Assembly: GCA_964391975.1 (NCBI GenBank)
Contig: CAYMNZ010000001.1
Span: 198,978-262,977, forward strand
DNA length: 64,000 bases
Reading direction: 5' to 3'
From: an uncultured Candidatus Saccharibacteria bacterium
GTDB taxonomy: Bacteria > Patescibacteriota > Minisyncoccia > Phycocordibacterales > Phycocordibacteraceae
Made by a program: the position numbers and the translations under genes
Notes under the pieces: model-generated
Told to the model about the DNA's origin: nothing
Seen by the model: the letters and a program-made list of their open reading frames with translations, nothing else
The model's database searches: none
In this document: positions 1 to 64,000 of the stretch, in pieces
How the letters are laid out: each line of letters starts with the position of its first letter
Numbering within the stretch: position 1 is the stretch's first letter

Positions 1-801
1 AACCTGGTCACCAACCTTGAACATGGTACGAGGATCCTCGACGAGGCCCCAGTCGAGTTCACTGATGTGCACGAGGCCTTCGAGTCCAGCCTCGACTTTC
101 ACGAAGACGCCGAAGTCAACGGCACCCGTGACTTCGCCATCAACGACATCGCCCACCTGGTACTTGTCGACCAGAGAAGCCTTCTCCTGCTCCTCCTCAC
201 CAACACGCTCGGAGAAGATAAGTTTTGCCTCCTTCGGATCTGCGGTGATGATGCGCACCGCAAGCGTCTTGCCGGTGAGCTTCACGAGCTCACCAAAGAT
301 CTTCTCCTTGTCGCCTTCAGGAACGCGAGGGTAGTGATCCTTGTTCAACTGGGAAGCTGGAAGGAAGCCCTTGATACCCTGCCATGCAAGGATAAGACCA
401 CCCTTGTTTGCCTCTTCAACATCGAGGTTGTAGATGGTGCCTGCAGCAATGGCCTGCTCAGCCTCGCTCCAGATAGCAGCCTGACGAGCTTCCTTGAGCG
501 AGAGCTCGATGTAGCCGTCCTTACCAGCAGGGTCAACGACCTTAGCGGTGATGGTGTCGCCTGGGTTTGCCTTACGAAGCACATCGGCTGCGTTAAGGTA
601 CTCGCGGCCGTAAATCATTCCCGTTCCAAACGGAGGAAGATCAACGTAGAGGCGACCACGCACAAGTGCGATGATGGTGCCTTCGATAAGGTCCCCAACT
701 TTCGGTGGGGTAACAATCTGCTCTGCGAACTTGAACATTGGGTGTCCTGCTTCCACCGTGAGGGCGGGAACCGGGACTGCCGGCGCTTTTACTTCGGTCA
801 T
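1..801 (-). CDS. rpsA: 30S ribosomal protein S1 (partial; runs off window start)
   Basis: Minus-strand frame from ATG (complement of 799-801) gives MTEVKAPAV...GDLIEGTIIALVRGRLYVDL...GDTITAKVVD...GDVVDGEVTGAVDFGVFVKVEAGLEGLVHISEL, i.e. repeated S1/OB-fold modules. The frame stays open to the window edge. Listed + ORF 67..954 is its antisense shadow. Confidence 0.85.
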   Translation of the reverse strand, partial: MTEVKAPAVPVPALTVEAGHPMFKFAEQIVTPPKVGDLIEGTIIALVRGRLYVDLPPFGTGMIYGREYLNAADVLRKANPGDTITAKVVDPAGKDGYIELSLKEARQAAIWSEAEQAIAAGTIYNLDVEEANKGGLILAWQGIKGFLPASQLNKDHYPRVPEGDKEKIFGELVKLTGKTLAVRIITADPKEAKLIFSERVGEEEQEKASLVDKYQVGDVVDGEVTGAVDFGVFVKVEAGLEGLVHISELDWGLVEDPRTMFKVGDQV

Positions 802-961
802 ATAAATAGACAAGCGGGCCATGCGCTCCGGGGTGTTAAGGAACCTTTCGGTTCGCTAAGGGTTAGTCCCAGGGCGGCTCACAGGCTTCACGCTCGCAAC
901 GGGAAAACACTACCATATATGTCTTTCACCGTGAAGGAGCCTAAGGTAGGATGAGAAGACT

Positions 962-1753
962 ATGCCTGAAGACATCTTTGGCGATCCGCCTCCTCCAAAG
1001 TTCGAAGCAAAAGAATTCCCGGAGCCCTGGTTTGACGCCATCTATGAGGCGAACGCACATTACCCCCAATCAAGCGGCGGCATCGGCCTCAAGTTCCTCA
1101 ACGCTCTTATGAATAGCGGTTGGACGGGTCAAGAGATTATGGCCATTGAGCGCACGAAGTGGAGCTTCACTTCCGACCAAGCCGACGTCATGGCGAAGGG
1201 TCTGCGCGGGATGCACGTGACCTATGGGGTGCCCTGGACTGACACCGACCAGACTGAGGAACACAAGAAGGCGCTCGCGAAGCGGCATGAAGGCTACGAG
1301 CCAGAGATAAAAGAGATTGATTCGGAACGTATGGACCGCTATGCGGAAACTTCAACCAAGATAGTGAACGAGGTCTTCACCCGCATGCGAGAAGCCCTCG
1401 GCAGAGTTATATCCAATCCGAAGGAGGTGTTCCCAATCGTGCGTACCTATACGAAGCATGCGGCGGAGACTATCAGTGGGGACGAGGAATTTCTCGCGCG
1501 TTCGCAGGAGTACAAGGATATCCATCGGGCCTTCTATCTGAGCTTCAAGCCGGGCGAGTTTACGCACGAAGAGATACGGAAGAAATTGAAAGAAGACCCG
1601 AAGATACAGGAGGCACGGGCCATACTCGCGACCACGCTCATCAAGAAGGCGGGTGAAGCCACCGCAATTGACCCGGCGCTTGCTCAGTACGATGTCGAGA
1701 AGCGTGCACAAATCATTTCGCGACTGACAACGGCGGTCATGCCGTTTCTCTAG
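962..1753 (+). CDS. hypothetical protein, paralogue A of 2154..2966
   Basis: 263-aa ORF. It shares N-terminal PPPxF..EFP..WF.AI...NA.FP.SS.G....L.AL and C-terminal V..Y..HAA..I..D.E......Y...HRAF.LS blocks with ORF 2154..2966. No family recognised. Confidence 0.6.
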   Translation: MPEDIFGDPPPPKFEAKEFPEPWFDAIYEANAHYPQSSGGIGLKFLNALMNSGWTGQEIMAIERTKWSFTSDQADVMAKGLRGMHVTYGVPWTDTDQTEEHKKALAKRHEGYEPEIKEIDSERMDRYAETSTKIVNEVFTRMREALGRVISNPKEVFPIVRTYTKHAAETISGDEEFLARSQEYKDIHRAFYLSFKPGEFTHEEIRKKLKEDPKIQEARAILATTLIKKAGEATAIDPALAQYDVEKRAQIISRLTTAVMPFL

Positions 1754-2076
1754 GCGCTACGGCTGGGGAACTTAGCCTTAAGTCGCGCGAGCGCAGCTCC
1801 GTGGTTCTTCAGGATAATCAATTTAGTGAGTGCGATGATTTCGGAGTTATTATTCCTCACTCCTCCTTTCCTAATTTGTGGCGGTTTGAGGTCGAACATG
1901 CTGCAGATGTGGGAGATATCCGATTTTGAAATCCCAGTAAGCTCGAACATCATCTGCTGTGAACAGGTTTTAGCCATAGAACGGAACAGCTTGATGTCGT
2001 CTTCATCAAGGCGAGACTTAAGACGCTCACGCACTTCAGCCGCTGCTTTCGTAAGGGGCTGTTGTTCCTTATACAT
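1750..2076 (-). CDS. small putative helix-turn-helix (XRE-like) DNA-binding protein
   Basis: 108-aa ORF sitting between the two paralogues. Segment SQQMMFELTGISKSDISHI resembles helix2-turn-helix3 of XRE-type HTH. Its stop overlaps the stop of 962..1753 (convergent) and it is divergent from 2154..2966. Confidence 0.4.
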   Translation of the reverse strand: MYKEQQPLTKAAAEVRERLKSRLDEDDIKLFRSMAKTCSQQMMFELTGISKSDISHICSMFDLKPPQIRKGGVRNNNSEIIALTKLIILKNHGAALARLKAKFPSRSA

Positions 2077-2153
2077 ACGAGGAGTATAGCAAGGAGAAGT
2101 GTCTTCACAGGCACGTAGAGCCGTATCCCTAAAAGGAAGAAGGCGCTAGGATA

Positions 2154-2966
2154 TTGGATATGGCTGAGAAGATAACAGACGCGCACGAAAGAAACGACGC
2201 GCCCCCTCCTCGCGAGTTTCCTGCGTCCTGGTTCAAGGCCATCAAAGACGGGAACGCATTCTTTCCTTTCTCGAGCACAGGAGTATCTACATTTTTCCTC
2301 GACGCGCTTTTCGCGGAACACAGCAGTTTTGAAGAAATTGAGAAAGTAACGGAAGCAAAATACGCGACCAGTGATAAGCAGCGTCAGGACTTCATGATTT
2401 CGATGCATGAATTCCATGCCACGTACGCTACTCCAATCGCAGGCGAAGGCAGGGCAGAGGAACTAGATGATGATATCTACGAGCGCACCGGGAAGAGTTC
2501 CCCTGTCGTGCCGGTAGAATTATCCAAGAAGGGATTCGAGCGATTTATGGATGGATTAGTGCTTTCGCCCAAGATCGTGCTTGATTACTTTCGTGAGCAG
2601 GTCGGGCATCTTGTCGGTTCTGAGCAAGAGCTCTATACGGTCGTCAAAGCGTATATAGGGCATGCAGCGCACGTCATCAAGCATGACAAGGAGGTGAGGA
2701 AAGCCATGAAAGCCTACATGGAGGAACATCGGGCCTTCTCACTTTCTCCGCACATAGTGGATCATGAACGTGATCTCGACGCAGGAATTAACAATGCACG
2801 CGGGGAGGTTACCAGAGCCGTAATGTCTGGAATCCACAGCGCGCTCTCCGAAGATCCAGTGTTCGCGAATCGTACTCTTGCGGAACGAGAGCAGCTTATA
2901 GAGACGCTGGGCCTGGCGTACGGCAAGGTGCATCGCCGACCTCTGACTCCGGGCATCCTCCTCTAG
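2154..2966 (+). CDS. hypothetical protein, paralogue B of 962..1753
   Basis: 270-aa ORF with the same conserved blocks as 962..1753 (PPPREFPASWFKAIKDGNAFFPFSSTG...; VVKAYIGHAAHVIKHDKE...HRAFSLS). Confidence 0.6.
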   Translation: MDMAEKITDAHERNDAPPPREFPASWFKAIKDGNAFFPFSSTGVSTFFLDALFAEHSSFEEIEKVTEAKYATSDKQRQDFMISMHEFHATYATPIAGEGRAEELDDDIYERTGKSSPVVPVELSKKGFERFMDGLVLSPKIVLDYFREQVGHLVGSEQELYTVVKAYIGHAAHVIKHDKEVRKAMKAYMEEHRAFSLSPHIVDHERDLDAGINNARGEVTRAVMSGIHSALSEDPVFANRTLAEREQLIETLGLAYGKVHRRPLTPGILL

Positions 2967-2978
2967 AGAATGCGTTTG

Positions 2979-3014
2979 TTCTGTGAGACAAAACGTCTCA
3001 AACGCGCTATAATA
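2979..3014 (+). promoter_or_regulatory. palindrome TGAGACAAAACGTCTCA followed by TATAAT (-10-like) immediately upstream of 3024 gene
   Basis: Perfect 6-bp inverted repeat tgagac/gtctca at about 2983-2999. TATAAT at 3008-3013. AAGGA Shine-Dalgarno 4 nt before ATG 3024. The -10 lies too close to the SD for a standard leader, so the assignment is uncertain. Confidence 0.25.
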
Positions 3015-3023
3015 TAAGGAAAT

Positions 3024-3665
3024 ATGGTCATCACCCACCACGGCGGGCAGTGCTTCAAGGTAACCTTTGGTGACCTCACACTTGTCTTCGACCCCATAAG
3101 TAAGGGCGGCACACTGCCGTCAGTTCGCTTCGGTGCAGACATTGCGCTCGTCTCCCGCCAGCACAAAGATATGAATGGTGTTGATGAAGTTACCTATGGA
3201 GATAAGGAGCCCTTCGCCATCATGGGCCCCGGTGAATATGAATATAAAGGAGTGACCGTGCAGGGCTTCCTTACAAAGAGTGAGTACGGACTCGGTAAGG
3301 GACAGGAGACTGCGATGAACACGGTGTATGCGGTAAAGCTCGAGGGCATGACCTTGGTCCATCTTGGTGCACTCTCCGAAGCCTCACTCCCACCAGAAGC
3401 GAAAGAGGGAATTGATGAGATTGATGTGCTCTTTATTCCAGTCGGAGGCGAGGGAGTACTTGATGCGGCTAAGGCCGCTAAGCTCTCAACCATGCTCGAG
3501 CCAAAGCTCATCATTCCTATGCACTGGAGCGGGATGGGTAAGCCCAAGGCGCTCGAGAGCTATCTTAAGGAGGAGGGAGGGGAGAGCCAGAAGACCGATA
3601 AGCTCACCCTCAAGAAGAAGGATGCGGTTGACAAAGACGGTGATATAATCGTAATAACGCCTTAA
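3024..3665 (+). CDS. MBL-fold (Lactamase_B_3 / UPF0173-like) hydrolase homologue, possibly metal-site degenerate
   Basis: MVITHHGGQCFKVTFGDLTLVFDP... and C-terminal ...LIIPMHW match the beta-lactamase-fold 'metal-dependent hydrolase' layout. The canonical HxHxDH block appears replaced by SRQHKDMNG. Confidence 0.6.
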   Translation: MVITHHGGQCFKVTFGDLTLVFDPISKGGTLPSVRFGADIALVSRQHKDMNGVDEVTYGDKEPFAIMGPGEYEYKGVTVQGFLTKSEYGLGKGQETAMNTVYAVKLEGMTLVHLGALSEASLPPEAKEGIDEIDVLFIPVGGEGVLDAAKAAKLSTMLEPKLIIPMHWSGMGKPKALESYLKEEGGESQKTDKLTLKKKDAVDKDGDIIVITP

Positions 3666-3668
3666 CCT

Positions 3669-3998
3669 ATGAAAGACTACGTCGAACACCTTCGCGCTAA
3701 GCCTGAATCGGTCCGTCGCACCATAGCGTTCTCCGCTGCCGCTGCCATTGCTGCTGTCGTTGGTGCTGGCTGGATGATTGCACTCGTTTCTTCTGGCAAT
3801 CTTGCGATAGCACCTGTTTCCTCTACCGAGGAAGCTTCGGAAGCATTCGCTGAGACCCAGCAGCGCTTTGATGAGCTTGCTGGTGCCGCAAGCGCCTTCT
3901 ACTCCAGCCAAGGAGCTGCAGGTGTGACGGTCGTCGAGGACGAGGCCCCGGCACCCGCAGAGCCAGCTCCACAGGAAGCAAAGGTCCTGCATTTCTAA
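3669..3998 (+). CDS. hypothetical small membrane protein
   Basis: 109-aa ORF with one hydrophobic helix (AAAAIAAVVGAGWMIALV). Stop abuts the gyrA start (TAAATG). Confidence 0.5.
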   Translation: MKDYVEHLRAKPESVRRTIAFSAAAAIAAVVGAGWMIALVSSGNLAIAPVSSTEEASEAFAETQQRFDELAGAASAFYSSQGAAGVTVVEDEAPAPAEPAPQEAKVLHF

Positions 3999-6464
3999 AT
4001 GAAGCGGAAGGAGCAGGATGATGTCTCGCCGAGGACGGCGGCCCAGGTCATAGACCAGTCGATTACTGCAGAGATGCGGTCGAGTTACCTCGACTACGCG
4101 ATGTCGGTGATTACGTCGCGCGCGCTTCCCGATGTACGCGACGGCATGAAGCCGGTGCACCGCCGCATCCTCTACTCGATGCATGAGAACGGACTGCACG
4201 CTGGAGGGAAGACGAGGAAGTCGGCAACGGTGGTGGGAGACGTGATTGGCCGCTACCACCCGCACGGCGACACCGCTGTCTACGACGCGATGGTGAAGCT
4301 CGGTCAGGATTTCTCTACTCGCTATCCTTTAATCATTGGACAAGGAAACTTCGGTTCCATCGACGGTGACCCTCCTGCTGCCTATCGTTACACCGAAGCA
4401 AAGATGTCGAAGATTGGCGGCGAGATGCTCGCTGACCTCGACAAGGAGACCGTTGATTGGAATCCAAACTATGACGGAAGCCACAGAGAGCCCTCAGTTC
4501 TTCCAGCTGCAGCACCAGGACTTCTTCTAAACGGCACGCTCGGTATTGCCGTTGGTATGGCCACCAACATTCCTCCGCACAACCTGCGCGAAGTGGTAGG
4601 CGCAGCAATGCACCTCATTGATGAACCAGAAGCAACCACTGAGGACCTGTTGAAGTTTGTGCAGGGTCCTGACTTCCCACTCGGCGGCATTGCGTTTAAC
4701 CAGGCCGACATCAAGCACGCCTATTCTACCGGCAAGGGAGGTGTGGTGTGTCGCGGTGTTGCAGAGATAGTGGAGGAGAAGAAGGGAACCTCCATCATCA
4801 TTACCTCCATTCCATTCCGCGTGAACAAGGCGGACCTCATCACGCGCATGGCGGAGCTTGTGCGCGATAAGAAGCTCGAGGGCATCAAAGACCTTAGGGA
4901 CGAATCCGCTGAGGATATACGCGTCGTGGTGGAGCTTAAGGGTACCGCACACCCACAGGCAGTTTTGAATAATCTCTTCAAGCACACGGAGCTTGAGTCG
5001 ACCTTCCACTACAACATGCTGGCGCTTGTTGATGGCGTGCCCCAGACACTTTCTCTGAAGGGCATCCTTGAGCATTTCATTGAGCATCGCCGTGTCGTAG
5101 TGAAGCGCCGCACTGAGTTTGAACTCCGCAAAGCAGAAGAGCGCGAGCACATCTTGCTCGGTCTTTCCAAAGCGCTCGACCACATTGATGAGGTCATTGC
5201 CATCATCAAGAAGTCTAAGGACGTACCATCTGCTGACGAAGCGCTTCAGAAGAAGTTTGGTTTCTCTGAGCGACAGACCGCCGCGATTCTCGCTATGCGC
5301 CTTCAGACGCTCGCAGGACTTGAGCGCAAGAAGATTGATGACGAGCTCGCTGAAGTGCAGGAGACCATCAAGCGCCTCAAGAAGATTCTTTCCTCCGCCA
5401 AGAACATTCTTTCCGTGGTGCGTCAGGAGCTTGAGGCCGTTATCGAGAAGTATGGCGACGACCGCCGCACCAAGATTGTGAAGGGAGGCGTGAAGAACAT
5501 TTCGGTGGAAGACCTGGTGCCTGACGAGGAGAGCGTGCTCGTCATCACTCAGGGCGGCTACATAAAGCGCACCAACCCATCTGAATACAAGAAGCAGAAG
5601 CGCGGTGGCGTGGGTGTTGTTGATATGTCCACCAAGGAAGAGGATGTGGTGACGCAGTTCCTTGTAGCCTCCGCTCACTCCGAGCTTCTATTCTTCACCG
5701 ATTACGGAAAGGCGTACCAGACCAAGATGTATGACATCCCTGAAGGCCGCCGCGCCACCAAGGGAAAGAGCATTATGAACTTCCTCCCGCTTGCAGGAGA
5801 TGAGAAGGTAACCTCAGTACTTGCCGTTCCTAAGGGTGCTGCACGCGATGCACTCTCCGTATTCCTCATCACCGAAGGGGGTGTGGTGAAGAAGGTGGAA
5901 GCTAAGAACTTCGCTGACGTCAGGCGCTCGGGCATCATCGCTATCTCGCTTAAGGGCAAGGACCGCCTCGTCTCTGCGCACTTGGCTGAGAACGGCGACT
6001 CCATTTCTATAGTGACCTCGAAGGGTCAATCTATTCGCTTTGACGAAGCAGATGTGCGCGCGATGGGTCGCACGGCAGCAGGAGTGCGCGGTATGACGGT
6101 GAAGAAGGGAGACAGCGTGGTGTCCGCAGAAGTGGTGTCTGCAGCTGCAAAGAAGTCCACACTCCTCATCATCATGAGCAAGGGGTACGGCAAGAAGACC
6201 TCAATGGATGAGTACAAGGTGCAGGGACGCGGAGGCTCAGGCATCAAGACGGCGGAGGTAACCGCAAAGACCGGAGAGATTATTGGTGCCAAAGTGCTTA
6301 CTGGTGACGAAGAGCAGGATGAGGAGATTGTCGTTATTTCAAAGAAGGGTCAGGTGATTCGCTGTGCAGCTGGAGAGATTCCATCGCTTTCTCGCGCAAC
6401 GCAGGGCGTACGCATCATGAAAATGCGCGAAGGCGACTCCATCGCCTCAATGGTTGCGCTCTAA
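3999..6464 (+). CDS. gyrA: DNA gyrase subunit A
   Basis: 821 aa. ...[23 protein letters not shown]...[13 protein letters not shown]...AAYRYTEAK (active-site Tyr motif). C-terminal beta-pinwheel repeats. Confidence 0.95.
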
Positions 6465-6481
6465 CGCTGCTGCTGTTGATT

Positions 6482-6514
6482 GCACGCGCCTCTTCTGGGG
6501 CGCGTGCTATTTTA
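6482..6514 (+). terminator. Rho-independent terminator after gyrA
   Basis: gcacgcgcc-tcttctg-ggcgcgtgc 9-bp GC stem followed by TATTTTAT. Confidence 0.55.
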
Positions 6515-6519
6515 TAGGT

Positions 6520-7053
6520 ATGCACTTTGCTGATCCGACCGCCAACATCCTCCAAATGGGGCTTCGTGAGGGAATGAAGATTGCCGACCTTGGCGCCGGC
6601 TCTGGCCACTACGCTCTTGCGGCTGCAAATATCGCAGGGAAGAGTGGTCGCGTGTATGCCGTCGATGTTCAGGAGGATGTGTTGAAGCACATCCGGGACA
6701 AGGCTACAGACCGCGGACTTGCCAACGTCGATACCGTCTGGGGCAACATCGAGAAGCCAGGAGGCACCAAGCTCAAGGATGCGTCCATTGATGCAGTTAT
6801 CCTTTCAAACACGCTCTTCCAGCTCGAGAGCAAGGAAGCGGTAGTGACCGAAATTAAGCGCATTCTCAAACCCGGTGGCAGGGTGCTCGTGGTTGATTGG
6901 GCAGGCGCGTACGGGGGACTCGGTCCACACCCAGACCACGTTGTCCCAGAGGAGGTCGCGCAAAAGATATTCATTGACGCTGGATTCCATAAGCAGAAGG
7001 CCTTCAGCGGCGGTCCGCACCATTACTCACTTCTCTTTACTACTGCGCCATGA
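6520..7053 (+). CDS. class I SAM-dependent methyltransferase
   Basis: Motif I ADLGAGSGHYALAAA and ...ILKPGGRVLVVDW. Start moved to ATG 6520 (MHFADP...) to avoid overlap with gyrA and the terminator. Confidence 0.75.
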   Translation: MHFADPTANILQMGLREGMKIADLGAGSGHYALAAANIAGKSGRVYAVDVQEDVLKHIRDKATDRGLANVDTVWGNIEKPGGTKLKDASIDAVILSNTLFQLESKEAVVTEIKRILKPGGRVLVVDWAGAYGGLGPHPDHVVPEEVAQKIFIDAGFHKQKAFSGGPHHYSLLFTTAP

Positions 7054-8339
7054 AGCCCTTCCAAACCATCGTCCTTGTTGCGTGCGGGTTCCTCGCGCTC
7101 TTAGGCCTCTTTCTCTTCGCTACCTTCAATGGCGGAGGTAATGGTGGTGTGCCAGTAGGGCCCGTGACCATCTGGGGACCGCTTCCTGCTGACGCAGTGT
7201 ACGAGGGCATTGAGAACTTGAAGGGCACCAACAAGGAATTCCAAGAAATTACCTACATTGAGAAAGACCCAGCAACACTTGAGTCGGATCTTGCTGAGGC
7301 GCTTGCGGGAGGCTACGGTCCTGATCTCGTTATCATTTCGCAGGAACAGATTCTCTCGCAGGCAGGGAAGTTGAGCATCATTCCGTTTGAAAGTGTTTCA
7401 GAACGCACCTTCGTCAGTACGTATCTTCCAATAACCGAGCTCTATCTCACGGACACGGGCTTCTATGGCTTCCCGATTACGGTTGACCCCTTGGTCGTGT
7501 ACTACAACCGCACGCTCCTCTCCAACGCAGGACTTCCACTCCCACCAAACCTGTGGGAAGTGGTGACGGCGCTCGCCGACCGACTAACGCAACTGCAGCC
7601 AGATCAGAGCATTGAGAAGAGCGCGATTGCACTTGGTGAGTACGGGAACGTCGCCAACGCACGAGCCATCGTCTCGCTCCTCCTTCTGCAATCCGGAAGC
7701 ACTATCACCACCAAGGAAGCTGGACGAGTACGTTCAACGCTCTCTGCTGGAACGTCAGCAAGTGGGAATGCGCCTGCAGTGTCGGCTATGAACTTCTACA
7801 CACAGTTTGCAAACCCGGTGAAAACCGTTTACTCCTGGAACCGCTCCCTCCCGAACTCGCGCCTTGCGTTTCTTTCAGGCGACCTCGCGCTCTACATTGG
7901 CTTTGCGTCCGAACGGAAGTACCTTGCCGCTGCCAACCCCAACCTCGACTTCGACATGGCACCGATTCCGCAGCCAGGCACTGCAGCGAACCCTAAGACC
8001 TACGGACTTGCCTATGCGTTTGCGATTCCGAAAGCAGCAGCAAACTTTGAGGGAGCGTTCCGCACCGCCGTTGCCCTTACCTTCCATGACCCACTCAAGA
8101 TTATCTCGGAGGGCTCCGGTATGGCGCCAGCCCAGAGGGTGATGTTGAACGACACGCCGGACCGCTTTACTGAGCTTTTCTATCCGCAGGCACTTATCGC
8201 GTCCGGCTGGCTCTCCCCAGCACCTCGGGTAACTGACACAATCTTCTCTGCTATGATTGAAAACATAACCACCGGCCGGAAGGACGTAGCAGAGTCCCTC
8301 TCGTCGGCGGAACTGACCCTGAACGCGGCACTGCCATGA
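7050..8339 (+). CDS. extracellular solute-binding protein (ABC-type, family 1-like), N-terminal membrane anchor
   Basis: N-terminal TM/signal. PVTIWGPLPADAVYEG...GGYGPDLVIISQEQI...LSIIPFES resembles periplasmic-binding-protein fold. No permease or ATPase adjacent. Stop overlaps the start of the first pilin-like gene. Confidence 0.55.
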   Translation: MKPFQTIVLVACGFLALLGLFLFATFNGGGNGGVPVGPVTIWGPLPADAVYEGIENLKGTNKEFQEITYIEKDPATLESDLAEALAGGYGPDLVIISQEQILSQAGKLSIIPFESVSERTFVSTYLPITELYLTDTGFYGFPITVDPLVVYYNRTLLSNAGLPLPPNLWEVVTALADRLTQLQPDQSIEKSAIALGEYGNVANARAIVSLLLLQSGSTITTKEAGRVRSTLSAGTSASGNAPAVSAMNFYTQFANPVKTVYSWNRSLPNSRLAFLSGDLALYIGFASERKYLAAANPNLDFDMAPIPQPGTAANPKTYGLAYAFAIPKAAANFEGAFRTAVALTFHDPLKIISEGSGMAPAQRVMLNDTPDRFTELFYPQALIASGWLSPAPRVTDTIFSAMIENITTGRKDVAESLSSAELTLNAALP

Positions 8340-8968
8340 TTTCACGCCTCTCGTTCCTCATTCTCCTTTTTGCACTCTCGCTCGCGGTAGTACCGGTTTC
8401 AGCAGATGCGCTTGAGTGCGACGGACAGGTGTGTCTGCAGCCTGGCATGGTCTGTGCAGGACCTGAAGGCTCACAGTACTGTCAGTTGCCGGCAGCAGAA
8501 CCGACAGGTGTCTCTTGTGGTACTAAAACGTGTGATGGCGGGGAAATTTGCTGCAACGCACCTCAGTTCCCTAACGCGCCGTTCTGTTCAACGCAGTCCA
8601 CGTGTACTGCTATACAAAATCAGGCTACCCAGCCCAACACCACTCCTTCTCCCAGTACCGGAGACGTTACGGACAATAATAATAGTGAGGGAAGTAACAG
8701 CGGCGTCGCACTCATCAACCCGCTTAAGGTAGACACGGTCCCTGAGTTCCTCGCGCTCATCCTTGCAGCGGTCGTGAACCTCGGCACCATCATCCTCGTT
8801 CTCATGCTCGTGTATGTGGGCTTCCTCTTCGTGGTCGCGCAAGGAAACGAAGAGAAATTGCAGAACGCAAAATCCGCGCTTCTGTGGACGGTGGTGGGAG
8901 GTTTGGTGCTCCTTGGTGCCCAGGCCATCTCGCTTGTCATTCAGGCCACCGTAGGCAGCCTCCAGTAA
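8336..8968 (+). CDS. VirB2/TrbC-like pilin paralogue with N-terminal secreted Cys-rich domain
   Basis: Signal peptide. Cys-rich block (CDGQVCLQPGMVCAG...CGTKTCDGGEICC...). Ser/Thr/Asn linker. C-terminal two-TM module (LILAAVVNLGTIILVLMLVYVGFLFVVAQGNEEKLQNAKSALLWTVVGGLVLLGAQAISLVIQ) with the same topology as the following paralogues. Confidence 0.6.
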   Translation: MISRLSFLILLFALSLAVVPVSADALECDGQVCLQPGMVCAGPEGSQYCQLPAAEPTGVSCGTKTCDGGEICCNAPQFPNAPFCSTQSTCTAIQNQATQPNTTPSPSTGDVTDNNNSEGSNSGVALINPLKVDTVPEFLALILAAVVNLGTIILVLMLVYVGFLFVVAQGNEEKLQNAKSALLWTVVGGLVLLGAQAISLVIQATVGSLQ

Positions 8969-8971
8969 GCC

Positions 8972-9217
8972 ATGACCTTCGCCGACCTCGTCAACCAGCA
9001 CTTCGTTCCCTTCGTCGACTACGCGATTATCCCGCTTCTCTACGCGCTCGCGTTCATCTTCTTTCTTATCGGTATCGTACGTCTGTTGTTCTCGCTTGAG
9101 GAAGAGAAGCGCAACGAAGGCAAGAAGTTCGTGCTCTGGGGCCTTCTTGGCATGGTGGTGCTGTTTGCCGTCTGGGGCATTGTAAAGATGCTTCTCGGGG
9201 TCTTAACCGGTGCGTGA
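8972..9217 (+). CDS. VirB2/TrbC-like two-TM pilin paralogue
   Basis: 81 aa. TM1-charged loop (FSLEEEKRNEGKKFVLWG)-TM2 (LLGMVVLFAVWGIVKMLLGV). Shares motif with neighbours. Confidence 0.65.
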   Translation: MTFADLVNQHFVPFVDYAIIPLLYALAFIFFLIGIVRLLFSLEEEKRNEGKKFVLWGLLGMVVLFAVWGIVKMLLGVLTGA

Positions 9218-9707
9218 TACCATAATTCCTATGCAGCAACTTTCACTCTTCTTCATCAACATCGTCAAGATTATCGATGTGGTAATCGTGCCGGTCATCT
9301 TTTCGGTGGCCTTTGTGGTGTTCCTTTGGGGAGTATTCCGCTACTTCATCGCAGGGGCAGGCGACGAGGAGAAGCGCAAGGAAGGTCGCACGTTCATCAC
9401 CTGGGGCATCATTGGTTTCTTCCTTATGTTTGCCGTCTGGGGCATCGTGAACCTGCTCATCAACTCGCTTGGCTTTGATACAAAGACGCGCCCAATGCTC
9501 CCGCTCTTTGGTAGCGGAGGAGGGGCAGCGGGGGAACAGTATGCACAGGGTTACGCCGTCCAGAGTCAGGGTACGATCGGAGCAGGGATACCTCCAATCG
9601 GTGCAACCGCAGGAAGCTGTGGCGTCATGGGAGTCAGTGCGCTTGGCTTGTGCCCGCAGTACTTTGACTGCGTTAATAACGTCTGTACGAACCGAGACGG
9701 GGATTAG
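9210..9707 (+). CDS. VirB2/TrbC-like pilin paralogue with C-terminal Gly/Cys-rich tail
   Basis: Core VFLWGVFRYFIAGAGDEEKRKEGRTFITWGIIGFFLMFAVWGIVNLL plus tail ...CGVMGVSALGLCPQYFDCVNNVCTN. 8-nt overlap with the previous gene. Confidence 0.65.
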   Translation: MRDTIIPMQQLSLFFINIVKIIDVVIVPVIFSVAFVVFLWGVFRYFIAGAGDEEKRKEGRTFITWGIIGFFLMFAVWGIVNLLINSLGFDTKTRPMLPLFGSGGGAAGEQYAQGYAVQSQGTIGAGIPPIGATAGSCGVMGVSALGLCPQYFDCVNNVCTNRDGD

Positions 9708-9791
9708 TGTGTTTTCCACACAGCGCACTGACCTCTATTGACTCGTAGGTAAGGCGCCGTATCCTATACAAGTACTCACTACCCATATCTC

Positions 9792-10154
9792 ATGAACAAA
9801 CTCGCTTACATTGGTGCTGCCGCCTTGCTGCTCACTCCGCTTGCAACCTTTGCGGCCGTGACCAGCATCTACGACCTCGGCGCCCTCGTCCTCACCGTCA
9901 TCAACGACATTCTCGTACCGGTGGTGTTTGCTATCGCCTTTATCGTCTTTATTTGGGGCGTGTTCCGTTACTTCATCGCTGGCAAGCAGGATGAGGAGAG
10001 CCGTGAGAAGGGTAAGTCCCTCATGCTCTGGGGCCTCATTGGCTTCTTCGTGATGGTCTCGGTTTGGGGCCTCGTGAACATCCTTGTGGGCACCTTGGAC
10101 CTCAACACCAACGTTCCGAACTTCCCGGACACTCCAATCCCAACGCGCCGCTAG
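9792..10154 (+). CDS. VirB2/TrbC-like pilin paralogue (signal peptide + two-TM core)
   Basis: Signal peptide MNKLAYIGAAALLLTPLATFA. Core IVFIWGVFRYFIAGKQDEESREKGKSLMLWGLIGFFVMVSVWGLVNILV. Confidence 0.7.
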   Translation: MNKLAYIGAAALLLTPLATFAAVTSIYDLGALVLTVINDILVPVVFAIAFIVFIWGVFRYFIAGKQDEESREKGKSLMLWGLIGFFVMVSVWGLVNILVGTLDLNTNVPNFPDTPIPTRR

Positions 10155-10171
10155 TAGGCGTTCTCCACTCA

Positions 10172-10200
10172 AGAAACCCCGCGCGAGCGGGGTTTCTTGC
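10172..10200 (+). terminator. Rho-independent terminator
   Basis: aaccccgc-gcga-gcggggtt stem-loop followed by TCTTGCTACTAT. Confidence 0.5.
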
Positions 10201-10212
10201 TACTATAGGCCT

Positions 10213-10476
10213 ATGCAATTGAGTGGTGTCTTCTGCGGCTTCATCGACCCGGCTATTCATGTCGTGTTGATTCCGGCAATCTTCACCATGTCCTTCATCG
10301 CGTTTTTATGGGCGGTTTTCTACTACGCTATTGCGGGTGAGTATGATGAGTTTGCTCGTGAGATGGCCAAAGGTCTCATGCTCTGGAGCATTATGGCCTT
10401 CTTTGTGATGGCGGCGCTCTGGGGCGTAATTGAGGTCATCTACGGTTGGCTCGGCATCAGCAGTGCTATGTGCTAA
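10213..10476 (+). CDS. VirB2/TrbC-like two-TM pilin paralogue
   Basis: Start trimmed to ATG 10213 (MQLSGVF...). Core IAFLWAVFYYAIAGEYDEFAREMAKGLMLWSIMAFFVMAALWGVIEVI. Confidence 0.6.
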   Translation: MQLSGVFCGFIDPAIHVVLIPAIFTMSFIAFLWAVFYYAIAGEYDEFAREMAKGLMLWSIMAFFVMAALWGVIEVIYGWLGISSAMC

Positions 10477-10492
10477 TGCTATACTTTTCTCT

Positions 10493-10765
10493 ATGAACCC
10501 TCCTGATCCATTGCCAAGCGACGGTACTAACTTCTTCAAAAATCTTGAAGTCGCTATTATTGACCCGCTCATTACGCTTCTCGCCCTTGCGGCCTTTGTG
10601 GTCTTTGTGTGGGGTGTCGTTGAGTTCATCCGCGGAGCGGACAACCAGGAGGCACGCAGCAAGGGCCAGAAGCACATTATCTGGGGCTTGATTGGACTCA
10701 CTATTATCTTTGGTGCTCGCGCTATCTTGGCGCTCATCAACACCACAGTCTCGGGGTTTAACTAG
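10493..10765 (+). CDS. VirB2/TrbC-like two-TM pilin paralogue
   Basis: Start trimmed to ATG 10493 (MNPPDPL...). Core VVFVWGVVEFIRGADNQEARSKGQKHIIWGLIGLTIIFGARAILALI. Confidence 0.6.
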   Translation: MNPPDPLPSDGTNFFKNLEVAIIDPLITLLALAAFVVFVWGVVEFIRGADNQEARSKGQKHIIWGLIGLTIIFGARAILALINTTVSGFN

Positions 10766-10847
10766 TGCTGGGAAGAGGACTCGAACCTCCATGCCTTTCG
10801 GCGCCACGTCCTAAGCGTGGTGCGTATACCAATTCCGCCATCCCAGC
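10766..10847 (-). tRNA. tRNA-Leu (anticodon TAG)
   Basis: Reverse complement gctgggatggcggaattggtatacgc...cttagga...long variable arm...ggttcgagtcctcttcccagca. Anticodon loop CTTAGGA. Long variable arm typical of Leu. Confidence 0.8.
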
Positions 10848-10893
10848 GTTTTTATAGAGTACACGTTCTCTCGCATTTTGTCCGCACCGCTTC

Positions 10894-10969
10894 TGGTGCG
10901 CCCACCAGGGCTCGAACCTGGGACCTTATCCTTAAGAGGGATCTGCTCTACCAACTGAGCTATGGGCGC
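10894..10969 (-). tRNA. tRNA-Lys (anticodon CTT), CCA encoded
   Basis: Reverse complement gcgcccatagctcagttggtagagcagatccctcttaaggataaggtcccaggttcgagccctggtgggcgcacca. Anticodon loop CTCTTAA. Good D- and T-arms. Confidence 0.85.
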
Positions 10970-11018
10970 GCTGGTCTGAATACTATCGGACTTGTGCAAA
11001 TTCTTCAACCACTTTGTG

Positions 11019-11102
11019 TGCCGAGGGTGGGACTCGAACCCACACGACATTACTGCCTGGGGATTTTAAGACCCCTATGTCTACCAATTCCATCACCTCG
11101 GC
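11019..11102 (-). tRNA. tRNA-Leu (anticodon TAA)
   Basis: Reverse complement gccgaggtgatggaattggtagacataggggtcttaaaatcccc...long variable arm...gggttcgagtcccaccctcggca. Anticodon loop CTTAAAA. Confidence 0.75.
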
Positions 11103-11156
11103 GTGGAGGCACTATAGCAGATTTGGCCTTTCCATCCTTCATGAGAAGATATCGGG

Positions 11157-13277
11157 ATGGATGGTCTCCAAGCACGTGGTATCGAATTGCCGGAAGTACC
11201 GGAGGGATTCGAGCGCCGCAATGGCGTGCTTGTGCCGATTGAGAAACCCAAGGAGGAGGGAATTGTAGGTGCTTCCCCTGATGACGTACAGAGAGTAGAA
11301 AGATTCAAAACGGACACAGGTAAGGAGGCGAGGCGTGAGTGGGAAGAAAGGATTGGGTTGCCAGTCAACGTGTTTAAATCCCCAGACTCCGCACTGGTAA
11401 GCGACAAGCTCTTTGCGGCCATCTGCAGGAAGGCGAATCTCAAGTGGCATGCTAGTTTCGCCGCAAACCTCACCCAACAGGTGCTGGAGGTGCGCAAGCA
11501 TCCCTACGAGGTATTCTCGGGTCTTCCAGTAGAGCTTGAGCGTGCGGAGGCGCGCGCTTTCTTCGCTGCCGCCTCCGACCTCTATCGTTCGTATGCGCCC
11601 GAGTTCGCACAAAGCCAAGTCGCTCGCACCTCTTTCTTTACGCCTCTGTTCTTCTTCACAAAGCTGGGCTCCATACCGGAGGAGGCAGATAATCTCTGGA
11701 GCCCCCACCTTATCGAGTTTGCCGTTGAGCAGCTACCAGCCCTTCCAACGAGCGAGCCGTCATACGCCATTGCGAAAGGACTGCTCAAGATGAACCTCGA
11801 GCGGTTAGGAAAAGAAGAGATACAGTCCGTACTGGGCACACTCGCACGGAATCAGGACCTCCATACCGATCTAGCGTTGCTTATAGCTGAGCGTACCAAA
11901 AAGGATTTCAAGGAACTTATTCCGGGCTATACAGCTCCTGACGAGGGGATGTGGGAACTTGCTCCCGAAGAGCTCGTCGCCAATGCCGCGACCTACGCGA
12001 AGCATGCGTCGACTGAAGGGCTTGGTACTTTTAAGCAAGCTTCGAAAGTTGGGTATGAGTTTGAGTTCCTCCAAGACGGAGACAACGATACACTCAGCAC
12101 TCGAATCGCCACGGAACTGAAAGGACTCTCCGTGGTCGACCTCCGCAATGTGCATGCTGACGGCAGCGTGACAGAGATGAAGACGGGCGAAAGGGGGGTG
12201 CCGTTCACTCGCACTCAAGCAATCGAGCTGCTCAAGCTCGGGCAGGTGCTTGAGCGTAACCAGCACGCGGTAGCGCTGGCTTCGATACACATAAACCTGG
12301 ATTACTTACATAAAAGGGCCAGTGCGTTCGATTTCGCAAACTACTACTACGATGAGAGATGTGAATTCAAGGGCACTCGCACGCCAATTGCACGACTCGA
12401 TACGCCGTATCTGAACGAAATGTCGATTCTGCTTGATGAGACTGCGGTGCTTGGAGGTCTCTATGATGTGCTGAGTAAGGACGACCTGCGTGAATTCGTG
12501 CGACGCAAGACGGCAGGAATGCCGCTCTCAGAAATCCTCTCGCCCGCGTTTGGACCGCATGAACTGGAATGCGAGTACCTTATTGGCGCCTGCCAGGACT
12601 CCAATCAGTTCCATCTAGTTCCGGCTGTACTGCGCCTGTACGCACAGAATGCTGTACCTCGAACGCTTATGGCCCAAGAGATGCTGTTTGCGGTAGAAGA
12701 CTCGAGAGAGACTGCCTCTGTGCCTTGGGGTCCGCACCTTATCCAGTATTTCGTTCGGGATATGGGTGGAGAAGTGGGGCAGCTGTCTATCGCTAAAGCA
12801 CTCGATTCGATACCTGCTGAAGCGTTCTTCGCTATCACCCGCATCATGCATAGGCAAATGAATAAGGCATTTCTCTTAATACTCGTTGATAAAATGCCGT
12901 CGTGTACCTTCGCGCAGGCGGTGAGCACACTTCAAAATCCGTATATCGATAGCAGCGTCAGGAAGGCCCTCATTGAGAAACTGGAGCCCATTTCCTTTAC
13001 GCCTGAGGTTCGATTGTTCTTGTCGGGTAAGAGCAAGTCCGGCGATTCAATCGAAAAAAATGTACGAGTAGCTCTAGCGCAAAAGATTCAGAACCTTACG
13101 TTTGCGGAGGCAAAGGAATATCTTACGGATGCGCAGAATAATTCCCCATTGGTGCAGACGGCTGTGGCCGAACAGATTATTGACGCCGCGGGAAACCAAG
13201 AAGTCAGGGAGGTCGTCGAGGGGGGTGCGGATGTGTACGCCTCGGTCGCTGATGTACTCGAGCGAAAACTCGGTTGA
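11157..13277 (+). CDS. large hypothetical protein with central GS/amidoligase-like motif
   Basis: 706-aa ORF. Central block VGYEFEFLQDGDNDT...HADGSVTEMKTGERGVPF...ASIHINLDY resembles the G-x-E-x-E / H-x-N signature of the glutamine-synthetase/amidoligase (carboxylate-amine ligase) fold. Long N- and C-terminal extensions are unassigned. Confidence 0.55.
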   Translation: MDGLQARGIELPEVPEGFERRNGVLVPIEKPKEEGIVGASPDDVQRVERFKTDTGKEARREWEERIGLPVNVFKSPDSALVSDKLFAAICRKANLKWHASFAANLTQQVLEVRKHPYEVFSGLPVELERAEARAFFAAASDLYRSYAPEFAQSQVARTSFFTPLFFFTKLGSIPEEADNLWSPHLIEFAVEQLPALPTSEPSYAIAKGLLKMNLERLGKEEIQSVLGTLARNQDLHTDLALLIAERTKKDFKELIPGYTAPDEGMWELAPEELVANAATYAKHASTEGLGTFKQASKVGYEFEFLQDGDNDTLSTRIATELKGLSVVDLRNVHADGSVTEMKTGERGVPFTRTQAIELLKLGQVLERNQHAVALASIHINLDYLHKRASAFDFANYYYDERCEFKGTRTPIARLDTPYLNEMSILLDETAVLGGLYDVLSKDDLREFVRRKTAGMPLSEILSPAFGPHELECEYLIGACQDSNQFHLVPAVLRLYAQNAVPRTLMAQEMLFAVEDSRETASVPWGPHLIQYFVRDMGGEVGQLSIAKALDSIPAEAFFAITRIMHRQMNKAFLLILVDKMPSCTFAQAVSTLQNPYIDSSVRKALIEKLEPISFTPEVRLFLSGKSKSGDSIEKNVRVALAQKIQNLTFAEAKEYLTDAQNNSPLVQTAVAEQIIDAAGNQEVREVVEGGADVYASVADVLERKLG

Positions 13278-13348
13278 GGCCCGGGCGGGAATCGAACCCG
13301 CGCATCGCGGGTTTGCAATCCGCAGCGTTACCACTTCGCCACCGGGCC
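13277..13348 (-). tRNA. tRNA-Cys (anticodon GCA)
   Basis: Reverse complement ggcccggtggcgaagtggtaacgctgcggattgcaaacccgcgatgcgcgggttcgattcccgcccgggcct. Anticodon loop TTGCAAA. U discriminator. 3' end abuts the stop of the upstream CDS. Confidence 0.8.
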
Positions 13349-13385
13349 GGTGTTTTGGGATGATAGCGTGCTTCTAGCCAGGAGG

Positions 13386-13709
13386 CTAGATGCCCTTCGA
13401 AATCTCGTCTAAGTGCTGGCGATGCTCTTCACCACTATCGAATTCAAAGGTAACGCGAGGGAGCATGTTGAAGCGTGCTTCCTTTTTGAGGTAGTCGCGG
13501 AAGAGATCCTTGTGTCGGTTAAGGAAGGCAACAGCGTGCGTGCGTTGTGAATCCGGAAAGACAGAAACGTAGATAGTCGCGTTTTTGTGGTCGCGTGCGA
13601 GGTCTGCGCGCGTTGGGGTAATGAGTGTGTCGCGGCCTGCTTCGCGTGCAATATAGGCAGCTGCAAACTGAATTAAGAGGGAAGCGAACTTTTCGTCACG
13701 GATGTTCAT
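13386..13709 (-). CDS. rbfA: ribosome-binding factor A
   Basis: 107 aa. [50 protein letters not shown]... has an RbfA-like KH fold. Lies immediately downstream of infB (4-nt overlap). Confidence 0.75.
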   Translation of the reverse strand: MNIRDEKFASLLIQFAAAYIAREAGRDTLITPTRADLARDHKNATIYVSVFPDSQRTHAVAFLNRHKDLFRDYLKKEARFNMLPRVTFEFDSGEEHRQHLDEISKGI

Positions 13710-15181
13710 GACTCAACAATTCTAAAGCCAATCAAGATATCGCCTGGAGCTGCCTCAGCACGTGCCTCAATTTGGAGACCGAACTCCCCTTCGGTGCGAA
13801 GCTCCTTCACATCTGCACGTGCCTGCTGGAGGTTCAAAATCTTTCCACGGCCAAGCTCGATGTCTCGACGTACGACCTTTACGAGGGTGCCTACGGAGAG
13901 GGAGCCCTCCTTGAGGTTTGCACCGAGCACCTGCTTCACGCCGCTGGTGCTGAAGACCTTGAGAACCTTTGCCTCGCCAAGGATTTCTTCCTTAGAAATC
14001 TTAGGTGCGCGCTCGATAAGAATGTCGTTCACGCGCTTGCCGAGGTCGTAGATGATATCGAAGGTCTCGATGGGGACGCCCTGGCGCTCGCCGAGGTCGC
14101 GGGCTGCTGCGTCGGTCGGGACATGGAAGGCAATCACGATGCCGCCTCCAGCAAATGCGGTCTTCACATCGCCTTCGCCCACCGCTCCAACACCTGAGGA
14201 GATGATGCGGAGCGTCGCGCTCTCGTGCGTAATCTTGTTGAGCTCGTGCTTAATCGCTTCGAGGCTTCCGGTGACGTCAGTCTTTACGATAAGCGGCAGG
14301 ACAAGCTTGCCGTCCTCGGTCTCAGCAACCTTCTGCATAACGGTGCGTACAGGCTCCGTTGCTACTTTCTCAGCTTCCTTCTTGGTCTTTACTGAGATGA
14401 ACGGGGTGCCTGCAGGAGGGAGCTCGCTCCAGCCAGAGATGGAGACGGGCTGCGAGGGACCAGCTTCCTTGATACGGCTACCTGCGAAGTTCTCAATGAA
14501 GCGCACAGGTGCGACTGCTGCGCCTGCTACGACAAAGCTTCCCGTTGGAAGTGTTCCGTTCTTAAGTATCAAAGTGGCAGTAAGTCCCTGCTTGGGGTCC
14601 TGGGTAGATTCGAGGACGAAACCAGACGCTGGGAGTGTTGCGTCGGCGGTAAGCTCTGCGAGGTCTGCGGTCAGGAGCACGAGGTCGAGAAGTTCATCGA
14701 CTCCCTGGCCAGACTTCGAGGAGACCGGAGCGTAGGGAATGGAACCGCCGAGTCCCTCGAGGTAGATGCCGTTTTCAATAACCGAGTTCTTTACGCGGTC
14801 GATGTCAGCACCGTTCTTATCAATCTTGGTGAAGGCAACGACGAAGGGAACGTTTGCTTCCACAATGGCGTCATACGCTTCCTTGGTCTGGGGCTTCACG
14901 CCCTCGTCTGCGGCGATGACCAAGATGGCAACATCGGCAGCTTGCGCCCCGCGAGCCCTGAGTGCCCGGAAGGCTTCGTGGCCTGGGGTGTCGAGGAAGG
15001 TGATGGTGCGCTTCTTTCCTTCGTGTTCATGCTCCGCCTCATAGGCTGAGACGTGCTGGGTGATGCCACCGGCCTCTCCTGCCGTCACATTGGACTTACG
15101 GATGTAGTCGAGAAGCGAAGACTTCCCGTGGTCGATGTGGCCCATGACGGCGACGATAGGGGGGCGAGGAGTTAGTGCCAT
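13706..15181 (-). CDS. infB: translation initiation factor IF-2 (short form)
   Basis: [15 protein letters not shown]...[36 protein letters not shown]...AFTKIDK G-domain plus C-terminal beta-barrels. Start set at [21 protein letters not shown]. Lacks the long N-terminal region of canonical IF-2. Confidence 0.9.
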
Positions 15182-15240
15182 GATTGGCAGATTACACCAC
15201 AACGCTTCACTAAACTCAAACGAGGCCGTACTCTACTACC

Positions 15241-16371
15241 ATGAAGCGCATCTATCTCGACTGGGCGAGCGCCGCTCCAGTACACAAGGAAGCGAAGCGT
15301 GCGTACGAGCGCGCGGCCACAATATGGGGTAATCCCTCATCCCCACACGAGGAGGGGCGCACCGCGCACGAGGTACTGGAGGAGGCGAGGCGCACTATAG
15401 CGCGTATGGGGGGCGTGAAGGCGGATTCAGTTATCTTTACCTCCGGAGCTACCGAAGCCAACGGCATCGCGATACAGGGGCACGTGAAGGCATTGGGACG
15501 CGCGCCGAAGGACGTACACCTTTTATATGTGCCAAGCGGGCATTCTTCCACCGTAAAGGCTATGGAGGCGCTTAAGCGTGAGGGCTATGACGTCGAGCCG
15601 CTCGTGCTTACAGACGAGAAGCTAGATTTAGAAGCCATACAGTTACAGGTGAAGGACACCACCGCGCTTGTGGCCGTCGACCTCATCTGCGGAGAGACCG
15701 GAACGCGCTTTGATACCAGAGGACTCAAGCAGGCCATTGGTCCCGACGTTCTGTTGCTTGTTGATGCGAGCCAGGCACCGCTGGTGGAATCGTTTGAGCG
15801 CACACGTTTGGCCTGCGACTTGGTAACGCTCGACGCAGCAAAGGTGGGAGGAGTGCGAGGTGTTGGCGTACTGATTGCTCCTGCGCACGTGAAGCTCACC
15901 CCCGTTATTGAAGGAGGAGGGCAGGAGCGTGGCATACGCTCAGGCACACAGACACCCGCTTTGGCCGCAGCGTTTGCTGCTGCACTTTCTGAAGCTATGA
16001 AAGGAAGAGAGACATTCGTTCAACGCGCTCAGAGCATGCGCACTATGTTCCTCGAAGCGCTCTCCAAAGAGTTGCCAGAGGTGTGTGTAAACGGCGGACG
16101 AGAACCAGCTCCTCACATCATAAATCTTTCACTTCCTGGCATTGATACTGAATATCTCGCAGCGCTCTTGGACGCTGATGGCATTGCCGTTTCGACCAGA
16201 AGTGCCTGCGAGACAGACAGTGTTCAGTCCCGCGCTGTGTTTGCGCTTACCAAGGACGAAGAAAGGGCACGCTCAACGCTTCGGGTGTCCTTTGGCCCCT
16301 CGACCACCCCGAAGGAGCTTGAGATGCTGGCTTCTGCACTTGTTCGGAACGTTCGTTTCCTTAAGGGATAG
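15241..16371 (+). CDS. cysteine desulfurase family (class V aminotransferase-fold) protein
   Basis: MKRIYLDWASAAPVHKEA...SPHEEGRTAHE...IFTSGATEANG... is NifS/IscS-like. The PLP-lysine region is divergent (TLDAAKVGG). Confidence 0.7.
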   Translation: MKRIYLDWASAAPVHKEAKRAYERAATIWGNPSSPHEEGRTAHEVLEEARRTIARMGGVKADSVIFTSGATEANGIAIQGHVKALGRAPKDVHLLYVPSGHSSTVKAMEALKREGYDVEPLVLTDEKLDLEAIQLQVKDTTALVAVDLICGETGTRFDTRGLKQAIGPDVLLLVDASQAPLVESFERTRLACDLVTLDAAKVGGVRGVGVLIAPAHVKLTPVIEGGGQERGIRSGTQTPALAAAFAAALSEAMKGRETFVQRAQSMRTMFLEALSKELPEVCVNGGREPAPHIINLSLPGIDTEYLAALLDADGIAVSTRSACETDSVQSRAVFALTKDEERARSTLRVSFGPSTTPKELEMLASALVRNVRFLKG

Positions 16372-16413
16372 TCCCAGGTGCAGGTTCTGGGAGCCCGGAG
16401 TATACTGGAGCCA

Positions 16414-17151
16414 ATGAACATTGAAGACCTGACGAAATCCCAGCTCCTGCTTCTGACGGTGCTCGTGAACTTCGTGACAGCAATTGCCACTGCGGTGCTT
16501 ACGGTCTCGCTTTTGGCGGAGACTCCCACGACGGTTACGCAGACGGTGAACCGCATCGTCGACCACACCATTGAGACGGTGACCATGCAGGTACCAGCAG
16601 GAGGTACAAAGGACACGGGAGGTTCTCGCGACGAAGAACTTCTCACCAGCGCTGTTGCGTCAAACGTAGCGCGCACAGTGAAAATTTCTCGCGACAGCAA
16701 GGGTGAGGTAATCGCAACTGGTGTCTACCTTCCAAAGAGCCGTGCGATTGCAACCTCACGTGTGGTTGCGCTCCCAAGAGAAATCTTTGTGACGTTTGCT
16801 GATGGAAGTTCTGCAGAGGCCTCACTCTCAAATAACAGCGACACCATCGGCATTTTCGGCTTCTCCGATACGGCCATACTCCCGAATGCACCAGCCGCTG
16901 AACCGATTGCAAGTACTGAACTTAAGCTTGGTCAGACGGTCATCGCCCTTGCTGAAGGAGGTAACGTGGTCACCGGCATTATCTCTAAGGTTGATGCCGA
17001 TGGGGTGACCACCACCCTCCCATTGATTCCAGCGGGCGCGGGGGTCGTGAGTCTTGCGGGTAATGTCGTAGGAATTGGAAGCGGAAGCCCAGGGCTGCTC
17101 ATTGGCGCTGACGGCATCATGACGCTTCTCTCCGCTCCTCCCGATTCGTAA
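16414..17151 (+). CDS. membrane-anchored protein with degenerate trypsin-like (S1C) fold
   Basis: Start at ATG 16414 with GGAG SD. N-terminal TM. C-terminal ...GQTVIALAEGGNVVTGIISKV...GAGVVSLAGNVVGIGSG mirrors the DegP-type C-terminal beta-barrel but lacks His and the GNSGGP Ser motif. Confidence 0.45.
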   Translation: MNIEDLTKSQLLLLTVLVNFVTAIATAVLTVSLLAETPTTVTQTVNRIVDHTIETVTMQVPAGGTKDTGGSRDEELLTSAVASNVARTVKISRDSKGEVIATGVYLPKSRAIATSRVVALPREIFVTFADGSSAEASLSNNSDTIGIFGFSDTAILPNAPAAEPIASTELKLGQTVIALAEGGNVVTGIISKVDADGVTTTLPLIPAGAGVVSLAGNVVGIGSGSPGLLIGADGIMTLLSAPPDS

Positions 17152-17182
17152 TCATTTCTGGTAGAATAACGTCAGAGATCCT

Positions 17183-19852
17183 ATGCCTCCCTTCAAAAAC
17201 TTCACCACGAAAGCCAAAGAAGCGATACGCAAGGCTCACGAGCTGGCAATTGAACGCGGTCAAAACCACGTCTCTCCACTGCACCTCCTTACCGCTCTCA
17301 TCCACCAGGAAGAGAGCCTAGTTCTTTCTGTGCTCGACCGCCTGGACATCGACACGATGCTCCTCTCAGACACTCTTCTTGAGACCCTTGAGTCTCCGGA
17401 AGTCTCTGCCACGCTCTCGCCTTCCTATCAGCTCTACCTGACTCCCGACCTCGCTTCAGCTCTTGAAGCTTCAGGAAAGGCAGCGGCTCGTTTGAATGAT
17501 CCATTCGTCGGGACCGAACACCTCTTTGTCGCGGTGCTTGAGAACCCGGGACCTGCAGGAGATGTTGTTGCGCGTTTCAAGATTGAACCGGAGACCGTGC
17601 TTGCCGTACTAAAGGAGCTTAAGAATGCAAAGGACGGACAGATTGCAGAGCCTAAGAAGTTTCGTACGCTTGCTAAGTACACGCGTAACCTCACGCGCCT
17701 CGCGTCAGAGAACGCGCTTGACCCAGTCATTGGTCGCGATCAGGAGATTCACCGCGTGATTCAGATTCTTTCGCGCCGCACAAAGAACAATCCAGTGCTT
17801 ATCGGAGAGGCAGGTGTCGGAAAGACTGCCATTGCTGAAGGACTTGCTGCACGCATTGCTGTCGGAGATGTGCCGGAGTCGCTTAAGAACAAGGAGCTTC
17901 TTTCACTTGACCTTGGGCTCATGATTGCTGGCACTAAGTACCGCGGCGAGTTCGAGGAGCGCATGAAGAACGTGATGAAGGAAGTGGAGCGCGCAGAAGG
18001 GAAGGTACTGCTTTTCATAGATGAGCTCCACACCCTCGTTGGAGCGGGAGCTGCTGAAGGAGCCATGGACGCAAGCAACATGCTGAAGCCTGCACTCGGT
18101 CGTGGAGAGATTCGCATCATTGGTGCCACTACCCTTAAGGAATACCAGCAGCACATCGAGAAAGACGGAGCGCTTACTCGCCGCTTCCAGCCAGTGTATG
18201 TGAACGAGCCGTCGGTCGAGGATGCTATCGCGATTCTCCGTGGACTTCGCGACAAGTACGAGCTCTACCACGGTGTCAGGATTACTGACGGCGCGCTCGT
18301 TTCCGCTGTTGAACTTTCCTCCCGTTACATCGCTGACCGCTTCCTTCCAGACAAGGCCATCGACCTCATCGACGAGGCTGCTTCAGGACTGCGCATTGCG
18401 CTTGAGAACAAGCCGCCGCTGTTGGAGGAAACTGACCGCCGCATCCGCCGCCTCAACATCGAGCGCGAGGCTATGAAGAAGGACGAGGGAAGTGCAGACG
18501 GCAAGCAGATCAAAGAGCGCATCAAGGAAATTGACCGCGAGATTGCGGACCTCAAGGAGAAGACGGAGGAGCTTGAACTGAAGTGGAAGAACGAGAAGGA
18601 AGTGCTTGAGGCAATTAAGACCATGAAGAAGGAGCTTGAGAAGCTTCGCGTGCAGGCTGATAACGCAGAAGCGATTGCTGACCTCGGCACCACCGCCGAA
18701 ATCCGCTACGGCAAAGTTCCGATGATTCAGAAGGAGCTTGAGGTGAAGATGAAGCGCCTTAAGACGCTTCAGAAGTCTCGCCGTGTGCTCCACGAAGAAG
18801 TAACTGAGCACGAGATTGCTTCCGTCGTTTCGCGTTGGACGGGCATTCCAGTTTCAAAGATGCTCGAGGAAGAGGCTGCCAAGCTCGCTCGTATGGAAGA
18901 GGAGCTCACTGGAGCCGTTATCGGGCAGGATAGGGCAGTGACCGCCATCTCAGACGCGGTGAAGCGCTCTCGCGTTGGTATCTCGGACCCGAACCGCCCA
19001 ATCGGCTCGTTCATGTTCCTTGGTCCTACCGGTGTAGGTAAGACAGAGCTCTCCCGCCGCCTGGCTGATTTTATGTTTAACGATACCGATGCGTTGGTGC
19101 GTGTCGATATGTCTGAGTTCATGGAGAAGCATTCGGTGGCAAAACTTATCGGTGCGCCTCCGGGCTATGTGGGGTATGAGGAGGCGGGGTCTTTGACTGA
19201 GCGCATTCGCCATCGCCCGTATGCAGTGGTGCTCTTTGATGAGATTGAGAAGGCGCACCCTGAGGTATTTAACATTCTGCTTCAGGTACTTGATTCCGGA
19301 CACCTCACTGACGGTAAGGGTCGTAAGGTGAACTTCAAGAACACCATCATTATTCTTACGAGTAACGTAGGCGCTGAGTTTATCGACCGCCTTGCAGGCA
19401 TTGGCTTCTCTGATAACGCTAACGAAAGCATCGAGCACGACAAGCTCAAGGATAAGCTTATGGGGGCTCTCAAGGACCACTTCCGCCCTGAGTTCCTCAA
19501 TCGTCTTGATGACATTATCGTCTTCGATGTGCTCGCGAAGGAGTCGCTCATCAAAATTGTCGACAACCAGGTAGAGGAGGTCACGAAGCGCTTGACCGCA
19601 AAGCGCATTAGCCTCGACCTCGCGCCTGAGGTGAAGCTCTGGCTTGCAGAGAAGGGCTACAGCCCACAGTACGGAGCACGCCCGCTTAAGCGGGTAATCC
19701 AGGACAAGATTTTGACTCCTATCGCCACCCTTATGGTCGGCCAGGGCATCATGGAAGGTGGTTCCGTAAAGGTGACCCTAAAGGCAGGGGAACCTTCCTT
19801 TGAGGTCCATAAGACCGCTCGCAGGGTTAAGAAAGCTGAGACGGTTGCCTAA
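17183..19852 (+). CDS. clpB: ATP-dependent chaperone ClpB
   Basis: 889 aa. Clp N-domain, two AAA+ modules (GEAGVGKTA...; GPTGVGKTE...) separated by a long coiled-coil middle domain. Confidence 0.95.
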
Positions 19853-19879
19853 GTACGGCCCATCTGGTAGATTCAGCGG

Positions 19880-20035
19880 ATGTCCCAGGACCATCTCGTA
19901 AAAATCAAGTCGACCAAGTCCGACCACGTCCGCTTTACCCGGAAGAACAAGAAGAAGGTTGAGCGCAAGCTTGAACTTAAGAAGTACGACCCGAACACCA
20001 GGAAGCGCGAGGTCTACAAGGAGATCAAGAAATAA
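19880..20035 (+). CDS. rpmG: 50S ribosomal protein L33
   Basis: 51-aa ORF not in the supplied track: MSQDHLVKIKSTKSDHVRFTRKNKKKVERKLELKKYDPNTRKREVYKEIKK. Followed directly by a strong terminator. Confidence 0.8.
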   Translation: MSQDHLVKIKSTKSDHVRFTRKNKKKVERKLELKKYDPNTRKREVYKEIKK

Positions 20036-20060
20036 CCGCCCAGAAGGCGGTTTTTTCTTA
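20036..20060 (+). terminator. Rho-independent terminator (possibly bidirectional)
   Basis: ccgcc-cagaa-ggcgg stem followed by TTTTTTCTT. Also lies at the 3' end of the convergent minus-strand ORF 20058..20435. Confidence 0.7.
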
Positions 20061-20435
20061 CTTAAGCGTAACGACCCGACGAGGTATGTCGTCACTGGTG
20101 CCGGCAGGTCTTCGCCACGGGGCCGAGGAGGCAGCAGTTCCAAGCATGGCTGAGTCTAGCTGGAAGGCTTTCCCATCCCAGCGAAGCTGCATAGGAGTCT
20201 CGTTTTCTTTGCCGAAGAAATAAAATATCGCACCGCTCTTGAAGAGGAGTGCTTCAGGCGAATCCGGATTGCTCTTAATCCATTTCGCTTCCTTTTTACC
20301 CGCCAAAGTAACGCCGCGCTCTTGTCTCAAAAAGCCCCCTACCTCTCCAACAGGTTTTTCACCAAGCTCAAGATATTCTTGCGTCTCGATTGCTGGCAGT
20401 TTGTCCAATTTCTTCCACAAATCTTCGATAGGCAT
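20058..20435 (-). CDS. hypothetical protein
   Basis: 125-aa ORF (MPIEDLWKKLDKLPAIETQEYLELGEK...). No recognisable family. Confidence 0.35.
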   Translation of the reverse strand: MPIEDLWKKLDKLPAIETQEYLELGEKPVGEVGGFLRQERGVTLAGKKEAKWIKSNPDSPEALLFKSGAIFYFFGKENETPMQLRWDGKAFQLDSAMLGTAASSAPWRRPAGTSDDIPRRVVTLK

Positions 20436-20483
20436 ACGAGGTATGAACTACGACTAAGCTATGTCTACTATGATAGCACCGAG

Positions 20484-20557
20484 TGGCGGGCCCACGAGGA
20501 ATCGAACCTCGACCAAGGGATTTGGAGGCCCTCGTTCTACCATTAAACTATGGACCC
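20484..20557 (-). tRNA. tRNA-Trp (anticodon CCA), CCA encoded
   Basis: Reverse complement gggtccatagtttaatggtagaacgagggcctccaaatcccttggtcgaggttcgattcctcgtgggcccgcca. Anticodon loop CTCCAAA. Confidence 0.8.
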
Positions 20558-20634
20558 TGTAGGCGCTACGATAGCAGTATTCCTGCCTGTGGGCAAAGAG
20601 CTTCACGTTGTTTCAATACCGTATACTTAGCCTC

Positions 20635-21684
20635 ATGAAGCGAACGCTCGCGTACCTCCTGGCCTTTGTGCCGCTGTTAGTGCTTACCGTTCCTGGAACT
20701 GCCTCCGCTGCATTCTGGGGACCTATCGTCGATGGTCGTTGCCTTTGCCCAGGTTCAGCACCGGACTACGGCTGCGTGATTCAGACCATTCAAAACACCA
20801 TGAACCTCGGGGTGTCGCTTGCGGTGGTGATTGCAACGCTCGTTATTGCATACGCAGGCGCCATCTGGCTCGTCTCCCCGGTTAATCCTAAGAGCCGTGA
20901 GATGGGACGCACCATGCTCCTTAATGCCGTCATAGGGCTTGTGGTGTTGCTTGCGGGATGGATCTTCGTCGACTTCCTTATGAAGCAGCTCTACAACGAG
21001 AGCGCCAACTCCAACGGCGTGCAGCTCGGGCCATGGAACGAGATTCTTGCGCCAAGTGCAACAGGCGACGATATGTGTATCGAGCGTCGGACTGAGTTCG
21101 GACAGAATACTCCCAGCACCCCGAGTACCGGGGGAACTGGAACGGTAACTACACCTGGTGATGACGATGACGACGACGATACCCCAACGCCCACCCCATC
21201 ACCTCAATCATGTACAGTGACCGATAGTAAATCCGCATGTGGTGGCTTCTATATCCAGACGGCATGTGGTACTTCGCATAACACAAACGTCAAAAATCTC
21301 GTAGACGCTGGGGTCCGTGGTCAATCAACCGGAAGCTGCTGTATGAAAAACAATGACTCGTGCACTTCGCTTGATGGCATAAGTTCAAATGCGATAAACC
21401 TGATTCGTAATCTTCAGGAGGATTACGGGGGAGTATTAATAACGGGTGGTACTGAAACTGGTCACACGAACCACGGTTACAACAGGAGTTTTGATATGGG
21501 CATCTCCGCGGCGGGCGATGCTGCAATTCGTGCGCTCCCACGCGCGACCGCAGAGCAAAGAGACTGCCATGACATTTTGAGTACCAATGTCTACGCATCC
21601 ACGGGATCGGGTGCCTCCTATTTCGATGAGGGCGGTCACTGGCACGTCACAGTCGGAGGGTTCTCTTCTTGTTTGCCTGACTAG
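20635..21684 (+). CDS. pilin-like two-TM module fused to Asp/Thr-Pro linker and C-terminal Cys-rich domain with LAS-type Zn-peptidase motifs
   Basis: Start at MKRTLAYLLAFVPLLVLTVPGTASA (signal peptide). Two-TM core VIATLVIAYAGAIWLVSPVNPKSREMGRTMLLNAVIGLVVLLAGWIFVDFL. DDDDDDDTPTPTPSP linker. C-terminal domain with 10 Cys and GHTNHGYNRSFDMG (H-x6-D) ... GGHWHV (H-x-H). Confidence 0.6.
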   Translation: MKRTLAYLLAFVPLLVLTVPGTASAAFWGPIVDGRCLCPGSAPDYGCVIQTIQNTMNLGVSLAVVIATLVIAYAGAIWLVSPVNPKSREMGRTMLLNAVIGLVVLLAGWIFVDFLMKQLYNESANSNGVQLGPWNEILAPSATGDDMCIERRTEFGQNTPSTPSTGGTGTVTTPGDDDDDDDTPTPTPSPQSCTVTDSKSACGGFYIQTACGTSHNTNVKNLVDAGVRGQSTGSCCMKNNDSCTSLDGISSNAINLIRNLQEDYGGVLITGGTETGHTNHGYNRSFDMGISAAGDAAIRALPRATAEQRDCHDILSTNVYASTGSGASYFDEGGHWHVTVGGFSSCLPD

Positions 21685-22523
21685 GAGGGCAGTTTTCTAA
21701 GCCACTGCTTCTGATGTCTCGCATACTGCCAGAGTTTAGCAGCGAGCGTTGGCAGGAGTGTTGATTCCTCGCGTTCACCACGTAAGTATTCTCCTATAAT
21801 TCGGTACTCAAGCCCGAGCTCAGTGAGGCGGGCATCTCCCACATACTCTCGCACTGTTCGCACCTCTTCTATAAGCCCGCGTTCAAAAGCACTTTGCAGT
21901 CGCTTCGTAATACGCTCTCGAAGCTCATCGCGCTCAAGGTCAACGACGACCCACTCAATCTCGTAGGCATCGTTTGGGATACGCGCAGGGACGGCTCCGT
22001 GTTTCTCAATAATCTCAAGAGCGCGGACAAGACGCCTTCGGTTACTGTGGTCTATTGTCTCTGCCCTGTGAGGGTCCTTCTCATCGATAAGGCGAGCAAG
22101 CTCTTCGGTCGAAAGTTGCTCGAGCTCTTCACGATACTTGGGGTCCGAAGGCATCTCCGGAGGTAGGCCGTTAAGAAGTGCGTCGAAGTAGAAGTGAGTG
22201 CCGCCAGCAAGTATCGGAAGCTTGCCACGGGAGGAAATGTCCTCGATGAGTCGTGCGGCATCATGTATGAAATCGCCTGCACTGTAGGAGTCTTTGGGGT
22301 CACGTATGTCGATAAGGTAGTGAGGAATGCCGTCCATCTCCTCTGTGCTGGTTTTCTCTGTTCCGATGTCGAGGGTTCGGTAGACTTGGCGGGAATCCAC
22401 TGAAATAACCTCGCCATTACGCTCCTTGGCGATAGCAACTGCACGAGCAGACTTGCCAGAGGCCGTAGGGCCTATGACGCAGACAATCTTGGTTTTGCCG
22501 GGCATGAACCCGGATGCTATCAT
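21681..22523 (-). CDS. miaA: tRNA dimethylallyltransferase
   Basis: ...IVCVIGPTASGKSARAVAIAKERNGEVISVDSRQVYRTLDIGTEKTS...LLNG. Start trimmed to MIASGF... Confidence 0.85.
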   Translation of the reverse strand: MIASGFMPGKTKIVCVIGPTASGKSARAVAIAKERNGEVISVDSRQVYRTLDIGTEKTSTEEMDGIPHYLIDIRDPKDSYSAGDFIHDAARLIEDISSRGKLPILAGGTHFYFDALLNGLPPEMPSDPKYREELEQLSTEELARLIDEKDPHRAETIDHSNRRRLVRALEIIEKHGAVPARIPNDAYEIEWVVVDLERDELRERITKRLQSAFERGLIEEVRTVREYVGDARLTELGLEYRIIGEYLRGEREESTLLPTLAAKLWQYARHQKQWLRKLPS

Positions 22524-22560
22524 GCGCCAATCATCTTTGTCAGCGTAAGCTTTATACCCT

Positions 22561-23226
22561 ATGGATAAGAACGGACAGAAGAGCACCTATTGTGAGCATT
22601 GCGGCGATTTCCACGACCCTATGCGGGAGTACGTGTCGTCAGTGCGTGTGGGAGAGATTGTTCCTGACTATGAGTTCGAAATCTTCCAGAACAATGAGGT
22701 AAAGACCGTGAAGTTCTCTGATTTCCGCGGGAAATGGCTCATCGTCATGTTCTACCCAGCTGACTTCACCTTCGTGTGCCCAACGGAGCTTGAGGACATG
22801 GCGAAGCTCTACCCGAAGATTAAGGAAATGAGTGGAGAGGTGATTTCTTTCTCGACCGACACTGTCTTTACCCACAAGGCATGGCACGACACGTCGGAGG
22901 CTATTAAGAAGATTGAATTCCCAATGGGCGCAGACCCAGCAGGAAAGATTTCGGACGCATTCGGCGTCTTGATTCAGGGCTACGACACCACCCTCACTCC
23001 TGACGAAGGTCTCTCTATGCGCGGCACCTTCCTCATCGATCCAGCCGGAATCCTCAAGACCATGGAAATACACCACAACTCCATTGGTCGCTCTGGAAAG
23101 GAGACGCTCCGCAAGCTCCAGGCAGCACAGTTCGTGGAGACACATGGCGACAAGGTCTGCCCAGCGTCATGGGAGCCAGGAGACGATACGCTCGAGCCTG
23201 GTATGGATTTGGTAGGGAAGATATAG
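22561..23226 (+). CDS. 2-Cys peroxiredoxin (AhpC/TSA family) with N-terminal Cys/His extension
   Basis: FTFVCPTE peroxidatic Cys and C-terminal VCPASW resolving Cys. An N-terminal ~45-aa extension contains CEHCGDFHD. Confidence 0.85.
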
Positions 23227-23233
23227 TTTCCCT

Positions 23234-24379
23234 ATGAAGATATTGCTTCTCGGGAGCGGCGAACTCGGGAAGGAAGTCGCTATTGAAGCGATGCGCTTGG
23301 GGCACACCGTTGTGGCCTGTGACCGCTATGAAGGAGCGCCGGCAATGCAGGTAGCGCATTCTTCTCGTGTCTTCTCTATGCTCGATGGTACAGAGATACG
23401 GCGTGCCGTAGAGGAAGAGAAGTCTGACCTCATCGTTCCGGAGATTGAAGCTATAGCAACCGCTACACTTGTTGAGCTTGAGAAAGAAGGGCACACAGTT
23501 ATTCCAACTGCGAGAGCCGCACAGCTCACTATGGACCGTGAAGGCATACGTCGCCTCGCCGCAGAGGAGCTTTCGCTCCCGACGAGCCCGTATCGATTTG
23601 CAGGAAGCTTTGAGGAGCTTGATACTGCCACTGGAGAGATTGGATTTCCGTGCGTTATCAAGCCAACGATGTCCTCTTCAGGAAAGGGGCAGAGTGTGGT
23701 GAAGAATCGCGATGAGCTCGCAAAAGCTTGGGACTACGCGATGGAAGCGGGGCGAGGGAAGACGGGGAAGGTGATTGTCGAGGGCTTCGTTATCTTTGAC
23801 TACGAGATTACGTTGCTTACCATCCGACACGCTGCGGGCACAAGTTTCTGTGCACCTATCGGGCATGTGCAGATAGACGGTGACTACCGAGAGAGCTGGC
23901 AGCCCCACGCGATGAGTGAGAAAGCTCTGACGGCTGCAGAGGACATCGCGAAGAAGATTACTGATGCGCTTGGAGGTCGCGGAATCTTTGGCGTCGAGCT
24001 TTTTATACAAGGGGATAAGGCTATCTTCTCCGAAGTGTCTCCGCGCCCGCACGACACAGGCATGGTGACCATGGCGAGTCAGAATATGAGTCAGTTCGAG
24101 CTGCATGTGCGAGCTATCACCGGTCTTCCGATTCCTCTCATCACTTCTCATCCTGGGGCGTCTGCGGCAGTACTCTCTGAGATTGAGACTGAGCATCCTG
24201 TCATCGAAGGACTTGAGGATGCACTTTCTGAACCTGGAACCTCCGTGCGGGTGTTTGGGAAGCCTTCTGCACATAAGAGGCGCCGTATGGCGGTAGCACT
24301 TGCGACCGCGGATACAACTGATGAGGCCCGCGCTAAGGCGATGGGGGCAGCAGGAAAGATTCGTGTGGTATCCTCGTGA
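23234..24379 (+). CDS. purT: formate-dependent phosphoribosylglycinamide formyltransferase (ATP-grasp)
   Basis: [23 protein letters not shown]... ATP-grasp core with near-identical N-terminal motif to PurT. Confidence 0.9.
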
Positions 24380-24382
24380 GAT

Positions 24383-24949
24383 ATGTATAACCCCTTACGA
24401 GGTTTGTGGCGAAAGATTGTTGATTCGGAGCCGCCCAATACTGATACTGGTGAGCATAAGAGAGATGAAAGGCGTAACCGAACTCGAGCGGGTGCAATTG
24501 CAACTGCGGGATTAGCTGCGGCTCTAGGTGCCGCAACTCCGATAGATAATGGGAGCTACCAGCCACGTCCTGCTGTCGAACGTGTACAAACCAACCCGGT
24601 TCGAAGCGAAGCAGCGGATACCACAAGGGGAGATGGAGCCTATGCTGTAATGACAAGTCTCCTCCACAACCTTGAACGCGACCCGAGGGCCAAGGCAGCG
24701 TTCGAGCAACTCTTTCCAGTTAACGAAGGACAGAGCTCAGCTGACCGCATGCGCGCTATCACCGAAGAGATTGGCCTTCGCAATCCGCAGACAGGATGGG
24801 AGATTACGCTTCAGGGCGGTGACTACCTCTCCTTTACTCCGGGCACAGGACTTACCCTTGAAGGTACGCACAGCAGCTCGTTTGCACTGACGGATGAAGA
24901 AGATCGGAAATTAGGATACGACCCGGCACTCGACGCGTATCGTAACTAG
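24383..24949 (+). CDS. hypothetical protein
   Basis: 188-aa ORF. Basic N-terminus and Ala/Gly-rich hydrophobic segment (GAIATAGLAAALGAA). No recognisable family. Confidence 0.45.
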   Translation: MYNPLRGLWRKIVDSEPPNTDTGEHKRDERRNRTRAGAIATAGLAAALGAATPIDNGSYQPRPAVERVQTNPVRSEAADTTRGDGAYAVMTSLLHNLERDPRAKAAFEQLFPVNEGQSSADRMRAITEEIGLRNPQTGWEITLQGGDYLSFTPGTGLTLEGTHSSSFALTDEEDRKLGYDPALDAYRN

Positions 24950-24952
24950 TGC

Positions 24953-25858
24953 CTAAGAGCTTCGCAGACGTCGGAGCACGGTCTCCAGAGTTTTTCTCAT
25001 ATCCTTCGGGAGCGATAGTTCCGTAAGGGATGCGCGTGTCTGTAAATTTCCCGTAAGTATCGAAGAAAGCGAGAATCCGGTCTCTGCGCGAATGGTGCGG
25101 TCGATGTTGTTTGTGGTAAGCGCTCGAAGGCTCACCAGCTCTTTGGCCTTGTCGCCTCCCATAGTCGTGGCGATGCCAACGAGCGCACCAGAGGAATCGA
25201 CTACTGGTCCGCCCGAAACTCCCTTGTGTCCAGCTTTTGATGGGGCGACAAGAAGGATGTCTTGGTTTGGTTTAGTGAAAGAGCGAATGTCAGTCACGGT
25301 TGAAGAGGCGACAATGCGCTTCAACTTACTCTTCACACCATCGAAGTCGAGCCTGTCTGCAGGATAGCCGGCAATCGAGACGGCCATGCCGCTTGTGGTC
25401 ACAGTGTTTAGTGGAAGCGCCGGAAAGACCGTTCCAGGTTTAGCGTCCGTAATGTAGAGGAGGGTGAAATCGCTATCACCGGTTCCTTTGCCTTCGGTCT
25501 TTGTTGCTACCTTGCTTTGATACTGCTCGGTCCACGAAAGCGGCATGTAGAGAAGTTCGGCATGGTACATCTCCTTGGCAGGAGAACCAGTGCGAATGGA
25601 GCAGCGGTTCTTACTCTTGGAGTCGGTTGAGGAGGCGAGAAGGAAATACTGTGCGACGTGGGCATTCGTAATGATGACACCTCGACTGTCGACGAAAGAA
25701 CCGGTGCCTGTAGTCTGGAAGGTTGCGCCGCCTACTTTCATGCGGCAGAAGACGTTTACGGTCGCCTTCTCAAGTGGCGTCTCTATGGGTGCAGTCTTAG
25801 CGTCTGCGCCCAAGGGAAGCATGAGTACAAACAGTACGAGTACGAGAAGTTTTTTCAT
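24953..25858 (-). CDS. secreted trypsin-like serine protease (S1 family)
   Basis: Start trimmed to MKKLLVLVLFVLMLPLGADA (signal peptide) so it does not overlap the tRNA. Catalytic triad contexts ITNAHV (His), DFTLLYI (Asp), GVSGGPV (Ser). Confidence 0.75.
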   Translation of the reverse strand: MKKLLVLVLFVLMLPLGADAKTAPIETPLEKATVNVFCRMKVGGATFQTTGTGSFVDSRGVIITNAHVAQYFLLASSTDSKSKNRCSIRTGSPAKEMYHAELLYMPLSWTEQYQSKVATKTEGKGTGDSDFTLLYITDAKPGTVFPALPLNTVTTSGMAVSIAGYPADRLDFDGVKSKLKRIVASSTVTDIRSFTKPNQDILLVAPSKAGHKGVSGGPVVDSSGALVGIATTMGGDKAKELVSLRALTTNNIDRTIRAETGFSLSSILTGNLQTRASLTELSLPKDMRKTLETVLRRLRSS

Positions 25859-25861
25859 ATG

Positions 25862-25947
25862 TGGTGCCGGAGGAGGGAGTCGAACCCTCAACCCTTGCGG
25901 GAACGGGTTTTGAATCCGTCGCGTATACCAATTCCGCCACCCCGGCT
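25862..25947 (-). tRNA. tRNA-Leu (anticodon CAA), CCA encoded
   Basis: Reverse complement gccggggtggcggaattggtatacgcgacggattcaaaacccgt...long variable arm...gggttcgactccctcctccggcacca. Anticodon loop TTCAAAA. Confidence 0.8.
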
Positions 25948-26002
25948 TGTGGATTATCCTACGCGCGAACGCCCGTGCCTGCAATGCGCGTGATAGAATT
26001 GC

Positions 26003-26935
26003 GTGATGTCAGGGGATGCATATGAGCCGACGAGGTTTGACTCCGTCTTTTGGGTGGAGATTGACCGTGTAGGACCCAATCCATACCAGCCACGCCGAGA
26101 GTTCGACGAAATGCGCCTTAAGGCGCTCGCTGAATCCATACGCCAGTACGGTGTGCTGCAGCCGATGGTCGTCACCCGCAAGGAGGTAGAGAAGCCAGGG
26201 GGAGGACTTGAGACCCGCTACGAGCTTATTGCTGGAGAGCGTCGTCTCCGTGCATCAAAGCTCGTTGGACTTCGTGAGGTTCCTGTCGTGATTCGCGAAG
26301 GAGAGCAAAGCGATAGCATGAAGCTGCAGCTCGCTATCATCGAGAACCTTCAGCGTGAGGACCTTAACGCCATTGACCGCGCGAAGGCTCTTGCAAAGCT
26401 TGCTGAGGAGTTCGCCTTTTCCCACGTGGAGATTGGAGCCAAGATAGGCCGCAGTAGGGAATTTGTGAGCAACTCCATTCGCCTTCTCGCGCTTCCTGAA
26501 ATGATTCAGCAGGCAGTGGTGAATAAGGAGCTCACTGAAGGTCACGCCCGTGCACTTCTCATGCTCTCAGACCGACCAGAGGAACGCGACACGCTCTTCA
26601 GGGAGATTGTGCTTAAGAAGACCTCAGTGCGTGTAGCTGAACAGATGGCGCGTCGCATCGCCGTTGACCGTATCCGCAAGCACGACAAGACTCCGGAGAT
26701 GATGGAGATTGAGAAGTCACTCACTGAAACTCTGGGCACTCGCGTGTTGATTGAAAACCGCCCGAACGGCGGTCGTGTGCTCATTGAATTTTTCTCACCG
26801 GAAGATCTCTCGCACATCGTCGCAGCGCTCGCTGCTGAGCAGGGAGTAAAGATGACCGACGACGAAGTGGAGGCACCAATCCCTGGCGTGTCTCAAGTTG
26901 ACGAGACCGGAACGATTCGAAACTTTACGGTTTAG
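26003..26935 (+). CDS. parB: ParB/Spo0J-family partition protein
   Basis: ...YELIAGERRLRASKLVGLREVPVVIRE... ParB N-terminal box, HTH and C-terminal dimerisation region. No parA adjacent. Confidence 0.85.
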   Translation: MMSGDAYEPTRFDSVFWVEIDRVGPNPYQPRREFDEMRLKALAESIRQYGVLQPMVVTRKEVEKPGGGLETRYELIAGERRLRASKLVGLREVPVVIREGEQSDSMKLQLAIIENLQREDLNAIDRAKALAKLAEEFAFSHVEIGAKIGRSREFVSNSIRLLALPEMIQQAVVNKELTEGHARALLMLSDRPEERDTLFREIVLKKTSVRVAEQMARRIAVDRIRKHDKTPEMMEIEKSLTETLGTRVLIENRPNGGRVLIEFFSPEDLSHIVAALAAEQGVKMTDDEVEAPIPGVSQVDETGTIRNFTV

Positions 26936-28538
26936 GTTTCTTTTTCTTTCCTTTCGCTTTATTACGAATGACGCGTGTGTCCACGTGTACTGGGGCATGG
27001 GCTTTGCCACGCTCTGGGAGCTCAAGTTCGGAACGTATGTGGCGGCGTGCCATTGAAGTTACAGCGTAATCGAGCCACTTAGCGGTTGGGCGCGCGGACT
27101 CACGCTTCAGAATCTCCACCATGTCGCCGTTACCAATGGTGGTATCAAACGACACCATCTTTCCATTAATCTTAGCCCCGCTCATGCGGTTGCCCAGATC
27201 TGAGTGTATGGCGTAGGCGAAATCAACGGGGGTCGAGCCAATGGGAAGGTCAATCACGTCTCCGCGCGGTGTGAAGACAAAGATGCGGTGTGAGAAGAAG
27301 TCGGACTTGAGCCCTTCAACGAACTCGGTTGAGCCGGTGTTGCCTGCGTGTGCTTCGGCGAGCTCAACCAGCCAGCGCGGCACGTTAGGCGCAACTGCTT
27401 CTTTGCCCGGTTCCTTTTTCGTAAAGTTAAGGAGGTTCGGGATGAGGTTCTGAATCCAGGGGAGTGACATGCGGCGCACTGCTTCGCCAGAGGCAGAACC
27501 GCCAAGGAGCTTGTAGGAGCCGTGGGAGGCAATACCGAATTCAGCCTGTGTGTGCATGTCCTTGGTGCGAATCTGTATCTCAACGATGCCTGCGCCGTCG
27601 GTGACCACGGTAGTATGCAGCGACTGATAACCGCTCGAGGGCTTCGGCACTGAAATGTAATCCTTAAAGCCTCCGGGGAGTGGCTTGTAGGTTGAATGGA
27701 CAAGGCCGAGGGCGGTGTAGCAGTCAGCAACCGTGGGCACGATGATGCGCAGCGCCGCCATATCGTAGATGAGGTTGATGTCGTCTCCCTTGCGCTTCAA
27801 TTTCTGATGGAGGCTCCAGAGTCCTTTCATACGCACATCCGTGCGGAAGTCCTTGATGCCTTGTTTGCTGAGTGCGACTTGGAGCTCGCGCTGCACCTTC
27901 TTAAGACCAGCTTCCGTTTCCTTGGTCTTCAACTTCCGTACTTCAAGGGCGTGTGTGTAGGCGTCAGGATCAATTGCAGGGAAGGAAAGGTCTTCGAGTT
28001 CGCGGCGTATGCGACCCATACCGAGTCGGTCGGCAATAGGAGCGTAGATTTCGAGTGTCTCAAGCGCAATACGCTTTTGTTTGTGTGCTGGCACATGCGA
28101 GAGGGTCTGCATGTTGTGGTAGCGGTCTGCGAGCTTCACGATGAGCACTCGTATATCGGCGGAGGTTGCCACCAGAAGACGGCGAAGTGATTCTGCGTGG
28201 CGTTCTGCTCCACGATATTTGTGCTTACCGAGTTTCGTCACGCCCTCGACGAGGAAGAGCACTTCTGCACCAAACTCCTTCTTTACTTCCTCTTCGGTAG
28301 CCTTGGCGTCTTCAATCGCGTCATGGAGGAGTCCAGCGGCAACCGTTGCAGCATCCATGCCCATTTCGGCCAGGATTTTAGCCACCGCAGCAGGGTGGAC
28401 GAAGTAGGGTTCTCCGGAGTAGCGGGTAACGCCTTTGTGGGCATTCTCAGAGAATGCGTAGGCTTTCTCAATTATTTTTGCATCCTCGGCAGAGAGGTTC
28501 TGCATTTGGGCCAGAATCTCTTTGACGGTGGTCATCAA
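26925..28538 (-). CDS. rel: (p)ppGpp synthetase/hydrolase Rel (short form)
   Basis: HD hydrolase motif (HPAAVAKILAEMGMD...LLHDAIED) and RelA/SpoT synthetase domain. Only 537 aa with Lys-rich tail (KAKGKKKKPKP), i.e. lacking TGS/ACT regulatory domains. Confidence 0.85.
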   Translation of the reverse strand: MMTTVKEILAQMQNLSAEDAKIIEKAYAFSENAHKGVTRYSGEPYFVHPAAVAKILAEMGMDAATVAAGLLHDAIEDAKATEEEVKKEFGAEVLFLVEGVTKLGKHKYRGAERHAESLRRLLVATSADIRVLIVKLADRYHNMQTLSHVPAHKQKRIALETLEIYAPIADRLGMGRIRRELEDLSFPAIDPDAYTHALEVRKLKTKETEAGLKKVQRELQVALSKQGIKDFRTDVRMKGLWSLHQKLKRKGDDINLIYDMAALRIIVPTVADCYTALGLVHSTYKPLPGGFKDYISVPKPSSGYQSLHTTVVTDGAGIVEIQIRTKDMHTQAEFGIASHGSYKLLGGSASGEAVRRMSLPWIQNLIPNLLNFTKKEPGKEAVAPNVPRWLVELAEAHAGNTGSTEFVEGLKSDFFSHRIFVFTPRGDVIDLPIGSTPVDFAYAIHSDLGNRMSGAKINGKMVSFDTTIGNGDMVEILKRESARPTAKWLDYAVTSMARRHIRSELELPERGKAHAPVHVDTRVIRNKAKGKKKKPKP

Positions 28539-28560
28539 GACAGGATACCTGTCTTCGTGG

Positions 28561-30963
28561 CTATTTCAAATATTCGGCTGCTTCAGCAGGAGACATGGTC
28601 TCAGGGTCAACGCTTTCTGGAATAGAGATGCGACGCAGTCCTTTCTTGAGGAACCAGCCGCCCTTGCTCTTGAATGCGACCAGTTGTTTGCCGTTCACAG
28701 GATGTTTACCAATGGTGTGAGCGCGCTCGACGCCCTTTGGAAGGGGTTTAGGAGTGGAGAAGATTTCTACTGCACGCTCGAACGTGATGGTGTACGGGTC
28801 GTCACCTTTCTTGAGCGAGCGGAACTCACCATCGTGCCCGATGTAGGGGCCGAAGCGTCCGGTGTTGGCAATAATCTTCTCCCCGGTTGTTGGGTGCACA
28901 CCAAGTTCACGAGGAAGCGCGAGGTAGTGGACGGCGTCTTCGAGCGTTACTTCAGAAGGCTCCTTGCCTGCAGGAATGCTTGCGCGCTTTGCTTCAATCT
29001 TTGGCTTCTTTTTCTTCTTAGGGGTCTTTGGAGCTTTCTTAGACTTCGTGGTCTTCTTTGGCTCCGGAGCTTCTTCCTCAACAGGAGCAGTGCCGGTAGG
29101 CATCTCCACATACGGACCGAAGCGGCCAGTCTTTACGAAAATAGGGAAGCCAGTTTCTGGGTGGATACCAATAGGCTCGTCTCCCTTAAGCTCACTACCG
29201 TTCTCCTGGCGCGCGCCGTCACAATCTGGATAGCGGGTACAGGAAAGGAAGATGCCACCACGCCCGAGCTTGTACTCCATCGGGCTCGCACACTTTGGGC
29301 ACGGAAATTCTTCTGGTGCTTTACCAAGTGAGGTAGCTTTCGGAAGATCTTCCTTAGAGGCAACGGCAGTTTGAAACGGACCATAGAAATCCTTCAAGGT
29401 TGGAAGATATTTGCGCTCTCCGCGAGCAATCTCGTCGAGCTCGTCTTCCATCTCTGCGGTGAAGGAGTCGCTGATGTATTGTGCAAAGTGCTCCTCAAGC
29501 CATCCAGACACCACCATACCGGTAGCGGTGGGTTTGAGCGTACGTCCTTCCTTGTCGACGTAGCCGCGTACTTGGATGGTCTGCATGATGGAGGCGTAGG
29601 TTGAAGGGCGTCCAATGCCACGCTTCTCAAGCTCCTTAATGAGACCTGCTTCGGTGTAGCGGTTAGGTGGTTCGGTTTGCTTCTCGGTGGAGGTAAGTGA
29701 GGCAAGGTCGAGCGGGTCACCAACAGCAAGCTTCGGAAGCTCTACATCCTCTCCGCGTGCACGCGTATCAAGCGCGAGCCATCCTGGGAACAGCACTCGG
29801 GAACCGTTAGAAGAGAAGAGAGGAATTTCTGCGTCTGCCTTTGCCTTGATACTCGTGCGCTGTACTTTTGCTCCTGACATTTGGGAAGCGAGTGCACGAA
29901 TGCGAATCAGCTCATAGAGGCGCTCCTCATCATCCGTTGCTCCTGCACCACGCTTACCTGCGTCAGTTGGGCGCACGGCTTCGTGGGCTTCCTGAGCATT
30001 CTTGCTCTTGGTCTGATACACGCGGGACTGGACGTACTCTTTGCCAAACTCGCTTTCGATAACCTCGCACATGCGGGCGACCGCCTCCTTTGCAAGATTC
30101 ACGGAGTCCGTACGCATGTAGGTGATGTGTCCAGCTTCGTAGAGTTTCTGTGCGGCGCGCATAGTTCTCGAAGGTGAGAAGCCAAGACGAGTGGAAGCCG
30201 TCTGCTGCATGGTGGAGGTGGTAAACGGCGGCTTTGGTGAACGCGCCTCTGCGCGTTCCGTCATATCGCCAACCGTCCACTTTGCTTTCTGTCCGAGGGT
30301 AAGAATACGCTCAGCTTCTTCCTTGCTCGTTGGTTCCTCTACACAACTTGCAGGGAACTCACCGCCCTTACTTTTAAAGAGTGCGTCGAGTACGTAAAAG
30401 GTGTCAGGAATGAATGCTTTAATTTCGCGCTCGCGTTCAGCCAATATGCGAAGTGCTGGAGACTGCACACGTCCTGCTGAAAGGCCGTAGCGCACCTTCT
30501 TCCAAATAAGGCCGGAGAGGTCATAGCCCACGATGCGGTCGAGCACACGACGAGCCTCCTGTGCCTGGCGGAGGTTCTCATCAATGAGGCGAGGCTCCTT
30601 AAGCGCCTCCTCAATCGCGGTCTTGGTGATTTCGTGGAAGACCACGCGCTGGGGTTTCTTGAGGTCGACTGCTTCCTTTATATGCCACGCAATAGCCTCT
30701 CCTTCACGGTCGGGGTCGGTCGCAAGAAAGACCTCGTCGGCCTTTGCGGCAGCTTTGCGGATTTTGTCGATGACATCCTTCTTGCCAGCAGAAATGACAT
30801 AGCGGGGGACGAAGCCGCCTTCAATATCCACCGCGTCTTTGTTGGATTTAGGGAGGTCACGCACGTGTCCTACAGAGGCGAGCACCTCGTAGTCCTTTCC
30901 TAAATACTTCTGTACTGTCCTCGCTTTCGCTGGGGACTCCACTATAAGTAGTCTCTTAGCCAC
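28561..30963 (-). CDS. topA: DNA topoisomerase I
   Basis: MAKRLLIVESPAKARTVQKYLG... TOPRIM, catalytic core, C-terminal Zn-ribbon-like repeats and Lys-rich tail. GTG start (complement of cac 30961-30963). Confidence 0.95.
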   Translation of the reverse strand: MAKRLLIVESPAKARTVQKYLGKDYEVLASVGHVRDLPKSNKDAVDIEGGFVPRYVISAGKKDVIDKIRKAAAKADEVFLATDPDREGEAIAWHIKEAVDLKKPQRVVFHEITKTAIEEALKEPRLIDENLRQAQEARRVLDRIVGYDLSGLIWKKVRYGLSAGRVQSPALRILAEREREIKAFIPDTFYVLDALFKSKGGEFPASCVEEPTSKEEAERILTLGQKAKWTVGDMTERAEARSPKPPFTTSTMQQTASTRLGFSPSRTMRAAQKLYEAGHITYMRTDSVNLAKEAVARMCEVIESEFGKEYVQSRVYQTKSKNAQEAHEAVRPTDAGKRGAGATDDEERLYELIRIRALASQMSGAKVQRTSIKAKADAEIPLFSSNGSRVLFPGWLALDTRARGEDVELPKLAVGDPLDLASLTSTEKQTEPPNRYTEAGLIKELEKRGIGRPSTYASIMQTIQVRGYVDKEGRTLKPTATGMVVSGWLEEHFAQYISDSFTAEMEDELDEIARGERKYLPTLKDFYGPFQTAVASKEDLPKATSLGKAPEEFPCPKCASPMEYKLGRGGIFLSCTRYPDCDGARQENGSELKGDEPIGIHPETGFPIFVKTGRFGPYVEMPTGTAPVEEEAPEPKKTTKSKKAPKTPKKKKKPKIEAKRASIPAGKEPSEVTLEDAVHYLALPRELGVHPTTGEKIIANTGRFGPYIGHDGEFRSLKKGDDPYTITFERAVEIFSTPKPLPKGVERAHTIGKHPVNGKQLVAFKSKGGWFLKKGLRRISIPESVDPETMSPAEAAEYLK

Positions 30964-31000
30964 AGGCTAACTCATAGCGTACCTATATATAAGGTGTCAA
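30964..31000 (-). promoter_or_regulatory. possible topA promoter (TTGACA ... TATGAG) ending 7 nt before the GTG start
   Basis: Minus-strand read: tTTGACAccttatatataggtacgcTATGAGttagcctGTG. Suggests a short or leaderless topA transcript. Weak. Confidence 0.25.
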
Positions 31001-31014
31001 ATGAAGAAATCTCA

Positions 31015-31869
31015 CTACGTGCGTCTCCAGCCTCCGTATTCTTCCTTTATTAGACCCTTGAGTTCCAGTGTCATGAGGGCTCCAACGACCTCTTTCTCCT
31101 GGTCTTTGAAGCGTTCGATAAGGTCTTTCTGCGTGACGGGTTCAAAGAGTGCAGCGTAGATAACCTGCTCGATTCCCTCGAGTTCCGGAAGCTTCTTCGG
31201 GGTTTCGTTTGGGGTAATGCCAAGTGCTTCAAGTATGTGATGGGGTTCGGTGACCAGAGCGGCGCCGAGGCGAATGAACTTGTGCGCGCCGTAGCCGTTC
31301 GGGTCTCCAATGCGGTGGGGAACGCAGAGCAGGTCGCGGTTGTATTCACCCGCAAGACGAGCAGTAATCAGGGTGCCTGACTTCTCTGCTGCCTCAATCA
31401 TGAGCACTGCGTCAGAGAGTCCCACCATAATGCGGTTTCGGGAGGGGAAGTCTTCGATGCGTGCCTTGTGGTCAGGTTCATGCTCGGAGAGAAGCGCTCC
31501 ACCTTTGGTGAGTATTTCCTTGGCGAGTTCTGCGTTGGTCTTGGGATAAATAGCATTGCTTGAAAGACCGGAGCCGGGGACCGCCATGGTGTGGAGGCCT
31601 GCGGCAAGTGCTGCACGGTGGGCAATCGCATCAATCCCGAGCGCGAGACCTGAGACGATGGAGACTGGGTAGCCTGAAAGTCCTTTGATGAGTTCCTCGC
31701 ATACCTTCTTTCCATACGGTGTTGCGGCACGCGAGCCGACTACGGTGAGGTACTTATGACCCTTCGGTGCCCACTCACCAAGCATCCACAAAGACTCCGG
31801 TGGGCGTGGAATCTCTTTGAGTCCGGCAGGGTATTCCTCCAGAGAGAGTTGTCGCAGGGCTATGGCCAT
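31015..31869 (-). CDS. dprA: DNA-processing protein DprA (Smf)
   Basis: ...LTVVGSRAATPYGKKVCEELIKGL...VSGLALGIDAIAHRAALAAG... Rossmann-like DprA core. Confidence 0.85.
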   Translation of the reverse strand: MAIALRQLSLEEYPAGLKEIPRPPESLWMLGEWAPKGHKYLTVVGSRAATPYGKKVCEELIKGLSGYPVSIVSGLALGIDAIAHRAALAAGLHTMAVPGSGLSSNAIYPKTNAELAKEILTKGGALLSEHEPDHKARIEDFPSRNRIMVGLSDAVLMIEAAEKSGTLITARLAGEYNRDLLCVPHRIGDPNGYGAHKFIRLGAALVTEPHHILEALGITPNETPKKLPELEGIEQVIYAALFEPVTQKDLIERFKDQEKEVVGALMTLELKGLIKEEYGGWRRT

Positions 31870-31889
31870 ACTATGCTAAGACGAAAGAC

Positions 31890-33203
31890 ATGCTCGATAT
31901 TCATTTTATACGAGAGAACGCACAGTTAGTGAAGGACGCTGCGCGAAACAAGAACGTCGAGGTGGATATCGACAGGCTCCTTGTGGTGGACGAGGAACGC
32001 AAAGCCCTCCTGCAGGACTTGGAAGGTAAGCGGGCCGAACAGAACCGAGCCTCCAAGACCATCATGCTTGCTAAGGGAGAGGAGAAGGAAAAGCTTCTTG
32101 AGGCTATGCGTCACCTGAAGAGTGGTATGGGAGAGCTTCAGGAGCGCTTCGACGTACTTGATCTTGAGTGGACCAAGCTCATGCTCGCGGTCCCGAACCT
32201 CCCGTCTCCTGATACACCTGTTGGCAAAGACGAAGACGAGAACGTCATACTTCGTGAATGGGGAGAGAAGCCGAAGTTTTCATTCCCTGCTAAGCCGCAC
32301 TGGGAGTTAGGTGCTGAGCTTGGCATCATCAATACCGAGAAGGCAGGAGAAATCTCTGGAGCTCGCTTTGCGTACCTCATGGGCGATCTCGTGCTTATGC
32401 AGTTTGCGCTTGTTGATATGGTGATGAAGTCGCTTACTTCTCGCGAGACCATGCAGAAGATAATTACTGAGGCAGGACTCGATGTGGATCCAAAGCCATT
32501 TGTGCCAGTCATTCCTCCGGTCATGATGCGCGCCAACGTCATGGGTCGCATGGCACGCCTGCATCCTATTGATGAGCGCTACTACTTCGAGAAAGACGAT
32601 GCAGTATTGATTGGAAGCGCCGAGCACACGATGGGTCCGCTTCATATGGACGAAATCATCGAAGAGAAGAATCTTCCGATTCGCTACCTTGGCTACTCCA
32701 CTTCCTTCCGTCGTGAAGCAGGAGCGGCAGGAAAGGACACGCGCGGCATTTTGCGTCAGCACCAGTTCGACAAGCTTGAGATGGAATCGTTCGCGCGTCC
32801 GGAAGAAGGGTACCGCGAGCAGGACTTGATGGTTGCCATTCAGGAATATTTTGTGAAGCAACTTGAGCTTCCGTACAACGTGATGATTTGCTGCACCGGC
32901 GACATGGGTGGTCCCGACCAGCGCCATCTTGATATCAACATCTGGATGCCAGGACAGGATACGTATCGCGAGACACACAGTGCTGACTACATGGGTGGCT
33001 ATCAGGCACGTCGTTTGAATACACGCGTGAAGGATGCGGAGGGCAATCTCACCCATGTGCACATGAACGACGCTACTGCGTTTGCCATTGGCCGCACCCT
33101 CATTGCCATCATGGAGAACTATCAGCAGGAAGATGGCTCCATCCGCGTACCTTCCGTACTTGTTCCTTATGTCGGCAAAGAAGTCATTCGACGTCAGGCG
33201 TAA
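31890..33203 (+). CDS. serS: seryl-tRNA synthetase
   Basis: N-terminal coiled-coil arm (MLDIHFIRENAQLV...) and class II core motifs. Confidence 0.95.
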   Translation: MLDIHFIRENAQLVKDAARNKNVEVDIDRLLVVDEERKALLQDLEGKRAEQNRASKTIMLAKGEEKEKLLEAMRHLKSGMGELQERFDVLDLEWTKLMLAVPNLPSPDTPVGKDEDENVILREWGEKPKFSFPAKPHWELGAELGIINTEKAGEISGARFAYLMGDLVLMQFALVDMVMKSLTSRETMQKIITEAGLDVDPKPFVPVIPPVMMRANVMGRMARLHPIDERYYFEKDDAVLIGSAEHTMGPLHMDEIIEEKNLPIRYLGYSTSFRREAGAAGKDTRGILRQHQFDKLEMESFARPEEGYREQDLMVAIQEYFVKQLELPYNVMICCTGDMGGPDQRHLDINIWMPGQDTYRETHSADYMGGYQARRLNTRVKDAEGNLTHVHMNDATAFAIGRTLIAIMENYQQEDGSIRVPSVLVPYVGKEVIRRQA

Positions 33204-34095
33204 GGCTCCGGCGAGGAAAGCAGCAGCACCTGCACCTCGTCGTAAGCCTGCCGCTAGAAAGCCCGTAAAGGCGCCTGTGAGGCGCAGTACGCTTGCGGCA
33301 CGTCGTCGTGAGGAAAAGGGTCGCCTTATGGGTTTCTGGGTGCTTGGCGCCGTAATTTTGGTTGGCGCTGTTCTCTATGGTTTCTGGCGTCCGGAGGTGC
33401 GTATTCAAGAGGTGGCTGCACCAAGCGACGCGCACGTTGTTATAGCCAAGGAATCTCTTTCTGGTGCCTATTGGTATGTCTTTCCGCGTGATTCCATCTT
33501 CTTCTACCCAGAAGCTGCTATACGCACAGCAGTGATGGAGGAGTATCCTGAGATTTCTTCACTCTCTATATCTCGCACTGGTTTCACTTCTATCTCGCTT
33601 AAGACAGTTTCGCGTACTGCGGCATTTTGGTGGTGCGGTACTCCAGAGAATGCATCGGCTGCTAACACCACCTGCTTCGAAGCGGACGCGGAGGGGCTCA
33701 TCTTCCGTCCGGTGATTGCAGAGGATGCGTCTTCTACGCCTACGGGTTCCGCGCTTCGCATTTATGCCAATCTCGCTGAGGCGGACAGGGGTCCGAGTTA
33801 TCCCCTGAAAGCGCGCATGGAGAATCTAGACAACATTCCGGATGTACTTCGCTTCGTGAAAGCAATGAAGTCGCTTGGCGTTTCTCCTGTTTCCCTCGCT
33901 ATACGTGAAGACGAGGCAGACCTCTTTGTGCCGAGCTCGGGACGCGGCACGAGAATTACCTATGTGCTCGGGCGCGAAGAGGTGGCAGCTGCACTTGCTG
34001 CCGCAGTGTTTCCTTCGCTCAATTTAACTGACGGTTCAGTTGAGTATGTGGACCTTCGCTTTTCTGGGAAGGCATACGTGAAGCGAAGAGAGTAA
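33169..34095 (+). CDS. FtsQ/DivIB-like membrane protein (basic N-terminus, TM, POTRA-like domain)
   Basis: MSAKKSFDVRRKAPARKAAAPAPRRKPAARK... basic tail. TM GFWVLGAVILVGAVLYGFW. Then RIQEVAAPSDAHVVIAKESLS...YPEISSLSISRTGFTSISLKTVSRTAAFWW fits POTRA_1 pattern. Start uncertain (33169, overlapping serS by 35 nt, or 33328). Confidence 0.4.
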   Translation: MSAKKSFDVRRKAPARKAAAPAPRRKPAARKPVKAPVRRSTLAARRREEKGRLMGFWVLGAVILVGAVLYGFWRPEVRIQEVAAPSDAHVVIAKESLSGAYWYVFPRDSIFFYPEAAIRTAVMEEYPEISSLSISRTGFTSISLKTVSRTAAFWWCGTPENASAANTTCFEADAEGLIFRPVIAEDASSTPTGSALRIYANLAEADRGPSYPLKARMENLDNIPDVLRFVKAMKSLGVSPVSLAIREDEADLFVPSSGRGTRITYVLGREEVAAALAAAVFPSLNLTDGSVEYVDLRFSGKAYVKRRE

Positions 34096-34099
34096 CTCT

Positions 34100-34576
34100 A
34101 TGAGCAAAGTCTTACTTCGACAGTTTGAAGAGCAGGACCAGGACGCAGTGTACGCACTGCATCTACTCGGACTCAAGCAAACAGGAAGTTACATTGAGAA
34201 TCCCGAGGCACGGGATGAATGGGACAAGGACCTCCTCAACATACGTGAGACCTATCTGAATGGAGAGGGAGAATTCCTTGTTGCACACTCAGGGGTAAAG
34301 ATTGTGGGTATGGGCGCGTTGCGCAAACATGACGCTCGAACCGCAGAGATTAAGCGAATGCGAGTTGATCCCGAGTTTCAGGGCATAGGCATAGGCGGGA
34401 GGATACTCGACACACTCTTGGCTACAGCAAAGGAACTGGGGTACATGCGCGCCATACTCGACACTTCGGTCATGCAAGTACCAGCGCAGCACCTCTACGA
34501 GTCTCGCGGATTTGAGCTCTACAAACGAGACATCCAATACGGTCAGGGAATGATGTACTACGAGAAGGAGTTGTAG
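34100..34576 (+). CDS. GNAT family N-acetyltransferase
   Basis: ...RMRVDPEFQGIGIGGRILDTLLATAKELG... acetyl-CoA binding motif A. Confidence 0.75.
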   Translation: MSKVLLRQFEEQDQDAVYALHLLGLKQTGSYIENPEARDEWDKDLLNIRETYLNGEGEFLVAHSGVKIVGMGALRKHDARTAEIKRMRVDPEFQGIGIGGRILDTLLATAKELGYMRAILDTSVMQVPAQHLYESRGFELYKRDIQYGQGMMYYEKEL

Positions 34577-34582
34577 GGTAGA

Positions 34583-35569
34583 GTGGCCGATATGGATTCG
34601 TTCTGGAACAAGCTCCCAAAGCCGTTCTTCGTACTCGCGCCAATGGCGGATGTCACAGACCCTGCCTACCGCAGGCTTATATCTGAAACAGGAAAGCCGG
34701 ATGTCTCGTGGACGGAGTTTGTCTCCGCAGACGGTCTTTTTCATACTCGGGAGAAGAAAGGCATGAAGGATGAGGAGAATCCCCTTATGCGGGACCTCCA
34801 GTTTTCGGAGGGAGAGCGACCGATTGTCGCGCAGTTCTTCTCCGGCACTCCGGAGATGATGGAGTATGCAGCCAAGCTTGCGCTCTCACTTGGGTTTGAT
34901 GGCGTTGATATCAACATGGGTTGCCCTGACCGCTCCATTGAGAAGCAGGGAGCCGGAGCGGGGCACATGAAGAATCCGGAGCTCGCCAAGGAAGTGATAC
35001 GTGCGGCAGTGCGTGGGACCGAAGGAAAGATTCCTGTGTCAGTGAAGACTCGCCTTGGTTACAACCGCATGGAGTACGAGACGTGGTTGCCAGCGGTGCT
35101 TGAGGAAGATATTGCCGCGCTTACCGTGCACCTTCGCACACGCAAAGAGATGTCGCTTGTTCCCGCGCACTGGGAACTGGTGCCAGAGATTGTTGCTATA
35201 CGGGATCGTGTAAAGCCTTCTGTGCTGCTTTTGGCTAATGGGGATGTGAAGAGTATTTCTGAGGCTCGTGAGAAGGCGCTCGCTACCGGACTTGATGGCG
35301 TCATGCTTGGTCGCGGTATCTTTGGAAATCCTTGGCTGTTTTCTACTAAGGAGGAGGCAGCTTCTCGGGAGAAGCTAGAGGCGTTGCTTACGCTTGCGCG
35401 CTATTTCTCCGAACTTACTCCGCCCAAGCACTTCGCCATCCTTAAGAAGCACTTTAAAGCCTTTGTGAATGGCTTTGATGGTGCGGCGGAACTCCGGGGG
35501 AAGCTTATGGAGACCAATTCGCTCTCAGAGCTCGAACCATTAATTGAAGAGGCAATTCCCTTGGTATAA
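34583..35569 (+). CDS. dus: tRNA-dihydrouridine synthase
   Basis: FVLAPMADVTDPAYRRLISETG...DINMGCP... TIM-barrel Dus family. Confidence 0.85.
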   Translation: MADMDSFWNKLPKPFFVLAPMADVTDPAYRRLISETGKPDVSWTEFVSADGLFHTREKKGMKDEENPLMRDLQFSEGERPIVAQFFSGTPEMMEYAAKLALSLGFDGVDINMGCPDRSIEKQGAGAGHMKNPELAKEVIRAAVRGTEGKIPVSVKTRLGYNRMEYETWLPAVLEEDIAALTVHLRTRKEMSLVPAHWELVPEIVAIRDRVKPSVLLLANGDVKSISEAREKALATGLDGVMLGRGIFGNPWLFSTKEEAASREKLEALLTLARYFSELTPPKHFAILKKHFKAFVNGFDGAAELRGKLMETNSLSELEPLIEEAIPLV

Positions 35570-35577
35570 TCCCTGGT

Positions 35578-36606
35578 ATGAGTCACCAGTCCCTCTATAG
35601 GGCGTATCGTCCGCAGTCCTTCAAGGAAGTTGTGGGACAGGAGCAGGTTACGGCACCACTTGCCGAACAGATTAAAGGAAAGACGGTAGGACATGCGTAT
35701 TTGTTCGCCGGGTCTCGTGGTCTTGGAAAAACCTCTGTTGCGCGCATCTTTGCGGCTGAGCTTGGAGTCACTGAGAAGGATTTGTATGAGATTGATGCTG
35801 CAAGCAACAACAGCGTCGACATGATTCGAGAGCTGAATGCGAACGTATTTACGCTTCCCTTTGAATCTCCATACAAGCTCTACATTCTGGATGAGGTGCA
35901 CATGTTCTCGAAGGGAGCATGGAATGCGTTTTTGAAGACGCTTGAGGAGCCGCCAGCGCACGCGATGTTTGTGCTTGCGACCACCGAGCTCGATAAGGTG
36001 CCGGAGACGGTGCAGTCTCGATGCCAGGTGTTTGAGTTCCGTAAGCCATCGCGTGCCGGACTCATGAAGATTGTGTCTTCTGTTTCCAAGAAGGAAGGAT
36101 ACGAGATAGAGCCTGCTGCTGCTGATTTAATTGCGCTTCTGGCTGATGGTTCTTATCGTGATGCGCTTTCGGTGCTTGAGCGAGTGTTCGCGTCTTCTCC
36201 TGACAAGAAGGTGACTCGTGAGGAAGCTGAGAAGGCTACCGGAGCGCCAAAGCGCGTGCTGGTAACGGCTCTCGCTTCTGCATTGTCTGCTGGTTCCGTT
36301 GATGCCGCTCTCACCGCTATTCGTCGGGCAGCTTCCGAGAATGTGGATATGAAGATGTATTTGTCGCTCGTCCTTGAGTACCTGCGGAGCGTGTTGCTTG
36401 TTCGTCACGCCACTGAACTGCGCAAGGAGATTGCAGAGGAAGTAGGGGCTGATGAATACGCGGAGATAGAGAAGCTTGCCATGGATAAAGAATCCAAGCT
36501 TACTCACGCAACACTTCGTACGTTTTTGGATGCAGCAGCCCGTGTGCGCTTTGCACCAGTGCCTGCGCTTCCGCTTGAGCTTGCAGTGCTTGAGCTCTAC
36601 TCGTAA
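35578..36606 (+). CDS. dnaX: DNA polymerase III subunit gamma/tau (short form)
   Basis: YRAYRPQSFKEVVGQEQV...GHAYLFAGSRGLGKTSVARIFA...LDEVHM clamp-loader AAA+ motifs. 342 aa. Confidence 0.85.
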   Translation: MSHQSLYRAYRPQSFKEVVGQEQVTAPLAEQIKGKTVGHAYLFAGSRGLGKTSVARIFAAELGVTEKDLYEIDAASNNSVDMIRELNANVFTLPFESPYKLYILDEVHMFSKGAWNAFLKTLEEPPAHAMFVLATTELDKVPETVQSRCQVFEFRKPSRAGLMKIVSSVSKKEGYEIEPAAADLIALLADGSYRDALSVLERVFASSPDKKVTREEAEKATGAPKRVLVTALASALSAGSVDAALTAIRRAASENVDMKMYLSLVLEYLRSVLLVRHATELRKEIAEEVGADEYAEIEKLAMDKESKLTHATLRTFLDAAARVRFAPVPALPLELAVLELYS

Positions 36607-37496
36607 TGCTGACGAAAGTTACCGGACCACTCATTCTTATTGCAGCGGTAGTAGCCGTCGGGTACTCGGTATCTGAGCTCGAGCTCTTTGCTGAACCGTG
36701 TGCGGAGCCGGTGGAATACCACGTGGGCACCATAGACCCGCGCTATGGGATATCGAATGCTGAGCTTGCTGCTGATTTGGCGCAGGTAGCAGCACTGTGG
36801 AATACGGCTGCGGGGAAAACGGTGGTGACTTTCGCTGCTGATGGAGAGGTTGCAGTGAATCTTGAATACACTGAAGAGCAGGCAACGTCTGAGCTTGGAG
36901 TGGTAATCGACCAGCAGCAAGCAGATTACGATAAGGCGCAGGCGCAGTTTGAAATACTGGCAGACCAACTGGATTCTGCAAAGAATACGTATGAGCGGCT
37001 CGAAGCCTCCTTCAATGTGAAGGCGGATATGTACGAGAACGATGTTGCGTATTGGAACGCACGCGGAGGTGCGCCTCCTGCAGAGTACGAAAAGCTTCAA
37101 GCAATGCAGCGGCAGCTTGATCGGGAACAAGCTGCGCTCAACGCTCAGGCAGCAAAGGTGAACGCTGTGGTTGATGAGATGAACAACAAGGTGGATGCCT
37201 TAAACAGGATGGCGGACGCCATTAATTCTCGGGTGGATGTGTATAACGCCAACTCACACACTGAGTTCGACCAGGGCCGCTATATAGAAGATGAGAAAGG
37301 GAAGCGCATTACGATTCGGGAGTTCACCGAAGAGATTGAGCTCAAGCGTGTGCTGACGCATGAATTAGGGCATGCCATTGGTCTTAACCACGTAGAGGAC
37401 CCTGATTCCATCATGTATTCCTTTAACGCAGGGGATGAGCTGGTCCTCACCGAGGAGGATATAGCTGAGCTAAAGAACGTCTGCGAGCTTGATTAG
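36606..37496 (+). CDS. membrane-anchored matrixin-like zinc metalloprotease with coiled-coil insertion
   Basis: N-terminal TM. C-terminal HELGHAIGLNHVEDPDSIMY (HExxHxxGxxH + Met-turn). A ~150-aa Ala/Gln-rich coiled-coil segment separates the N-terminal part from the zinc motif. Confidence 0.65.
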   Translation: MLTKVTGPLILIAAVVAVGYSVSELELFAEPCAEPVEYHVGTIDPRYGISNAELAADLAQVAALWNTAAGKTVVTFAADGEVAVNLEYTEEQATSELGVVIDQQQADYDKAQAQFEILADQLDSAKNTYERLEASFNVKADMYENDVAYWNARGGAPPAEYEKLQAMQRQLDREQAALNAQAAKVNAVVDEMNNKVDALNRMADAINSRVDVYNANSHTEFDQGRYIEDEKGKRITIREFTEEIELKRVLTHELGHAIGLNHVEDPDSIMYSFNAGDELVLTEEDIAELKNVCELD

Positions 37497-37525
37497 GGGC
37501 CGTAGAGGAGGCAGGATAGCAGTAT

Positions 37526-37596
37526 TGGGGGGTCGTCTAATGGTAGGACAGCGGCCTTTGAAGCCGTGAATCTAGGTTCGATCCCTAGCCCCCCAG
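37526..37596 (+). tRNA. tRNA-Gln (anticodon TTG)
   Basis: tggggggtcgtctaatggtaggacagcggcctttgaagccgtgaatctaggttcgatccctagccccccag. U1-A72, anticodon loop CTTTGAA, G discriminator. Confidence 0.8.
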
Positions 37597-37616
37597 CAAC
37601 AGGTATACTTCTCTCA

Positions 37617-38294
37617 ATGAACCGTAAGGAGCACAACATTCCTGCGTTTGTAAAACCTCTCCAAGGTCATAATGAGCACGATCCAGAGCGTTACAGCAAA
37701 CTACTTCAAGTTGGAGACCGTGCAGACCTTGTTATAAGAGAATTGGAGTTTGAGAGAGAGTTTCCGCTTGAAAACGTATCGCTTCACGAGAAAGCAGTCC
37801 TTCTAAAGAATACCCTTGAAGAATTAGAACAAAAATACGCAATTCGCATTGCCCCAACTCGCTTTATCGTTGCAGAAAATGAAACAGGTAGGGAATCTGT
37901 ATTTGCCCTCGTAGACAATGTCACTGATTCTGAACATGTATCAACGGAGGAACAAGATGCTCTCCTGCACTCTCTTTGGAAAAATTTAATTGCGTATGTA
38001 GACGATAAGCTTTCTACAGGCGGTTATTTCTTGACTGATATTCACAGGCTCGACCAATATGAATATGGACGCACAGGAAGTGACACAGAAAATCATCTCT
38101 ACCTTGTAGACGTTGATCCCTACCTCTCAGAAGCAACACCGGAGCACCTCTACAATTTTTCAACTATGTTCTTGGAAAATATGCACATAGAACTAGACAA
38201 TGCTCCACTTACCGGCCACCCAGACCTTACAGGGGAGTTAGCAGCTCTCATAGATAAGTGCAGAGACGAAATCGTTAGGAGGCGGACGGCATAA
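37617..38294 (+). CDS. hypothetical protein (first gene of low-G+C island)
   Basis: Start trimmed to MNRKEH to clear the tRNA. AT-rich codon usage. Contains TDIHRLDQYEYG ... HLYLVDVDPY, loosely reminiscent of kinase-like catalytic/Mg loops. Unassigned. Confidence 0.5.
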   Translation: MNRKEHNIPAFVKPLQGHNEHDPERYSKLLQVGDRADLVIRELEFEREFPLENVSLHEKAVLLKNTLEELEQKYAIRIAPTRFIVAENETGRESVFALVDNVTDSEHVSTEEQDALLHSLWKNLIAYVDDKLSTGGYFLTDIHRLDQYEYGRTGSDTENHLYLVDVDPYLSEATPEHLYNFSTMFLENMHIELDNAPLTGHPDLTGELAALIDKCRDEIVRRRTA

Positions 38295-38343
38295 GGTTCC
38301 AACATCGTCCCAGACAGCCAGCCTAATTTGATATAAAAGGTAG

Positions 38344-38961
38344 ATGAACCCCATTCGCCACATCTGGTTCGACTTCAGCGACACCATCGTTGCCTTCGAC
38401 GAAGGACTCCATGACGAGCTGGTCTATGAATCCTACTCGGAGATCACTGGTAACCCCATAACCCCAGAGCTCAAGGAAGAGTTCGCGAACCTCTTTAAGG
38501 AACACGGTAGTTACACCAAAAGCTTCATTGCGCTCGGAAAGGCTCATGATTTCTGGTCCGACCGTATCAGTTCAGTTGACCCCAAAGTTTTCCTGCGCCT
38601 TACGGACCCAGAAGCTCCTCAGATCTTCCAGGAACTCAGGAAGCTAGTTCCAATATCATTGTGGTCAAACATTCACGCGAAAAAGATGTTGCCTGCACTG
38701 GGCATAGACCCCACATGGTTCACGCACATACTCGGGCCCGACGAAGTAAAGAAGCCCAAGCCAGCTCTTGATGGCTTCAACCTATTGATTGAACGATCTG
38801 GCATTCCTGCGGAAGAAATACTCTTCGTTGGAGACAGTTTGGTAAAAGAAGTACGTCCTGCGAAATCTCTTGGCATACAGGCCGGGCTCATATGGAGCGA
38901 ATCACCGGAAGCTGACTATTCCTTCAAGAACTTTATGGATATTCTTACGATACTTCAATGA
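38344..38961 (+). CDS. HAD-superfamily hydrolase-like protein
   Basis: N-terminal IWFDFSDTIV (motif I-like) and C-terminal ILFVGDSLVKEVRPAKSLG (motif IV-like). Confidence 0.55.
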   Translation: MNPIRHIWFDFSDTIVAFDEGLHDELVYESYSEITGNPITPELKEEFANLFKEHGSYTKSFIALGKAHDFWSDRISSVDPKVFLRLTDPEAPQIFQELRKLVPISLWSNIHAKKMLPALGIDPTWFTHILGPDEVKKPKPALDGFNLLIERSGIPAEEILFVGDSLVKEVRPAKSLGIQAGLIWSESPEADYSFKNFMDILTILQ

Positions 38962-39527
38962 AAGCAATCATTATCCCAGGAAACGGTGGAGGATGCCCGG
39001 AAGACAACTGGTCTCCGTATCTTGAGCGTGAGCTTCCAAAGCTCGGTATCGAAGTCATCAACCGCCAGTTTCCTGACGCCGTGATGGCACGCAAGGAATT
39101 CTGGCTTCCATTCATTACTGAACTTGGTGCGGATGAGAACACCTTACTCATAGGCCACTCCTCAGGAGCAGTAGCTGCGATGCGCTATGCAGAAGCTAAC
39201 CGCATCTTGGGTTCAGTATTGGTAGGCGTCTGCCACACCGACCTCGGATACGCTGAAGAGAAAGTGAGTGGTTACTACGATGCCCCTTGGGACTGGGAAG
39301 CTATCAGGGATAATCAGAAATGGATTATACAGTTCGCCTCTGCTGACGATCCTTTTATTCCAATAACAGAGCCCCGCTTCATACGAGATCAGCTCAAGAC
39401 TGACTATCACGAGTACGAGGACCGAGGACACTTCGGTCATGGGGCAAACCCGCAAACAGAATTCCCGGAACTCATTGAAGCCCTAAGAGAGAAGCTTGCA
39501 ACCTCCTTTCCGGAGAATAGGTTATAA
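38958..39527 (+). CDS. alpha/beta-fold serine hydrolase (YdeN/RBBP9-like)
   Basis: 189 aa. MKAIIIPGNGGG... nucleophile elbow GHSSGA. C-terminal ...HFGHG. Confidence 0.65.
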   Translation: MKAIIIPGNGGGCPEDNWSPYLERELPKLGIEVINRQFPDAVMARKEFWLPFITELGADENTLLIGHSSGAVAAMRYAEANRILGSVLVGVCHTDLGYAEEKVSGYYDAPWDWEAIRDNQKWIIQFASADDPFIPITEPRFIRDQLKTDYHEYEDRGHFGHGANPQTEFPELIEALREKLATSFPENRL

Positions 39528-39532
39528 GAGGC

Positions 39533-39847
39533 ATGTCACAAAACCCATTCCTAAACGCACTAGCCGCCCTAGGGTACATCTTGGGTGTCGCCTCCGTTAT
39601 CTACCTGGTATCCCTGTATCTTCCGAATGATAACGATGGATTCCCGGTGTTTAACTTCACCCTCTTTATCTCGCTCTTCGTCTTTTCTGCGGCGGTCATG
39701 GGCTACATCATCCTCTCCAAGCCCATAACCCTCTACCTCGACGGGCAGAAAAAGGAAGGCATCAACCTCTTCCTCGGGACTCTGGGAGCCTTCGCACTCC
39801 TTACATTCATTTTCGGGTTCCTCACCACCCTCATCCCTTTACCGTAG
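39533..39847 (+). CDS. small membrane protein (3 predicted TM)
   Basis: 104-aa hydrophobic ORF. No family recognised. Confidence 0.45.
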   Translation: MSQNPFLNALAALGYILGVASVIYLVSLYLPNDNDGFPVFNFTLFISLFVFSAAVMGYIILSKPITLYLDGQKKEGINLFLGTLGAFALLTFIFGFLTTLIPLP

Positions 39848-39863
39848 TGCTAGACTGGAGGTA

Positions 39864-40142
39864 ATGGAAGAGCGCCTCACGAAGCTTGAAGAGGACGTGC
39901 GCATCATTAAGGAGCGCAACCTCCGGGTGGAAGGCAGCAAGGCCTGGGAAACCAGCGCTACGCGCGTGCTCTCGCTTGTCATCATCACGTACGTCATCGC
40001 GACCATCGCGCTCTATGCGATAGGAAACGACAACCCACTGCGCAACGCGCTTATCCCGGCAGTTGGATTCTTCCTCTCGACCCAATCACTTCCGTTCCTT
40101 CGCCGTGCGTGGATAAAAGGGTACGAAAAGAAGCATGGCTAA
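39864..40142 (+). CDS. small membrane protein
   Basis: 92-aa ORF. N-terminal amphipathic/coiled region then two TM segments. Confidence 0.45.
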   Translation: MEERLTKLEEDVRIIKERNLRVEGSKAWETSATRVLSLVIITYVIATIALYAIGNDNPLRNALIPAVGFFLSTQSLPFLRRAWIKGYEKKHG

Positions 40143-40755
40143 GGGCATCGCGCTCGACATAGACAACGTTCTTTCCGCCACCAACCTCCACTGGGCGCGC
40201 GTACTGGCGGAGAAGTTTGGAACACCTGATGGTCTTACTCCTGAAGAGACCGTCGCCCCCTACATCCTTGCGCACCACGTACCGTACTGGCAGATTCCAG
40301 AAGCCAAGGAATGGATGGAATCAGCGCGAAAAGGCGGGGAAGTGCAGTACGATCTTCCGCTCATAGAGAACGCCAATCACATCGTAAACAAGGTACATAC
40401 AATCATTCCTATCAAGGCGTATGTAACCGCTCGTTCGGAAGTGGTACGTGAAAGGACTGAAGCGTGGTTGTGGAAACATGACTTTCCGCAAGCTCCGGTA
40501 TATCTTCGTCCACCAGGAAAAGAAAACGACCAGCCAAACATATGGAAGGCTGCTTTCCTTCCTACGCTCTGGCCGGAAGTGATAGGCATCGTCGACGACG
40601 ATCCACGCCTTATCGAATACCTCCCAGACAACTACCAAGGCACCATCTTTCTGTACAAGAATACGGAACACAAAGAAGTCACCTTCCCAGTGATACAGTG
40701 CAAGGGATGGACCGAAGTACTCGAAGAGGTCAGCAAGCGCTTCGGGACGCCATAG
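40135..40755 (+). CDS. HAD-like phosphatase / 5'-nucleotidase-like protein
   Basis: IALDIDNVL (DxDxV motif I), ...YVTARSE (motif II), ...GIVDDDPRL (motif IV). Confidence 0.55.
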   Translation: MAKGIALDIDNVLSATNLHWARVLAEKFGTPDGLTPEETVAPYILAHHVPYWQIPEAKEWMESARKGGEVQYDLPLIENANHIVNKVHTIIPIKAYVTARSEVVRERTEAWLWKHDFPQAPVYLRPPGKENDQPNIWKAAFLPTLWPEVIGIVDDDPRLIEYLPDNYQGTIFLYKNTEHKEVTFPVIQCKGWTEVLEEVSKRFGTP

Positions 40756-40762
40756 CCTCTCT

Positions 40763-41182
40763 ATGAGCGAAGATAAGCCACCGCAAGGAAAGGGGGAACT
40801 CGTGGACGTCGGAAGCGAAGTGCTTATGAACTTGCGCAACGAGGTGATGACGTTGCGTGGAAGTGCCAAGATACTCACGTCGAAGCTTGAAGAATGGAAG
40901 AAAGACGTAATACTTGGGGAGCAAGATATAGCCCACAAAGAGAGGGAACTCGAAGAAATTGAACAGAAGACAGAAGTGCCGGACATACGCACCGCGCGAG
41001 GGCAACAGAATAAGCGCAAGGCGCTCATTAAGAACCTGAGTGCAGTACGAATGCGCAGGGAACACTTACTGGGTCTTATTGAAAAGCAGCCAGCCCTTAT
41101 CGCCTCACTGCACGACCGCATAACGGAGACACAGGAGCGCCTCAACCGTCTTCAGGCAGGAAAGAATACGCAGAGTTCGTAA
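40763..41182 (+). CDS. hypothetical coiled-coil protein
   Basis: 139-aa ORF, charged/heptad-like (ERELEEIEQKTE...). Confidence 0.45.
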   Translation: MSEDKPPQGKGELVDVGSEVLMNLRNEVMTLRGSAKILTSKLEEWKKDVILGEQDIAHKERELEEIEQKTEVPDIRTARGQQNKRKALIKNLSAVRMRREHLLGLIEKQPALIASLHDRITETQERLNRLQAGKNTQSS

Positions 41183-41222
41183 TACACACATCCTTCATGC
41201 GTCTTCTGCCTATATACACACC

Positions 41223-41957
41223 ATGACTACCACCCCTTTCATGAAGGCGGGGACAGCTCTCGGGCTCTCCCTCGCTCTTCTCGTAGGTTTTGTGCCAGTG
41301 CTTCCCGCTGCGGCAGCCTATGAGGAACCTCCCATAGGATATTTTTCCTCGCATGACGACGATGAAGATGAAGACGAGGATAATGACCGGTACAGCCGTT
41401 ACTCCTCTCGCCGCACAAGCTATTCGAGCTCCATTCAGAGGAAGGTAAACAACCTTGATGACGACGAAGTGGAGAACCTCCCAATTCCTATCCTTATCGG
41501 TGTGGGGCTCAATAATATTTGGCCAAACTTCGGAGATCCTCGCGATGGAGGTGCCCGCACGCACGAAGGAGAGGACATCATGGCTCCACGTGGCGCGATT
41601 GTTTCCTCACCAACTGAGGCAGTGGTCGTGCGCACTGGCGAAGGCTCAAGTTCCGGCATCTATGTCACCACCGCTAACCCGGGAGGCGAGTCCATGAACT
41701 TCTACCACCTCGACAGCATTGCTGAAGGTATTAAGGCTGGAACGGAAGTTAAAGCAGGAGACATTCTGGGGTACGTAGGAAATACGGGGAACGCTTCAGG
41801 CGGAGCGCCGCATCTCCATTTCGAGATTCGCAAGAACCGAAGGGCACTCGACCCGTTCCCACGTCTCACCAAAGAATTCTCAAATGAAGTGCGCGTACGT
41901 GTTCTCACTGATCTTTTGAAGGAACTACAGGCTGAACTAGCGAAAAAGTTGCGCTAG
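41223..41957 (+). CDS. secreted M23-family (LytM/lysostaphin-like) metallopeptidase
   Basis: Signal peptide. Acidic repeat (DDDEDEDEDND). Catalytic HEGEDI (HxxxD) and HLHFE (HxH) motifs. Confidence 0.8.
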   Translation: MTTTPFMKAGTALGLSLALLVGFVPVLPAAAAYEEPPIGYFSSHDDDEDEDEDNDRYSRYSSRRTSYSSSIQRKVNNLDDDEVENLPIPILIGVGLNNIWPNFGDPRDGGARTHEGEDIMAPRGAIVSSPTEAVVVRTGEGSSSGIYVTTANPGGESMNFYHLDSIAEGIKAGTEVKAGDILGYVGNTGNASGGAPHLHFEIRKNRRALDPFPRLTKEFSNEVRVRVLTDLLKELQAELAKKLR

Positions 41958-42018
41958 TCTCACCAGACCTTCATGAACAATAGGGCACAGTTCATTAGTC
42001 CTCTCGAGGACGCTTCCT

Positions 42019-42288
42019 ATGGATGACTTTCTCAAAATGGATGTATTCTTCGCAATCACGACTGTGGCAGTACTTGTGCTCTCTGTATTGGTAGGCTACG
42101 TGCTCGTGCGAGTGCTCAGGATTCTCAAATCTCTCGAGCGCATTGTGCTACTCGCGGAGAAAGAAACGGAGCTCGTACGTGAAGATCTCGTTCATTTGCG
42201 GGAGAAAGTATCGAAGGAGGGGCTGAAGCTCAGGCACATTGTTGGGTTTCTGGGAGGCCTCGGGAAAAAGAGAAAATCCAATTCTTAA
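42019..42288 (+). CDS. DUF948-like small membrane/coiled-coil protein
   Basis: N-terminal TM (FFAITTVAVLVLSVLVGYVLV) followed by a short coiled coil. Layout typical of the DUF948 family that pairs with YtxH-like proteins. Confidence 0.4.
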   Translation: MDDFLKMDVFFAITTVAVLVLSVLVGYVLVRVLRILKSLERIVLLAEKETELVREDLVHLREKVSKEGLKLRHIVGFLGGLGKKRKSNS

Positions 42289-42306
42289 CTAGCTAACTAC
42301 ACACGC

Positions 42307-42723
42307 ATGGCGACACGAAAGAAAAACACTGGAGGGAAGGTGGCGGCAGGTATCGGCGCAGCAGCGCTCGCAGCTGCAGCGGCAGGAGCTGGCTATTATT
42401 TTTATGCTAGCAAGGATGCCAAGAAGCACCGCCAGGCTGCAAGCACCTGGGCCAAGGGCCTCAAGCGCGAAGCAGTGAAGCGCGCAAAAAGCCTTAAGAA
42501 GATAGACGCAAAGGCTATTGCTCGTGCGGTAGACGAAGCGGCTGAAATCTACGACGGTGTACGCGGCGTATCTGCGGCAGATCTCCGGGCTGCCACAAAG
42601 GAACTCAAGGCCAACTGGAAGAAGATGCAGGGCGAGCTCACGCCTAAGAAGCCAGCCGCTACAAAGCGCGCTACCGCAACCAAGAAGAAATCCACTGTGG
42701 CCAGTAGGAAGCGTCGTGCATAA
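42307..42723 (+). CDS. YtxH-like Lys-rich protein
   Basis: GGKVAAGIGAAALAAAAAGAGYYFYASKDAKK... glycine-zipper helix then a Lys/Ala-rich region. Confidence 0.4.
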   Translation: MATRKKNTGGKVAAGIGAAALAAAAAGAGYYFYASKDAKKHRQAASTWAKGLKREAVKRAKSLKKIDAKAIARAVDEAAEIYDGVRGVSAADLRAATKELKANWKKMQGELTPKKPAATKRATATKKKSTVASRKRRA

Positions 42724-42739
42724 GGCGCATACTCCTAGT

Positions 42740-42910
42740 ATGAACACCACAAACACGATACTGATTATTATCCTTGTGCTCTTGGTTGGCTTTGGTGTCT
42801 GGTACTTCACCAGCAACCAAACCGCCCCAGCACCGACCGAAGACAACAATGCTATTGAAGTGAACCTTGGTGGCAACGATACTCCGGAAGGAGAGCCGGC
42901 AGCTAACTAA
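42740..42910 (+). CDS. small membrane protein
   Basis: 56 aa from ATG 42740 (MNTTNTILIIILVLLVGFGVWYF...). The longer track ORF 42557.. overlaps the upstream gene. Confidence 0.3.
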   Translation: MNTTNTILIIILVLLVGFGVWYFTSNQTAPAPTEDNNAIEVNLGGNDTPEGEPAAN

Positions 42911-42923
42911 GTCAAAACGAAAA

Positions 42924-42950
42924 GCCGCTGGGAAATCCCGGCGGCTTTTT
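42924..42950 (+). terminator. Rho-independent terminator
   Basis: gccgctggg-aaat-cccggcggc 9-bp stem then TTTTT. Confidence 0.6.
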
Positions 42951-42968
42951 GCGTGGTAGCATCTCACC

Positions 42969-43433
42969 ATGCCTAAGGAAGGAACCAAAGCTCCTAGTTT
43001 CTCTCTGCCAGACCAAGACGGGGTTACGCGTTCGTTGTCTGACTACAAAGGGAAGCGCCTGGTGCTCTATTTCTATCCCAAGGACGACACACCTGGGTGC
43101 ACCATTGAGGCACAGGTGCTCGGGGATTCCATTAAGAAGTTCAAGAAACTCGGTGCTGAGGTTATTGGAGTATCAGCAGACAGCGTGAAGAGTCATAAGA
43201 AGTTCTGCGACAAGTTCTCCATCCCGTTTCCTCTGCTTTCAGACGAAGAGAAGAAGATGGTGAACGCCTATGGGGTCTGGGGCGAGAAGCAGATGATGGG
43301 GAGGAAGTATATGGGTATTAAGCGCACCACCTTTGTAATTGATTCTAACGGGAAGATTCAGAAGGTCTTTGAGAACGTAAAGCCACCTAAACACGCAGAG
43401 GAATTGCTTGAATACTTGTCCACAGACTTTTGA
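42969..43433 (+). CDS. bcp: thiol peroxidase Bcp (peroxiredoxin Q type)
   Basis: ...RLVLYFYPKDDTPGCTIEA... 154 aa. Confidence 0.85.
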   Translation: MPKEGTKAPSFSLPDQDGVTRSLSDYKGKRLVLYFYPKDDTPGCTIEAQVLGDSIKKFKKLGAEVIGVSADSVKSHKKFCDKFSIPFPLLSDEEKKMVNAYGVWGEKQMMGRKYMGIKRTTFVIDSNGKIQKVFENVKPPKHAEELLEYLSTDF

Positions 43434-43461
43434 CAATTTAATGGGTGTGCTATAGTGGCTC

Positions 43462-44508
43462 ATGGAACGGGTCTTGTATACCTTCGACGACGTGCTCATC
43501 GCTCCGGCGAGAAGCGCTATTGAGCCTTCCGCGGCCGTCGTCGGCTCTGCCGCTTGCCGCGGCCTTTTTCTTAGAGTGCCTGTGCTCTCTGCTGCTATGG
43601 ACCGCGTCACTGACGCGAGAATGGCCATTGCGGTTGCCAAGGCTGGTGCGCTCGGTGTACTCCATCGCAACTGCACCAAGGAGGAACAGGCGAAGATGGT
43701 GGCCCAGGTTAAGAAGGCAGGTGTGCTGGTTGCTGCTGCTTGCGGGCCATTTGATATGGAGCGAGCGATGCTGCTCGCTAAGAACGGAGCTGATGTCATC
43801 ATCATTGACTGCGCCCACGGCCACAACATGAAGGTGCTTAAAAGCGCTAAGGCCATCAAAGCAAAGCTTCCAAAGAAGGTGAAGATGATTGTGGGCAACA
43901 TCGCTACCGCAGAGGCAGCCGCAGATATCATCAAGATGAACTTTGCTGATGGGCTTAAGGTTGGCGTTGGTCCGGGCTCCATCTGCACCACGCGCCTTGT
44001 TTCTGGAGTTGGTATGCCACAGCTCACTGCGGTCATGGATGTCGTGAAGGTTGCAAAGAAAGCAGGCATCCATGTCATTGCCGACGGAGGCATGAGGACC
44101 ACCGGAGATATCGCTAAGGCACTTGCTGCAGGCGCTTCAGCTGTAATGAGCGGCAACATGTTCGCAGGCACCATTGAAACTCCAGGACGCATCGTCACGA
44201 AGAACGGAAAGAAGTTTAAGGAATACCGCGGTATGGGTTCTAAGCCAGTTATCGGAGGTGACTCAGGTTCACAGCGTTATCTCACCAAGGGACGCAAAGC
44301 AGTACCAGAAGGTGTTGTCGGTCTCGTACCACTTAAGGGAACGGCAGAAGATGTCGTTGCTGAGATTTCTTCAGGTGTACAGGTTGCTATGGGCTACGTT
44401 GGTGCCAAGGACATCCCTGAGTTCCAGAAGAAGGCGAAGTTCATCCGCGTGACGCTCGCCTCAACGGTTGAGGGCAGGCCGCACTCGCTTTCGGAAGTTA
44501 TAGATTGA
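43462..44508 (+). CDS. IMP dehydrogenase/GMP reductase family protein lacking CBS subdomain
   Basis: TIM-barrel with catalytic loop GVGPGSICTTR. 348 aa with no CBS pair, the size typical of GuaC or CBS-less GuaB. Confidence 0.8.
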   Translation: MERVLYTFDDVLIAPARSAIEPSAAVVGSAACRGLFLRVPVLSAAMDRVTDARMAIAVAKAGALGVLHRNCTKEEQAKMVAQVKKAGVLVAAACGPFDMERAMLLAKNGADVIIIDCAHGHNMKVLKSAKAIKAKLPKKVKMIVGNIATAEAAADIIKMNFADGLKVGVGPGSICTTRLVSGVGMPQLTAVMDVVKVAKKAGIHVIADGGMRTTGDIAKALAAGASAVMSGNMFAGTIETPGRIVTKNGKKFKEYRGMGSKPVIGGDSGSQRYLTKGRKAVPEGVVGLVPLKGTAEDVVAEISSGVQVAMGYVGAKDIPEFQKKAKFIRVTLASTVEGRPHSLSEVID

Positions 44509-44565
44509 CACCTCTCGTAAGTCCTCTATACTAGGGCTTTAATGACCTCCACGGCATTAAATCGA

Positions 44566-44592
44566 AACACCTCACAGGAGGTGTATTTTTTT
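44566..44592 (+). terminator. terminator/possible attenuator hairpin directly upstream of carA
   Basis: acacctc-acag-gaggtgt stem followed by ATTTTTTTA. The U-tract ends about 9 nt before the carA ATG. Confidence 0.5.
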
Positions 44593-44600
44593 ATCCTGCC

Positions 44601-45644
44601 ATGAAGCTCTATTTAGAGAACGGTTCGAGCTTCGAGGGAGAGAGTTTCGGCGCTAACGTCGCAGTCTCTGGAGAAGTGGTCTTCAACACCGGTATGGTGG
44701 GCTATGTGGAGACACTTTCCGACCCTTCGTACTCCGGTCAGATAGTTGTGCTCACCTATCCGCTCGTTGGCAACTATGGTGTGCCGAGCGAGAAGCAGTT
44801 TGAGAGCGAGAAGATTCACGCAGCAGGACTTGTGGTCTCTGAGTACTGCGACGAGTACTCTCACCATGAGGCAAAGGAGTCACTCAAGGAGTGGTTGAAG
44901 CGCTCAGGCGTCCCAGCAATCACTGGTGTGGACACCCGCGCCATCACCAAGGTGCTGCGCGAGAAGGGCGTGATGCTCGGACAGCTTGGTGGCACCAAGA
45001 AAGGGAAGTTTGTTGACTCCAACAAGGTGAATCAGGTTGCCATTGTGAGCCCCAAGAAGAAGAAAGAGTATGGAAATGGTCCGATGCGCATCGTGCTCGT
45101 TGATTGCGGCGCAAAGGAAAACATCATGCGTTCCATCTTGACTCCCGACACGACCGTCATTCGCGTGCCGTGGGATTACGATTTCACACAGGAGAAATAC
45201 GACGGCATTGTGCTCAGCAACGGTCCTGGCGACCCGGTAGAGTGCACCGCCACCGTCGAAAACGTACAGAAGGCACTCAAGGGAGATAAACCGATTCTCG
45301 GCATTTGCCTTGGCATCCAAATGCTCGCACTTGCTGCAGGAGGAAAGACCTACAAGCTCAAGTACGGACACCGCGCACAGAATCAGCCGTGTGTGGCAGG
45401 TAAGCGCTGCTACATCACGAGTCAGAATCACGGCTACGCAGTGGATGCCAAGTCACTCCCTAAAGAATGGAAGATTTGGTTCACCAACGCTAACGATGGC
45501 AGTGTTGAGGGTATCTATCACACCAAGAAGCCATTTCGCGCGGTGCAGTTCCACCCAGAAGCATGTCCGGGACCAACCGACACGAACTGGCTCTTCGATG
45601 ACTTCCTCAAGGAGGTGAAGAAAAGTAAGAAAAAGCTCGTATGA
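44601..45644 (+). CDS. carA: carbamoyl-phosphate synthase small (glutaminase) subunit
   Basis: N-terminal CPSase small domain plus class I glutamine amidotransferase (GICLGIQ..., HPE). Confidence 0.95.
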   Translation: MKLYLENGSSFEGESFGANVAVSGEVVFNTGMVGYVETLSDPSYSGQIVVLTYPLVGNYGVPSEKQFESEKIHAAGLVVSEYCDEYSHHEAKESLKEWLKRSGVPAITGVDTRAITKVLREKGVMLGQLGGTKKGKFVDSNKVNQVAIVSPKKKKEYGNGPMRIVLVDCGAKENIMRSILTPDTTVIRVPWDYDFTQEKYDGIVLSNGPGDPVECTATVENVQKALKGDKPILGICLGIQMLALAAGGKTYKLKYGHRAQNQPCVAGKRCYITSQNHGYAVDAKSLPKEWKIWFTNANDGSVEGIYHTKKPFRAVQFHPEACPGPTDTNWLFDDFLKEVKKSKKKLV

Positions 45645-48600
45645 AGCCAAAGAAAGTACTCATCCTAGGTTCTGGAGGACTCCGCATAGGTCAGGCGGGT
45701 GAGTTTGATTATTCCGGCTCCCAGGCAATTAAGGTGCTTAAAGAAGAGGGAATTCAGTCAGTACTGATTAACCCAAACATTGCGACCGTGCAGACGGATA
45801 AGGGACTCGCAGATCGCGTGTACTTCCTCCCGCTCACTGAGCATTTCGCAACGGAGGTCATCAAGAAGGAGCGCCCTGATGCCATCTTCCTTTCCTTTGG
45901 CGGACAGACGGCACTGAACCTCGGTCTCGCGCTTGAGAAGAGTGGCGTGCTTAAGAAGTATGGCGTGCGCGTGCTCGGTACCCCGGTCTCCACTATTCGC
46001 GACACCGAGGACCGTGAGCTTTTCGTAAAGAGGTTGAACCAGATACAGGTGAAGACTGCTAGGAGCAAGGCAACGGCAAATGTTGCGGAAGCGAGGAAGG
46101 CCGCAACGATGATTGGCTACCCCGTCATGGTGCGTTCAGGCTTTGCGCTTGGGGGTGAAGGCTCAGGACTGGTGCGCGATGAGAAGGAACTTGTCGACAA
46201 GCTTACCGACGTCTTCCACACCAATAAGCAGGTATTGATTGAAGAGTATCTTCTTGGATGGAAGGAAGTGGAGTACGAAGTTGTGCGCGATAAGGACGAC
46301 AACTGCATCACGGTCTGCAACATGGAGAACCTCGACCCGATGGGTGTGCACACGGGTGAATCCATTGTCGTTGCTCCATCGCAGACGCTCACCAACGACG
46401 AGTACCACATGCTCCGCGAGGTGGCGATTAAGACTATCCGACACCTGGGCATCGTGGGTGAGTGCAATATTCAGTACGCGCTTCACCCAAAGACTGGCGA
46501 CTATCGCGTGATTGAAGTGAATGCCCGACTTTCCCGCTCTTCTGCGCTTGCCTCTAAGGCCACTGGCTACCCTCTTGCTTTCGTTGCGGCAAAGCTTGCG
46601 CTCGGGCACGTGCTCCCAGAACTCAAGAACTCAGTGACGGGTACGACCACTGCCTGCTTCGAGCCGGCACTCGATTACATCGTCATCAAGATGCCGCGCT
46701 GGGACCTCGATAAATTCGGTAACGCAGCACCGCGTATTGGTACGGAGATGAAGAGTGTGGGCGAGGTCATGGCTATTGGGCGGTCCTTTGAAGAAGTGCT
46801 TCAAAAGGGTATTCGCATGCTTAACATCGGAGCAGACGGCTTTACCGCGCAGCGAAGTAAGCGCTACAAGTTTGATGACTACCTGAAGGAGATTAAGGAG
46901 CCAACCACCCGTCGCATCTTTGCAATTGCAGAGGCACTCCGGAAGGGCGTTTCGGTTGAAAAGATTCACCAGCTTTCAAATATTGATCTCTGGTTCTTGA
47001 AGAAACTTGAGCACATTGTTGAGCTTGAGAAGAAGATTAAGCGCAAACCACTCACCAAGGACCTTCTTGTTGAAGCTAAGAAGAACGGCTTCTCCGACAT
47101 TCAGCTTGCAACCATTAAAGGTAAGACTGAGGAAGCAGTTCGTACACTTCGCCGTCGTTTGAAGGTGTTCCCGGTTATCAAGCAAATCGACACACTCGCA
47201 GGCGAAGTGCCAGCCAAGACCAACTATCTGTACCTCACCTATCACGGTACTGAGGACGATGTGAAGCCGGGCAAGAAGAGCGTCATGGTGCTCGGCTCTG
47301 GTTCCTACTCCATCGGCTCTTCCGTTGAGTTCGATTGGTCGAGCGTTGAAGCACTCAAGACACTGAAGGCGAAGGGGTATGAGACCATCATGGTCAACTA
47401 CAACCCGGAGACCGTGTCGACTGACTACGACATGAGTGACCGTCTCTACTTTGATGAACTTTCCCTTGAGCGCGTGCTCGACATCGTTGGCTTTGAAAAG
47501 CCGAAGGGAACGGTAGTTTCAACTGGAGGCCAGATTCCAAACAACCTTGCGCTCAAGCTCTTTGAGAACGGCGTGAAGGTGCTGGGGACCAGCCCAAAGA
47601 ACATCAACCGCGCGGAAGACCGTCACGTCTTCTCAGCGCTTCTCGACCGTCTTGGTGTTGACCAGCCTGAATGGGCAGAACTTTCGACTCCCAAAGAGGC
47701 TGCGCGTATGGCAGCAAAGATGGGCTACCCAGTGCTTATACGCCCCTCCTACGTTCTCTCAGGGGCTGCCATGAGCGTTGCGCTCGACGAGGTCGGACTT
47801 ATCAAGTTCCTTGAGAAAGCGGTGGGGGTCTCAAGCGATCACCCGATTGTTATCTCGAAGTTCATCGAGAACGCGCGCGAGATTGAAATAGATGGTGTTG
47901 CGCAAAACGGCAAACTCAAGATTTACGCTATTACCGAGCACGTGGAGAACGCAGGCACACACTCAGGAGATGCAACCCTGGTGCTTCCAGCGCAGCGTAC
48001 TTACATCGAGACCATCAGGCGCGCAAAATCTATCACCAAGGGCATCATCAAGGAACTTAATATCACTGGGCCGTTCAACATGCAGTTCCTGGCCAAGGAC
48101 AACAAGTTGCAGGTGATTGAATGCAACGTGCGCGCCTCACGCTCCTTCCCGTTTGTTTCAAAAGTCACCGGCTACAACTTCATCGAGCTCGCCATCCAGG
48201 CAATGCTTGGGCAGGACATCACGGGTGAGTACCGCACGCTTGAGCTCGACTATGTTGCGGTGAAGTCTCCGCAGTTCTCCTATGGTCGTATTAAGGGCGC
48301 CGACCCGCTCTCGTATGTGGAAATGGCCTCGACTGGGGAAGTCGCAGCGTTTGGAGATTCCTACGCTGAGGCACTGCTGAAGTCCATGATGGCCGCAGGC
48401 TTCAAGCTCCCGAAGAAGAATGTGTTGGTCTCCCTTGGTAAGGAAGAGAACAAGATAAAGCTTCTGCCTTCAGTGGAGACGCTGCATCGCATGGGTTTCC
48501 ATATCTACGCTACGGAGCACACCGCAGATTTCCTCAAGCAGAACAACATTCCGTGCGAGCGCGTCTATAAGATTAAGAGTGGTGGAAACCCGAACGTGCT

Positions 48601-48844
48601 TACGCTCCTTGATTCCGGAAAGCTTGATTTGATTATCAACATCGCTGCGCGCGGTCTTGCACGTCCTGAGAACTCGAAGGGCTCACTCTCTGACGGCTTC
48701 ATTATTCGTCGCAAAGCGGTAGATCTCAATATTCCGCTCATCACGAACCGTCAGCTAGCGGAAGGATTCATCAACGCACTCGAGGAAATGAACGGGAAGA
48801 CAATCGAGGCGAAGGCGTGGGACGAGTACACAACGGAGGACTAG
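45641..48844 (+). CDS. carB: carbamoyl-phosphate synthase large subunit
   Basis: 1067 aa. Duplicated ATP-grasp halves (MKPKKVLILGSGGLRIGQAGEFDYSGSQA... and ...VMVLGSGSYSIGSSVEFDW...) and C-terminal MGS-like domain. Confidence 0.95.
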   Translation: MKPKKVLILGSGGLRIGQAGEFDYSGSQAIKVLKEEGIQSVLINPNIATVQTDKGLADRVYFLPLTEHFATEVIKKERPDAIFLSFGGQTALNLGLALEKSGVLKKYGVRVLGTPVSTIRDTEDRELFVKRLNQIQVKTARSKATANVAEARKAATMIGYPVMVRSGFALGGEGSGLVRDEKELVDKLTDVFHTNKQVLIEEYLLGWKEVEYEVVRDKDDNCITVCNMENLDPMGVHTGESIVVAPSQTLTNDEYHMLREVAIKTIRHLGIVGECNIQYALHPKTGDYRVIEVNARLSRSSALASKATGYPLAFVAAKLALGHVLPELKNSVTGTTTACFEPALDYIVIKMPRWDLDKFGNAAPRIGTEMKSVGEVMAIGRSFEEVLQKGIRMLNIGADGFTAQRSKRYKFDDYLKEIKEPTTRRIFAIAEALRKGVSVEKIHQLSNIDLWFLKKLEHIVELEKKIKRKPLTKDLLVEAKKNGFSDIQLATIKGKTEEAVRTLRRRLKVFPVIKQIDTLAGEVPAKTNYLYLTYHGTEDDVKPGKKSVMVLGSGSYSIGSSVEFDWSSVEALKTLKAKGYETIMVNYNPETVSTDYDMSDRLYFDELSLERVLDIVGFEKPKGTVVSTGGQIPNNLALKLFENGVKVLGTSPKNINRAEDRHVFSALLDRLGVDQPEWAELSTPKEAARMAAKMGYPVLIRPSYVLSGAAMSVALDEVGLIKFLEKAVGVSSDHPIVISKFIENAREIEIDGVAQNGKLKIYAITEHVENAGTHSGDATLVLPAQRTYIETIRRAKSITKGIIKELNITGPFNMQFLAKDNKLQVIECNVRASRSFPFVSKVTGYNFIELAIQAMLGQDITGEYRTLELDYVAVKSPQFSYGRIKGADPLSYVEMASTGEVAAFGDSYAEALLKSMMAAGFKLPKKNVLVSLGKEENKIKLLPSVETLHRMGFHIYATEHTADFLKQNNIPCERVYKIKSGGNPNVLTLLDSGKLDLIINIAARGLARPENSKGSLSDGFIIRRKAVDLNIPLITNRQLAEGFINALEEMNGKTIEAKAWDEYTTED

Positions 48845-49098
48845 ACCTTCTGGAAACGGAGTTCCCCGTCATCTCCTGGAAGAAACCATTCTTCAAGCGT
48901 CCGCACGAAAGGGAGGAATTTTCCGTACCGCGCTGTATAGAGGACACAGACTTCACCACCGTAGCGAGAATAAGCATACCCAGTTACCAGGTACTGGTTC
49001 CCGTTTTTGTAATGCTGATAGAGGCCGAGCGGTACGCGCGCTGCAGCCTCCGTCAATAGAGCTTCAAGTTCCTCTTCCGACCGTAGATGTTCACTCAT
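48841..49098 (-). CDS. DUF1653-like small protein
   Basis: ...YQHYKNGNQYLVTGYAYSRYGGEVCVLYTARYGK... Start trimmed to MSEHLR to avoid a 40-nt divergent overlap with the helicase gene. Confidence 0.5.
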   Translation of the reverse strand: MSEHLRSEEELEALLTEAAARVPLGLYQHYKNGNQYLVTGYAYSRYGGEVCVLYTARYGKFLPFVRTLEEWFLPGDDGELRFQKV

Positions 49099-49129
49099 GG
49101 GGAAAGTATAACTGATACAATACCCCTCC

Positions 49130-50788
49130 ATGCTACAGGCAGAAGCCCTTAACATCCTCAAGACCGGCGCCAATGTCTTCCTTACCGGAGAGCCGGGAAG
49201 CGGGAAGACGCATACGGTAAATGCCTATGTGAGCTGGCTGCGCTCGCACGGCATTGAGCCGTCCATTACCGCTTCAACCGGTATTGCGGCTACCCACATC
49301 CGCGGGATGACTATTCATTCATGGAGTGGCATCGGTATCGCGCACCAGCTGACTCCAGAACTCGTCGACCGCGTTGCATCCAAGGAACATGTGGCGCGTA
49401 GGATTCAAAAGACTAGGGTACTTATCATCGACGAGGTCTCCATGCTCTCAGGTGAGGTGCTTGAGATAATTGATGCAGTCGCAAGGGAAGTGCGGCACAG
49501 TCAACTTCCCTTCGGTGGTATGCAAGTGGTGCTCGTGGGGGACTTCTTTCAGCTACCCCCAGTATCCAACTCTAGGGAAGAAACAACGTTTGCGTTTGAG
49601 TCCTCTGTTTGGGGGAAGCTGAACCCGATTGTCTGCTACCTCTCAGAACAGTTTCGCCAGGACGACCCCGCGTTCCTCACCATTCTTGGCGCCATTCGAG
49701 CAGGAACTCACGACCAGTCGCACATTTCCACTTTGCTTACGCGCGAGAGCGAAGAGGTAACAGAGAACACGCCGATTCTCTTTACCCACAACGAAGATGT
49801 CGACCGCATCAACGACCAGAAACTCGAAGAGCTTCCTGGAAAGGTGAATGTCTACGGTATGAAGGATGAAGGTGCGCCGCCGCTTATCGAGGCACTTAAG
49901 CGCGGCTGTCTGTCGCCAGAAATGCTTGCTCTTAAGGAAGGGGCAGTGGTGATGGCAACCAAGAACAACCCGGCCGGAGGATATGTGAACGGTACGCTCG
50001 GCATCGTTGCAGGCTTTGAGCGGGGAACTAACTACCCTATCGTCGAGACACGTGACGGGACTGACATCATCTTCCAGCCAATGGAATGGGCAGTGGAGGA
50101 GGGCGGAAAGGTGCGGGCTAAGATTACCCAGATTCCCCTTCGGCTTGCCTGGGCCATAACGGTGCATAAGAGTCAGGGCATGAGCATGGACGCAGCGGCT
50201 ATCGACCTCTCACGGGCTTTTGAGTATGGGCAGGGGTACGTGGCGCTTTCCCGCGTCCGGTGTCTCGAGGGCATATGTCTCCTAGGCTGGAGCGAGAACG
50301 CACTTGTGATGCACCCTAAGGTAACGAAGAAGGACGGGGAATTTAGAGAATCGTCTGAAGATGCACGGCTCGCTTTCGATCTTCTTGAGCAAGAGGGGGA
50401 ACGTGCGAAGCTCGAGAAGAATTTCATACTTGCCTCCGGAGGGGTACTCGAGGCAGGTAATGCTCCTGTTCCAGCTATAAGAGTCTCAACGTATGACGCA
50501 ACGCTCGCGCTTCTTAAGGAGGGGAAGATGGTAGGACTTATCGCAAAAGAGCGCGGACTTACCTCGGCAACCGTTGCGGACCACGTCGAGAAATTGGTCG
50601 CTTCCGGTCGCATTGATATTGGTGAGGCACGTAAAGCCATTCCCGAGCGACTTTTGAATGCGCTTCCTGAGATTGAAGCGATGTTCGCAAAGATTGGGCG
50701 TGACAGGCTTGCACCAGTGCACGCACGACTCAAAGGTAAGTACAGTTACGATGATTTAAAGCTTGCGCGTGCGGTGATTGCCGACTAG
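49130..50788 (+). CDS. pif1: Pif1-family ATP-dependent DNA helicase
   Basis: Walker A FLTGEPGSGKTH. Pif1 signature ...VLVGDFFQLPPV... Helicase motifs through C-terminal domain. Confidence 0.8.
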   Translation: MLQAEALNILKTGANVFLTGEPGSGKTHTVNAYVSWLRSHGIEPSITASTGIAATHIRGMTIHSWSGIGIAHQLTPELVDRVASKEHVARRIQKTRVLIIDEVSMLSGEVLEIIDAVAREVRHSQLPFGGMQVVLVGDFFQLPPVSNSREETTFAFESSVWGKLNPIVCYLSEQFRQDDPAFLTILGAIRAGTHDQSHISTLLTRESEEVTENTPILFTHNEDVDRINDQKLEELPGKVNVYGMKDEGAPPLIEALKRGCLSPEMLALKEGAVVMATKNNPAGGYVNGTLGIVAGFERGTNYPIVETRDGTDIIFQPMEWAVEEGGKVRAKITQIPLRLAWAITVHKSQGMSMDAAAIDLSRAFEYGQGYVALSRVRCLEGICLLGWSENALVMHPKVTKKDGEFRESSEDARLAFDLLEQEGERAKLEKNFILASGGVLEAGNAPVPAIRVSTYDATLALLKEGKMVGLIAKERGLTSATVADHVEKLVASGRIDIGEARKAIPERLLNALPEIEAMFAKIGRDRLAPVHARLKGKYSYDDLKLARAVIAD

Positions 50789-50798
50789 GCTTCAGTAT

Positions 50799-51299
50799 AT
50801 GAAGCGCACTGCGGGTTCCTCCATTTACATGCGCAATGTTATCTTCGGCATCGAAGATAGCCTTGCTGCCACCGTTGGTCTTCTTGCTGGCCTTGCTGCT
50901 GAGGCGGTGCCACTCACAACGATTATCCTCACAGGCTTTGTCTACATCTTTGTGGAAGCGTTCTCGATGGGGGTAGGCAGCTTCCTCTCTGAAGAATCTG
51001 CTGAAGACTACGAAGGCACAAAGAAGGAGGGCTTGAGAACCTTTTATGCAGCAATTGCGATGTTCTTCGCGTGCATTGTGGGAGGATTTGTTCCTCTGCT
51101 GCCGTACTTGGTCACCGAAGGAGTCACTGCTATCTACGCCTCGATTGCGCTTTCGGTCACTTTCCTTGGCGTTATGGGCTTTGCACAGGCCAAGATATCT
51201 CACAAGAAAGTGTGGCCGCGTGTACTGCGTATGGTGCTTCTGGGCGGCACTGCCATTGCAGTGGGTATCATCGTAGGACAGGTGGTGGGGGCGGCGTGA
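50799..51299 (+). CDS. VIT1/CCC1-family (DUF125) membrane protein, putative iron/manganese transporter
   Basis: IFGIEDSLAATVGLLAGLA... followed by multiple TM helices. No N-terminal ferritin-like domain. Confidence 0.6.
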   Translation: MKRTAGSSIYMRNVIFGIEDSLAATVGLLAGLAAEAVPLTTIILTGFVYIFVEAFSMGVGSFLSEESAEDYEGTKKEGLRTFYAAIAMFFACIVGGFVPLLPYLVTEGVTAIYASIALSVTFLGVMGFAQAKISHKKVWPRVLRMVLLGGTAIAVGIIVGQVVGAA

Positions 51300-51313
51300 T
51301 AGAATAGGGGCTA

Positions 51314-52348
51314 ATGGCTTTGAAGCGGCTTCCGGGACTTATTGACGTCCACGTGCATTTGCGCGAACCTGGCGCGACTCAAAAAGAGGATTTCTATACT
51401 GGCAGCCGCGCGGCGGTCAAAGGCGGCATCACCTTCATGGTGGATATGCCAAACAACCCAACCCCAACAATTTCTATTGAACGGCTGGATGAGAAGGTGG
51501 CGCTTTCCAAGAAGGCGCTTTGCGATATTGGGTTTCATTTCGGTACCAACGGCAAGAACCTTGAGGAGCTTTCAGCGGCCGCAGCGCGCTCTGAGGTTTT
51601 TGGTCTTAAGATTTACTGCAACCACACCACCGGCGAGATGTTGATTGAAGACCCCGAACTCCTTGAAGGAGTGTTTGGTGCCTGGCCAGTGGGTAAGCCC
51701 ATTCTCGTACACGCTGAAGGCGAGCAGCTTGCGATGGCGATTCGACTTGCAAAGAAGCATGGGCAGCGCCTGCATGTCTGCCACATCACACAGGCCTCAG
51801 AAGTTGAGATGGTACGTGTAGCCAAGTCTGAGGGACTCTCTATATCTGCAGGAGTGTGCCCGCACCACCTCTACATGACGGGAGAAGCACGTGAGCGACT
51901 GAAGGGTCTCGCTATCATGAAGCCACCGCTCGGCACACCAGAAGACCAGGCTGCGCTGTGGGGGGGACTTGTTGATGGGACCATCGACATGGTGGAGACT
52001 GATCACGCTCCACACACTCGTGAAGAGAAGGAAAAAGCAGAACCTGCCTTTGGTGTTACAGGACTTGAGACCTCGCTTTCACTTATGTGGAAGGCAGTAC
52101 AAGACGGAAAGATTACCGAGGAGCGTCTTGTTGAAGTCATGCATTCCGCTGCGAAAAAGGTGTTCAACATTCCTGAGCAGCCTGATACCTACATTGAGGT
52201 CGACACCGATGCCCTGTGGGTAGTTGGAGCGGGCGGTTACGAAACAAAGGCTAATTCTTCACCGTTTGAGGGAATGGAGCTTCCGGGTGTGGTGAAGACG
52301 GTTGTGATTCGGGGGAAGAAAATTGTTGAAGGTGGTACCATATTGTAA
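51314..52348 (+). CDS. pyrC: dihydroorotase (amidohydrolase superfamily)
   Basis: LIDVHVHLREPG... metal-binding His pair. Position in the pyr cluster. Confidence 0.8.
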   Translation: MALKRLPGLIDVHVHLREPGATQKEDFYTGSRAAVKGGITFMVDMPNNPTPTISIERLDEKVALSKKALCDIGFHFGTNGKNLEELSAAAARSEVFGLKIYCNHTTGEMLIEDPELLEGVFGAWPVGKPILVHAEGEQLAMAIRLAKKHGQRLHVCHITQASEVEMVRVAKSEGLSISAGVCPHHLYMTGEARERLKGLAIMKPPLGTPEDQAALWGGLVDGTIDMVETDHAPHTREEKEKAEPAFGVTGLETSLSLMWKAVQDGKITEERLVEVMHSAAKKVFNIPEQPDTYIEVDTDALWVVGAGGYETKANSSPFEGMELPGVVKTVVIRGKKIVEGGTIL

Positions 52349-52350
52349 CT

Positions 52351-53424
52351 ATGCTTCGTACGCCGTTTTTCGACCCAAATAAGAGCTACTACGAGAACTG
52401 GGAGCAGGGGCCGTTTGGTGATTTTGCTAATGGTGAAGTAGTACCGGAGGGACCTGTGCGCTTTGATTTTCTTGGGGAGAAAATTTCCTATCCAATTGGT
52501 ATTCCTGCCGGCCCGCTCCTGAACGGCCGTTTCGTTGACGCTGCGCTCGATAAGGGATGGACCGTTCCAGTGCACAAGACGGTGCGTAGCAAGACGCATC
52601 CTTGCAATGACTGGCCGAACGTTCTGGCGCTTAAGGATTTCCCAGGAGAACTTTCCATTGAACGTGCACAAGAACCATTGGTTGTGGTGAATAATTATTC
52701 TGAACCTCTTTCAATTACGAACTCGTTCGGAAACCCTTCTTATGAGCCTGAGGTATGGCAGCAGGATCTCAAGAACTCCCTGAAGCATGCGAAAGAAGGA
52801 CAACTCGTCATGTGTTCGTTTGAAGGAACAAAACGCGAAGGAATGTCTTCTGAAGACTACATACAGGAATGGGCCGAAGGTATGAAGATGGTCGCAGACA
52901 CCGGCGTAAAGATAGTTGAAGCGAACTTTAGCTGCCCGAACGAAGGAGCTGCGTCGCTCCTATGTTTTGACGTTCCGAAAGTAAAAACTGTGGTGACAGC
53001 TATAAAAGAGAAGATAGGAAATACTAAGCTCATCATCAAGATTGCCTTCTTTGAGGAAGCTGCACTCCGCGAACTCGTTACCGAAGTAGGAAACATAGTC
53101 GACGGCTTCTCAGCCATTAACACTATTGCAGCACCAGTCGTGAACGAAGATGGTTCTCAAGCTCTTCCGGGAGCTCACCGCGTAAAGAGCGGTATTTGTG
53201 GACATGCTATCAAGTGGGCAGGAATCGACATGGTGAAGCGTCTTGCAGGCTTAAGAAAGGAGCTTGGCATGACCTTCGGCATCATAGGTTGCGGAGGCGT
53301 TACGGTTCCGTCGGATTATAAGGAGTTTCGTGATGCGGGTGCTGATATCGTCATGAGCGCTACCGGTGCCATGTGGAATCCCTATCTCGCCAAGGAGATA
53401 AAGGACGCGTATCCTGACGGATGA
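52351..53424 (+). CDS. pyrD: dihydroorotate dehydrogenase (class 1-like)
   Basis: ...YPIGIPAGPLLNG...VHKTV...NFSCPNEG (class 1A-type catalytic Cys context) ...IIGCGGV... Divergent. Confidence 0.7.
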   Translation: MLRTPFFDPNKSYYENWEQGPFGDFANGEVVPEGPVRFDFLGEKISYPIGIPAGPLLNGRFVDAALDKGWTVPVHKTVRSKTHPCNDWPNVLALKDFPGELSIERAQEPLVVVNNYSEPLSITNSFGNPSYEPEVWQQDLKNSLKHAKEGQLVMCSFEGTKREGMSSEDYIQEWAEGMKMVADTGVKIVEANFSCPNEGAASLLCFDVPKVKTVVTAIKEKIGNTKLIIKIAFFEEAALRELVTEVGNIVDGFSAINTIAAPVVNEDGSQALPGAHRVKSGICGHAIKWAGIDMVKRLAGLRKELGMTFGIIGCGGVTVPSDYKEFRDAGADIVMSATGAMWNPYLAKEIKDAYPDG

Positions 53425-53425
53425 T

Positions 53426-54067
53426 ATGGACCAGGAAGTACTAAGCATCCTCAAGCGAGTGGGGTCGGTGATTACCGATAGCCACTTTGTCGGCACCTCC
53501 GGTCGACACATGAGTGTGTACGTGAACAAGGACGCGCTTTTCCCACATACGGCAGAGACCTCGCGCGTTTGCGAGCTTTTTGCAGAAAAGAACAAAGATC
53601 TTCCAATAGATATTGTAGTAGGACCAGCTCTAGGTGGAATCATCCTTTCACAATGGACTGCTTCGCACCTATCGAGGATTACCGGACGAGAAATTCTGTC
53701 GGTTTACACCGAGAAGGTTCCTAAGGGCGATGGTGAAGACCAGGTGTTCCGTCGCAGCTATGACCAACTCGTTAAGGGGAAGAACGTGCTTGTGATTGAG
53801 GACACGACGGCAACCGGAGGATCGGCAATAAAGGTGGTGAACACCGTTCGAGGGGTTGAGGGGAATGTCGTGCAGGTGTGCGTGATGGTTAACCGTGACT
53901 CGAACACAATCAATTCTGAATCAATCGGAGCACCTTTCAGTTGGCTTGCCGAACTTCCTGCGGAATCCTGGGCCGAGGAAGAGTGCCCGCTGTGTGCGTC
54001 AGGTGTTCCGGTCAATACCTCGGTTGGGCACGGAAAGAAGTTCCTCGCGAAGAAAGGTCTTGCATGA
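53426..54067 (+). CDS. pyrE: orotate phosphoribosyltransferase
   Basis: Type I PRTase PRPP motif VLVIEDTTATGGSAIK. Context between pyrD and pyrF. Confidence 0.7.
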   Translation: MDQEVLSILKRVGSVITDSHFVGTSGRHMSVYVNKDALFPHTAETSRVCELFAEKNKDLPIDIVVGPALGGIILSQWTASHLSRITGREILSVYTEKVPKGDGEDQVFRRSYDQLVKGKNVLVIEDTTATGGSAIKVVNTVRGVEGNVVQVCVMVNRDSNTINSESIGAPFSWLAELPAESWAEEECPLCASGVPVNTSVGHGKKFLAKKGLA

Positions 54068-54645
54068 AAAAGACTACCTACAAAATAGGAGTATTCGGGT
54101 CAGACGCCGGTACTTCTGTTTTGAAGGCAAACAAAACTGCGAAAGCACTAGGGCGTGCGCTTGGGAATGAGAAAGTGCTTGTTGTCACCGGTGCTTGTTC
54201 AGGACTGCCATATATTGCAGCGCATGAAGCTTGGGCGCTTGGCTCCAAGGTATGGGGATATTCTCCTGAGGTCAGTATTTCGGCACAGCACGCTTTTACG
54301 CCAAAGGATGACCTCAGCATATATACCAAGCTTGTCTTTGTACCTAAAAACTATGTATTTGTGCGTAAAGAACGAGTGCGTAAGAAGTACCGAAACGTAA
54401 CTTCTACGGCTACATGTGACGCCGGCATCATTATCTCAGGCAGATGGGGCAGTCTGAACGAGTTCACTAATCTTTTTGACATGGGTAAGGTCATTGGCGT
54501 CCTCACGAAGACTGGGGGAATGGCAGATGAGATTCCTAAGCTCGCGAAGAAAGTCCACAAACCCGGCAAGGCGGTCGTGGTGTATGATTCATCACCAGTA
54601 AGGCTTGTCCGAAAGGTACTTACAGAACTACGGAAACGATCCTGA
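54064..54645 (+). CDS. LOG/TIGR00725-family Rossmann-fold nucleotide-binding protein
   Basis: Start at MKKTTYKIGVFGSDAG...VVTGACSGLPYIAAHEAWALG... 4-nt overlap with pyrE stop. Family includes cytokinin riboside 5'-monophosphate phosphoribohydrolase (LOG) and PpnN nucleotide nucleosidases. Confidence 0.65.
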   Translation: MKKTTYKIGVFGSDAGTSVLKANKTAKALGRALGNEKVLVVTGACSGLPYIAAHEAWALGSKVWGYSPEVSISAQHAFTPKDDLSIYTKLVFVPKNYVFVRKERVRKKYRNVTSTATCDAGIIISGRWGSLNEFTNLFDMGKVIGVLTKTGGMADEIPKLAKKVHKPGKAVVVYDSSPVRLVRKVLTELRKRS

Positions 54646-54647
54646 CC

Positions 54648-55445
54648 ATGGCAATCATAGACAAATACAACAAGCGTTCCGATGCAATTAACTCCCTTCT
54701 GTGTGTGGGACTTGACCCTGCTTTTGCGAAACTTCCAGAGCGTTTCAAGAACCAACCCTTTCCGCAGTTTGAGTTCAACAAATTTATCATCGATGAGACG
54801 CATCAGTTCGCTGCTGCTTTTAAGCCCAACACTGCCTTCTACGAGGAGCGCGGGGACCAAGGTATGACGGAGCTTAAGATGACGATGGACTACCTTCGTG
54901 AGCGTCACCCAGATATATTCACCATCATCGATGCGAAACGGGCGGATATCGGTAACACCAACGAAGGTTCTGCTACCTTCGTGTTCGCCTGGCTAGGCGC
55001 GGACGCTATTACAGTGAATCCATTTCTCGGACGCGAAGCGCTCGAGCCGTTTCTTGCTCGTAAAGACAAGGCAACCATTGTATTGAGTTTTACCTCCAAT
55101 CCAGGCTCCCAAGAATTCCAGGGACTTCTTGTTGATGGCAAACCGCTTTGGCAGGTCATCACTGATACGGTTGCGCGCGAATGGAACGGAAACGATAACT
55201 GCATGTTCGCTGTAGGCGCGACCCATCCTGATGAGTTCAAAATCATCCGAGAACTTGTCGGGGACATGACACTTCTTGTGCCCGGAGTTGGCGCGCAGGG
55301 CGGAGATGCGCGGACGGTCGTCGAGACAGGAAAGAACTCGCAAGGAAAGGGTCTTATCATCAACGCAAGCCGCAGCATCATCTTTTCGGAAAATCCCGCA
55401 GAAGCAGCAAAGACGCTACAGGAAGAGATAAACTCGTACCGCTAA
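54648..55445 (+). CDS. pyrF: orotidine 5'-phosphate decarboxylase (type 2)
   Basis: ...LCVGLDP...IIDAKRADIGNT... type-2 ODCase signature. Confidence 0.85.
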   Translation: MAIIDKYNKRSDAINSLLCVGLDPAFAKLPERFKNQPFPQFEFNKFIIDETHQFAAAFKPNTAFYEERGDQGMTELKMTMDYLRERHPDIFTIIDAKRADIGNTNEGSATFVFAWLGADAITVNPFLGREALEPFLARKDKATIVLSFTSNPGSQEFQGLLVDGKPLWQVITDTVAREWNGNDNCMFAVGATHPDEFKIIRELVGDMTLLVPGVGAQGGDARTVVETGKNSQGKGLIINASRSIIFSENPAEAAKTLQEEINSYR

Positions 55446-55446
55446 C

Positions 55447-56349
55447 ATGCAGCACGTCATTGAGACTCAGCAGTTCGACCGCCCGATGCTCGAGGGGTTC
55501 TTCAAGGACGTCGATAAGCTCGTGAAGAAACACCCAAAGGATGCACTTAAGGGGAAGGTCATGGCGACCTTGTTCTACCAACCTTCGACGCGCACTCGAT
55601 TTTCTTTTGAATCCGCGATGGTGCGATTGGGAGGTTCGGTTATTGGTACAGAAAATGCCGCTGAATTTTCTTCTGCGTCAAAAGGGGAGACACTCGAGGA
55701 TTCCATTCGTATCGTGAACGGATACGCAGATGTAATTGTGTTGCGTCATCCAGAGACAGGGTCTGCGGCAAAGGCGGCTGCAGTGTCCGATGTGCCGGTG
55801 ATTAACGCTGGAGACGGAGTAGGACAACACCCTACCCAAGCCTTGCTGGATTTGTATACCATTTACAAGGAAACCGGTGGCATTGACGGAAAGACGGTTG
55901 TATTCGTTGGAGACCTTAAGCACTACCGGACAGCTCGCTCTCTTGCGTTCGTGCTTCGCTTGTTCAAGAACATCAAGATGATTTTTGTTTCTCCTGAAGA
56001 ATTGAAAATGGGAGAGGACATTAAAGAGAGTCTCACCAAGAATGGTGTTTTGTTTTCAGAGACTACTTCACTTGAAGCGGCGGTAAGGGAGGCGGACGTG
56101 CTCTATATTGGACGCATCCCCAAGGAGTATTTTGAAGATCTTGAAGAGTACAAAAAATTTAAAGGGCATTTTACCCTTACGCGCGAACTCGTGGATACGA
56201 TGAAGTCTGATGCAATTATCATGCACCCTCTTCCACGTGAGACAGAGATTCCAGTTGAGGTAGACTCGTCTCCTCATGCTCGTTACTTTGAGCAGGCCAA
56301 ATACGGCGTCTTTGTGCGCATGGCCCTGCTCCTGAAGGTTCTTCATTGA
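55447..56349 (+). CDS. pyrB: aspartate carbamoyltransferase catalytic subunit
   Basis: ...LFYQPSTRTRFSFE... (STRTR carbamoyl-phosphate motif) ...HPLP... Confidence 0.9.
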   Translation: MQHVIETQQFDRPMLEGFFKDVDKLVKKHPKDALKGKVMATLFYQPSTRTRFSFESAMVRLGGSVIGTENAAEFSSASKGETLEDSIRIVNGYADVIVLRHPETGSAAKAAAVSDVPVINAGDGVGQHPTQALLDLYTIYKETGGIDGKTVVFVGDLKHYRTARSLAFVLRLFKNIKMIFVSPEELKMGEDIKESLTKNGVLFSETTSLEAAVREADVLYIGRIPKEYFEDLEEYKKFKGHFTLTRELVDTMKSDAIIMHPLPRETEIPVEVDSSPHARYFEQAKYGVFVRMALLLKVLH

Positions 56350-56404
56350 GGTATCATCAGGAATGGGTATCCTTGGCACTCATTAGCCCTAATTACGTAT
56401 ATAC

Positions 56405-56734
56405 ATGCCATTTCTGCACTGGATCATTACCGCAATCGCTATTCTTCTGACCGCCTACCTCCTTCCAGGAGTGGATGTGACCATCCTTGGCGCTATTGTG
56501 CTTGCCGTCGTGCTCGCGCTCATTAACATGTTCGTGAAGCCGGTTGTCGGGTTGCTTACGCTCCCAATTAACATCGTGACCCTTGGCCTGTTCTCGCTCG
56601 TTGTGAACGCACTACTCATTCTGCTTGCAGCAATGGTGGTCCCAGGCTTCACGGTGGATGGTTTCTGGCCAGCCTTCTTCTTCTCGATTGTGCTCTCGCT
56701 TATCACAGCCGTTCTCGGCATCTGGAAGAAGTAG
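56405..56734 (+). CDS. DUF360 / phage-holin-4-like four-TM membrane protein (YvlD-like)
   Basis: 109 aa, almost entirely hydrophobic with 4 TM helices. Confidence 0.6.
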   Translation: MPFLHWIITAIAILLTAYLLPGVDVTILGAIVLAVVLALINMFVKPVVGLLTLPINIVTLGLFSLVVNALLILLAAMVVPGFTVDGFWPAFFFSIVLSLITAVLGIWKK

Positions 56735-56755
56735 CAACCCGGGCTTGTTTTATCC

Positions 56756-56790
56756 GCAACGCGCTCCTCTTACGGGGCGCGTTGCTGTTA
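56756..56790 (+). terminator. putative terminator hairpin
   Basis: gcaacgcgc-(11-nt loop)-gcgcgttgc then TGTTATACT. The U-tract is weak, so it may instead be a regulatory hairpin before the ATPase gene. Confidence 0.4.
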
Positions 56791-56802
56791 TACTGAGCGA
56801 GT

Positions 56803-59550
56803 ATGCCTCCGCATGTGGAAGGTCGAAAAAACCTATCCTCTCACGAAGAGGAGCTCGCGCATCTGCGCGCCCAGGTAGAAGCAAAGGAGAAACAACTTGC
56901 TGAGATGATGCAGGATGTACCACGTGGAGAAATCATCCACGAGCGCATCATCCACCACAAAGAAACCCCTGCTGAGGAGGTTTTGCACCCGAGTTATCGC
57001 ATGTCTGACCAGGAGGCCGGAGAAATTGCGCTTAACCTTGACCCGGAAAGCGACGACGAGACCATGAACGAGCTTCGCGGCATCATGGAGGAACGGGGCA
57101 TTCACAACGCACTGAGCGTTCTTTCGAAGCTCAAGAGCCCGCACCTTGAGGACGACTTCCATCGTTTTCTCGTAGCCTACATCAACGTGGGAATGCCGAT
57201 TAAGGGTCTTGCCGAGAACCAGCCAACATGGAAAGCGCTTCACATGACGCTCTATGAGATTTCACTTCCGGAACCTAACCAGGAGGAAGCGGATAAAGAT
57301 AACCTCAAGTACAAACACTTTAAAGAGATTGTCTCCAAGATGGAGCAGTTTTATGCCGGCATGATGTCGGTGGAGCAGGCGTACCATGGTGAGCCGCCGT
57401 ACTTCTCACTTGAACTCTCCGTGCCCGTCGATCGTCCGCACCTCCAGTTCTTTGCTGCAATTCCAAACGGGCGCACTAACATGTTTGAGAAGCAGATTCT
57501 CGCCATCTTCCCGAACGCGGTCATCATCCAACAGCCTAACGACTACAATATCTTTGCGCAGGATGGTACCGCGGTGGGTTCAGTTGCAAAACTTGCTGAC
57601 AAATCTGCCCTCTCTTTGAAAGATTTTGGGGAATTTGATTACGATCCAATTAACTCCATCTTGAACGCCTTCGCCAAGATTGAAAACGAAGGAGAAGGGG
57701 CTTCGCTTCAAATTATCTTCAGGCCCAGAGGAGATAAGTATGTTCGTCATTTCCGTCGCATTCTCTACAACCTCAGGCGCGGCATGCCTCGAATCCGCGC
57801 GCTTTCGCTTCCAGAGCACGTGCTTGGAGAGTTTGCGCACGACATTGAGAGCGCACTACTTGATCTAAAGGCAGACAAGGAGAATCTTACCCACAACGAG
57901 ACGACTATTAAATCAGTGGAGGCGAAGATTGCCGCTCCGGTAGTCGACGTCACCATGCGTCTGGCAGTGTCTTCGCCCGATCCTATTAAGGCCAATCAGG
58001 TGCTTGGTGAACTTGAATCCTCCTTCAACCAGTTCGAGGCGCCTCAGGGCAACCGTGTCGAATGGAAGCGCATGAAGGGCGGGGAAGAGCGCAAGTTCTT
58101 CCGCAACTTCTCTTTCCGTCTTTTCTCGCACGAGAACGCGATGCAGCTCTCACTTCGCGAGCTCACAACGATGTACCACTTCCCACCGAAGGGTATCGAT
58201 TCCTCTCCTCACCTCAAGCAGTCTCGCTTCACCGCAGCAGCGGCTCCTATCGGACTTGAATCCAAAGGCATTCACCTTGGCAGCAACAGCTTCCGTGGTG
58301 CGAAGTCGGAGATTTATATGGATGCTCAGGACAGACTTCGCCACCTCTACGTCATTGGACAGACCGGTACCGGAAAGACCGGATTCTTGCGTACGCTTAT
58401 TGAGCAGGACATCAAGAACGGTGAGGGGGTGTGCTTCATCGATCCACACGGCAACGACGTGCTTGAAGTGCTCGCTACCGTTCCGCCAGAGCGTTACAAC
58501 GACGTCATCTACTTTGACCCCGCCTACATCGACCGTCCGTATGGCCTCAACATGCTTGAGTATGACGCTTCTAAACCTGAGCAGAAGTCCTTCATCGTCA
58601 ACGAGCTTCTCATGATTTTCCGTCAGCTCTACGGCGACGTTCCAGAATCCATGGGCCCGGCTTTCGAGCAGTACTTCCGTAACGCCACCCAGCTTGTGAT
58701 GGAAGACCCAGAGTCAGGCTCCACCATGCTTGATATCTCACGCGTGCTCTCTAACTCTGAGTTCCGTTACCGCAAACTTGCGAAGAGTAACAACCTTGTG
58801 GTGAACCAGTTCTGGGAGGAGATTGCCACCAAGGCAGAAGGAGAGGCAAGTCTCCAGAATATTGTGCCGTACATCACCAACAAATTCGATGAGTTTATCG
58901 CCAACGACTTCATGCGTCCCATCATGGGTCAGCAGGAATCCTCGTTCAACTTCCGTGAAATCATGGACAACAAGAAGATTCTTCTGGTGAACCTCTCGAA
59001 GGGTCGTCTTGGTGAGCGCAACGCTAACCTTCTTGGTCTCATTATCGTCGGCAAACTCTTTATGTCCGCGCTCGGTCGTGCCGATAATCCACGTGCTGAT
59101 TTCCCACCGTTCTATCTCTACATCGACGAGTTCCAGAACATCACCACCAAGTCTATTCCAGGCATTCTTTCTGAAGCTCGTAAGTACAAGCTCTCCATGA
59201 CCATTGCGCACCAGTTCTTGAAGCAAGTGGATGAAAAGATTCGCGATGCTGTCTTCGGTAACGTTGGTTCTATGGCCATCTTCCGTGTGGGTGAAGAAGA
59301 TGGAGAGTTCTTTGCTAAGCAGTTTGCACCTGTGTTCTCTGCGCTTGATTTCGTGAACATCGAGAACCGCAATGCCTACGTGCGCCTCCTCTCTAAAGGG
59401 GTGCCGCAGAAGCCGTTTAACATCAAAACGCGGGATCTCTCTCCAGGCAATCCGAGCCAAATTGACGATCTACGCCAGCTTTCCTACCTGACCTACGGAC
59501 GCGATAGGGCCACGGTTGAAGCAACTATAAGGTCGCGATATCTTAGTTAG
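56803..59550 (+). CDS. VirD4/TraG/TrwB-like (type IV coupling protein-type) P-loop ATPase with long soluble N-terminal domain, no TM anchor
   Basis: 915 aa. Walker A LYVIGQTGTGKTGFL. IDPHGNDV. Walker B PFYLYIDEFQNITT. ...ARKYKLSMTIAHQFLKQV...NVGSMAIFRVGEEDGEFF pattern matches the T4CP all-alpha/ATPase layout. The first ~480 aa are unrelated soluble sequence. Confidence 0.65.
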   Translation: MPPHVEGRKNLSSHEEELAHLRAQVEAKEKQLAEMMQDVPRGEIIHERIIHHKETPAEEVLHPSYRMSDQEAGEIALNLDPESDDETMNELRGIMEERGIHNALSVLSKLKSPHLEDDFHRFLVAYINVGMPIKGLAENQPTWKALHMTLYEISLPEPNQEEADKDNLKYKHFKEIVSKMEQFYAGMMSVEQAYHGEPPYFSLELSVPVDRPHLQFFAAIPNGRTNMFEKQILAIFPNAVIIQQPNDYNIFAQDGTAVGSVAKLADKSALSLKDFGEFDYDPINSILNAFAKIENEGEGASLQIIFRPRGDKYVRHFRRILYNLRRGMPRIRALSLPEHVLGEFAHDIESALLDLKADKENLTHNETTIKSVEAKIAAPVVDVTMRLAVSSPDPIKANQVLGELESSFNQFEAPQGNRVEWKRMKGGEERKFFRNFSFRLFSHENAMQLSLRELTTMYHFPPKGIDSSPHLKQSRFTAAAAPIGLESKGIHLGSNSFRGAKSEIYMDAQDRLRHLYVIGQTGTGKTGFLRTLIEQDIKNGEGVCFIDPHGNDVLEVLATVPPERYNDVIYFDPAYIDRPYGLNMLEYDASKPEQKSFIVNELLMIFRQLYGDVPESMGPAFEQYFRNATQLVMEDPESGSTMLDISRVLSNSEFRYRKLAKSNNLVVNQFWEEIATKAEGEASLQNIVPYITNKFDEFIANDFMRPIMGQQESSFNFREIMDNKKILLVNLSKGRLGERNANLLGLIIVGKLFMSALGRADNPRADFPPFYLYIDEFQNITTKSIPGILSEARKYKLSMTIAHQFLKQVDEKIRDAVFGNVGSMAIFRVGEEDGEFFAKQFAPVFSALDFVNIENRNAYVRLLSKGVPQKPFNIKTRDLSPGNPSQIDDLRQLSYLTYGRDRATVEATIRSRYLS

Positions 59551-59552
59551 GT

Positions 59553-60896
59553 ATGAGTCCTGAAGGAGCAGGAAATCCACTAACAGCAAAACGGCAAGAA
59601 GCCCCGGTTATTCCGTTTGATAAAACAAAGGAAGGTCGCCCCATTGCGAGCGCTATTCGTCGTCATATCAATCAGGAATTCAAATCCCAGTTTAGGCGTC
59701 GTGAACAGTTGAACACGGATGAAGTAGATGCCTTCCTTGAGAGTATGCCTCAGCGGTTACGAGGCGATGCCATAGCAAAGATTGCAGCGCATGAGGATGC
59801 ATGGACTGGAGAACAGAAGCTCGCGCAGGCAAAGGACCGCTTTGATGCTGCTGAGAAAGCACTCGATCGCATGCGGAGTATTAAGCAGCAGAAGAATGAG
59901 ATTGAAAAAGCTCGGGCTATTCGCGACCCGAAAGAGCGAAGCAAGGCGCTCAAGCTTCATCGTTCAGAAATTTCGCGTCTTAAGGGCGAACGTGAAATCG
60001 CGCTTGGTGCGCTCGAACCTATTCGCGAGAAAGTGCTTAAGGTTGCTCGCGCCTATCGCGCTGCAGTGAGGCAGCTACCCAAGGTTGCAGACTCTGCTCG
60101 AGAAGTCGCCGAAGCTGAGATTGTACGCAAGAGCAAGCATCCTATTACTAATCGTCGTGACCTCACAAAACCGGCGTATCGTGCCCCGGGGGTAACGCAG
60201 GTACCACAACCGAGACTTCGCCCCGGTTTTGAAGTTGAGGCTGAGGAGCCGGGCGAGTACCGACCGCTTCCACAAGAGGTTAAGTCTCGCGAATCATCTG
60301 TTGGTGTTCCTCCGATACCTCCCTATAAACTCGACCCAAGGCGTGGTGCAGAACTACTTGCCAAAGTACCTCAGTTGGCGCCGCTTCCTAAGGAAGTCAT
60401 TGAACGCATTCTGCATCTTCATGCTAGCAGGGAAAATGCTCCCGATGCACTTGTGACAAAACAAGGTGCCCCTGAACTCACTCAAGAAGAAGACCTTGCG
60501 CTTATTCAAGAGCTTTTCTCAACAATTGTTCAGGCCATTACGAGCGATGATTCACCTGAGGAGGTCCGAGGTTACCTTACCTTGGCGCTCAAAAACTACG
60601 ACACGAAGGAAGGAAGTGTTGAGGGGTTTGTGAGCGCAATAATTTTTGCAGGACTCCAAGATAGTCGTTTCAAAGCACCGAAGAAATCTTTCTTTGAGGA
60701 TGCACCTTATCTTCAAGTCGAGAAAGCACTCGTCGATATGGTGAACGAAGGACTCACGACGCTTGATGCGGTAGGAATAGCGAAAGCTTTTCCTGGTTAC
60801 CTTGAGGGTATGGAGCGTGGTGAACGTGATAACGTCCTCCGCAGCATGCTGCGCACCTGTCGTACCCGCATCGTGGATGTCATGGGGGTGCTGTAG
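59553..60896 (+). CDS. hypothetical basic coiled-coil protein, translationally coupled to the ATPase
   Basis: 447-aa ORF starting 3 nt after the ATPase stop. Arg/Lys-rich coiled-coil N-half and Pro-rich linker. Unassigned C-half. Confidence 0.5.
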   Translation: MSPEGAGNPLTAKRQEAPVIPFDKTKEGRPIASAIRRHINQEFKSQFRRREQLNTDEVDAFLESMPQRLRGDAIAKIAAHEDAWTGEQKLAQAKDRFDAAEKALDRMRSIKQQKNEIEKARAIRDPKERSKALKLHRSEISRLKGEREIALGALEPIREKVLKVARAYRAAVRQLPKVADSAREVAEAEIVRKSKHPITNRRDLTKPAYRAPGVTQVPQPRLRPGFEVEAEEPGEYRPLPQEVKSRESSVGVPPIPPYKLDPRRGAELLAKVPQLAPLPKEVIERILHLHASRENAPDALVTKQGAPELTQEEDLALIQELFSTIVQAITSDDSPEEVRGYLTLALKNYDTKEGSVEGFVSAIIFAGLQDSRFKAPKKSFFEDAPYLQVEKALVDMVNEGLTTLDAVGIAKAFPGYLEGMERGERDNVLRSMLRTCRTRIVDVMGVL

Positions 60897-60898
60897 TA

Positions 60899-60926
60899 TT
60901 GACAAATAACAGGGAAGTACCATAAT
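60899..60926 (+). promoter_or_regulatory. sigma70-like promoter (TTGACA-16-CATAAT) upstream of the FKBP gene
   Basis: TTGACA at 60899-60904 and CATAAT at 60921-60926 with a 16-nt spacer, about 95 nt upstream of ATG 61024. Confidence 0.45.
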
Positions 60927-61023
60927 TAACTACAGTTCACGTTCATGAAGTCCCCAGGTGCGGGCGCGCATCTGGTCATTGCGAGGCTATACTGGTTACA
61001 TACTCAAATAAACCCAAGCTTTA

Positions 61024-61479
61024 ATGAAAACCCCAACCGGCATAGCGATTGCCCTTGCAGTGGCCATCGCGCTCGTGTTCCTCTTCTTCGGACCTACTAT
61101 TCTTAACCTCTTCTCATTTGAGACCACGCCTATGACCGAGACCCCTTCTGACCAGAGTGCTGTTGGCATTTCCGATTCTGTTGAAGGAGCCGGCGTCGAA
61201 GCAAAGACTGGCGACACCGTTGCTGTTAATTACGTGGGTATGCTTGAGGACGGTACCGTCTTTGACGCCTCCGCAAACCACGGTGGTCCATACTCCTTCG
61301 TACTTGGCGCAGGTACCGTCATCGCTGGCTGGGACCAGGGCATCGTCGGTATGAAGGAAGGCGGTATGCGCACGCTTATCATCCCTCCTGCGCTCGGCTA
61401 CGGTAGTACCGGTTACGGTCCGATTCCTGCAAACGCCACCATTATCTTTCAGGTGGAGCTTGTAAAGGTTGGTTCTTAA
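61024..61479 (+). CDS. FKBP-type peptidyl-prolyl cis-trans isomerase, membrane-anchored
   Basis: N-terminal TM. ...GDTVAVNYVGMLEDGTVFDAS...GWDQGIVGMKEGGMRTLIIPPALGYG...IIFQVELVKV. Confidence 0.85.
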   Translation: MKTPTGIAIALAVAIALVFLFFGPTILNLFSFETTPMTETPSDQSAVGISDSVEGAGVEAKTGDTVAVNYVGMLEDGTVFDASANHGGPYSFVLGAGTVIAGWDQGIVGMKEGGMRTLIIPPALGYGSTGYGPIPANATIIFQVELVKVGS

Positions 61480-61497
61480 TTACTTCTCTATTCCGCT

Positions 61498-63573
61498 ATG
61501 CGAAAACTAGGACCAGAAGCAGGCAAAAGCGGGGAAGAATCCCCAAGCCAGAAGCGCCTCAAGCGTCTTAGTAAAGCATTAGAGCAGCGGGTAGACAGTA
61601 AGCTCAACAAACCGAAAGGTATTACGAGAGGTAAGCCTGTATTCGAACAGTGGAGCAAGGAACGAAGAAAGGGTGGAAGGGAGCTTACGCACGAAGATTT
61701 GCGTGACTTCATTGTTGAGTTCCAAGGGAATCTCCAAGAGAAGCTACAAGATGAAAGGTTTGAAATGCGTTCAGTTATTGAAAAGAGAGATGCGTTCCTA
61801 GAGGCCGGCAAGGTAGAACAACAGTGGGCTACGGCTGTAGACGAGCGATGGGGAAATGAATACCCGGATTGGAAGGAGAAAAGTTATGGTGTCGTTTCAA
61901 GGACTGTGGAATATCGAGAATGGCAGGAGGCGAGTGCAAAACTTGAAACGGCGCAGAGAGAATACAGTGAAGTTGCGGAGCATGGTGGGTTGAAGCCTAA
62001 TGAATTTGCACAACTTGCGGAAGAATACGAAGGCCTTACCGCACTTTCACAGGATTTCTCGTATCTTCTGGAAGGAGGGAAGAATGCTGGGAATGATGTG
62101 GACGCTCTTACTGAATGGAAGAAAACTTGGGTGGACCTCATTGACCGGGGACTCATAAGCGTTGAGGAGGCTGAGGCCATGGCACTGGCTGGACCGGCAG
62201 TAGCTCCAGAAGATGCTGGTTCTGGACTTGGAAGCGAAACCCGCGATGAAGATGCTGAGGCTACGCCCCCTCCTCCAGAAAAGGTTGAGACAGGACCTGA
62301 AGCCAGCGAAGCTGTACGTCTCATGTTAGAGCAGTTTCTTGAGAAGTTCAGCGAAGACACAACTGCCGCTCCTGAGAAGACTGAGAAAGCTTTGGAGAAA
62401 GATTGGCAGGCAGAGGTTACTAAACTTCAGGAAGGACTCGTTGGGAAACTCAGAGCTCTTCTTGCTGGTGATGCTCCCCCATCCATTGGAGAAATTAGTG
62501 ATGCAATGCGCAGCTATGAGAAGGCATCAAATGCGCTCGCTGCTGAGCTTAAGGAAGTAACGGACAACGCTCGTAGCTTCCCGCATCTTGAAGGTAAGGA
62601 AGGAGCGGAGGGTGCAGAAACACTACCGGAACCAGTGGGCCCTGAAGCCTGGGAAGCGTTCGGAGACCGCAAAGAGGAAGGAACGCCCGAAGAAAAAGAA
62701 TCTCTTCTTGAGCAGCTCAATCATCTCAAGCTTCTGCGCGCAGATCTTTTGCGTCGCCACGACCTCGTTCCGGTTGATAGTGTCTCCCGCGTTAACTTCG
62801 AAAAGAAGCTCATCCTCGCTAGTGAGATAGGCGACATTGCTCGACAAATGGCTCCTTTGAGCAAGAAGCTTAAGGAAGTGTACAAGATTGAATGGCCAAT
62901 CCAGCTTTCTGTGGCAAAAGTTGCCCTGGATAAGCTTGGCGCCATGCTTGATTTGGAAGGAATCGATCCAATTGAACTTGAGCATCACATTAACGCGATG
63001 CCGCATGAAGAGTTCGATAGACGTATTAGCTCAGCGCTCAGGAAAACTGAGGACGAAAAGGCACGTGAAGCACTTAAGGATAAGCTTGGTGTTGGTGCGG
63101 GAGGTGGGGCACCAAAGCCTGATGCCACCGAAGCTGAGACTGAAGATGAAAAAGAATCGAGGGAACGTGCAGAGGAAGTTGCTGATTTGTGGACTGGATT
63201 TTTCGTGAAGCGTCCTGAAGGTTTTCTCTTCGGGCGAAAAGGAAAAGCAGAATTTACTGAAAGTTTAGGAGTTCTTGCAAAAGAACGAAATATTAATCAA
63301 GTCTCAGGACTCCTCGCCGAAAGCATTCTTTCCCAAGGTGAACCTGCTGACGGCTCGTTTGCTCCAAAATTTAGAGAATTGAACGAAAAAATTCAAAATG
63401 AATTGCGAAAAGGTGATGGAAAGGAGAGTCGAATTAACATTCTTCGCCGAACAATCAAGAAGGTGCCAGGTATGCTTGATAAGCTCAACAAGGAAACGAA
63501 GGGCGTGGAGGGTGGTTGGATCTCTAAGAAAACCGTTGCTGCTGCCAAGAGACTTAGGGAGTACGCTTCGTAG
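61498..63573 (+). CDS. large acidic coiled-coil hypothetical protein
   Basis: 691-aa ORF, Glu/Lys-rich, long predicted helical/coiled stretches. No recognisable enzymatic motif. Confidence 0.5.
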   Translation: MRKLGPEAGKSGEESPSQKRLKRLSKALEQRVDSKLNKPKGITRGKPVFEQWSKERRKGGRELTHEDLRDFIVEFQGNLQEKLQDERFEMRSVIEKRDAFLEAGKVEQQWATAVDERWGNEYPDWKEKSYGVVSRTVEYREWQEASAKLETAQREYSEVAEHGGLKPNEFAQLAEEYEGLTALSQDFSYLLEGGKNAGNDVDALTEWKKTWVDLIDRGLISVEEAEAMALAGPAVAPEDAGSGLGSETRDEDAEATPPPPEKVETGPEASEAVRLMLEQFLEKFSEDTTAAPEKTEKALEKDWQAEVTKLQEGLVGKLRALLAGDAPPSIGEISDAMRSYEKASNALAAELKEVTDNARSFPHLEGKEGAEGAETLPEPVGPEAWEAFGDRKEEGTPEEKESLLEQLNHLKLLRADLLRRHDLVPVDSVSRVNFEKKLILASEIGDIARQMAPLSKKLKEVYKIEWPIQLSVAKVALDKLGAMLDLEGIDPIELEHHINAMPHEEFDRRISSALRKTEDEKAREALKDKLGVGAGGGAPKPDATEAETEDEKESRERAEEVADLWTGFFVKRPEGFLFGRKGKAEFTESLGVLAKERNINQVSGLLAESILSQGEPADGSFAPKFRELNEKIQNELRKGDGKESRINILRRTIKKVPGMLDKLNKETKGVEGGWISKKTVAAAKRLREYAS

Positions 63574-63611
63574 TCCTACGAAGAGAGTGAAGGTCGTAGT
63601 ATGCTCGTATA

Positions 63612-64000
63612 ATGAGCAGTTCTCCCATTTCCTTCACCATAGACACGCGTAGAGGAAGGGCGCGTACTGCGCTACTTACTACCCCACACGGCAATATACG
63701 CACTCCTGCGTTCGTCCCCGTAGGTACCAAGGCAAATATTAAAGGCATTCTTCCCGACGCGCTTTCTGCGCTCGGGGCTCAGGTGGTGCTTGCTAATACC
63801 TATCATCTCTACCTACAGCCTGGTGAGAAGGTCGTAGAGACTGCAGGAGGACTCGGTGCATTCATGAACTGGAAGGGGCCGACCATGACAGATTCAGGAG
63901 GCTTCCAGGTGTTCTCACTCGGCGCTGCGTTTGGAAGGACTATTTCAAAGATAGCCACAGGCGAGGAGGTGGCGCATACCAATACGGTAGCCGTCTACGA
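63612..64000 (+). CDS. tgt: queuine tRNA-ribosyltransferase (partial; runs off window end)
   Basis: [45 protein letters not shown]...ANTYHL...[12 protein letters not shown]. Matches Tgt N-terminal TIM-barrel motifs. Confidence 0.85.

Follow-up and report, generated by a model that had tools for sequence, protein, structure and literature searches.

The segment at positions 962-2966 of the DNA analyzed here (64,000 nucleotides, referred to below as the window) raises the question of whether two related genes and the small gene between them work as one unit and, if not, how they came to share one place in the chromosome. The preliminary description of this DNA had placed three ORFs at 962-1753, 1750-2076 and 2154-2966 and had likened the arrangement, two paralogues around a small regulator, to variable accessory or defence-type modules. 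All three ORFs are present at these positions; they are designated A, S and B below. The window is a segment of bacterial chromosome with rpsA, gyrA, infB, clpB, topA, serS, carB and seven tRNAs, and the local gene order is rpsA (minus strand), A (plus), S (minus), B (plus), a gene for an MBL-fold protein (plus), a gene for a 109-aa membrane protein and gyrA. The features relevant to the analysis are as follows.

1-801, minus strand: 5′ part of rpsA (ribosomal protein S1; PF00575 S1), left core gene of the slot
802-925: rpsA upstream region, left edge of the slot (blastn 2-908 against L003, and alignment)
~926-2999: lineage-specific insert (cargo) with A, S and B in the rpsA-MBL slot
962-1753, plus strand: paralogue A, an all-helical soluble protein of 263 aa with acidic pI, from a rare family that has no name
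1750-2076, minus strand: S, 108 aa, basic five-helix protein with a probable helix-turn-helix at residues 25-60
2084-2089, minus strand: TATACT, resembling a −10 box and lying 6 nt before the start codon of S (alignment)
2118-2129, plus strand: GAGCCGTATCCC, relic of the P0008 Shine-Dalgarno sequence and ATG
2160-2966, plus strand: paralogue B, 268 aa (270 aa if the start is TTG 2154)
2985-3023, plus strand: conserved right edge of the slot, with the promoter-like GAGACA-17-TATAAT and the RBS that serve the MBL-fold gene
3024-3665, plus strand: MBL-fold protein (Lactamase_B_3, Pfam E=5.9e-28), right core gene

The convergent orientation of A and S with overlapping stops, and the divergent orientation of S and B, were confirmed: the palindrome CTAG (1750-1753) is common to the two overlapping stop codons of A and S, and the S-B spacer is 77 nt long when counted from TTG 2154 or 83 nt from ATG 2160, the start used in public gene calls. 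Apart from A, S and B only short overlapping ORFs are found between rpsA and the MBL-fold gene. The conserved rpsA start codon is ATG 801, and the start chosen in public gene calls is Met 738. An Rfam scan of 700-3100 gave no match. The promoter/terminator scan returned counts equal to the shuffle expectation, and the sole notable site was the promoter-like site of the MBL-fold gene.

An MBL-anchored scan of metagenome contigs found 316 relatives, and 80 loci with 70-88% amino acid identity were kept. The divergent rpsA and MBL-fold genes were both present in 54 of the 80. In these 54 loci the spacer between the two genes ranged from 134 to 2634 bp, and 14 of them, at 134-146 bp, were empty. 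The ORFs that occupy the spacer in relatives are almost all unrelated singletons, with a DsbA-like thioredoxin and a PhnB-like protein as the recognisable ones, and some of the cargo looks non-genic. Searches with tblastn and hmmsearch detected neither S, nor the family of A and B, nor NT283 (a protein described below) in any of the 80 MBL-anchored loci.

Across the 80 loci nucleotide homology to the window ends by ~900 and restarts at 2985-3024. A blastn comparison with L003, a locus of the sister lineage described below, covers window positions 2-908 on the left flank, and alignment places the left edge at ~908-925. The parts of the window's flanks that lie inside the slot, 802-925 (124 nt) and 3000-3023 (24 nt), amount to ~148 nt. 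Since this is about the length of an empty slot (134-146 bp), the segment ~926-2999 is inserted cargo. No marks of mobility were seen at the slot: A, S and B gave no integrase, recombinase or transposase match, and there were no tRNA and no flanking direct repeats. The expectation that the three genes lie in a variable genomic region was borne out, the region being a hypervariable spacer between conserved rpsA and MBL-fold genes. With its conserved core flanks in 54 relatives, empty sites, lineage-specific unrelated occupants and sharp homology breakpoints, this slot resembles flexible genomic islets. It differs from them in its very small size (0-2.6 kb with one to four genes), in having no integrase, tRNA or repeat signature at its edges, and in being part of a CPR genome of ~0.74 Mb. 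In the small genomes of CPR/Patescibacteria most lineage-specific genes lack annotation.

The sister lineage (L003-L007 and L018) has flanks with 90% DNA identity to the window over 2-908 and 86-89% from 3000 on. S is present there at 72% DNA identity, and A and B are absent. The order in L003 is MBL, S, a gene for a nucleotidyltransferase-like protein of 283 aa (NT283) and rpsA; S starts ~45 nt from the MBL start, and NT283 follows it 20 nt later on the same strand. NT283 is unrelated to A and B. It has a GxSDVD-type nucleotidyltransferase-like motif, and its sole Pfam match at E<=1 was Aminoglyc_resit at E=0.024, which is below the cut-off. AbiE-type (type IV) toxin-antitoxin pairs consist of an HTH antitoxin gene followed by a nucleotidyltransferase toxin gene, and the sister-lineage order of S and then, 20 nt on, the nucleotidyltransferase-like gene is similar; however, NT283 is absent from the window, and neither Pfam (E<=1) nor PADLOC assigned it to an AbiE-type family. 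The triad is therefore not conserved as a unit: S occurs without A and B in the sister lineage, and genes of the A/B family occur elsewhere without S.

S proved to be a genuine gene, and it evolves under purifying selection, with a dN/dS of 0.11-0.19 (Nei-Gojobori). Its homologues, at 66-83% identity, fall into five clusters that together span 66-100%. A GTDB genome scan with S returned one sister-lineage contig only. The protein is basic (pI 9.95), and its AF2 model (pLDDT 81.9) has helices at residues 10-22, 25-37, 40-47, 51-60 and 77-102. The XRE-like helix-turn-helix segment attributed to S in the preliminary description stood in part. A weak signal was seen at residues 28-57, and the homologues gave HTH_19 in two of the five and HTH_3 in one of the five, all at E ~0.13; however, the score of S against the HTH profile, 12.4 bits (E=0.15), is below the cut-off of 30.2. 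When the model was compared with PDB by Foldseek, all matches were non-significant (E>=0.98, TM ~0.3), and roughly half of those listed were HTH DNA-binding domains (LysR DBD, SmtB/PagR, C.AhdI, Aca11, SinR). Taken with the model, these signals suggest that S probably carries a helix-turn-helix. It resembles XRE or Cro/C1-type regulators, which include restriction-modification C-proteins and Aca proteins, in being small and basic, in having three short helices at 25-60 followed by a long C-terminal helix, in adjoining variable cargo, in diverging from the neighbouring gene and in its weak HTH_19/HTH_3 signals. It differs in that none of the sequence or fold scores reaches significance and that no palindromic operator was found in the 77-nt spacer, where 2077-2153 gave no convincing operator-like inverted repeat. 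The TATACT box upstream of S is kept in all three S-bearing lineages; its position 6 nt from the start codon and the absence of a Shine-Dalgarno sequence suggest a leaderless S transcript. S was also considered as a divergent member of Pyr_excise, a group of small T4 endonuclease V-like proteins, and this was rejected: there was no Pfam match at E<=10, and the hhalign probability was 0.07%.

That A and B are paralogues with common N- and C-terminal blocks was verified by BLASTP (29% identity over 256 aa, E=6e-30); the N-terminal block common to both is PPP..EFP..WF.AI..GNA..P.SS.G. They had been said to belong to no known family, and this held: A, B and S gave no match above noise in Pfam, NCBIfam, PHROGs or PADLOC. 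An exhaustive search of 1.84 billion representative proteins with a profile built from A and B detected only 13 clusters at E<=1e-3, with lengths of 155-279 aa. A further search, word-indexed and run with the profile of the family, gave two proteins only and added nothing. When the 13 members were scanned singly against Pfam, no family recurred. NT283 and slot proteins of L030 were tried as distant members and were rejected by hhalign.

Conservation in the A/B family is concentrated in the first ~100 residues, where the motif P..WF.A...GNA..P.S..G is found; N31, P35 and H85 are invariant and Q73 is nearly so. The C-terminal helical bundle is much more variable, the mean pairwise column identity being 0.54 at residues 21-40 versus 0.14-0.25 past residue 120, and the most distant members match in the N-terminal part only (profile positions up to ~170 of 284). 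Inspection by eye revealed no signal peptide or transmembrane segment in family proteins, and A and B are soluble proteins with an acidic pI of 5.6. The AF2 model of A, made from a two-sequence alignment (pLDDT 76.5, pTM 0.73), is all-helical: its N-domain is small, the linker at 91-120 has low confidence, and the C-terminal part forms a helical bundle. Foldseek found no neighbour for this model in PDB (best E=0.27, TM ~0.15) or BFVD (best E=0.43). PDB sequence profiles matched designed helical bundles only, at E>0.09, and gave nothing for S. Phage or viral relatives were detected neither by tblastn against 50,697 phage records nor by an IMG/VR scan. Neither the A/B family nor S has been described before, and for neither was a relative with a known function detected.

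The family has so far been seen on metagenomic contigs only, and those with a taxonomic label are Paceibacterota. Some members lie singly among housekeeping genes: P0010 adjoins an rplT-like gene, and P0015 adjoins HIT, PGK and TIM genes. Pairwise identities within the family are all 19-40%, so that A and B, at 29%, are as distant from each other as from members in other genomes, and the proposal that they are a locally duplicated pair became doubtful. In the neighbour-joining tree A falls outside the group of B and P0008, the protein in the position of B in L012. Judged from these sequences, the split between A and B is older than that between B and its positional counterpart, and a recent local duplication is not supported.

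The strongest result of this analysis is the replacement of the A/B family gene as a cassette. At a second chromosomal site, recovered for the members P0011, P0012 and P0013, the order is SWIB (plus strand), the A/B family gene (plus), Pyr_excise (minus, 111 aa, overlapping stops) and a 64-aa gene (minus). Comparison of L019 with L013 gave 97% DNA identity upstream and 92% downstream, whereas the family genes between these flanks have no DNA similarity and their products, P0013 and P0011, are 25% identical. For L016 versus L019 the values are 97% upstream and 82% downstream, with P0012 and P0013 at 40% amino acid identity. The Pyr_excise proteins beside the swapped genes are 92-93% identical. 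The position of B in the window and in L012 is comparable: the two S proteins are 83% identical and the right flank has 96% DNA identity, over 75 nt only, while B and P0008 are 31% identical. This contrast between flanks and gene was seen in three or four locus pairs only, two of them on contigs of <1.6 kb. The 12-nt GAGCCGTATCCC at 2118-2129 corresponds to the Shine-Dalgarno sequence and ATG of P0008 (GGAGCCGTATGCCC in L012), of which it is a relic; the 5′ end of B has been remodelled.

Flanks with 92-97% DNA identity imply that neutral divergence amounts to only a few percent per site, and drift in place therefore cannot give a protein divergence of 60-75%. The simplest reading, which fits these comparisons better than divergence in place, is that recombination replaced alleles of the A/B family with others drawn from an old pool. 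According to PMC10187176, other CPR bacteria are naturally competent, which makes replacement guided by the flanks plausible. At the SWIB site a hairpin-plus-T-run terminator precedes each A/B family gene, and a TATACT box lies 8-9 nt before each ATG with no Shine-Dalgarno sequence. In all three lineages that carry it, S likewise has a TATACT box close to its start codon and no Shine-Dalgarno sequence. This suggests that these genes are self-promoted and possibly transcribed as leaderless messages. The A/B family has features of allelic-replacement loci under diversifying or frequency-dependent selection, namely flanks of 92-97% identity against 25-40% for the enclosed protein and breakpoints at gene boundaries, at two chromosomal sites. 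It differs from them in that the protein is cytoplasmic-looking, soluble and helical with no known partner, and the sample comprises just a handful of alleles. The density of SNPs between close strains was considered as evidence for a sweep of the module and rejected, SNP-free tracts being patchy along the whole 8 kb.

The explanation that we favour, at a probability of about 0.55, combines three elements: a flexible slot that holds accessory cargo, A and B as old copies of a rare family exchanged as a cassette, and S as an independent regulator with a probable helix-turn-helix. A, S and B would be lineage-specific cargo in a recombination-prone spacer between divergent rpsA and MBL-fold genes of a Paceibacterota (CPR) chromosome, and would not form a dedicated paralogue-regulator-paralogue machine. 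A and B would be two ancient copies, diverged independently, from a family that is very rare and whose gene behaves as a single replaceable cassette, swapped, on this view, by homologous recombination in the flanks. Diversifying or frequency-dependent selection could maintain pools of old alleles. An activity or docking function may then reside in the constant N-domain, and the variable C-domain may determine specificity for a partner or an antagonist, for instance a phage or a host cell. S, which is retained with different neighbours, is for this reason predicted to be most likely a local transcription regulator of its own gene and of whichever gene adjoins it.

A different proposal treats A, S and B as one functional unit, toxin-antitoxin-like or anti-phage, in which S acts as repressor at the divergent promoter of B and is linked to A by convergent transcription that overlaps. 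The packing is tight, as the divergent spacer of 77-83 nt and the 4-nt overlap of stops show, the location is a variable region, and the antitoxin-first layout of S and the nucleotidyltransferase-like gene in the sister lineage recalls AbiE. The divergent pair of S and a B-type gene recurs in L012, and hence in two lineages, so that a regulatory link between S and B is possible. Against this, A/B family genes lie without S beside SWIB/Pyr_excise, rplT-like and HIT/PGK genes, S is found without the A/B family, and the searches of phage and viral sequences found no relatives. PADLOC-DB v2 at E<=1 gave zero matches for A, B, S, NT283, P0008 and P0012. We consider a single unit unlikely, and the module is not a recognisable defence system. 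Of the likeness drawn in the preliminary description, the variable accessory location stands, but the tie to defence does not, given the PADLOC result and the missing phage or viral link. Polymorphic toxin/immunity cassettes are a possible parallel, in that the A/B family has a conserved N-terminal and a variable C-terminal part. No known trafficking or toxin domain was matched, and the genes next downstream, S and Pyr_excise, are convergent, conserved and do not co-vary.

It could also be argued that A and B are ordinary fast-drifting orphans of a reduced CPR genome, and that the slot is variable only because insertions can be tolerated beside rpsA. Hypothetical proteins are abundant in CPR genomes, the slot cargo in relatives is heterogeneous and partly non-genic-looking, and polymorphism between close strains is low and mostly synonymous (four synonymous and three non-synonymous changes in A, none in S and B). 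Such drift hardly accounts for flanks at 92-97% DNA identity around proteins at 25-40% with no residual DNA similarity, nor for ORFs that are intact at ~260 aa and a motif that is invariant across 13 clusters, and we regard it as improbable, to the same degree as the single unit. Generation of the variability by a diversity-generating retroelement (DGR), by phase variation or by chimeric metagenome assemblies is very much less probable still. DGRs are a known source of gene hypervariation in bacteria, but the 64-kb window has no template-like repeat of the module, the sole short match being a 14-nt chance match, and divergence is spread over the whole gene. The low polymorphism in close strains argues against ongoing hypermutation; with the genes stable in close strains and no template-like repeat in the window, both hypermutation and a DGR were rejected. 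As for chimeras, S and B are identical and A is nearly so in independent assemblies of close strains, and three separate runs each yielded the P0011 locus.

While the A/B family itself is new, the phenomenon, a flexible islet with allele replacement inside conserved flanks, is already known. A bolder proposal, which we put forward as possible but doubtful, is that the family represents an undescribed class of specificity determinants in CPR bacteria: a constant N-domain with a rapidly replaced helical C-domain, encoded by a self-promoted, possibly leaderless single-gene cassette at fixed sites and swapped between strains through homologous recombination under frequency-dependent selection by phages or by the host cells on which these episymbionts depend. 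Wholesale replacement of the family gene between flanks of 92-97% identity would mark strong selection at the level of strains, and the family would be a candidate entry point to phage-CPR or CPR-host specificity, a subject on which, to our knowledge, almost nothing is known. If the family consists of drifting orphans only, the finding is of local interest. The rpsA-MBL spacer is a natural and well-delimited insertion-tolerant site, which could serve comparative population genomics or be used as a neutral landing site in genetic work.

A TATACT box lies 6-9 nt 5′ of the ATG of S, the gene of a small probable HTH protein, and of three genes of the A/B family; no Shine-Dalgarno sequence accompanies it. 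The boxes were located at the following positions:

window 2084-2089, minus strand, TATACT box of S
L016, about 1305-1310, TATACT box of a family gene
L019, about 6467-6472, TATACT box of a family gene
L013, about 107-112, TATACT box of a family gene

For the three family genes the box comes immediately after the SWIB terminator. Judged from sequence, S and these genes are candidates for leaderless transcription.

Two further reading frames were found next to S:

L003:773-1624, also in L004-L007, sister-lineage gene of a 283-aa protein, downstream of S
window 2100 (GTG) to 2150 (TAG), 16-codon ORF shortly before B, within the S-B spacer

The 283-aa protein contains a nucleotidyltransferase-like motif, GEHSDVDV, and its gene follows S in an AbiE-like, antitoxin-first layout; no family match of this protein reached significance. 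The 16-codon ORF is preceded by AAGGAG and may be a chance occurrence.

The slot between rpsA and the MBL-fold gene spans 0.4-1.3 kb in many MBL-anchored relatives (L020-L099) and holds no convincing ORF there, only R/P-rich frames; these stretches may be decayed genes or non-coding RNAs. In L030 (4035-5836) it has the large(+)/small(-)/large(+) layout of the window, with products of 224, 100 and 236 aa, which hhalign showed to be unrelated to A, S and B.

Window 1-8086 and L001 represent two strains with 97.8% identity. Their SNPs fall in patchy tracts (401-600, 3001-4600, 5001-5600 and 7401-7600) separated by SNP-free stretches, which suggests that homologous recombination is frequent in the population. 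Other features of the window are:

3669-3998, gene of a membrane protein of 109 aa, flanked by the MBL gene and gyrA
8336-10765, cluster of four small paralogues that match T4SS_pilin (PF18895), together with an 87-aa gene
10765-11102, tRNA cluster (Leu, Lys, Leu), after the T4SS_pilin cluster

The membrane protein gene is the one that diverges fastest between the close strains: its DNA differs by 7.9%, and positions 3822-3841 form an indel-like patch; the protein is just 31-53% identical in relatives whose MBL proteins are 78-88% identical. Within the 8336-10765 cluster, repeats about 71% identical in DNA are shared among genes, and the 87-aa gene, unlike its four neighbours, has no match.

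Follow-up and report, generated by a model that had tools for sequence, protein, structure and literature searches.

Six consecutive forward-strand genes at positions 8336-10765 of the window (the whole 64,000-nucleotide stretch of DNA that was analyzed) share one common two-helix hairpin core. The locus is probably a VirB2-like pilin set (PF18895, T4SS_pilin) of an ultra-small Paceibacteria (Patescibacteria/CPR) cell, from which a T4SS would build a pilus or conduit. The source genome is a MAG assigned to Paceibacteria. The array and its surroundings comprise the following features:

6520-7053, + strand: class I SAM-dependent methyltransferase, 177 aa (Pfam Methyltransf_11/25/31)
7050-8339, + strand: membrane-anchored solute-binding-protein-like (SBP) gene, 429 aa (SBP_bac_1/SBP_bac_8, 52.4 and 48.8 bits)
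8336-8968, + strand: g1, position-1 pilin, 210 aa (PF18895 35 bits; weak TrbC match, E=0.02)
8972-9217, + strand: g2, minimal pilin core without signal peptide, 81 aa (PF18895 37 bits)
9231-9707, + strand: g3, pilin core with a Gly/Cys-rich C-terminal tail (4 Cys) (PF18895 40.4 bits)
9710-9721, + strand: conserved TGTTTTCCACAC motif, directly past the g3 stop and upstream of the g4 promoter
9738-9765, + strand: sigma-70-like promoter for g4 (TTGACT, 16 nt, TATCCT), from a consensus scan
9792-10154, + strand: g4, candidate major subunit, 120 aa (PF18895 44.7 bits, the best of the array)
10170-10199, + strand: terminator-like hairpin after g4, 13 bp, GC-rich (-33.2 kcal/mol, z=-5.6)
10213-10476, + strand: g5, minimal pilin core, 87 aa (PF18895 16.7 bits); the gene caller gave identical coordinates
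10493-10765, + strand: g6, minimal pilin core, 90 aa (PF18895 31 bits); alternative start TTG 10430
10765-10847, - strand: tRNA-Leu(TAG), first of three convergent tRNA genes (ARAGORN), downstream limit of the conserved block

The g3 protein has 158 aa if started at the ATG (9231), with GTG 9210 as an alternative start, and the earlier, longer versions of ORFs starting with TTG at 10084 and 10430 are probably over-extended. In the JGI gene calls, g3 is missing and an antisense ORF is called in its place.

Five of the six genes (g1, g2, g3, g4, and g6) exceed the gathering score of PF18895 (26.6 bits), and g5, which falls below this cut-off, is nevertheless tied to g4 by BLASTP (43% identity over 72 aa, E=1e-24). 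The sequence-only reading had proposed six related same-strand genes encoding VirB2/TrbC-like T4SS pilins; these significant profile matches and the hairpin models described below support both parts of the proposal, the similarity to TrbC/VirB2 itself being weak. Matches to PF18895 are consistent in every family member, the g1-type and g4-type profiles are homologous to each other (hhalign, 95%), and pairwise identity among the six cores ranges from 18 to 54%, with a mean of 34%. In addition to PF18895, g6 weakly matches Maff2. The core motifs that had been assigned to all copies are present, but each in only three or four of the six: F(R/Y)Y(F/A)IAG is confined to g3, g4, and g5, and the second-helix WG(I/L/V)(V/I) to g2-g5. 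Similarly, of the proposed signal peptide plus two-TM hairpin, the hairpin stands, but signal peptides were predicted only for g1 and g4; the prediction was negative for g2, g3, g5, and g6, which start about 10-25 residues ahead of helix 1. The lack of a signal peptide in four of six proteins, unlike canonical VirB2, is a point against the VirB2-like reading.

AlphaFold models consist of a signal helix followed by a long alpha-helical hairpin. The AF2 model of g4 (pLDDT 81.8) has helices at residues 3-21, 26-63, and 68-102, in line with an organization of signal peptide, two-helix hairpin, and a Pro-rich tail of 20 aa. That of g1 contains strands within residues 39-85 and helices at 135-167 and 172-209, with pLDDT <50 over residues 101-123. 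The predicted monomers are compatible with a pilin-like helical hairpin, and in the models each array protein folds into a membrane hairpin whose two helices are joined by a short charged loop; fold searches with such a simple hairpin are uninformative and cannot discriminate. As had been claimed, g1 carries a secreted Cys-rich N-terminal domain (10 Cys; small and beta-rich) behind a signal peptide that is likely cleaved after ADA, then a disordered S/T/N/P linker and an invariant NPL motif ahead of the two-helix core, and the Gly/Cys-rich tail described for g3 was also borne out. We infer a topology in which both termini face outward and the loop is cytoplasmic; the N-terminal Cys-rich domain in g1 and the Gly/Cys tail in g3 would therefore lie outside the cell.

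A comparison of the cores with the termini showed conserved cores and divergent extensions in g1 and g3. Core dN/dS values of 0.00-0.09 against a related lineage indicate purifying selection, and the six array genes are real rather than chance ORFs. In lineage L002, g2 is 97.5% and g6 94% identical, and g4 is 100% identical in L002 and L004 (dN=0), compared with 98.7% for gyrA and 94% for SBP. Identity is 62% for g1 and 78% for g3, with the differences limited to the extensions, which diverge about 19-fold faster than their own cores (dN 0.49 for the g1 N-domain vs 0.026 for its core; in g3 vs L002, a nearly invariant core contrasts with a divergent tail). The variable domains have a dN/dS of 0.3, not >1, with dS near saturation. 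Length variation between species depends on array position: g1 orthologues have 85-338 aa, those at position 3 carry 14-114 additional C-terminal residues that include up to 8 Cys, and g4 orthologues have 116-141 aa. The six genes are ancient position-specific paralogues rather than recent duplicates.

The sequence-only reading had described overlapping or abutting genes in one operon, which is correct for some of the junctions but not for the surroundings of g4, where the g3-g4 spacing (84 nt) contains a promoter-like site and the g4-g5 spacing (58 nt) contains the 13-bp hairpin. The array is thus not one simple operon, g4 having its own conserved promoter and terminator-like hairpin. TTGAC(G/T) and TATCCT are kept across the g4 upstream regions of 74 species, and the promoter sequence is identical in L002 although the flanking genes have a dS of ~1. 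In the alignment of these 74 upstream regions the TGTTTTCCACAC motif is at least 60% conserved; a related sequence, GTTCTCCAC, lies at 10160-10168, and CTCCAC occurs downstream of g4 in 36 of 72 loci. A comparable hairpin (-15 kcal/mol or lower) follows the g4-type gene in 70 of 71 species and position 3 in 7 of 71, and compensatory changes were found at all 7 consensus pairs of the g4 hairpin. After this hairpin comes TTGCTACTAT, which resembles an extended -10 element.

On the upstream side, the methyltransferase stop and the SBP start overlap by 4 nt, and the SBP gene, which encodes a hydrophobic N-terminal anchor (residues 1-29), is translationally coupled to g1 through a 4-nt ATGA overlap, as had been noticed before. 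SBP homologues (43-94% identical in 80 species representatives) are directly preceded by the methyltransferase in 79 of 79 evaluable species and immediately followed by a pilin array in 75 of 77 evaluable loci. The methyltransferase-SBP-pilin block keeps a fixed gene order in ~78 species, the array usually comprising five genes and, in the clade studied, six; in dozens of species the array occupies a core chromosomal position between gyrA and a tRNA cluster. Synteny downstream of the array is not conserved (infB in 11 of 50 loci). Since the synteny of gyrA and of the methyltransferase is as tight as that of SBP, gene order alone is no proof of a functional SBP-pilin link.

No VirB4, VirB6, or VirB11 genes were found in the window, as previously claimed, yet two further T4SS-like genes are present:

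20635-21684, + strand: seventh, solitary PF18895 protein, 349 aa (28.4 bits)
56803-59550, + strand: VirD4/TraD-like (T4CP-like) ATPase, 915 aa (DUF87 33.9 bits, TraG-D_C 23.4 bits)

In the seventh protein, a signal peptide precedes the pilin core (aa 50-115), which a poly-Asp/Thr-Pro linker joins to a conserved C-terminal domain rich in Cys and His. For this domain, 234 homologues were found, 16 of 40 sampled being fused to T4SS_pilin cores; a similar gene adjoins miaA in L007. The ATPase has no N-terminal transmembrane segment, weakly matches the NCBIfam TraD and VirD4-like CD1115 families, carries a precomputed annotation of DUF8128 and DUF87, and gave no sequence match in the PDB. No virB4, virB3, or virB6 was found in the window or in the 10 kb on either side of it; the dependence on a T4SS is therefore drawn from the name of the family and from published work rather than from linkage.

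Taken as a pilin set, the array would be divided among its members as follows: (i) g4, invariant, equipped with a signal peptide, and placed between its own conserved promoter and terminator-like hairpin, would be the major structural subunit; (ii) g1 and g3 would be minor subunits whose surface modules, fast-evolving and probably disulfide-bonded, are displayed on flexible linkers; (iii) g2, g5, and g6 would be minimal core subunits serving as adaptors or initiators. The subunits would enter the membrane and then be extracted and polymerized by a T4SS of the VirB4 type whose genes lie elsewhere in the genome. We infer that a pilus is formed; the product may be a pilus or a short conduit across the monoderm envelope, touching a host cell and serving attachment and/or exchange in an epibiotic lifestyle, with the co-transcribed membrane-anchored SBP-like protein as a conserved partner. 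The earlier suggestion of a surface filament with variable tip or accessory domains appears compatible with the fast-evolving, putatively extracellular extensions.

The products might instead be T4SS components without an extended pilus, namely membrane-embedded or stalk-like channel subunits (VirB2/VirB3-like) of a monoderm MPF_FATA-type machine, which we regard as rather unlikely. Such a role is assumed for the small membrane proteins of mycoplasma ICEs, to whose pilin-like family (NF045849) the sequence links are firmer than to diderm VirB2. NF045849 is the best curated match of g4 outside Pfam (37.8 bits, E=1e-9) and is matched by 51 of 51 g4-type family members (best E=2.4e-11), with scores below its equivalog cut-off of 40 bits. 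No array protein exceeds 15.5 bits with PF04956 (TrbC/VirB2; cut-off 27.9), hhalign against diderm TrbC/VirB2 gives probabilities of 36% (g1 type) and 0.3% (g4 type), and similarity to experimentally characterized VirB2 pilins is under every curated threshold; along its entire hairpin, the g1-type profile can be aligned in register with authentic MPF_T VirB2 (E=3.8e-4), and many g1-type homologues have a precomputed PF04956 match. The NF045849 matches and these last two links also count in favor of the pilin-set reading. Mycoplasmas are wall-less, a VirB3-like character has been ascribed to related ICE CDSs, pili are generally absent from Gram-positive T4SSs according to the literature, and in four of the six cases the protein is a minimal hairpin with no signal peptide. 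However, five to seven distinct, ordered paralogues are hard to reconcile with purely intramembrane work, neither the invariant subunit with its own transcription nor the long extracellular extensions of linker and domain fit it well, and VirB3/PrgI homologues are found separately from PF18895 proteins in Patescibacteria.

A T4SS-independent module, in which hairpins and SBP-like protein form a membrane or surface complex such as an unconventional uptake or adhesion device, seems quite improbable. The methyltransferase-SBP-pilin block is remote from any virB4, neither an ABC permease gene nor an ABC ATPase gene cognate to SBP was found in the window, and, direct VirB2 similarity being weak, "T4SS pilin" would be a mere family name. 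The synteny of SBP may be passive, since the upstream housekeeping gene gyrA is equally syntenic, and the match to NF045849 is to a family of ICE conjugal-transfer proteins. Moreover, VirB2-like genes adjoin virB4 in 1135 of the 1948 assemblies of the published survey carrying both (PMC12102498), and the six-pilin array of Ca. Southlakia epibionticum ML1, described as essential (Wang et al. 2023, as summarized in PMC12857230), belongs to the T4SS locus. Holins, bacteriocin-immunity proteins, toxin-antitoxin membrane toxins, or type IV (PilA-like) pilins are barely conceivable and effectively refuted: apart from being small hairpin membrane proteins with stray sub-threshold matches to the TsaT toxin and various DUF membrane families, the products match PF18895 in every family member and are encoded at a core chromosomal position in dozens of species under strong purifying selection, with no holin, lysis, or other phage match among PHROGs and no prepilin G|FTLIE leader in the six proteins, as had been stated.

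Among known systems, the archaeal Ced/Ted DNA-import pili, which have VirB2-like pilins (Beltran et al. 2023, PMC9905601), are a precedent in that pilins of the conjugation type work in an envelope that is not diderm and serve import rather than export; they come from a different domain of life. Tandem amplification and sequence variation of a pilin gene are shared with Anaplasma and Bartonella, whose multiplied virB2 paralogues have been interpreted as varying the surface or broadening interaction with the host; there, in diderm pathogens, the copies are recent and similar to one another, whereas the paralogues here are ancient and positionally fixed, with variation concentrated in domains appended to two of the subunits. 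Diderm VirB2/TrbC proteins such as A. tumefaciens VirB2 are likewise small, with two hydrophobic helices and a short polar loop, and share an AxA-type signal peptide cleavage site with g1 and g4. However, the loop of the array proteins is longer and strongly charged, the signal peptide is missing from four copies, the organism is a monoderm, and virB1, virB3, and virB4 are not adjacent as they are in the plasmids compared. The Mbov_0395/MMCAP2_0565 family (NF045849) also consists of small two-TM proteins of monoderm MPF_FATA-like systems, but the genes described here belong to the chromosomal core rather than to an ICE and form 6-7 paralogues, some with extracellular domains.

The closest counterparts are the VirB2-like tandem arrays of Patescibacteria (441 arrays of 2-11 divergent genes; mean identity 25%, maximum 54%; Quinonero-Coronel et al. 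2025, PMC12102498), which are most abundant in Microgenomatia and Saccharimonadia (PMC12102498). According to the literature on these arrays (PMC12102498, PMC12857230), no Patescibacterium has been observed to bear a pilus, a point against the pilus reading. They agree with the present array in PF18895, in phylum, and in their tandem, sequence-divergent but structurally similar two-helix pilins. In contrast to them, the array here is not beside virB4 and lies in a conserved gyrA-methyltransferase-SBP-array block of Paceibacteria; SBP linkage, fixed positional orthologues, a promoter/terminator bracket, and Cys-rich extensions, all seen here, are not mentioned in PMC12102498. The array phenomenon is thus known from publications of 2023-2025, and some of the detail on its conserved layout is new.

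Six consecutive same-strand genes at 8336-10765 (g1-g6) had been read, from the sequence alone, as VirB2/TrbC-like pilin paralogues, and their relatedness is borne out. Five of the six proteins exceed the Pfam gathering score (26.6 bits, whole-protein) of the T4SS_pilin family PF18895, and the sixth, g5, is tied to the others through g4, with which it shares 43% identity over 72 residues (E=1e-24).

Pilin genes of the tandem array with their PF18895 scores
g1: 8336-8968, + strand, 210 aa, 35 bits
g2: 8972-9217, + strand, 81 aa, 37 bits
g3: 9231-9707, + strand, 158 aa, 40.4 bits
g4: 9792-10154, + strand, 120 aa, 44.7 bits
g5: 10213-10476, + strand, 87 aa, 16.7 bits (under the cut-off)
g6: 10493-10765, + strand, 90 aa, 31 bits

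Start codons were chosen from the gene calls of the source contig and of a related genome. Longer versions of g5 (10084) and g6 (10430) that begin at TTG and carry non-hydrophobic leaders are regarded as likely over-extensions; that of g5 crosses a terminator-like hairpin. On the source JGI contig (742 kb), a 158-aa antisense shadow ORF (9243-9728, - strand) is called in place of g3, which is correctly called on a related NCBI assembly, and the public annotation of the array is therefore incomplete, with five pilins instead of six. Hydropathy analysis revealed a core common to all six proteins, consisting of two hydrophobic helices with a charged loop between them. AlphaFold2 models of g4 (pLDDT 81.8) and g1 (pLDDT 71.6) consist of a signal helix followed by a hairpin, with hairpin helices at 26-63 and 68-102 in g4 and at 135-167 and 172-209 in g1. 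Of the proposed signal-peptide and hairpin topology, the hairpin holds for every member; an N-terminal signal peptide is present in g1 (…SADA↓L) and g4 and missing in g2, g3, g5 and g6. The two motifs ascribed to all copies are likewise narrower in range, F(R/Y)Y(F/A)IAG being found in g3-g5 and the second-helix WG(I/L/V)(V/I) in g2-g5. Against the related lineage L002 (GyrA 98.7% identical; dS about 0.5-1.8), the dN/dS ratios of the cores are 0.00-0.09, and g1-g6 are real genes under constraint. Holins or phage lysis proteins can be set aside, as no PHROGs or Pfam holin match and no match to any other PHROGs phage family was obtained for g1-g6. Type IV (PilA-like) pilins differ in carrying a class III signal peptide (G↓F(T/S)LxE), a pattern that is absent from all seven proteins (g1-g6 and a solitary seventh pilin), as the sequence-only reading had held for the six.

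VirB2-like pilins have been reported in 1,948 Patescibacteria assemblies, and 441 arrays, each with 2-11 pilin genes, were described in the same survey (Quinonero-Coronel et al. 2025, PMC12102498), an array being defined there as at least two PF18895/PF04956 genes in tandem or one non-pilin gene apart in a Patescibacteria genome. The six consecutive genes, in a Ca. Paceibacterota MAG that is absent from the supplement of that paper, form an array by this definition. Identities between their cores (18-54%, mean 34%) are low, as in the published arrays (mean 25%, maximum 54%). A Ca. Pacebacteria MAG encodes a protein identical to g4, and the homologues, over 1,000 in number and without exception PF18895, come from Patescibacteria and Paceibacterota. 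In the light of the published patescibacterial arrays, the interpretation as a pilin array is therefore right, but this kind of feature was already known (2023-2025).

Directly 5' of g1 lies a solute-binding-protein-like gene (SBP, 7050-8339), whose product has SBP_bac_1/8 domains and a membrane anchor at its N terminus. Homologues with 43-94% identity were found in 80 GTDB species representatives. A PF18895 array starts a few nucleotides 3' of the SBP homologue in 75 of 77 evaluable loci, a methyltransferase gene lies directly 5' of it in all 79, and gyrA is found farther 5' in 66 of 67; conserved downstream gene order, with infB within 5 kb 3', was seen in 11 of 50. Most arrays contain five genes (48 of 57), eight contain six and one contains seven. 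Their order is fixed, with the orthologues of g1 (g1-type) first and those of g4 (g4-type) fourth, and the paralogues are therefore older than the radiation of the group. Because gyrA and the methyltransferase gene are equally syntenic, the link between SBP and pilins is suggestive and unproven. It is not mentioned in PMC12102498, and a full-text literature search returned no paper combining these terms. The methyltransferase (6520-7053, + strand) is a small class I SAM-dependent enzyme whose gene overlaps the SBP start by 4 nt. At its other end the block stops at three convergent tRNA genes (10765-11102, - strand; Leu-TAG, Lys-CTT and Leu-TAA), beside which lies an ORF of 706 aa without a family match (11157-13277, + strand). 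This ORF is lineage-specific: it is absent in L002, where an IS1595 transposase is located nearby, measures 631 aa in L003 and was found in one of 50 species loci. The site looks like a variable spot.

The six positions differ sharply in conservation. Identity between the window and L002 is 100% for g4, 97.5% for g2, 94% for g6, 92% for g5, 78% for g3 and 62% for g1. The divergence of g1 sits in the signal-peptide-proximal Cys-rich domain and linker (dN 0.49 versus 0.026 in the core) and that of g3 in the C-terminal tail. Since the dN/dS of these extensions is 0.3 at most and dS is saturated, they can be described only as faster evolving, not as positively selected. An identical g4 was found with several g1 variants in different samples. 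Across species, position 4 spans 116-141 aa and position 1 spans 85-338 aa, and the C-terminal extensions at position 3 measure 14-114 aa with up to eight Cys; counts of hydrophobic segments per position were too noisy for scoring signal peptides and were left unused.

The spacing of the genes is less uniform than the overlapping or abutting arrangement proposed for a single operon. It is tight at the ATGA overlap of SBP and g1, the 3-nt gap between g1 and g2 and the short g2-g3 and g5-g6 gaps, but not on either side of g4, where the gaps are 84 nt (g3-g4) and 58 nt (g4-g5). The former contains a promoter-like pair (TTGACT-16-TATCCT), kept as TTGAC(G/T)/TATCCT 5' of the g4-type gene in 74 species, and the latter a 13-bp GC-rich hairpin (-33.2 kcal/mol, z=-5.6). 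A strong hairpin follows the g4-type gene in 70 of 71 species, compared with seven of 71 after position 3; it displays compensatory changes at all seven consensus pairs and is followed by a conserved TGCTAYYAT that resembles an extended -10 element. A T(T/C)TCCAC motif, kept across many species, occurs after the stops of g3 (9710-9721) and g4 (10160-10168); the first copy precedes the g4 promoter, and the second stands immediately before the hairpin. From this layout we infer three putative transcription units (methyltransferase-SBP-g1-g2-g3; g4; g5-g6), and g4 is the likely abundant major subunit.

Other genes of the window
20635-21684, + strand: solitary seventh pilin, 349 aa, adjoining miaA; PF18895 28.4 bits, above the cut-off
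24953-25984, - strand: trypsin-like peptidase
36606-37496, + strand: matrixin-like Peptidase_M10
41223-41957, + strand: Peptidase_M23
43462-56349, + strand: run of nucleotide-biosynthesis genes
56405-56734: small Phage_holin_4_2-family membrane protein, before the ATPase gene
56803-59550, + strand: VirD4/TraD-like ATPase, 915 aa
59553-60896 and 61498-63573: large acidic proteins (447 and 691 aa) after the ATPase gene, without a family match

Annotation of all large ORFs of the window, extended by 10 kb past either end, recognised no virB4, virB3 or virB6 (-10 kb to +74 kb from the window start), which extends the earlier remark that virB4 and virB6 are missing from the window. A pilin gene lies near virB4 in 1135 of the 1948 published assemblies, and a genome-encoded VirB4 is not a strict criterion (PMC12102498). 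The distant VirD4/TraD-like ATPase without virB4 nearby matches the published pattern of T4CP homologues in Patescibacteria, which are common and usually far from virB4. The ATPase has DUF8128, DUF87 and TraG-D_C domains and no transmembrane segments, and an FKBP-type isomerase gene separates the genes of the two acidic proteins.

The seventh pilin combines a pilin core with a poly-Asp/Thr-Pro linker and, at the C terminus, a conserved domain of ~125 aa with invariant C, C, T, E, G, H, H, D and H residues ('TGGTExGH..SHGxGxKxD', 'EGxHWD'). For this domain 234 homologues were counted, and among 40 of them that were sampled 16 are also joined to pilin cores; no Pfam, PHROGs or PDB sequence match was found for it. 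As a motif-level guess, it may be a LAS/M15-like zinc hydrolase. Among the three peptidases, which are unlinked to the array, that of the M23 family may have a bearing on cell-wall remodelling close to a T4SS. De novo pyrimidine synthesis is nearly complete in the nucleotide-biosynthesis run (IMP dehydrogenase, carbamoyl-phosphate synthase large chain, dihydroorotase, dihydroorotate dehydrogenase, a phosphoribosyltransferase, OMP decarboxylase and aspartate carbamoyltransferase). The run stands out, since the usual description of Patescibacteria is that they cannot make nucleotides de novo (PMC12857230). About 5-7 kb past the window end (16170-18976 of L010), genes with Citrate_synth_N/Citrate_bind and Succ_CoA_lig/Ligase_CoA/Citrate_synt domains appear ATP-citrate-lyase-like, which one would not expect of a reduced genome.

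By homology and comparative anatomy, the array would encode a T4SS-dependent heteromeric filament or conduit, built from an invariant major subunit and variable minor subunits that display surface domains. Filament formation is putative here, as for the whole phylum: a pilus in a monoderm is still a possibility only, and the T4SS and pilin arrays of Patescibacteria are essential in the one species tested, with a function called 'completely unknown' (PMC12857230, where the pilin genes of Southlakia epibionticum are reported as essential by Tn-seq, citing Wang et al. 2023). A bolder and rather unlikely proposal is that the methyltransferase-SBP-pilin block of Paceibacteria is a dedicated host-contact or uptake organelle, a heteromeric VirB2-like filament in which one invariant major subunit is joined by four to six specialised minor ones. 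Swappable extracellular modules (the g1 Cys-rich domain, the g3 tail and, in the seventh pilin, the conserved enzyme-like domain rich in His/Asp) would then be displayed on the pilin hairpin as a general anchor, and SBP would be an integral partner through which a T4SS-type pilus is tied to the capture of host nutrients.

The locus adds no new kind of system. Its added value is modest and lies in an operon architecture with a conserved SBP link, the bracketing of g4 by promoter and terminator, the fast-evolving g1 and g3 extensions and an affinity that is closer with the pilin-like proteins of monoderm ICEs than with diderm VirB2. For Paceibacteria, the largest class, a clean comparative picture emerges of fixed, ordered paralogues with a clear candidate major subunit that has a conserved promoter and terminator to itself, two subunits with fast-evolving extracellular extensions and a conserved SBP-like neighbour. 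It offers concrete targets, namely g4 for filament detection and g1, g3 and SBP for host binding or uptake.

The proposed VirB2/TrbC affiliation is carried by the T4SS-pilin family PF18895; direct matches to PF04956 (TrbC/VirB2; gathering score 27.9 bits) are sub-threshold, the best being 15.5 bits (g1) and 14.3 bits (g6). Weak PF04956 matches were given by 15 of 51 g4-type relatives (best E=0.0016), no better than those to unrelated membrane families. The g1-type profile aligned in register across the whole hairpin (59 columns) with eight VirB2/TrbC genes from MPF_T plasmids (seven annotated, one by tblastn only), at a probability of only 36% (E=3.8e-4); the g4-type profile gave no alignment (probability 0.3%), and the two profiles are clearly homologous to each other (probability 95%). 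Sequence and profile searches of all PDB chains with both families returned no VirB2, TraA or other pilin, and the g1 core had no tblastn match among 72,556 plasmids. The orthologue consensus cleavage site AFA↓Q resembles the AxA↓Q site of VirB2. At the eight plasmid loci (seven annotated), VirB2 is flanked by virB1-like and virB3 genes; here the neighbours are gyrA, the methyltransferase gene, SBP and tRNAs. The link to NCBIfam NF045849 (Mbov_0395 pilin-like conjugal transfer protein of mycoplasma ICEs) is, on profile evidence, more consistent: all 51 g4-type members match (E<=1e-3, best E=2.4e-11), and g4 of the window scores 37.8 bits, just under the 40-bit equivalog cut-off. The array pilins are related to this ICE-borne family without being members of it; the conserved block that holds their genes is chromosomal and not part of an ICE. 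These matches suggest that PF18895 stands nearer to the pilin-like proteins of monoderm ICEs than to VirB2 of diderms. Such an affinity fits the MPF_FATA ancestry published for the patescibacterial T4SS and bears on whether the pilins arrived with MPF_FATA-type machinery or were co-opted later.

Follow-up and report, generated by a model that had tools for sequence, protein, structure and literature searches.

Genomic islands that target tRNA genes have been catalogued in Islander, where tyrosine integrases are usual (PMC4383910). Hotspots of horizontal gene transfer flanked by core genes have also been described (Oliveira, Touchon and Rocha 2017, PMC5635113). In Patescibacteria, genomic islands with restriction-modification systems have been reported, in a paper whose full text was found not to contain the terms tRNA, hotspot or integrase (PMC12455944).

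In this report, we analyze a 64-kb stretch of DNA (the window) from a Patescibacteria/Paceibacterota genome, in which an initial annotation had proposed a single low-G+C island at 37526-42300, immediately after a tRNA-Gln gene. The ten genes that follow this tRNA, here called g1 to g10, are all co-directional. The feature at this site is of a known kind, and is much smaller than proposed. We consider it probable that a hotspot of gene turnover has its left edge at the 3' end of tRNA-Gln(UUG), and that the slot in the window holds g1 alone, with g2-g10 as resident genes.

According to the mechanism that we propose, the tRNA-Gln 3' end would be the fixed left edge of an integration hotspot common to a Paceibacterota clade, with a deeply conserved core to its left and, to its right, different and often G+C-poor cargo in each lineage. 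The slot in the window (37598-38343, ~0.75 kb) would contain the single G+C-poor gene g1, and g2-g10 (38344-42723) would be vertically inherited accessory and housekeeping genes downstream of it. The agents would be site-specific recombinases targeting the tRNA gene, as the large serine recombinases at this site in relatives suggest. The tRNA fragments found in relatives can be read as footprints of integration, and everything except the cargo gene g1 would have been lost from the window after integration.

As in the islands of Islander (PMC4383910), presumably foreign, G+C-poor DNA starts at a tRNA 3' end, and the same tRNA in relatives is accompanied by genes for recombinases and by displaced fragments of the tRNA 3' end. 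Unlike those islands, the window itself has no integrase, no displaced fragment and just one cargo gene, and the recombinases of the relatives are large serine recombinases rather than tyrosine integrases. The core-flanked hotspots (PMC5635113) are similar to our case in their conserved bounds, their differing gene sets and the presence of mobility genes in only some instances. However, the present case involves MAGs of uncultured Patescibacteria, and its right core flank, g3, is common to three genomes only and is lost in farther relatives. In contrast to the islands of PMC12455944, the site in the window is devoid of restriction-modification genes.

As proposed, the island carries little weight, because all but one of its ten genes are ordinary residents, and hotspots beside tRNA genes are well established. 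The value of the locus lies instead in a base-precise, conserved hotspot of integration and gene turnover at tRNA-Gln in many uncultured Patescibacteria species, with restriction-modification genes and serine recombinases among its alternative cargos, and in the flagging of an unannotated, predicted kinase-like family whose low G+C content is unusual and independent of the host. In the reduced genomes of Patescibacteria, the tRNA-Gln site may be useful as a landmark in searches for mobile DNA.

Conserved gene order ends at tRNA-Gln

The initial annotation correctly placed a tRNA-Gln(TTG) at the start of the proposed island: ARAGORN and Rfam (RF00005, 63 bits) both identify tRNA-Gln(UUG) at 37526-37597 on the + strand. 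Upstream, on the same strand, the genes for DnaX (35578-36606) and an M10-like metallopeptidase (36606-37496), both assigned by Pfam domains, form the end of a conserved core block. In a comparison of about 45 related species, the block TopA-DprA-SerS-Dus-DnaX-(M10)-tRNA-Gln is conserved among relatives, and the order SerS-hyp272-Dus-DnaX-(M10)-tRNA-Gln is present in about 40 species. This upstream order is retained at 42 of 42 loci in which DnaX is followed by a + strand tRNA-Gln.

Colinearity with the window, as determined by blastn, breaks at the tRNA. For L015, the closest relative (85% nucleotide identity), whose tRNA-Gln is identical in sequence to that of the window and whose contig reaches only 4.3 kb beyond it, and for L029 (74%), colinearity spans ~25.9 kb to 37597, which is the last base of tRNA-Gln. 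For L016 (73%), it spans 34.6 kb, where the L016 contig starts, to 37599, which is 2 nucleotides past the tRNA. The sequences that follow the tRNA in these three relatives are unrelated to that in the window. Loss of homology at 37597 (L015, L029) or 37599 (L016) thus places the start of the differing DNA at the 3' part of the tRNA gene, as is characteristic of islands.

A breakpoint of this kind could also be produced by a chimeric assembly or binning step that joined two genomes through a conserved tRNA sequence common to both. Four Logan contigs do stop inside the tRNA, at window positions 37560-37562, which indicates that assembly graphs branch there. However, in independent assemblies from JGI, ENA and Logan, seven contigs, including one of 578 kb and one of 742 kb, cross the junction with 99.9-100% identity, and a chimera is therefore so improbable that it can nearly be neglected. 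The 3' end of the tRNA-Gln gene is both a synteny breakpoint and the boundary of the hotspot.

Composition of the proposed island

The initial annotation had estimated by eye a G+C content in the mid-40s to about 50% for the island and in the mid- to upper 50s for its flanks. The computed values do not agree: 37526-42300 has 50.3% G+C and each equal-sized flank has 53.1%, which is also the value for the source genome. The whole dip is attributable to g1 (43% G+C). A segment at 37598-38343 (43.3% G+C, no strand assigned) is the lowest-G+C stretch of 746 nucleotides in the window, with 400-nucleotide windows inside it going down to 0.405-0.42, and is the sole compositionally deviant segment and candidate inserted DNA. 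The remainder, 38344-42300, has 51.4% G+C, corresponding to the 20th percentile among windows of the same size, and is not unusual.

Codon composition gives the same picture. When G+C at third codon positions (GC3) is compared with a bootstrap of codons pooled across the window, g1 has a GC3 of 0.385 (z = -6.0), and g2-g10 are host-like, with GC3 of 0.52-0.72 and z between -1.8 and +2.7. Thus, the claim that codon usage turns AT-rich for about 4.7 kb after tRNA-Gln is valid for g1 and not for the nine genes that follow, and no island-wide shift was found across 37526-42300, where only 37598-38343 deviates. An impression, formed by eye, of a G+C change over several kilobases can come from one gene.

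Variable DNA beyond tRNA-Gln in related genomes

All-against-all clustering of ORFs downstream of tRNA-Gln at the 42 loci showed that almost all are singletons. In the two closest relatives, low-G+C restriction-modification genes follow tRNA-Gln; the cargo in L015 comprises an N6_N4 methyltransferase gene and a ResIII gene, with 42-44% G+C versus 54% upstream. Because the DNA beyond the conserved boundary differs from genome to genome, the 3' flank of tRNA-Gln is a genuine hotspot for insertions in related, ultra-small Patescibacteria. One interval, bounded by conserved genes, contains unrelated gene sets in different genomes, and some instances exhibit mobility markers. Specifically, large serine recombinases of 514-539 amino acids, with Resolvase, Recombinase and Zn_ribbon_recom domains, abut or overlap tRNA-Gln in three relatives (L028, L039 and L058), four (L020, L021, L032 and L036) carry 3' fragments of tRNA-Gln a short distance past the gene, and one (L037) has two tRNA-Gln genes. 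The suspicion of horizontal acquisition beside the tRNA is thus justified in that the site receives foreign DNA in relatives, but it does not extend to a 4.7-kb island at 37526-42300.

Resident genes g2 to g10

The inherited block begins with g2 (38344-38961, + strand), which encodes a HAD-family hydrolase (PF00702/PF13419; 44.4 bits for PF00702 versus a gathering cutoff of 26.4) and has a GC3 of 0.563 (z = -0.5). All of its matches to NCBIfam subfamilies are under the cutoff. It is followed by g3 (38958-39527, +), a YdeN-type serine hydrolase gene (PF06821, Ser_hydrolase, 32.6 bits versus a cutoff of 22), by genes for the membrane proteins g4 (39533-39847, +) and g5 (39864-40142, +), by g6 (40135-40755, +), by the coiled-coil protein gene g7 (40763-41182, +) and by the M23 peptidase gene g8 (41223-41957, +; Peptidase_M23, 76.7 bits versus a cutoff of 28.7). 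The block ends with g9 (42019-42288, +), encoding a small protein with a hydrophobic N-terminal stretch, and g10 (42307-42723, +), encoding a small lysine/alanine-rich protein.

Several functions had been predicted for these genes from the sequence alone. The YdeN-type hydrolase (g3) and the M23 peptidase (g8) are upheld by Pfam matches above cutoff. Of the two predicted HAD-like hydrolases, g2 is genuine, and g6 has in Pfam only a sub-threshold match to PF24694 (LNS2, 22.1 bits versus a cutoff of 27.7). The assignment of g9 and g10 as a DUF948/YtxH-like pair finds no support in Pfam or NCBIfam, since neither protein has a Pfam match at E<=0.01 or a meaningful NCBIfam match.

Orthologs of these genes are found in relatives. 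In L180, whose G+C content is 63%, the order g2-g3-g4-x-g6-x-g8 is retained with 60-78% protein identity (g4, 65%; g6, 60%; g8, 61%) at a position that is not beside a tRNA, and the g2 ortholog (63% identical) lies directly upstream of that of g3. Homologues of g3 number 2,151 at E<=1e-10 in Paceibacterota, many of them 65-78% identical, and L016 (66%), L029/L175 (71%) and L018 (55%) have orthologs downstream of tRNA-Gln. In L029/L175, the variable DNA is followed by the g3 ortholog, and in L016 this ortholog comes soon after tRNA-Gln; g3 forms the conserved flank on the right side of the slot. In L016 and L029, g3 has no g2 beside it, and a Ser_hydrolase paralogue occupies that place; the slot could therefore end at g3 instead of g2. 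Homologues of g4 lie just after tRNA-Gln in L021 (51%) and L022 (46%), and homologues of g9 and g10 (41% and 64%) occur 2 kb after tRNA-Gln in L024.

These data bear on whether the whole of 37526-42300 could be an old, decayed island at tRNA-Gln, with its integrase and attachment sites lost and its composition ameliorated. The block adjoins the tRNA, its genes are co-directional and closely packed, its overall G+C content is slightly lower than that of the flanks (50.3% versus 53.1%), and in most relatives the 10 kb that follow tRNA-Gln lack most of these genes. However, the deficit disappears when g1 is removed, and g2-g10 have normal GC3. Moreover, g2-g8 are syntenic in the 63%-G+C genome L180 with divergence typical of core genes and no tRNA alongside, g3 is widespread in the phylum and lies to the right of variable DNA in L029, and nothing marks 42300 as a boundary, g9 and g10 having homologues downstream of tRNA-Gln in L024 as well. 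We therefore consider an old island of this extent very unlikely.

Because their order is kept in L180 and g3 flanks the hotspot in the sister genomes L016 and L029, g2-g8 are inherited rather than part of an island. Absence from relatives, as would be expected of island genes, applies to g1 at this site, whereas L180 retains g2-g8 in synteny, and both L016 and L029 have g3. Thus, of the two outcomes that the initial annotation had named as speaking against an island, a lack of significant deviation and synteny in relatives, both apply to 38344-42300, but not to the first gene of the block. A single 4.7-kb island at 37526-42300 is largely refuted by the normal composition of g2-g10 and the synteny of g2-g8.

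Possible origin of g1

The absence of an integrase, transposase or attachment-site repeat, noted by eye in the initial annotation, was borne out. No integrase, transposase or recombinase domain was detected with Pfam or NCBIfam in the ten downstream proteins. A copy of the 22-nucleotide 3' end of tRNA-Gln, sought across the entire 64 kb, was not found with up to three mismatches; a shorter repeat of the tRNA end was not found within 20 kb around the tRNA, and the window contains no meaningful direct or inverted repeats. Because the window has no recombinase, att-like repeat or tRNA fragment, we infer the insertion of g1 (37617-38294, +) from its position and composition.

No counterpart of g1 was found right after tRNA-Gln in any of the 42 relatives in which a + strand tRNA-Gln follows DnaX. 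A word-indexed search with g1 matches g1 itself alone, and HMMER detects 299 distant homologues with at most 38% identity. The best of these (38%) lies at another locus, near tRNA-Cys, in the MAG of the closest relative; GCA_964548265.1 is the MAG of a close relative. Relatives of g1 are G+C-poor compared with their neighbors in four of four other contexts examined, with GC3 of 0.36 (L178/L179), 0.395 (L184) and 0.29 (L183). Low G+C could be a trait of the g1 family and not a mark of recent arrival. Every same-species contig carries g1 in nearly identical form, with no presence/absence polymorphism observed.

Some of these observations would also be expected if no insertion had occurred in the window's lineage, and g1 were an old resident from an AT-rich family, with insertions or rearrangements in the relatives alone. 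The low GC3 of the family in four independent contexts, the lack of an att repeat or recombinase in the window and the fixation of g1 in every same-species contig are all consistent with this explanation. However, homologues are absent after tRNA-Gln in 42 relatives, even the best homologue has just 38% identity and occupies a different locus near tRNA-Cys, and vertical inheritance should equilibrate GC3. A family that is consistently shifted towards AT accords better with repeated transfer. We thus regard a resident g1 as fairly unlikely, and favor horizontal transfer of g1 into the tRNA-Gln site.

Predicted structure of the g1 protein

The 225-amino acid g1 protein, whose predicted fold is protein-kinase-like, belongs to an unannotated family. 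It has no match in Pfam, PDB sequences, PADLOC, PHROG or NCBIfam, and among 39 aligned homologues no kinase family is matched, and the isolated matches that do occur, each in a single member, are to unrelated families other than kinases. The alignment reveals the motif FLxDI....QYVYGK...LYLVDxDP, in which D141, G151 and D165 are invariant; across 40 aligned sequences, D141, Q147 and D165 show little or no variation. An AF2 model based on the alignment has a pLDDT of 93.8, and its best Foldseek matches are nearly all kinases (Bud32, VRK1, RIO2, PI4K and WbdD), with weak scores (E>=1e-3, TM about 0.4).

The g1 protein is similar in size to minimal kinases of the Bud32/RIO/VRK type, and may resemble them in its predicted bilobal fold and in the conserved D...Q and DxD residues, located where the catalytic loop and metal-binding motif would be expected. 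The conserved aspartates may be equivalents of the HRD and DFG aspartates, and g1 might be an active kinase. On the other hand, arginine replaces the usual N-lobe lysine candidate, and in comparison with kinase families, a match at the sequence level is absent (Pfam, NCBIfam and PDB sequences) and structural scores are weak.

According to a more ambitious hypothesis, g1 would belong to an undescribed minimal (~225-amino acid) kinase-like family that is consistently AT-shifted relative to its Patescibacteria hosts, travels between genomes as single-gene cargo at tRNA-flanking hotspots, and may act in host-symbiont interaction or phage defense, with the tRNA-Gln site serviced by large serine recombinases. 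We view this combination as decidedly unlikely. Under the same hypothesis, the serine recombinase genes at the tRNA-Gln site would read into the tRNA.

Conserved gene order ends at tRNA-Gln

The 3' end of the tRNA-Gln(UUG) gene (37526-37597) is likely a clade-wide hotspot for DNA acquisition that, in this window, holds one horizontally acquired gene followed by resident genes. A scan of a genome collection yielded 80 loci, 48 of which (L015-L062) were analyzed; the DnaX-anchored relatives among them are metagenome-assembled genomes (MAGs) labelled Patescibacteria, Paceibacterota or Parcubacteria. Among the 48, 42 have tRNA-Gln 3' of DnaX and in the same orientation, and the order (TopA-DprA)-SerS-hyp272-Dus-DnaX-(M10)-tRNA-Gln persists down to approximately 45% DnaX identity. 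The window is colinear with its closest relative, L015 (DnaX 96% identical, 85% at the nucleotide level), and with L029 (83% and 74%) up to position 37597, and with L016 (82% and 73%) up to 37599; that is, colinearity stops at or within 2 nt of the last base of the tRNA. The 60 nt 3' of the tRNA are mutually unrelated in the window and these three relatives.

Such a sharp boundary could be imagined to be an assembly chimera at the tRNA junction. This explanation is extremely improbable: seven independent contigs read through the junction and contradict it. The window (53.1% G+C) matches part of a 742-kb metagenomic contig at 100% identity, and independent JGI, ENA and Logan assemblies are 99.9-100% identical to it. 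Strain variation was rejected as a cause of same-species differences in gene length, because DNA compared by blastn is 99.9-100% identical, leaving only differences in gene calling. Four Logan contigs from the same organism (L010-L013) all end inside tRNA-Gln, at window positions 37560-37562 near the anticodon arm, which probably reflects an assembly-graph branch from co-occurring relatives with the same tRNA sequence.

Relatives carry diverse cargo and marks of mobility

In all-against-all clustering, nearly all of the relatives' ORFs 3' of tRNA-Gln are singletons. In L015, the tRNA precedes genes for an N6/N4 DNA methyltransferase (689 aa) and a ResIII-family protein (703 aa), after which the contig ends; this DNA has 42-44% G+C, versus 54% upstream. 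In L016, a Ser_hydrolase paralogue and an ortholog of the window's serine hydrolase gene g3 (66% identical) follow the tRNA almost directly.

Three loci encode serine recombinases of the large type (514-539 aa, Resolvase + Recombinase + Zn_ribbon_recom; pairwise identity 37-50%) on the strand opposite tRNA-Gln (L028:11834-13378, L039:11195-12814 and L058:8624-10183, all minus). Their ORFs end inside or beyond tRNA-Gln in the antisense direction, such that the tRNA gene supplies the codons for their last residues, and the contigs stop within about 0.3-0.6 kb past the recombinase gene. A fourth member of this family, in L048, is located away from the tRNA.

Fragments of the tRNA also occur at the site. 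In L020:8340-8494 and L021:12030-12185, a 28-nt gap separates a complete tRNA-Gln from a downstream copy of approximately 55 nt of its 3' part, from the anticodon arm to the acceptor end. The variable loop of this copy is unlike that of the host gene and similar to that of tRNA-Gln in L024; the copy has the appearance of a scar left by integration or excision. The terminal 13-16 nt of tRNA-Gln are repeated in L032 and L036, and two different tRNA-Gln(ttg) genes, 334 nt apart, lie downstream of DnaX in L037:5670-6076. Jointly, these features mark the tRNA-Gln 3' end as a hotspot of site-specific integration and gene turnover.

The locus matches the kinds described as tRNA-targeted islands (PMC4383910) and core-flanked hotspots of horizontal gene transfer (PMC5635113), and R-M-carrying genomic islands have already been reported in Patescibacteria (PMC12455944). 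Integrase, att repeat and island-wide composition, by which an island would be recognized, are all missing from the window; it is the family of loci that shows the properties of a hotspot.

Atypical composition is confined to one gene

The initial annotation described 37526-42300 as a low-G+C island integrated at tRNA-Gln. The contrast was overstated: this segment has 50.3% G+C, versus 53.1% in each equal-size flank. Within it, 37598-38343 has 43.3% G+C, the window minimum among 746-nt stretches, and 38344-42300 has 51.4%, at the 20th percentile among windows of its size. Ten tightly packed, co-directional genes (g1-g10) follow the tRNA. When the G+C content of their third codon positions (GC3) was compared with bootstrap samples of codons pooled from the window, only g1 (37617-38294) deviated (GC3 = 0.385, z = -6.0), with g2-g10 giving z = -1.8 to +2.7; the island signal is therefore that of one gene. 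An ameliorated 4.7-kb island is accordingly quite improbable.

Pfam confirms the proposed HAD hydrolase as g2 (38344-38961), the YdeN-type serine hydrolase as g3 (38958-39527, PF06821) and the M23 peptidase as g8 (41223-41957). The second HAD-like hydrolase, g6 (40135-40755), has only a sub-threshold match, and the supposed DUF948/YtxH pair, g9 (42019-42288) and g10 (42307-42723), matched no family. The remaining genes are g4 (39533-39847), g5 (39864-40142) and g7 (40763-41182). The reported absence of integrase and transposase was upheld, and the suggested search for a repeat of the tRNA 3' end found none in the whole window at ≤3 mismatches. No meaningful direct or inverted repeats were found, and a promoter and terminator scan near g1 gave matches at chance level only.

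Elsewhere in the window, ORFs 59553-60896 (447 aa) and 61498-63573 (691 aa), both without a Pfam domain, have GC3 z-scores of -6.2 and -8.5, among its three lowest, and G+C content at 52-64 kb is about 3 points below that of the remainder.

A predicted kinase-like family

A word-indexed search with g1 matched only g1 itself; exhaustive HMMER searches found 299 homologues (E ≤ 1e-3), at best 38% identical and mostly 220-260 aa. An alignment of forty sequences shows a common motif, FLxDI....QYVYGK...LYLVDxDP, with D141, G151 and D165 invariant. Pfam, NCBIfam, PADLOC and PHROGs gave no consistent match to the family, and the best hit in a PDB sequence-profile search had E = 0.095. AF2 modeled g1 with pLDDT 93.8 by using the alignment; a single-sequence model (pLDDT 47) was set aside. 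Foldseek searches of PDB and BFVD with the former returned almost exclusively protein kinases (Bud32, VRK1, RIO2, PI4K, WbdD and giant-virus kinases), with probabilities up to 0.99 and weak scores (E ≥ 1e-3, TM ~0.4). We infer from this model that g1 may adopt a minimal kinase-like fold.

The best homologue, P0002, belongs to a different locus of the L015 MAG, about 0.9 kb from tRNA-Cys. Its neighbors in contig L178 include terminase-like, ParB-methylase and ResIII genes, all missing from the otherwise syntenic L179. Homologues are G+C-poor relative to their neighbors in all four other contexts examined (GC3 0.29-0.395 versus 0.39-0.70): L178:8001-8699 and L179:7629-8327 (both 0.36), L184:109-792 (0.395) and L183:1086-1766 (0.29). 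A family-wide bias of this kind is what would be seen if g1 were a resident gene with intrinsic AT richness and only the relatives had gained DNA, a reading that we consider unlikely. Under the preferred explanation, the tRNA-Gln 3' end would be a hotspot across the clade, the window would have received the single gene g1 by horizontal transfer, and the recombinase and att scar would subsequently have been lost from the site. The freshest leads are this AT-shifted, putatively kinase-like group of unannotated proteins and the serine recombinases that adjoin tRNA-Gln.

Downstream genes appear to be resident

L180, a 4-kb contig from a relative with 63% G+C, carries, in the window's order, g2 (63% identical), g3 (78%), g4 (65%), a 318-aa gene, g6 (60%), a 130-aa gene and g8 (61%); upstream is a membrane-protein gene, with neither tRNA nor g1. 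Homologues of g3 number 2,151 at E ≤ 1e-10, many with 65-78% identity, and occur in differing gene contexts in other genomes. Homologues of g4 follow tRNA-Gln in L021 and L022, as do those of g9 and g10 in L024. Core-like divergence, normal codon composition and a gene order preserved between genomes that differ widely in G+C indicate that g2-g10 are inherited resident genes, unlike a transferred unit. The variable slot in the window is thus 37598-38343, or 37598-38957 with g2 included, because L016 and L029 lack g2 beside g3.

A large rearrangement with one end at the tRNA is disfavored, since L020 and L021 retain CarAB (3.4-6.3 kb downstream of tRNA-Gln, versus 7 kb in the window) and L016 and L029 retain g3 downstream. 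This favors local turnover at tRNA-Gln.

The location of CarA-CarB (window 44601-48844) relative to the core block shifts among relatives, most of which do not have it within 10 kb. It lies between Dus and DnaX in L096 (from position 2886), the only informative locus from a CarA-anchored metagenome scan dominated by conserved motifs, in which the best match was 68% identical and the contig of the window itself did not appear. A PyrD-like gene (52351-53424) and PyrB (55447-56349) lie farther downstream in the window. In the L029 genome, the g3 ortholog is followed by a single ORF of 5,405 residues (L175:10854-20561+) with no Pfam match on record; L016 has at this position an open-ended secreted repeat protein of at least 347 aa. 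Finally, a 109-aa gene and a 915-aa HerA/TraG/FtsK-like ATPase (window 56405-59550), 19 kb downstream of tRNA-Gln, have counterparts a few kb after tRNA-Gln in L024, L025, L027 and L030, which suggests that the pair is a second conserved anchor past a second variable stretch.
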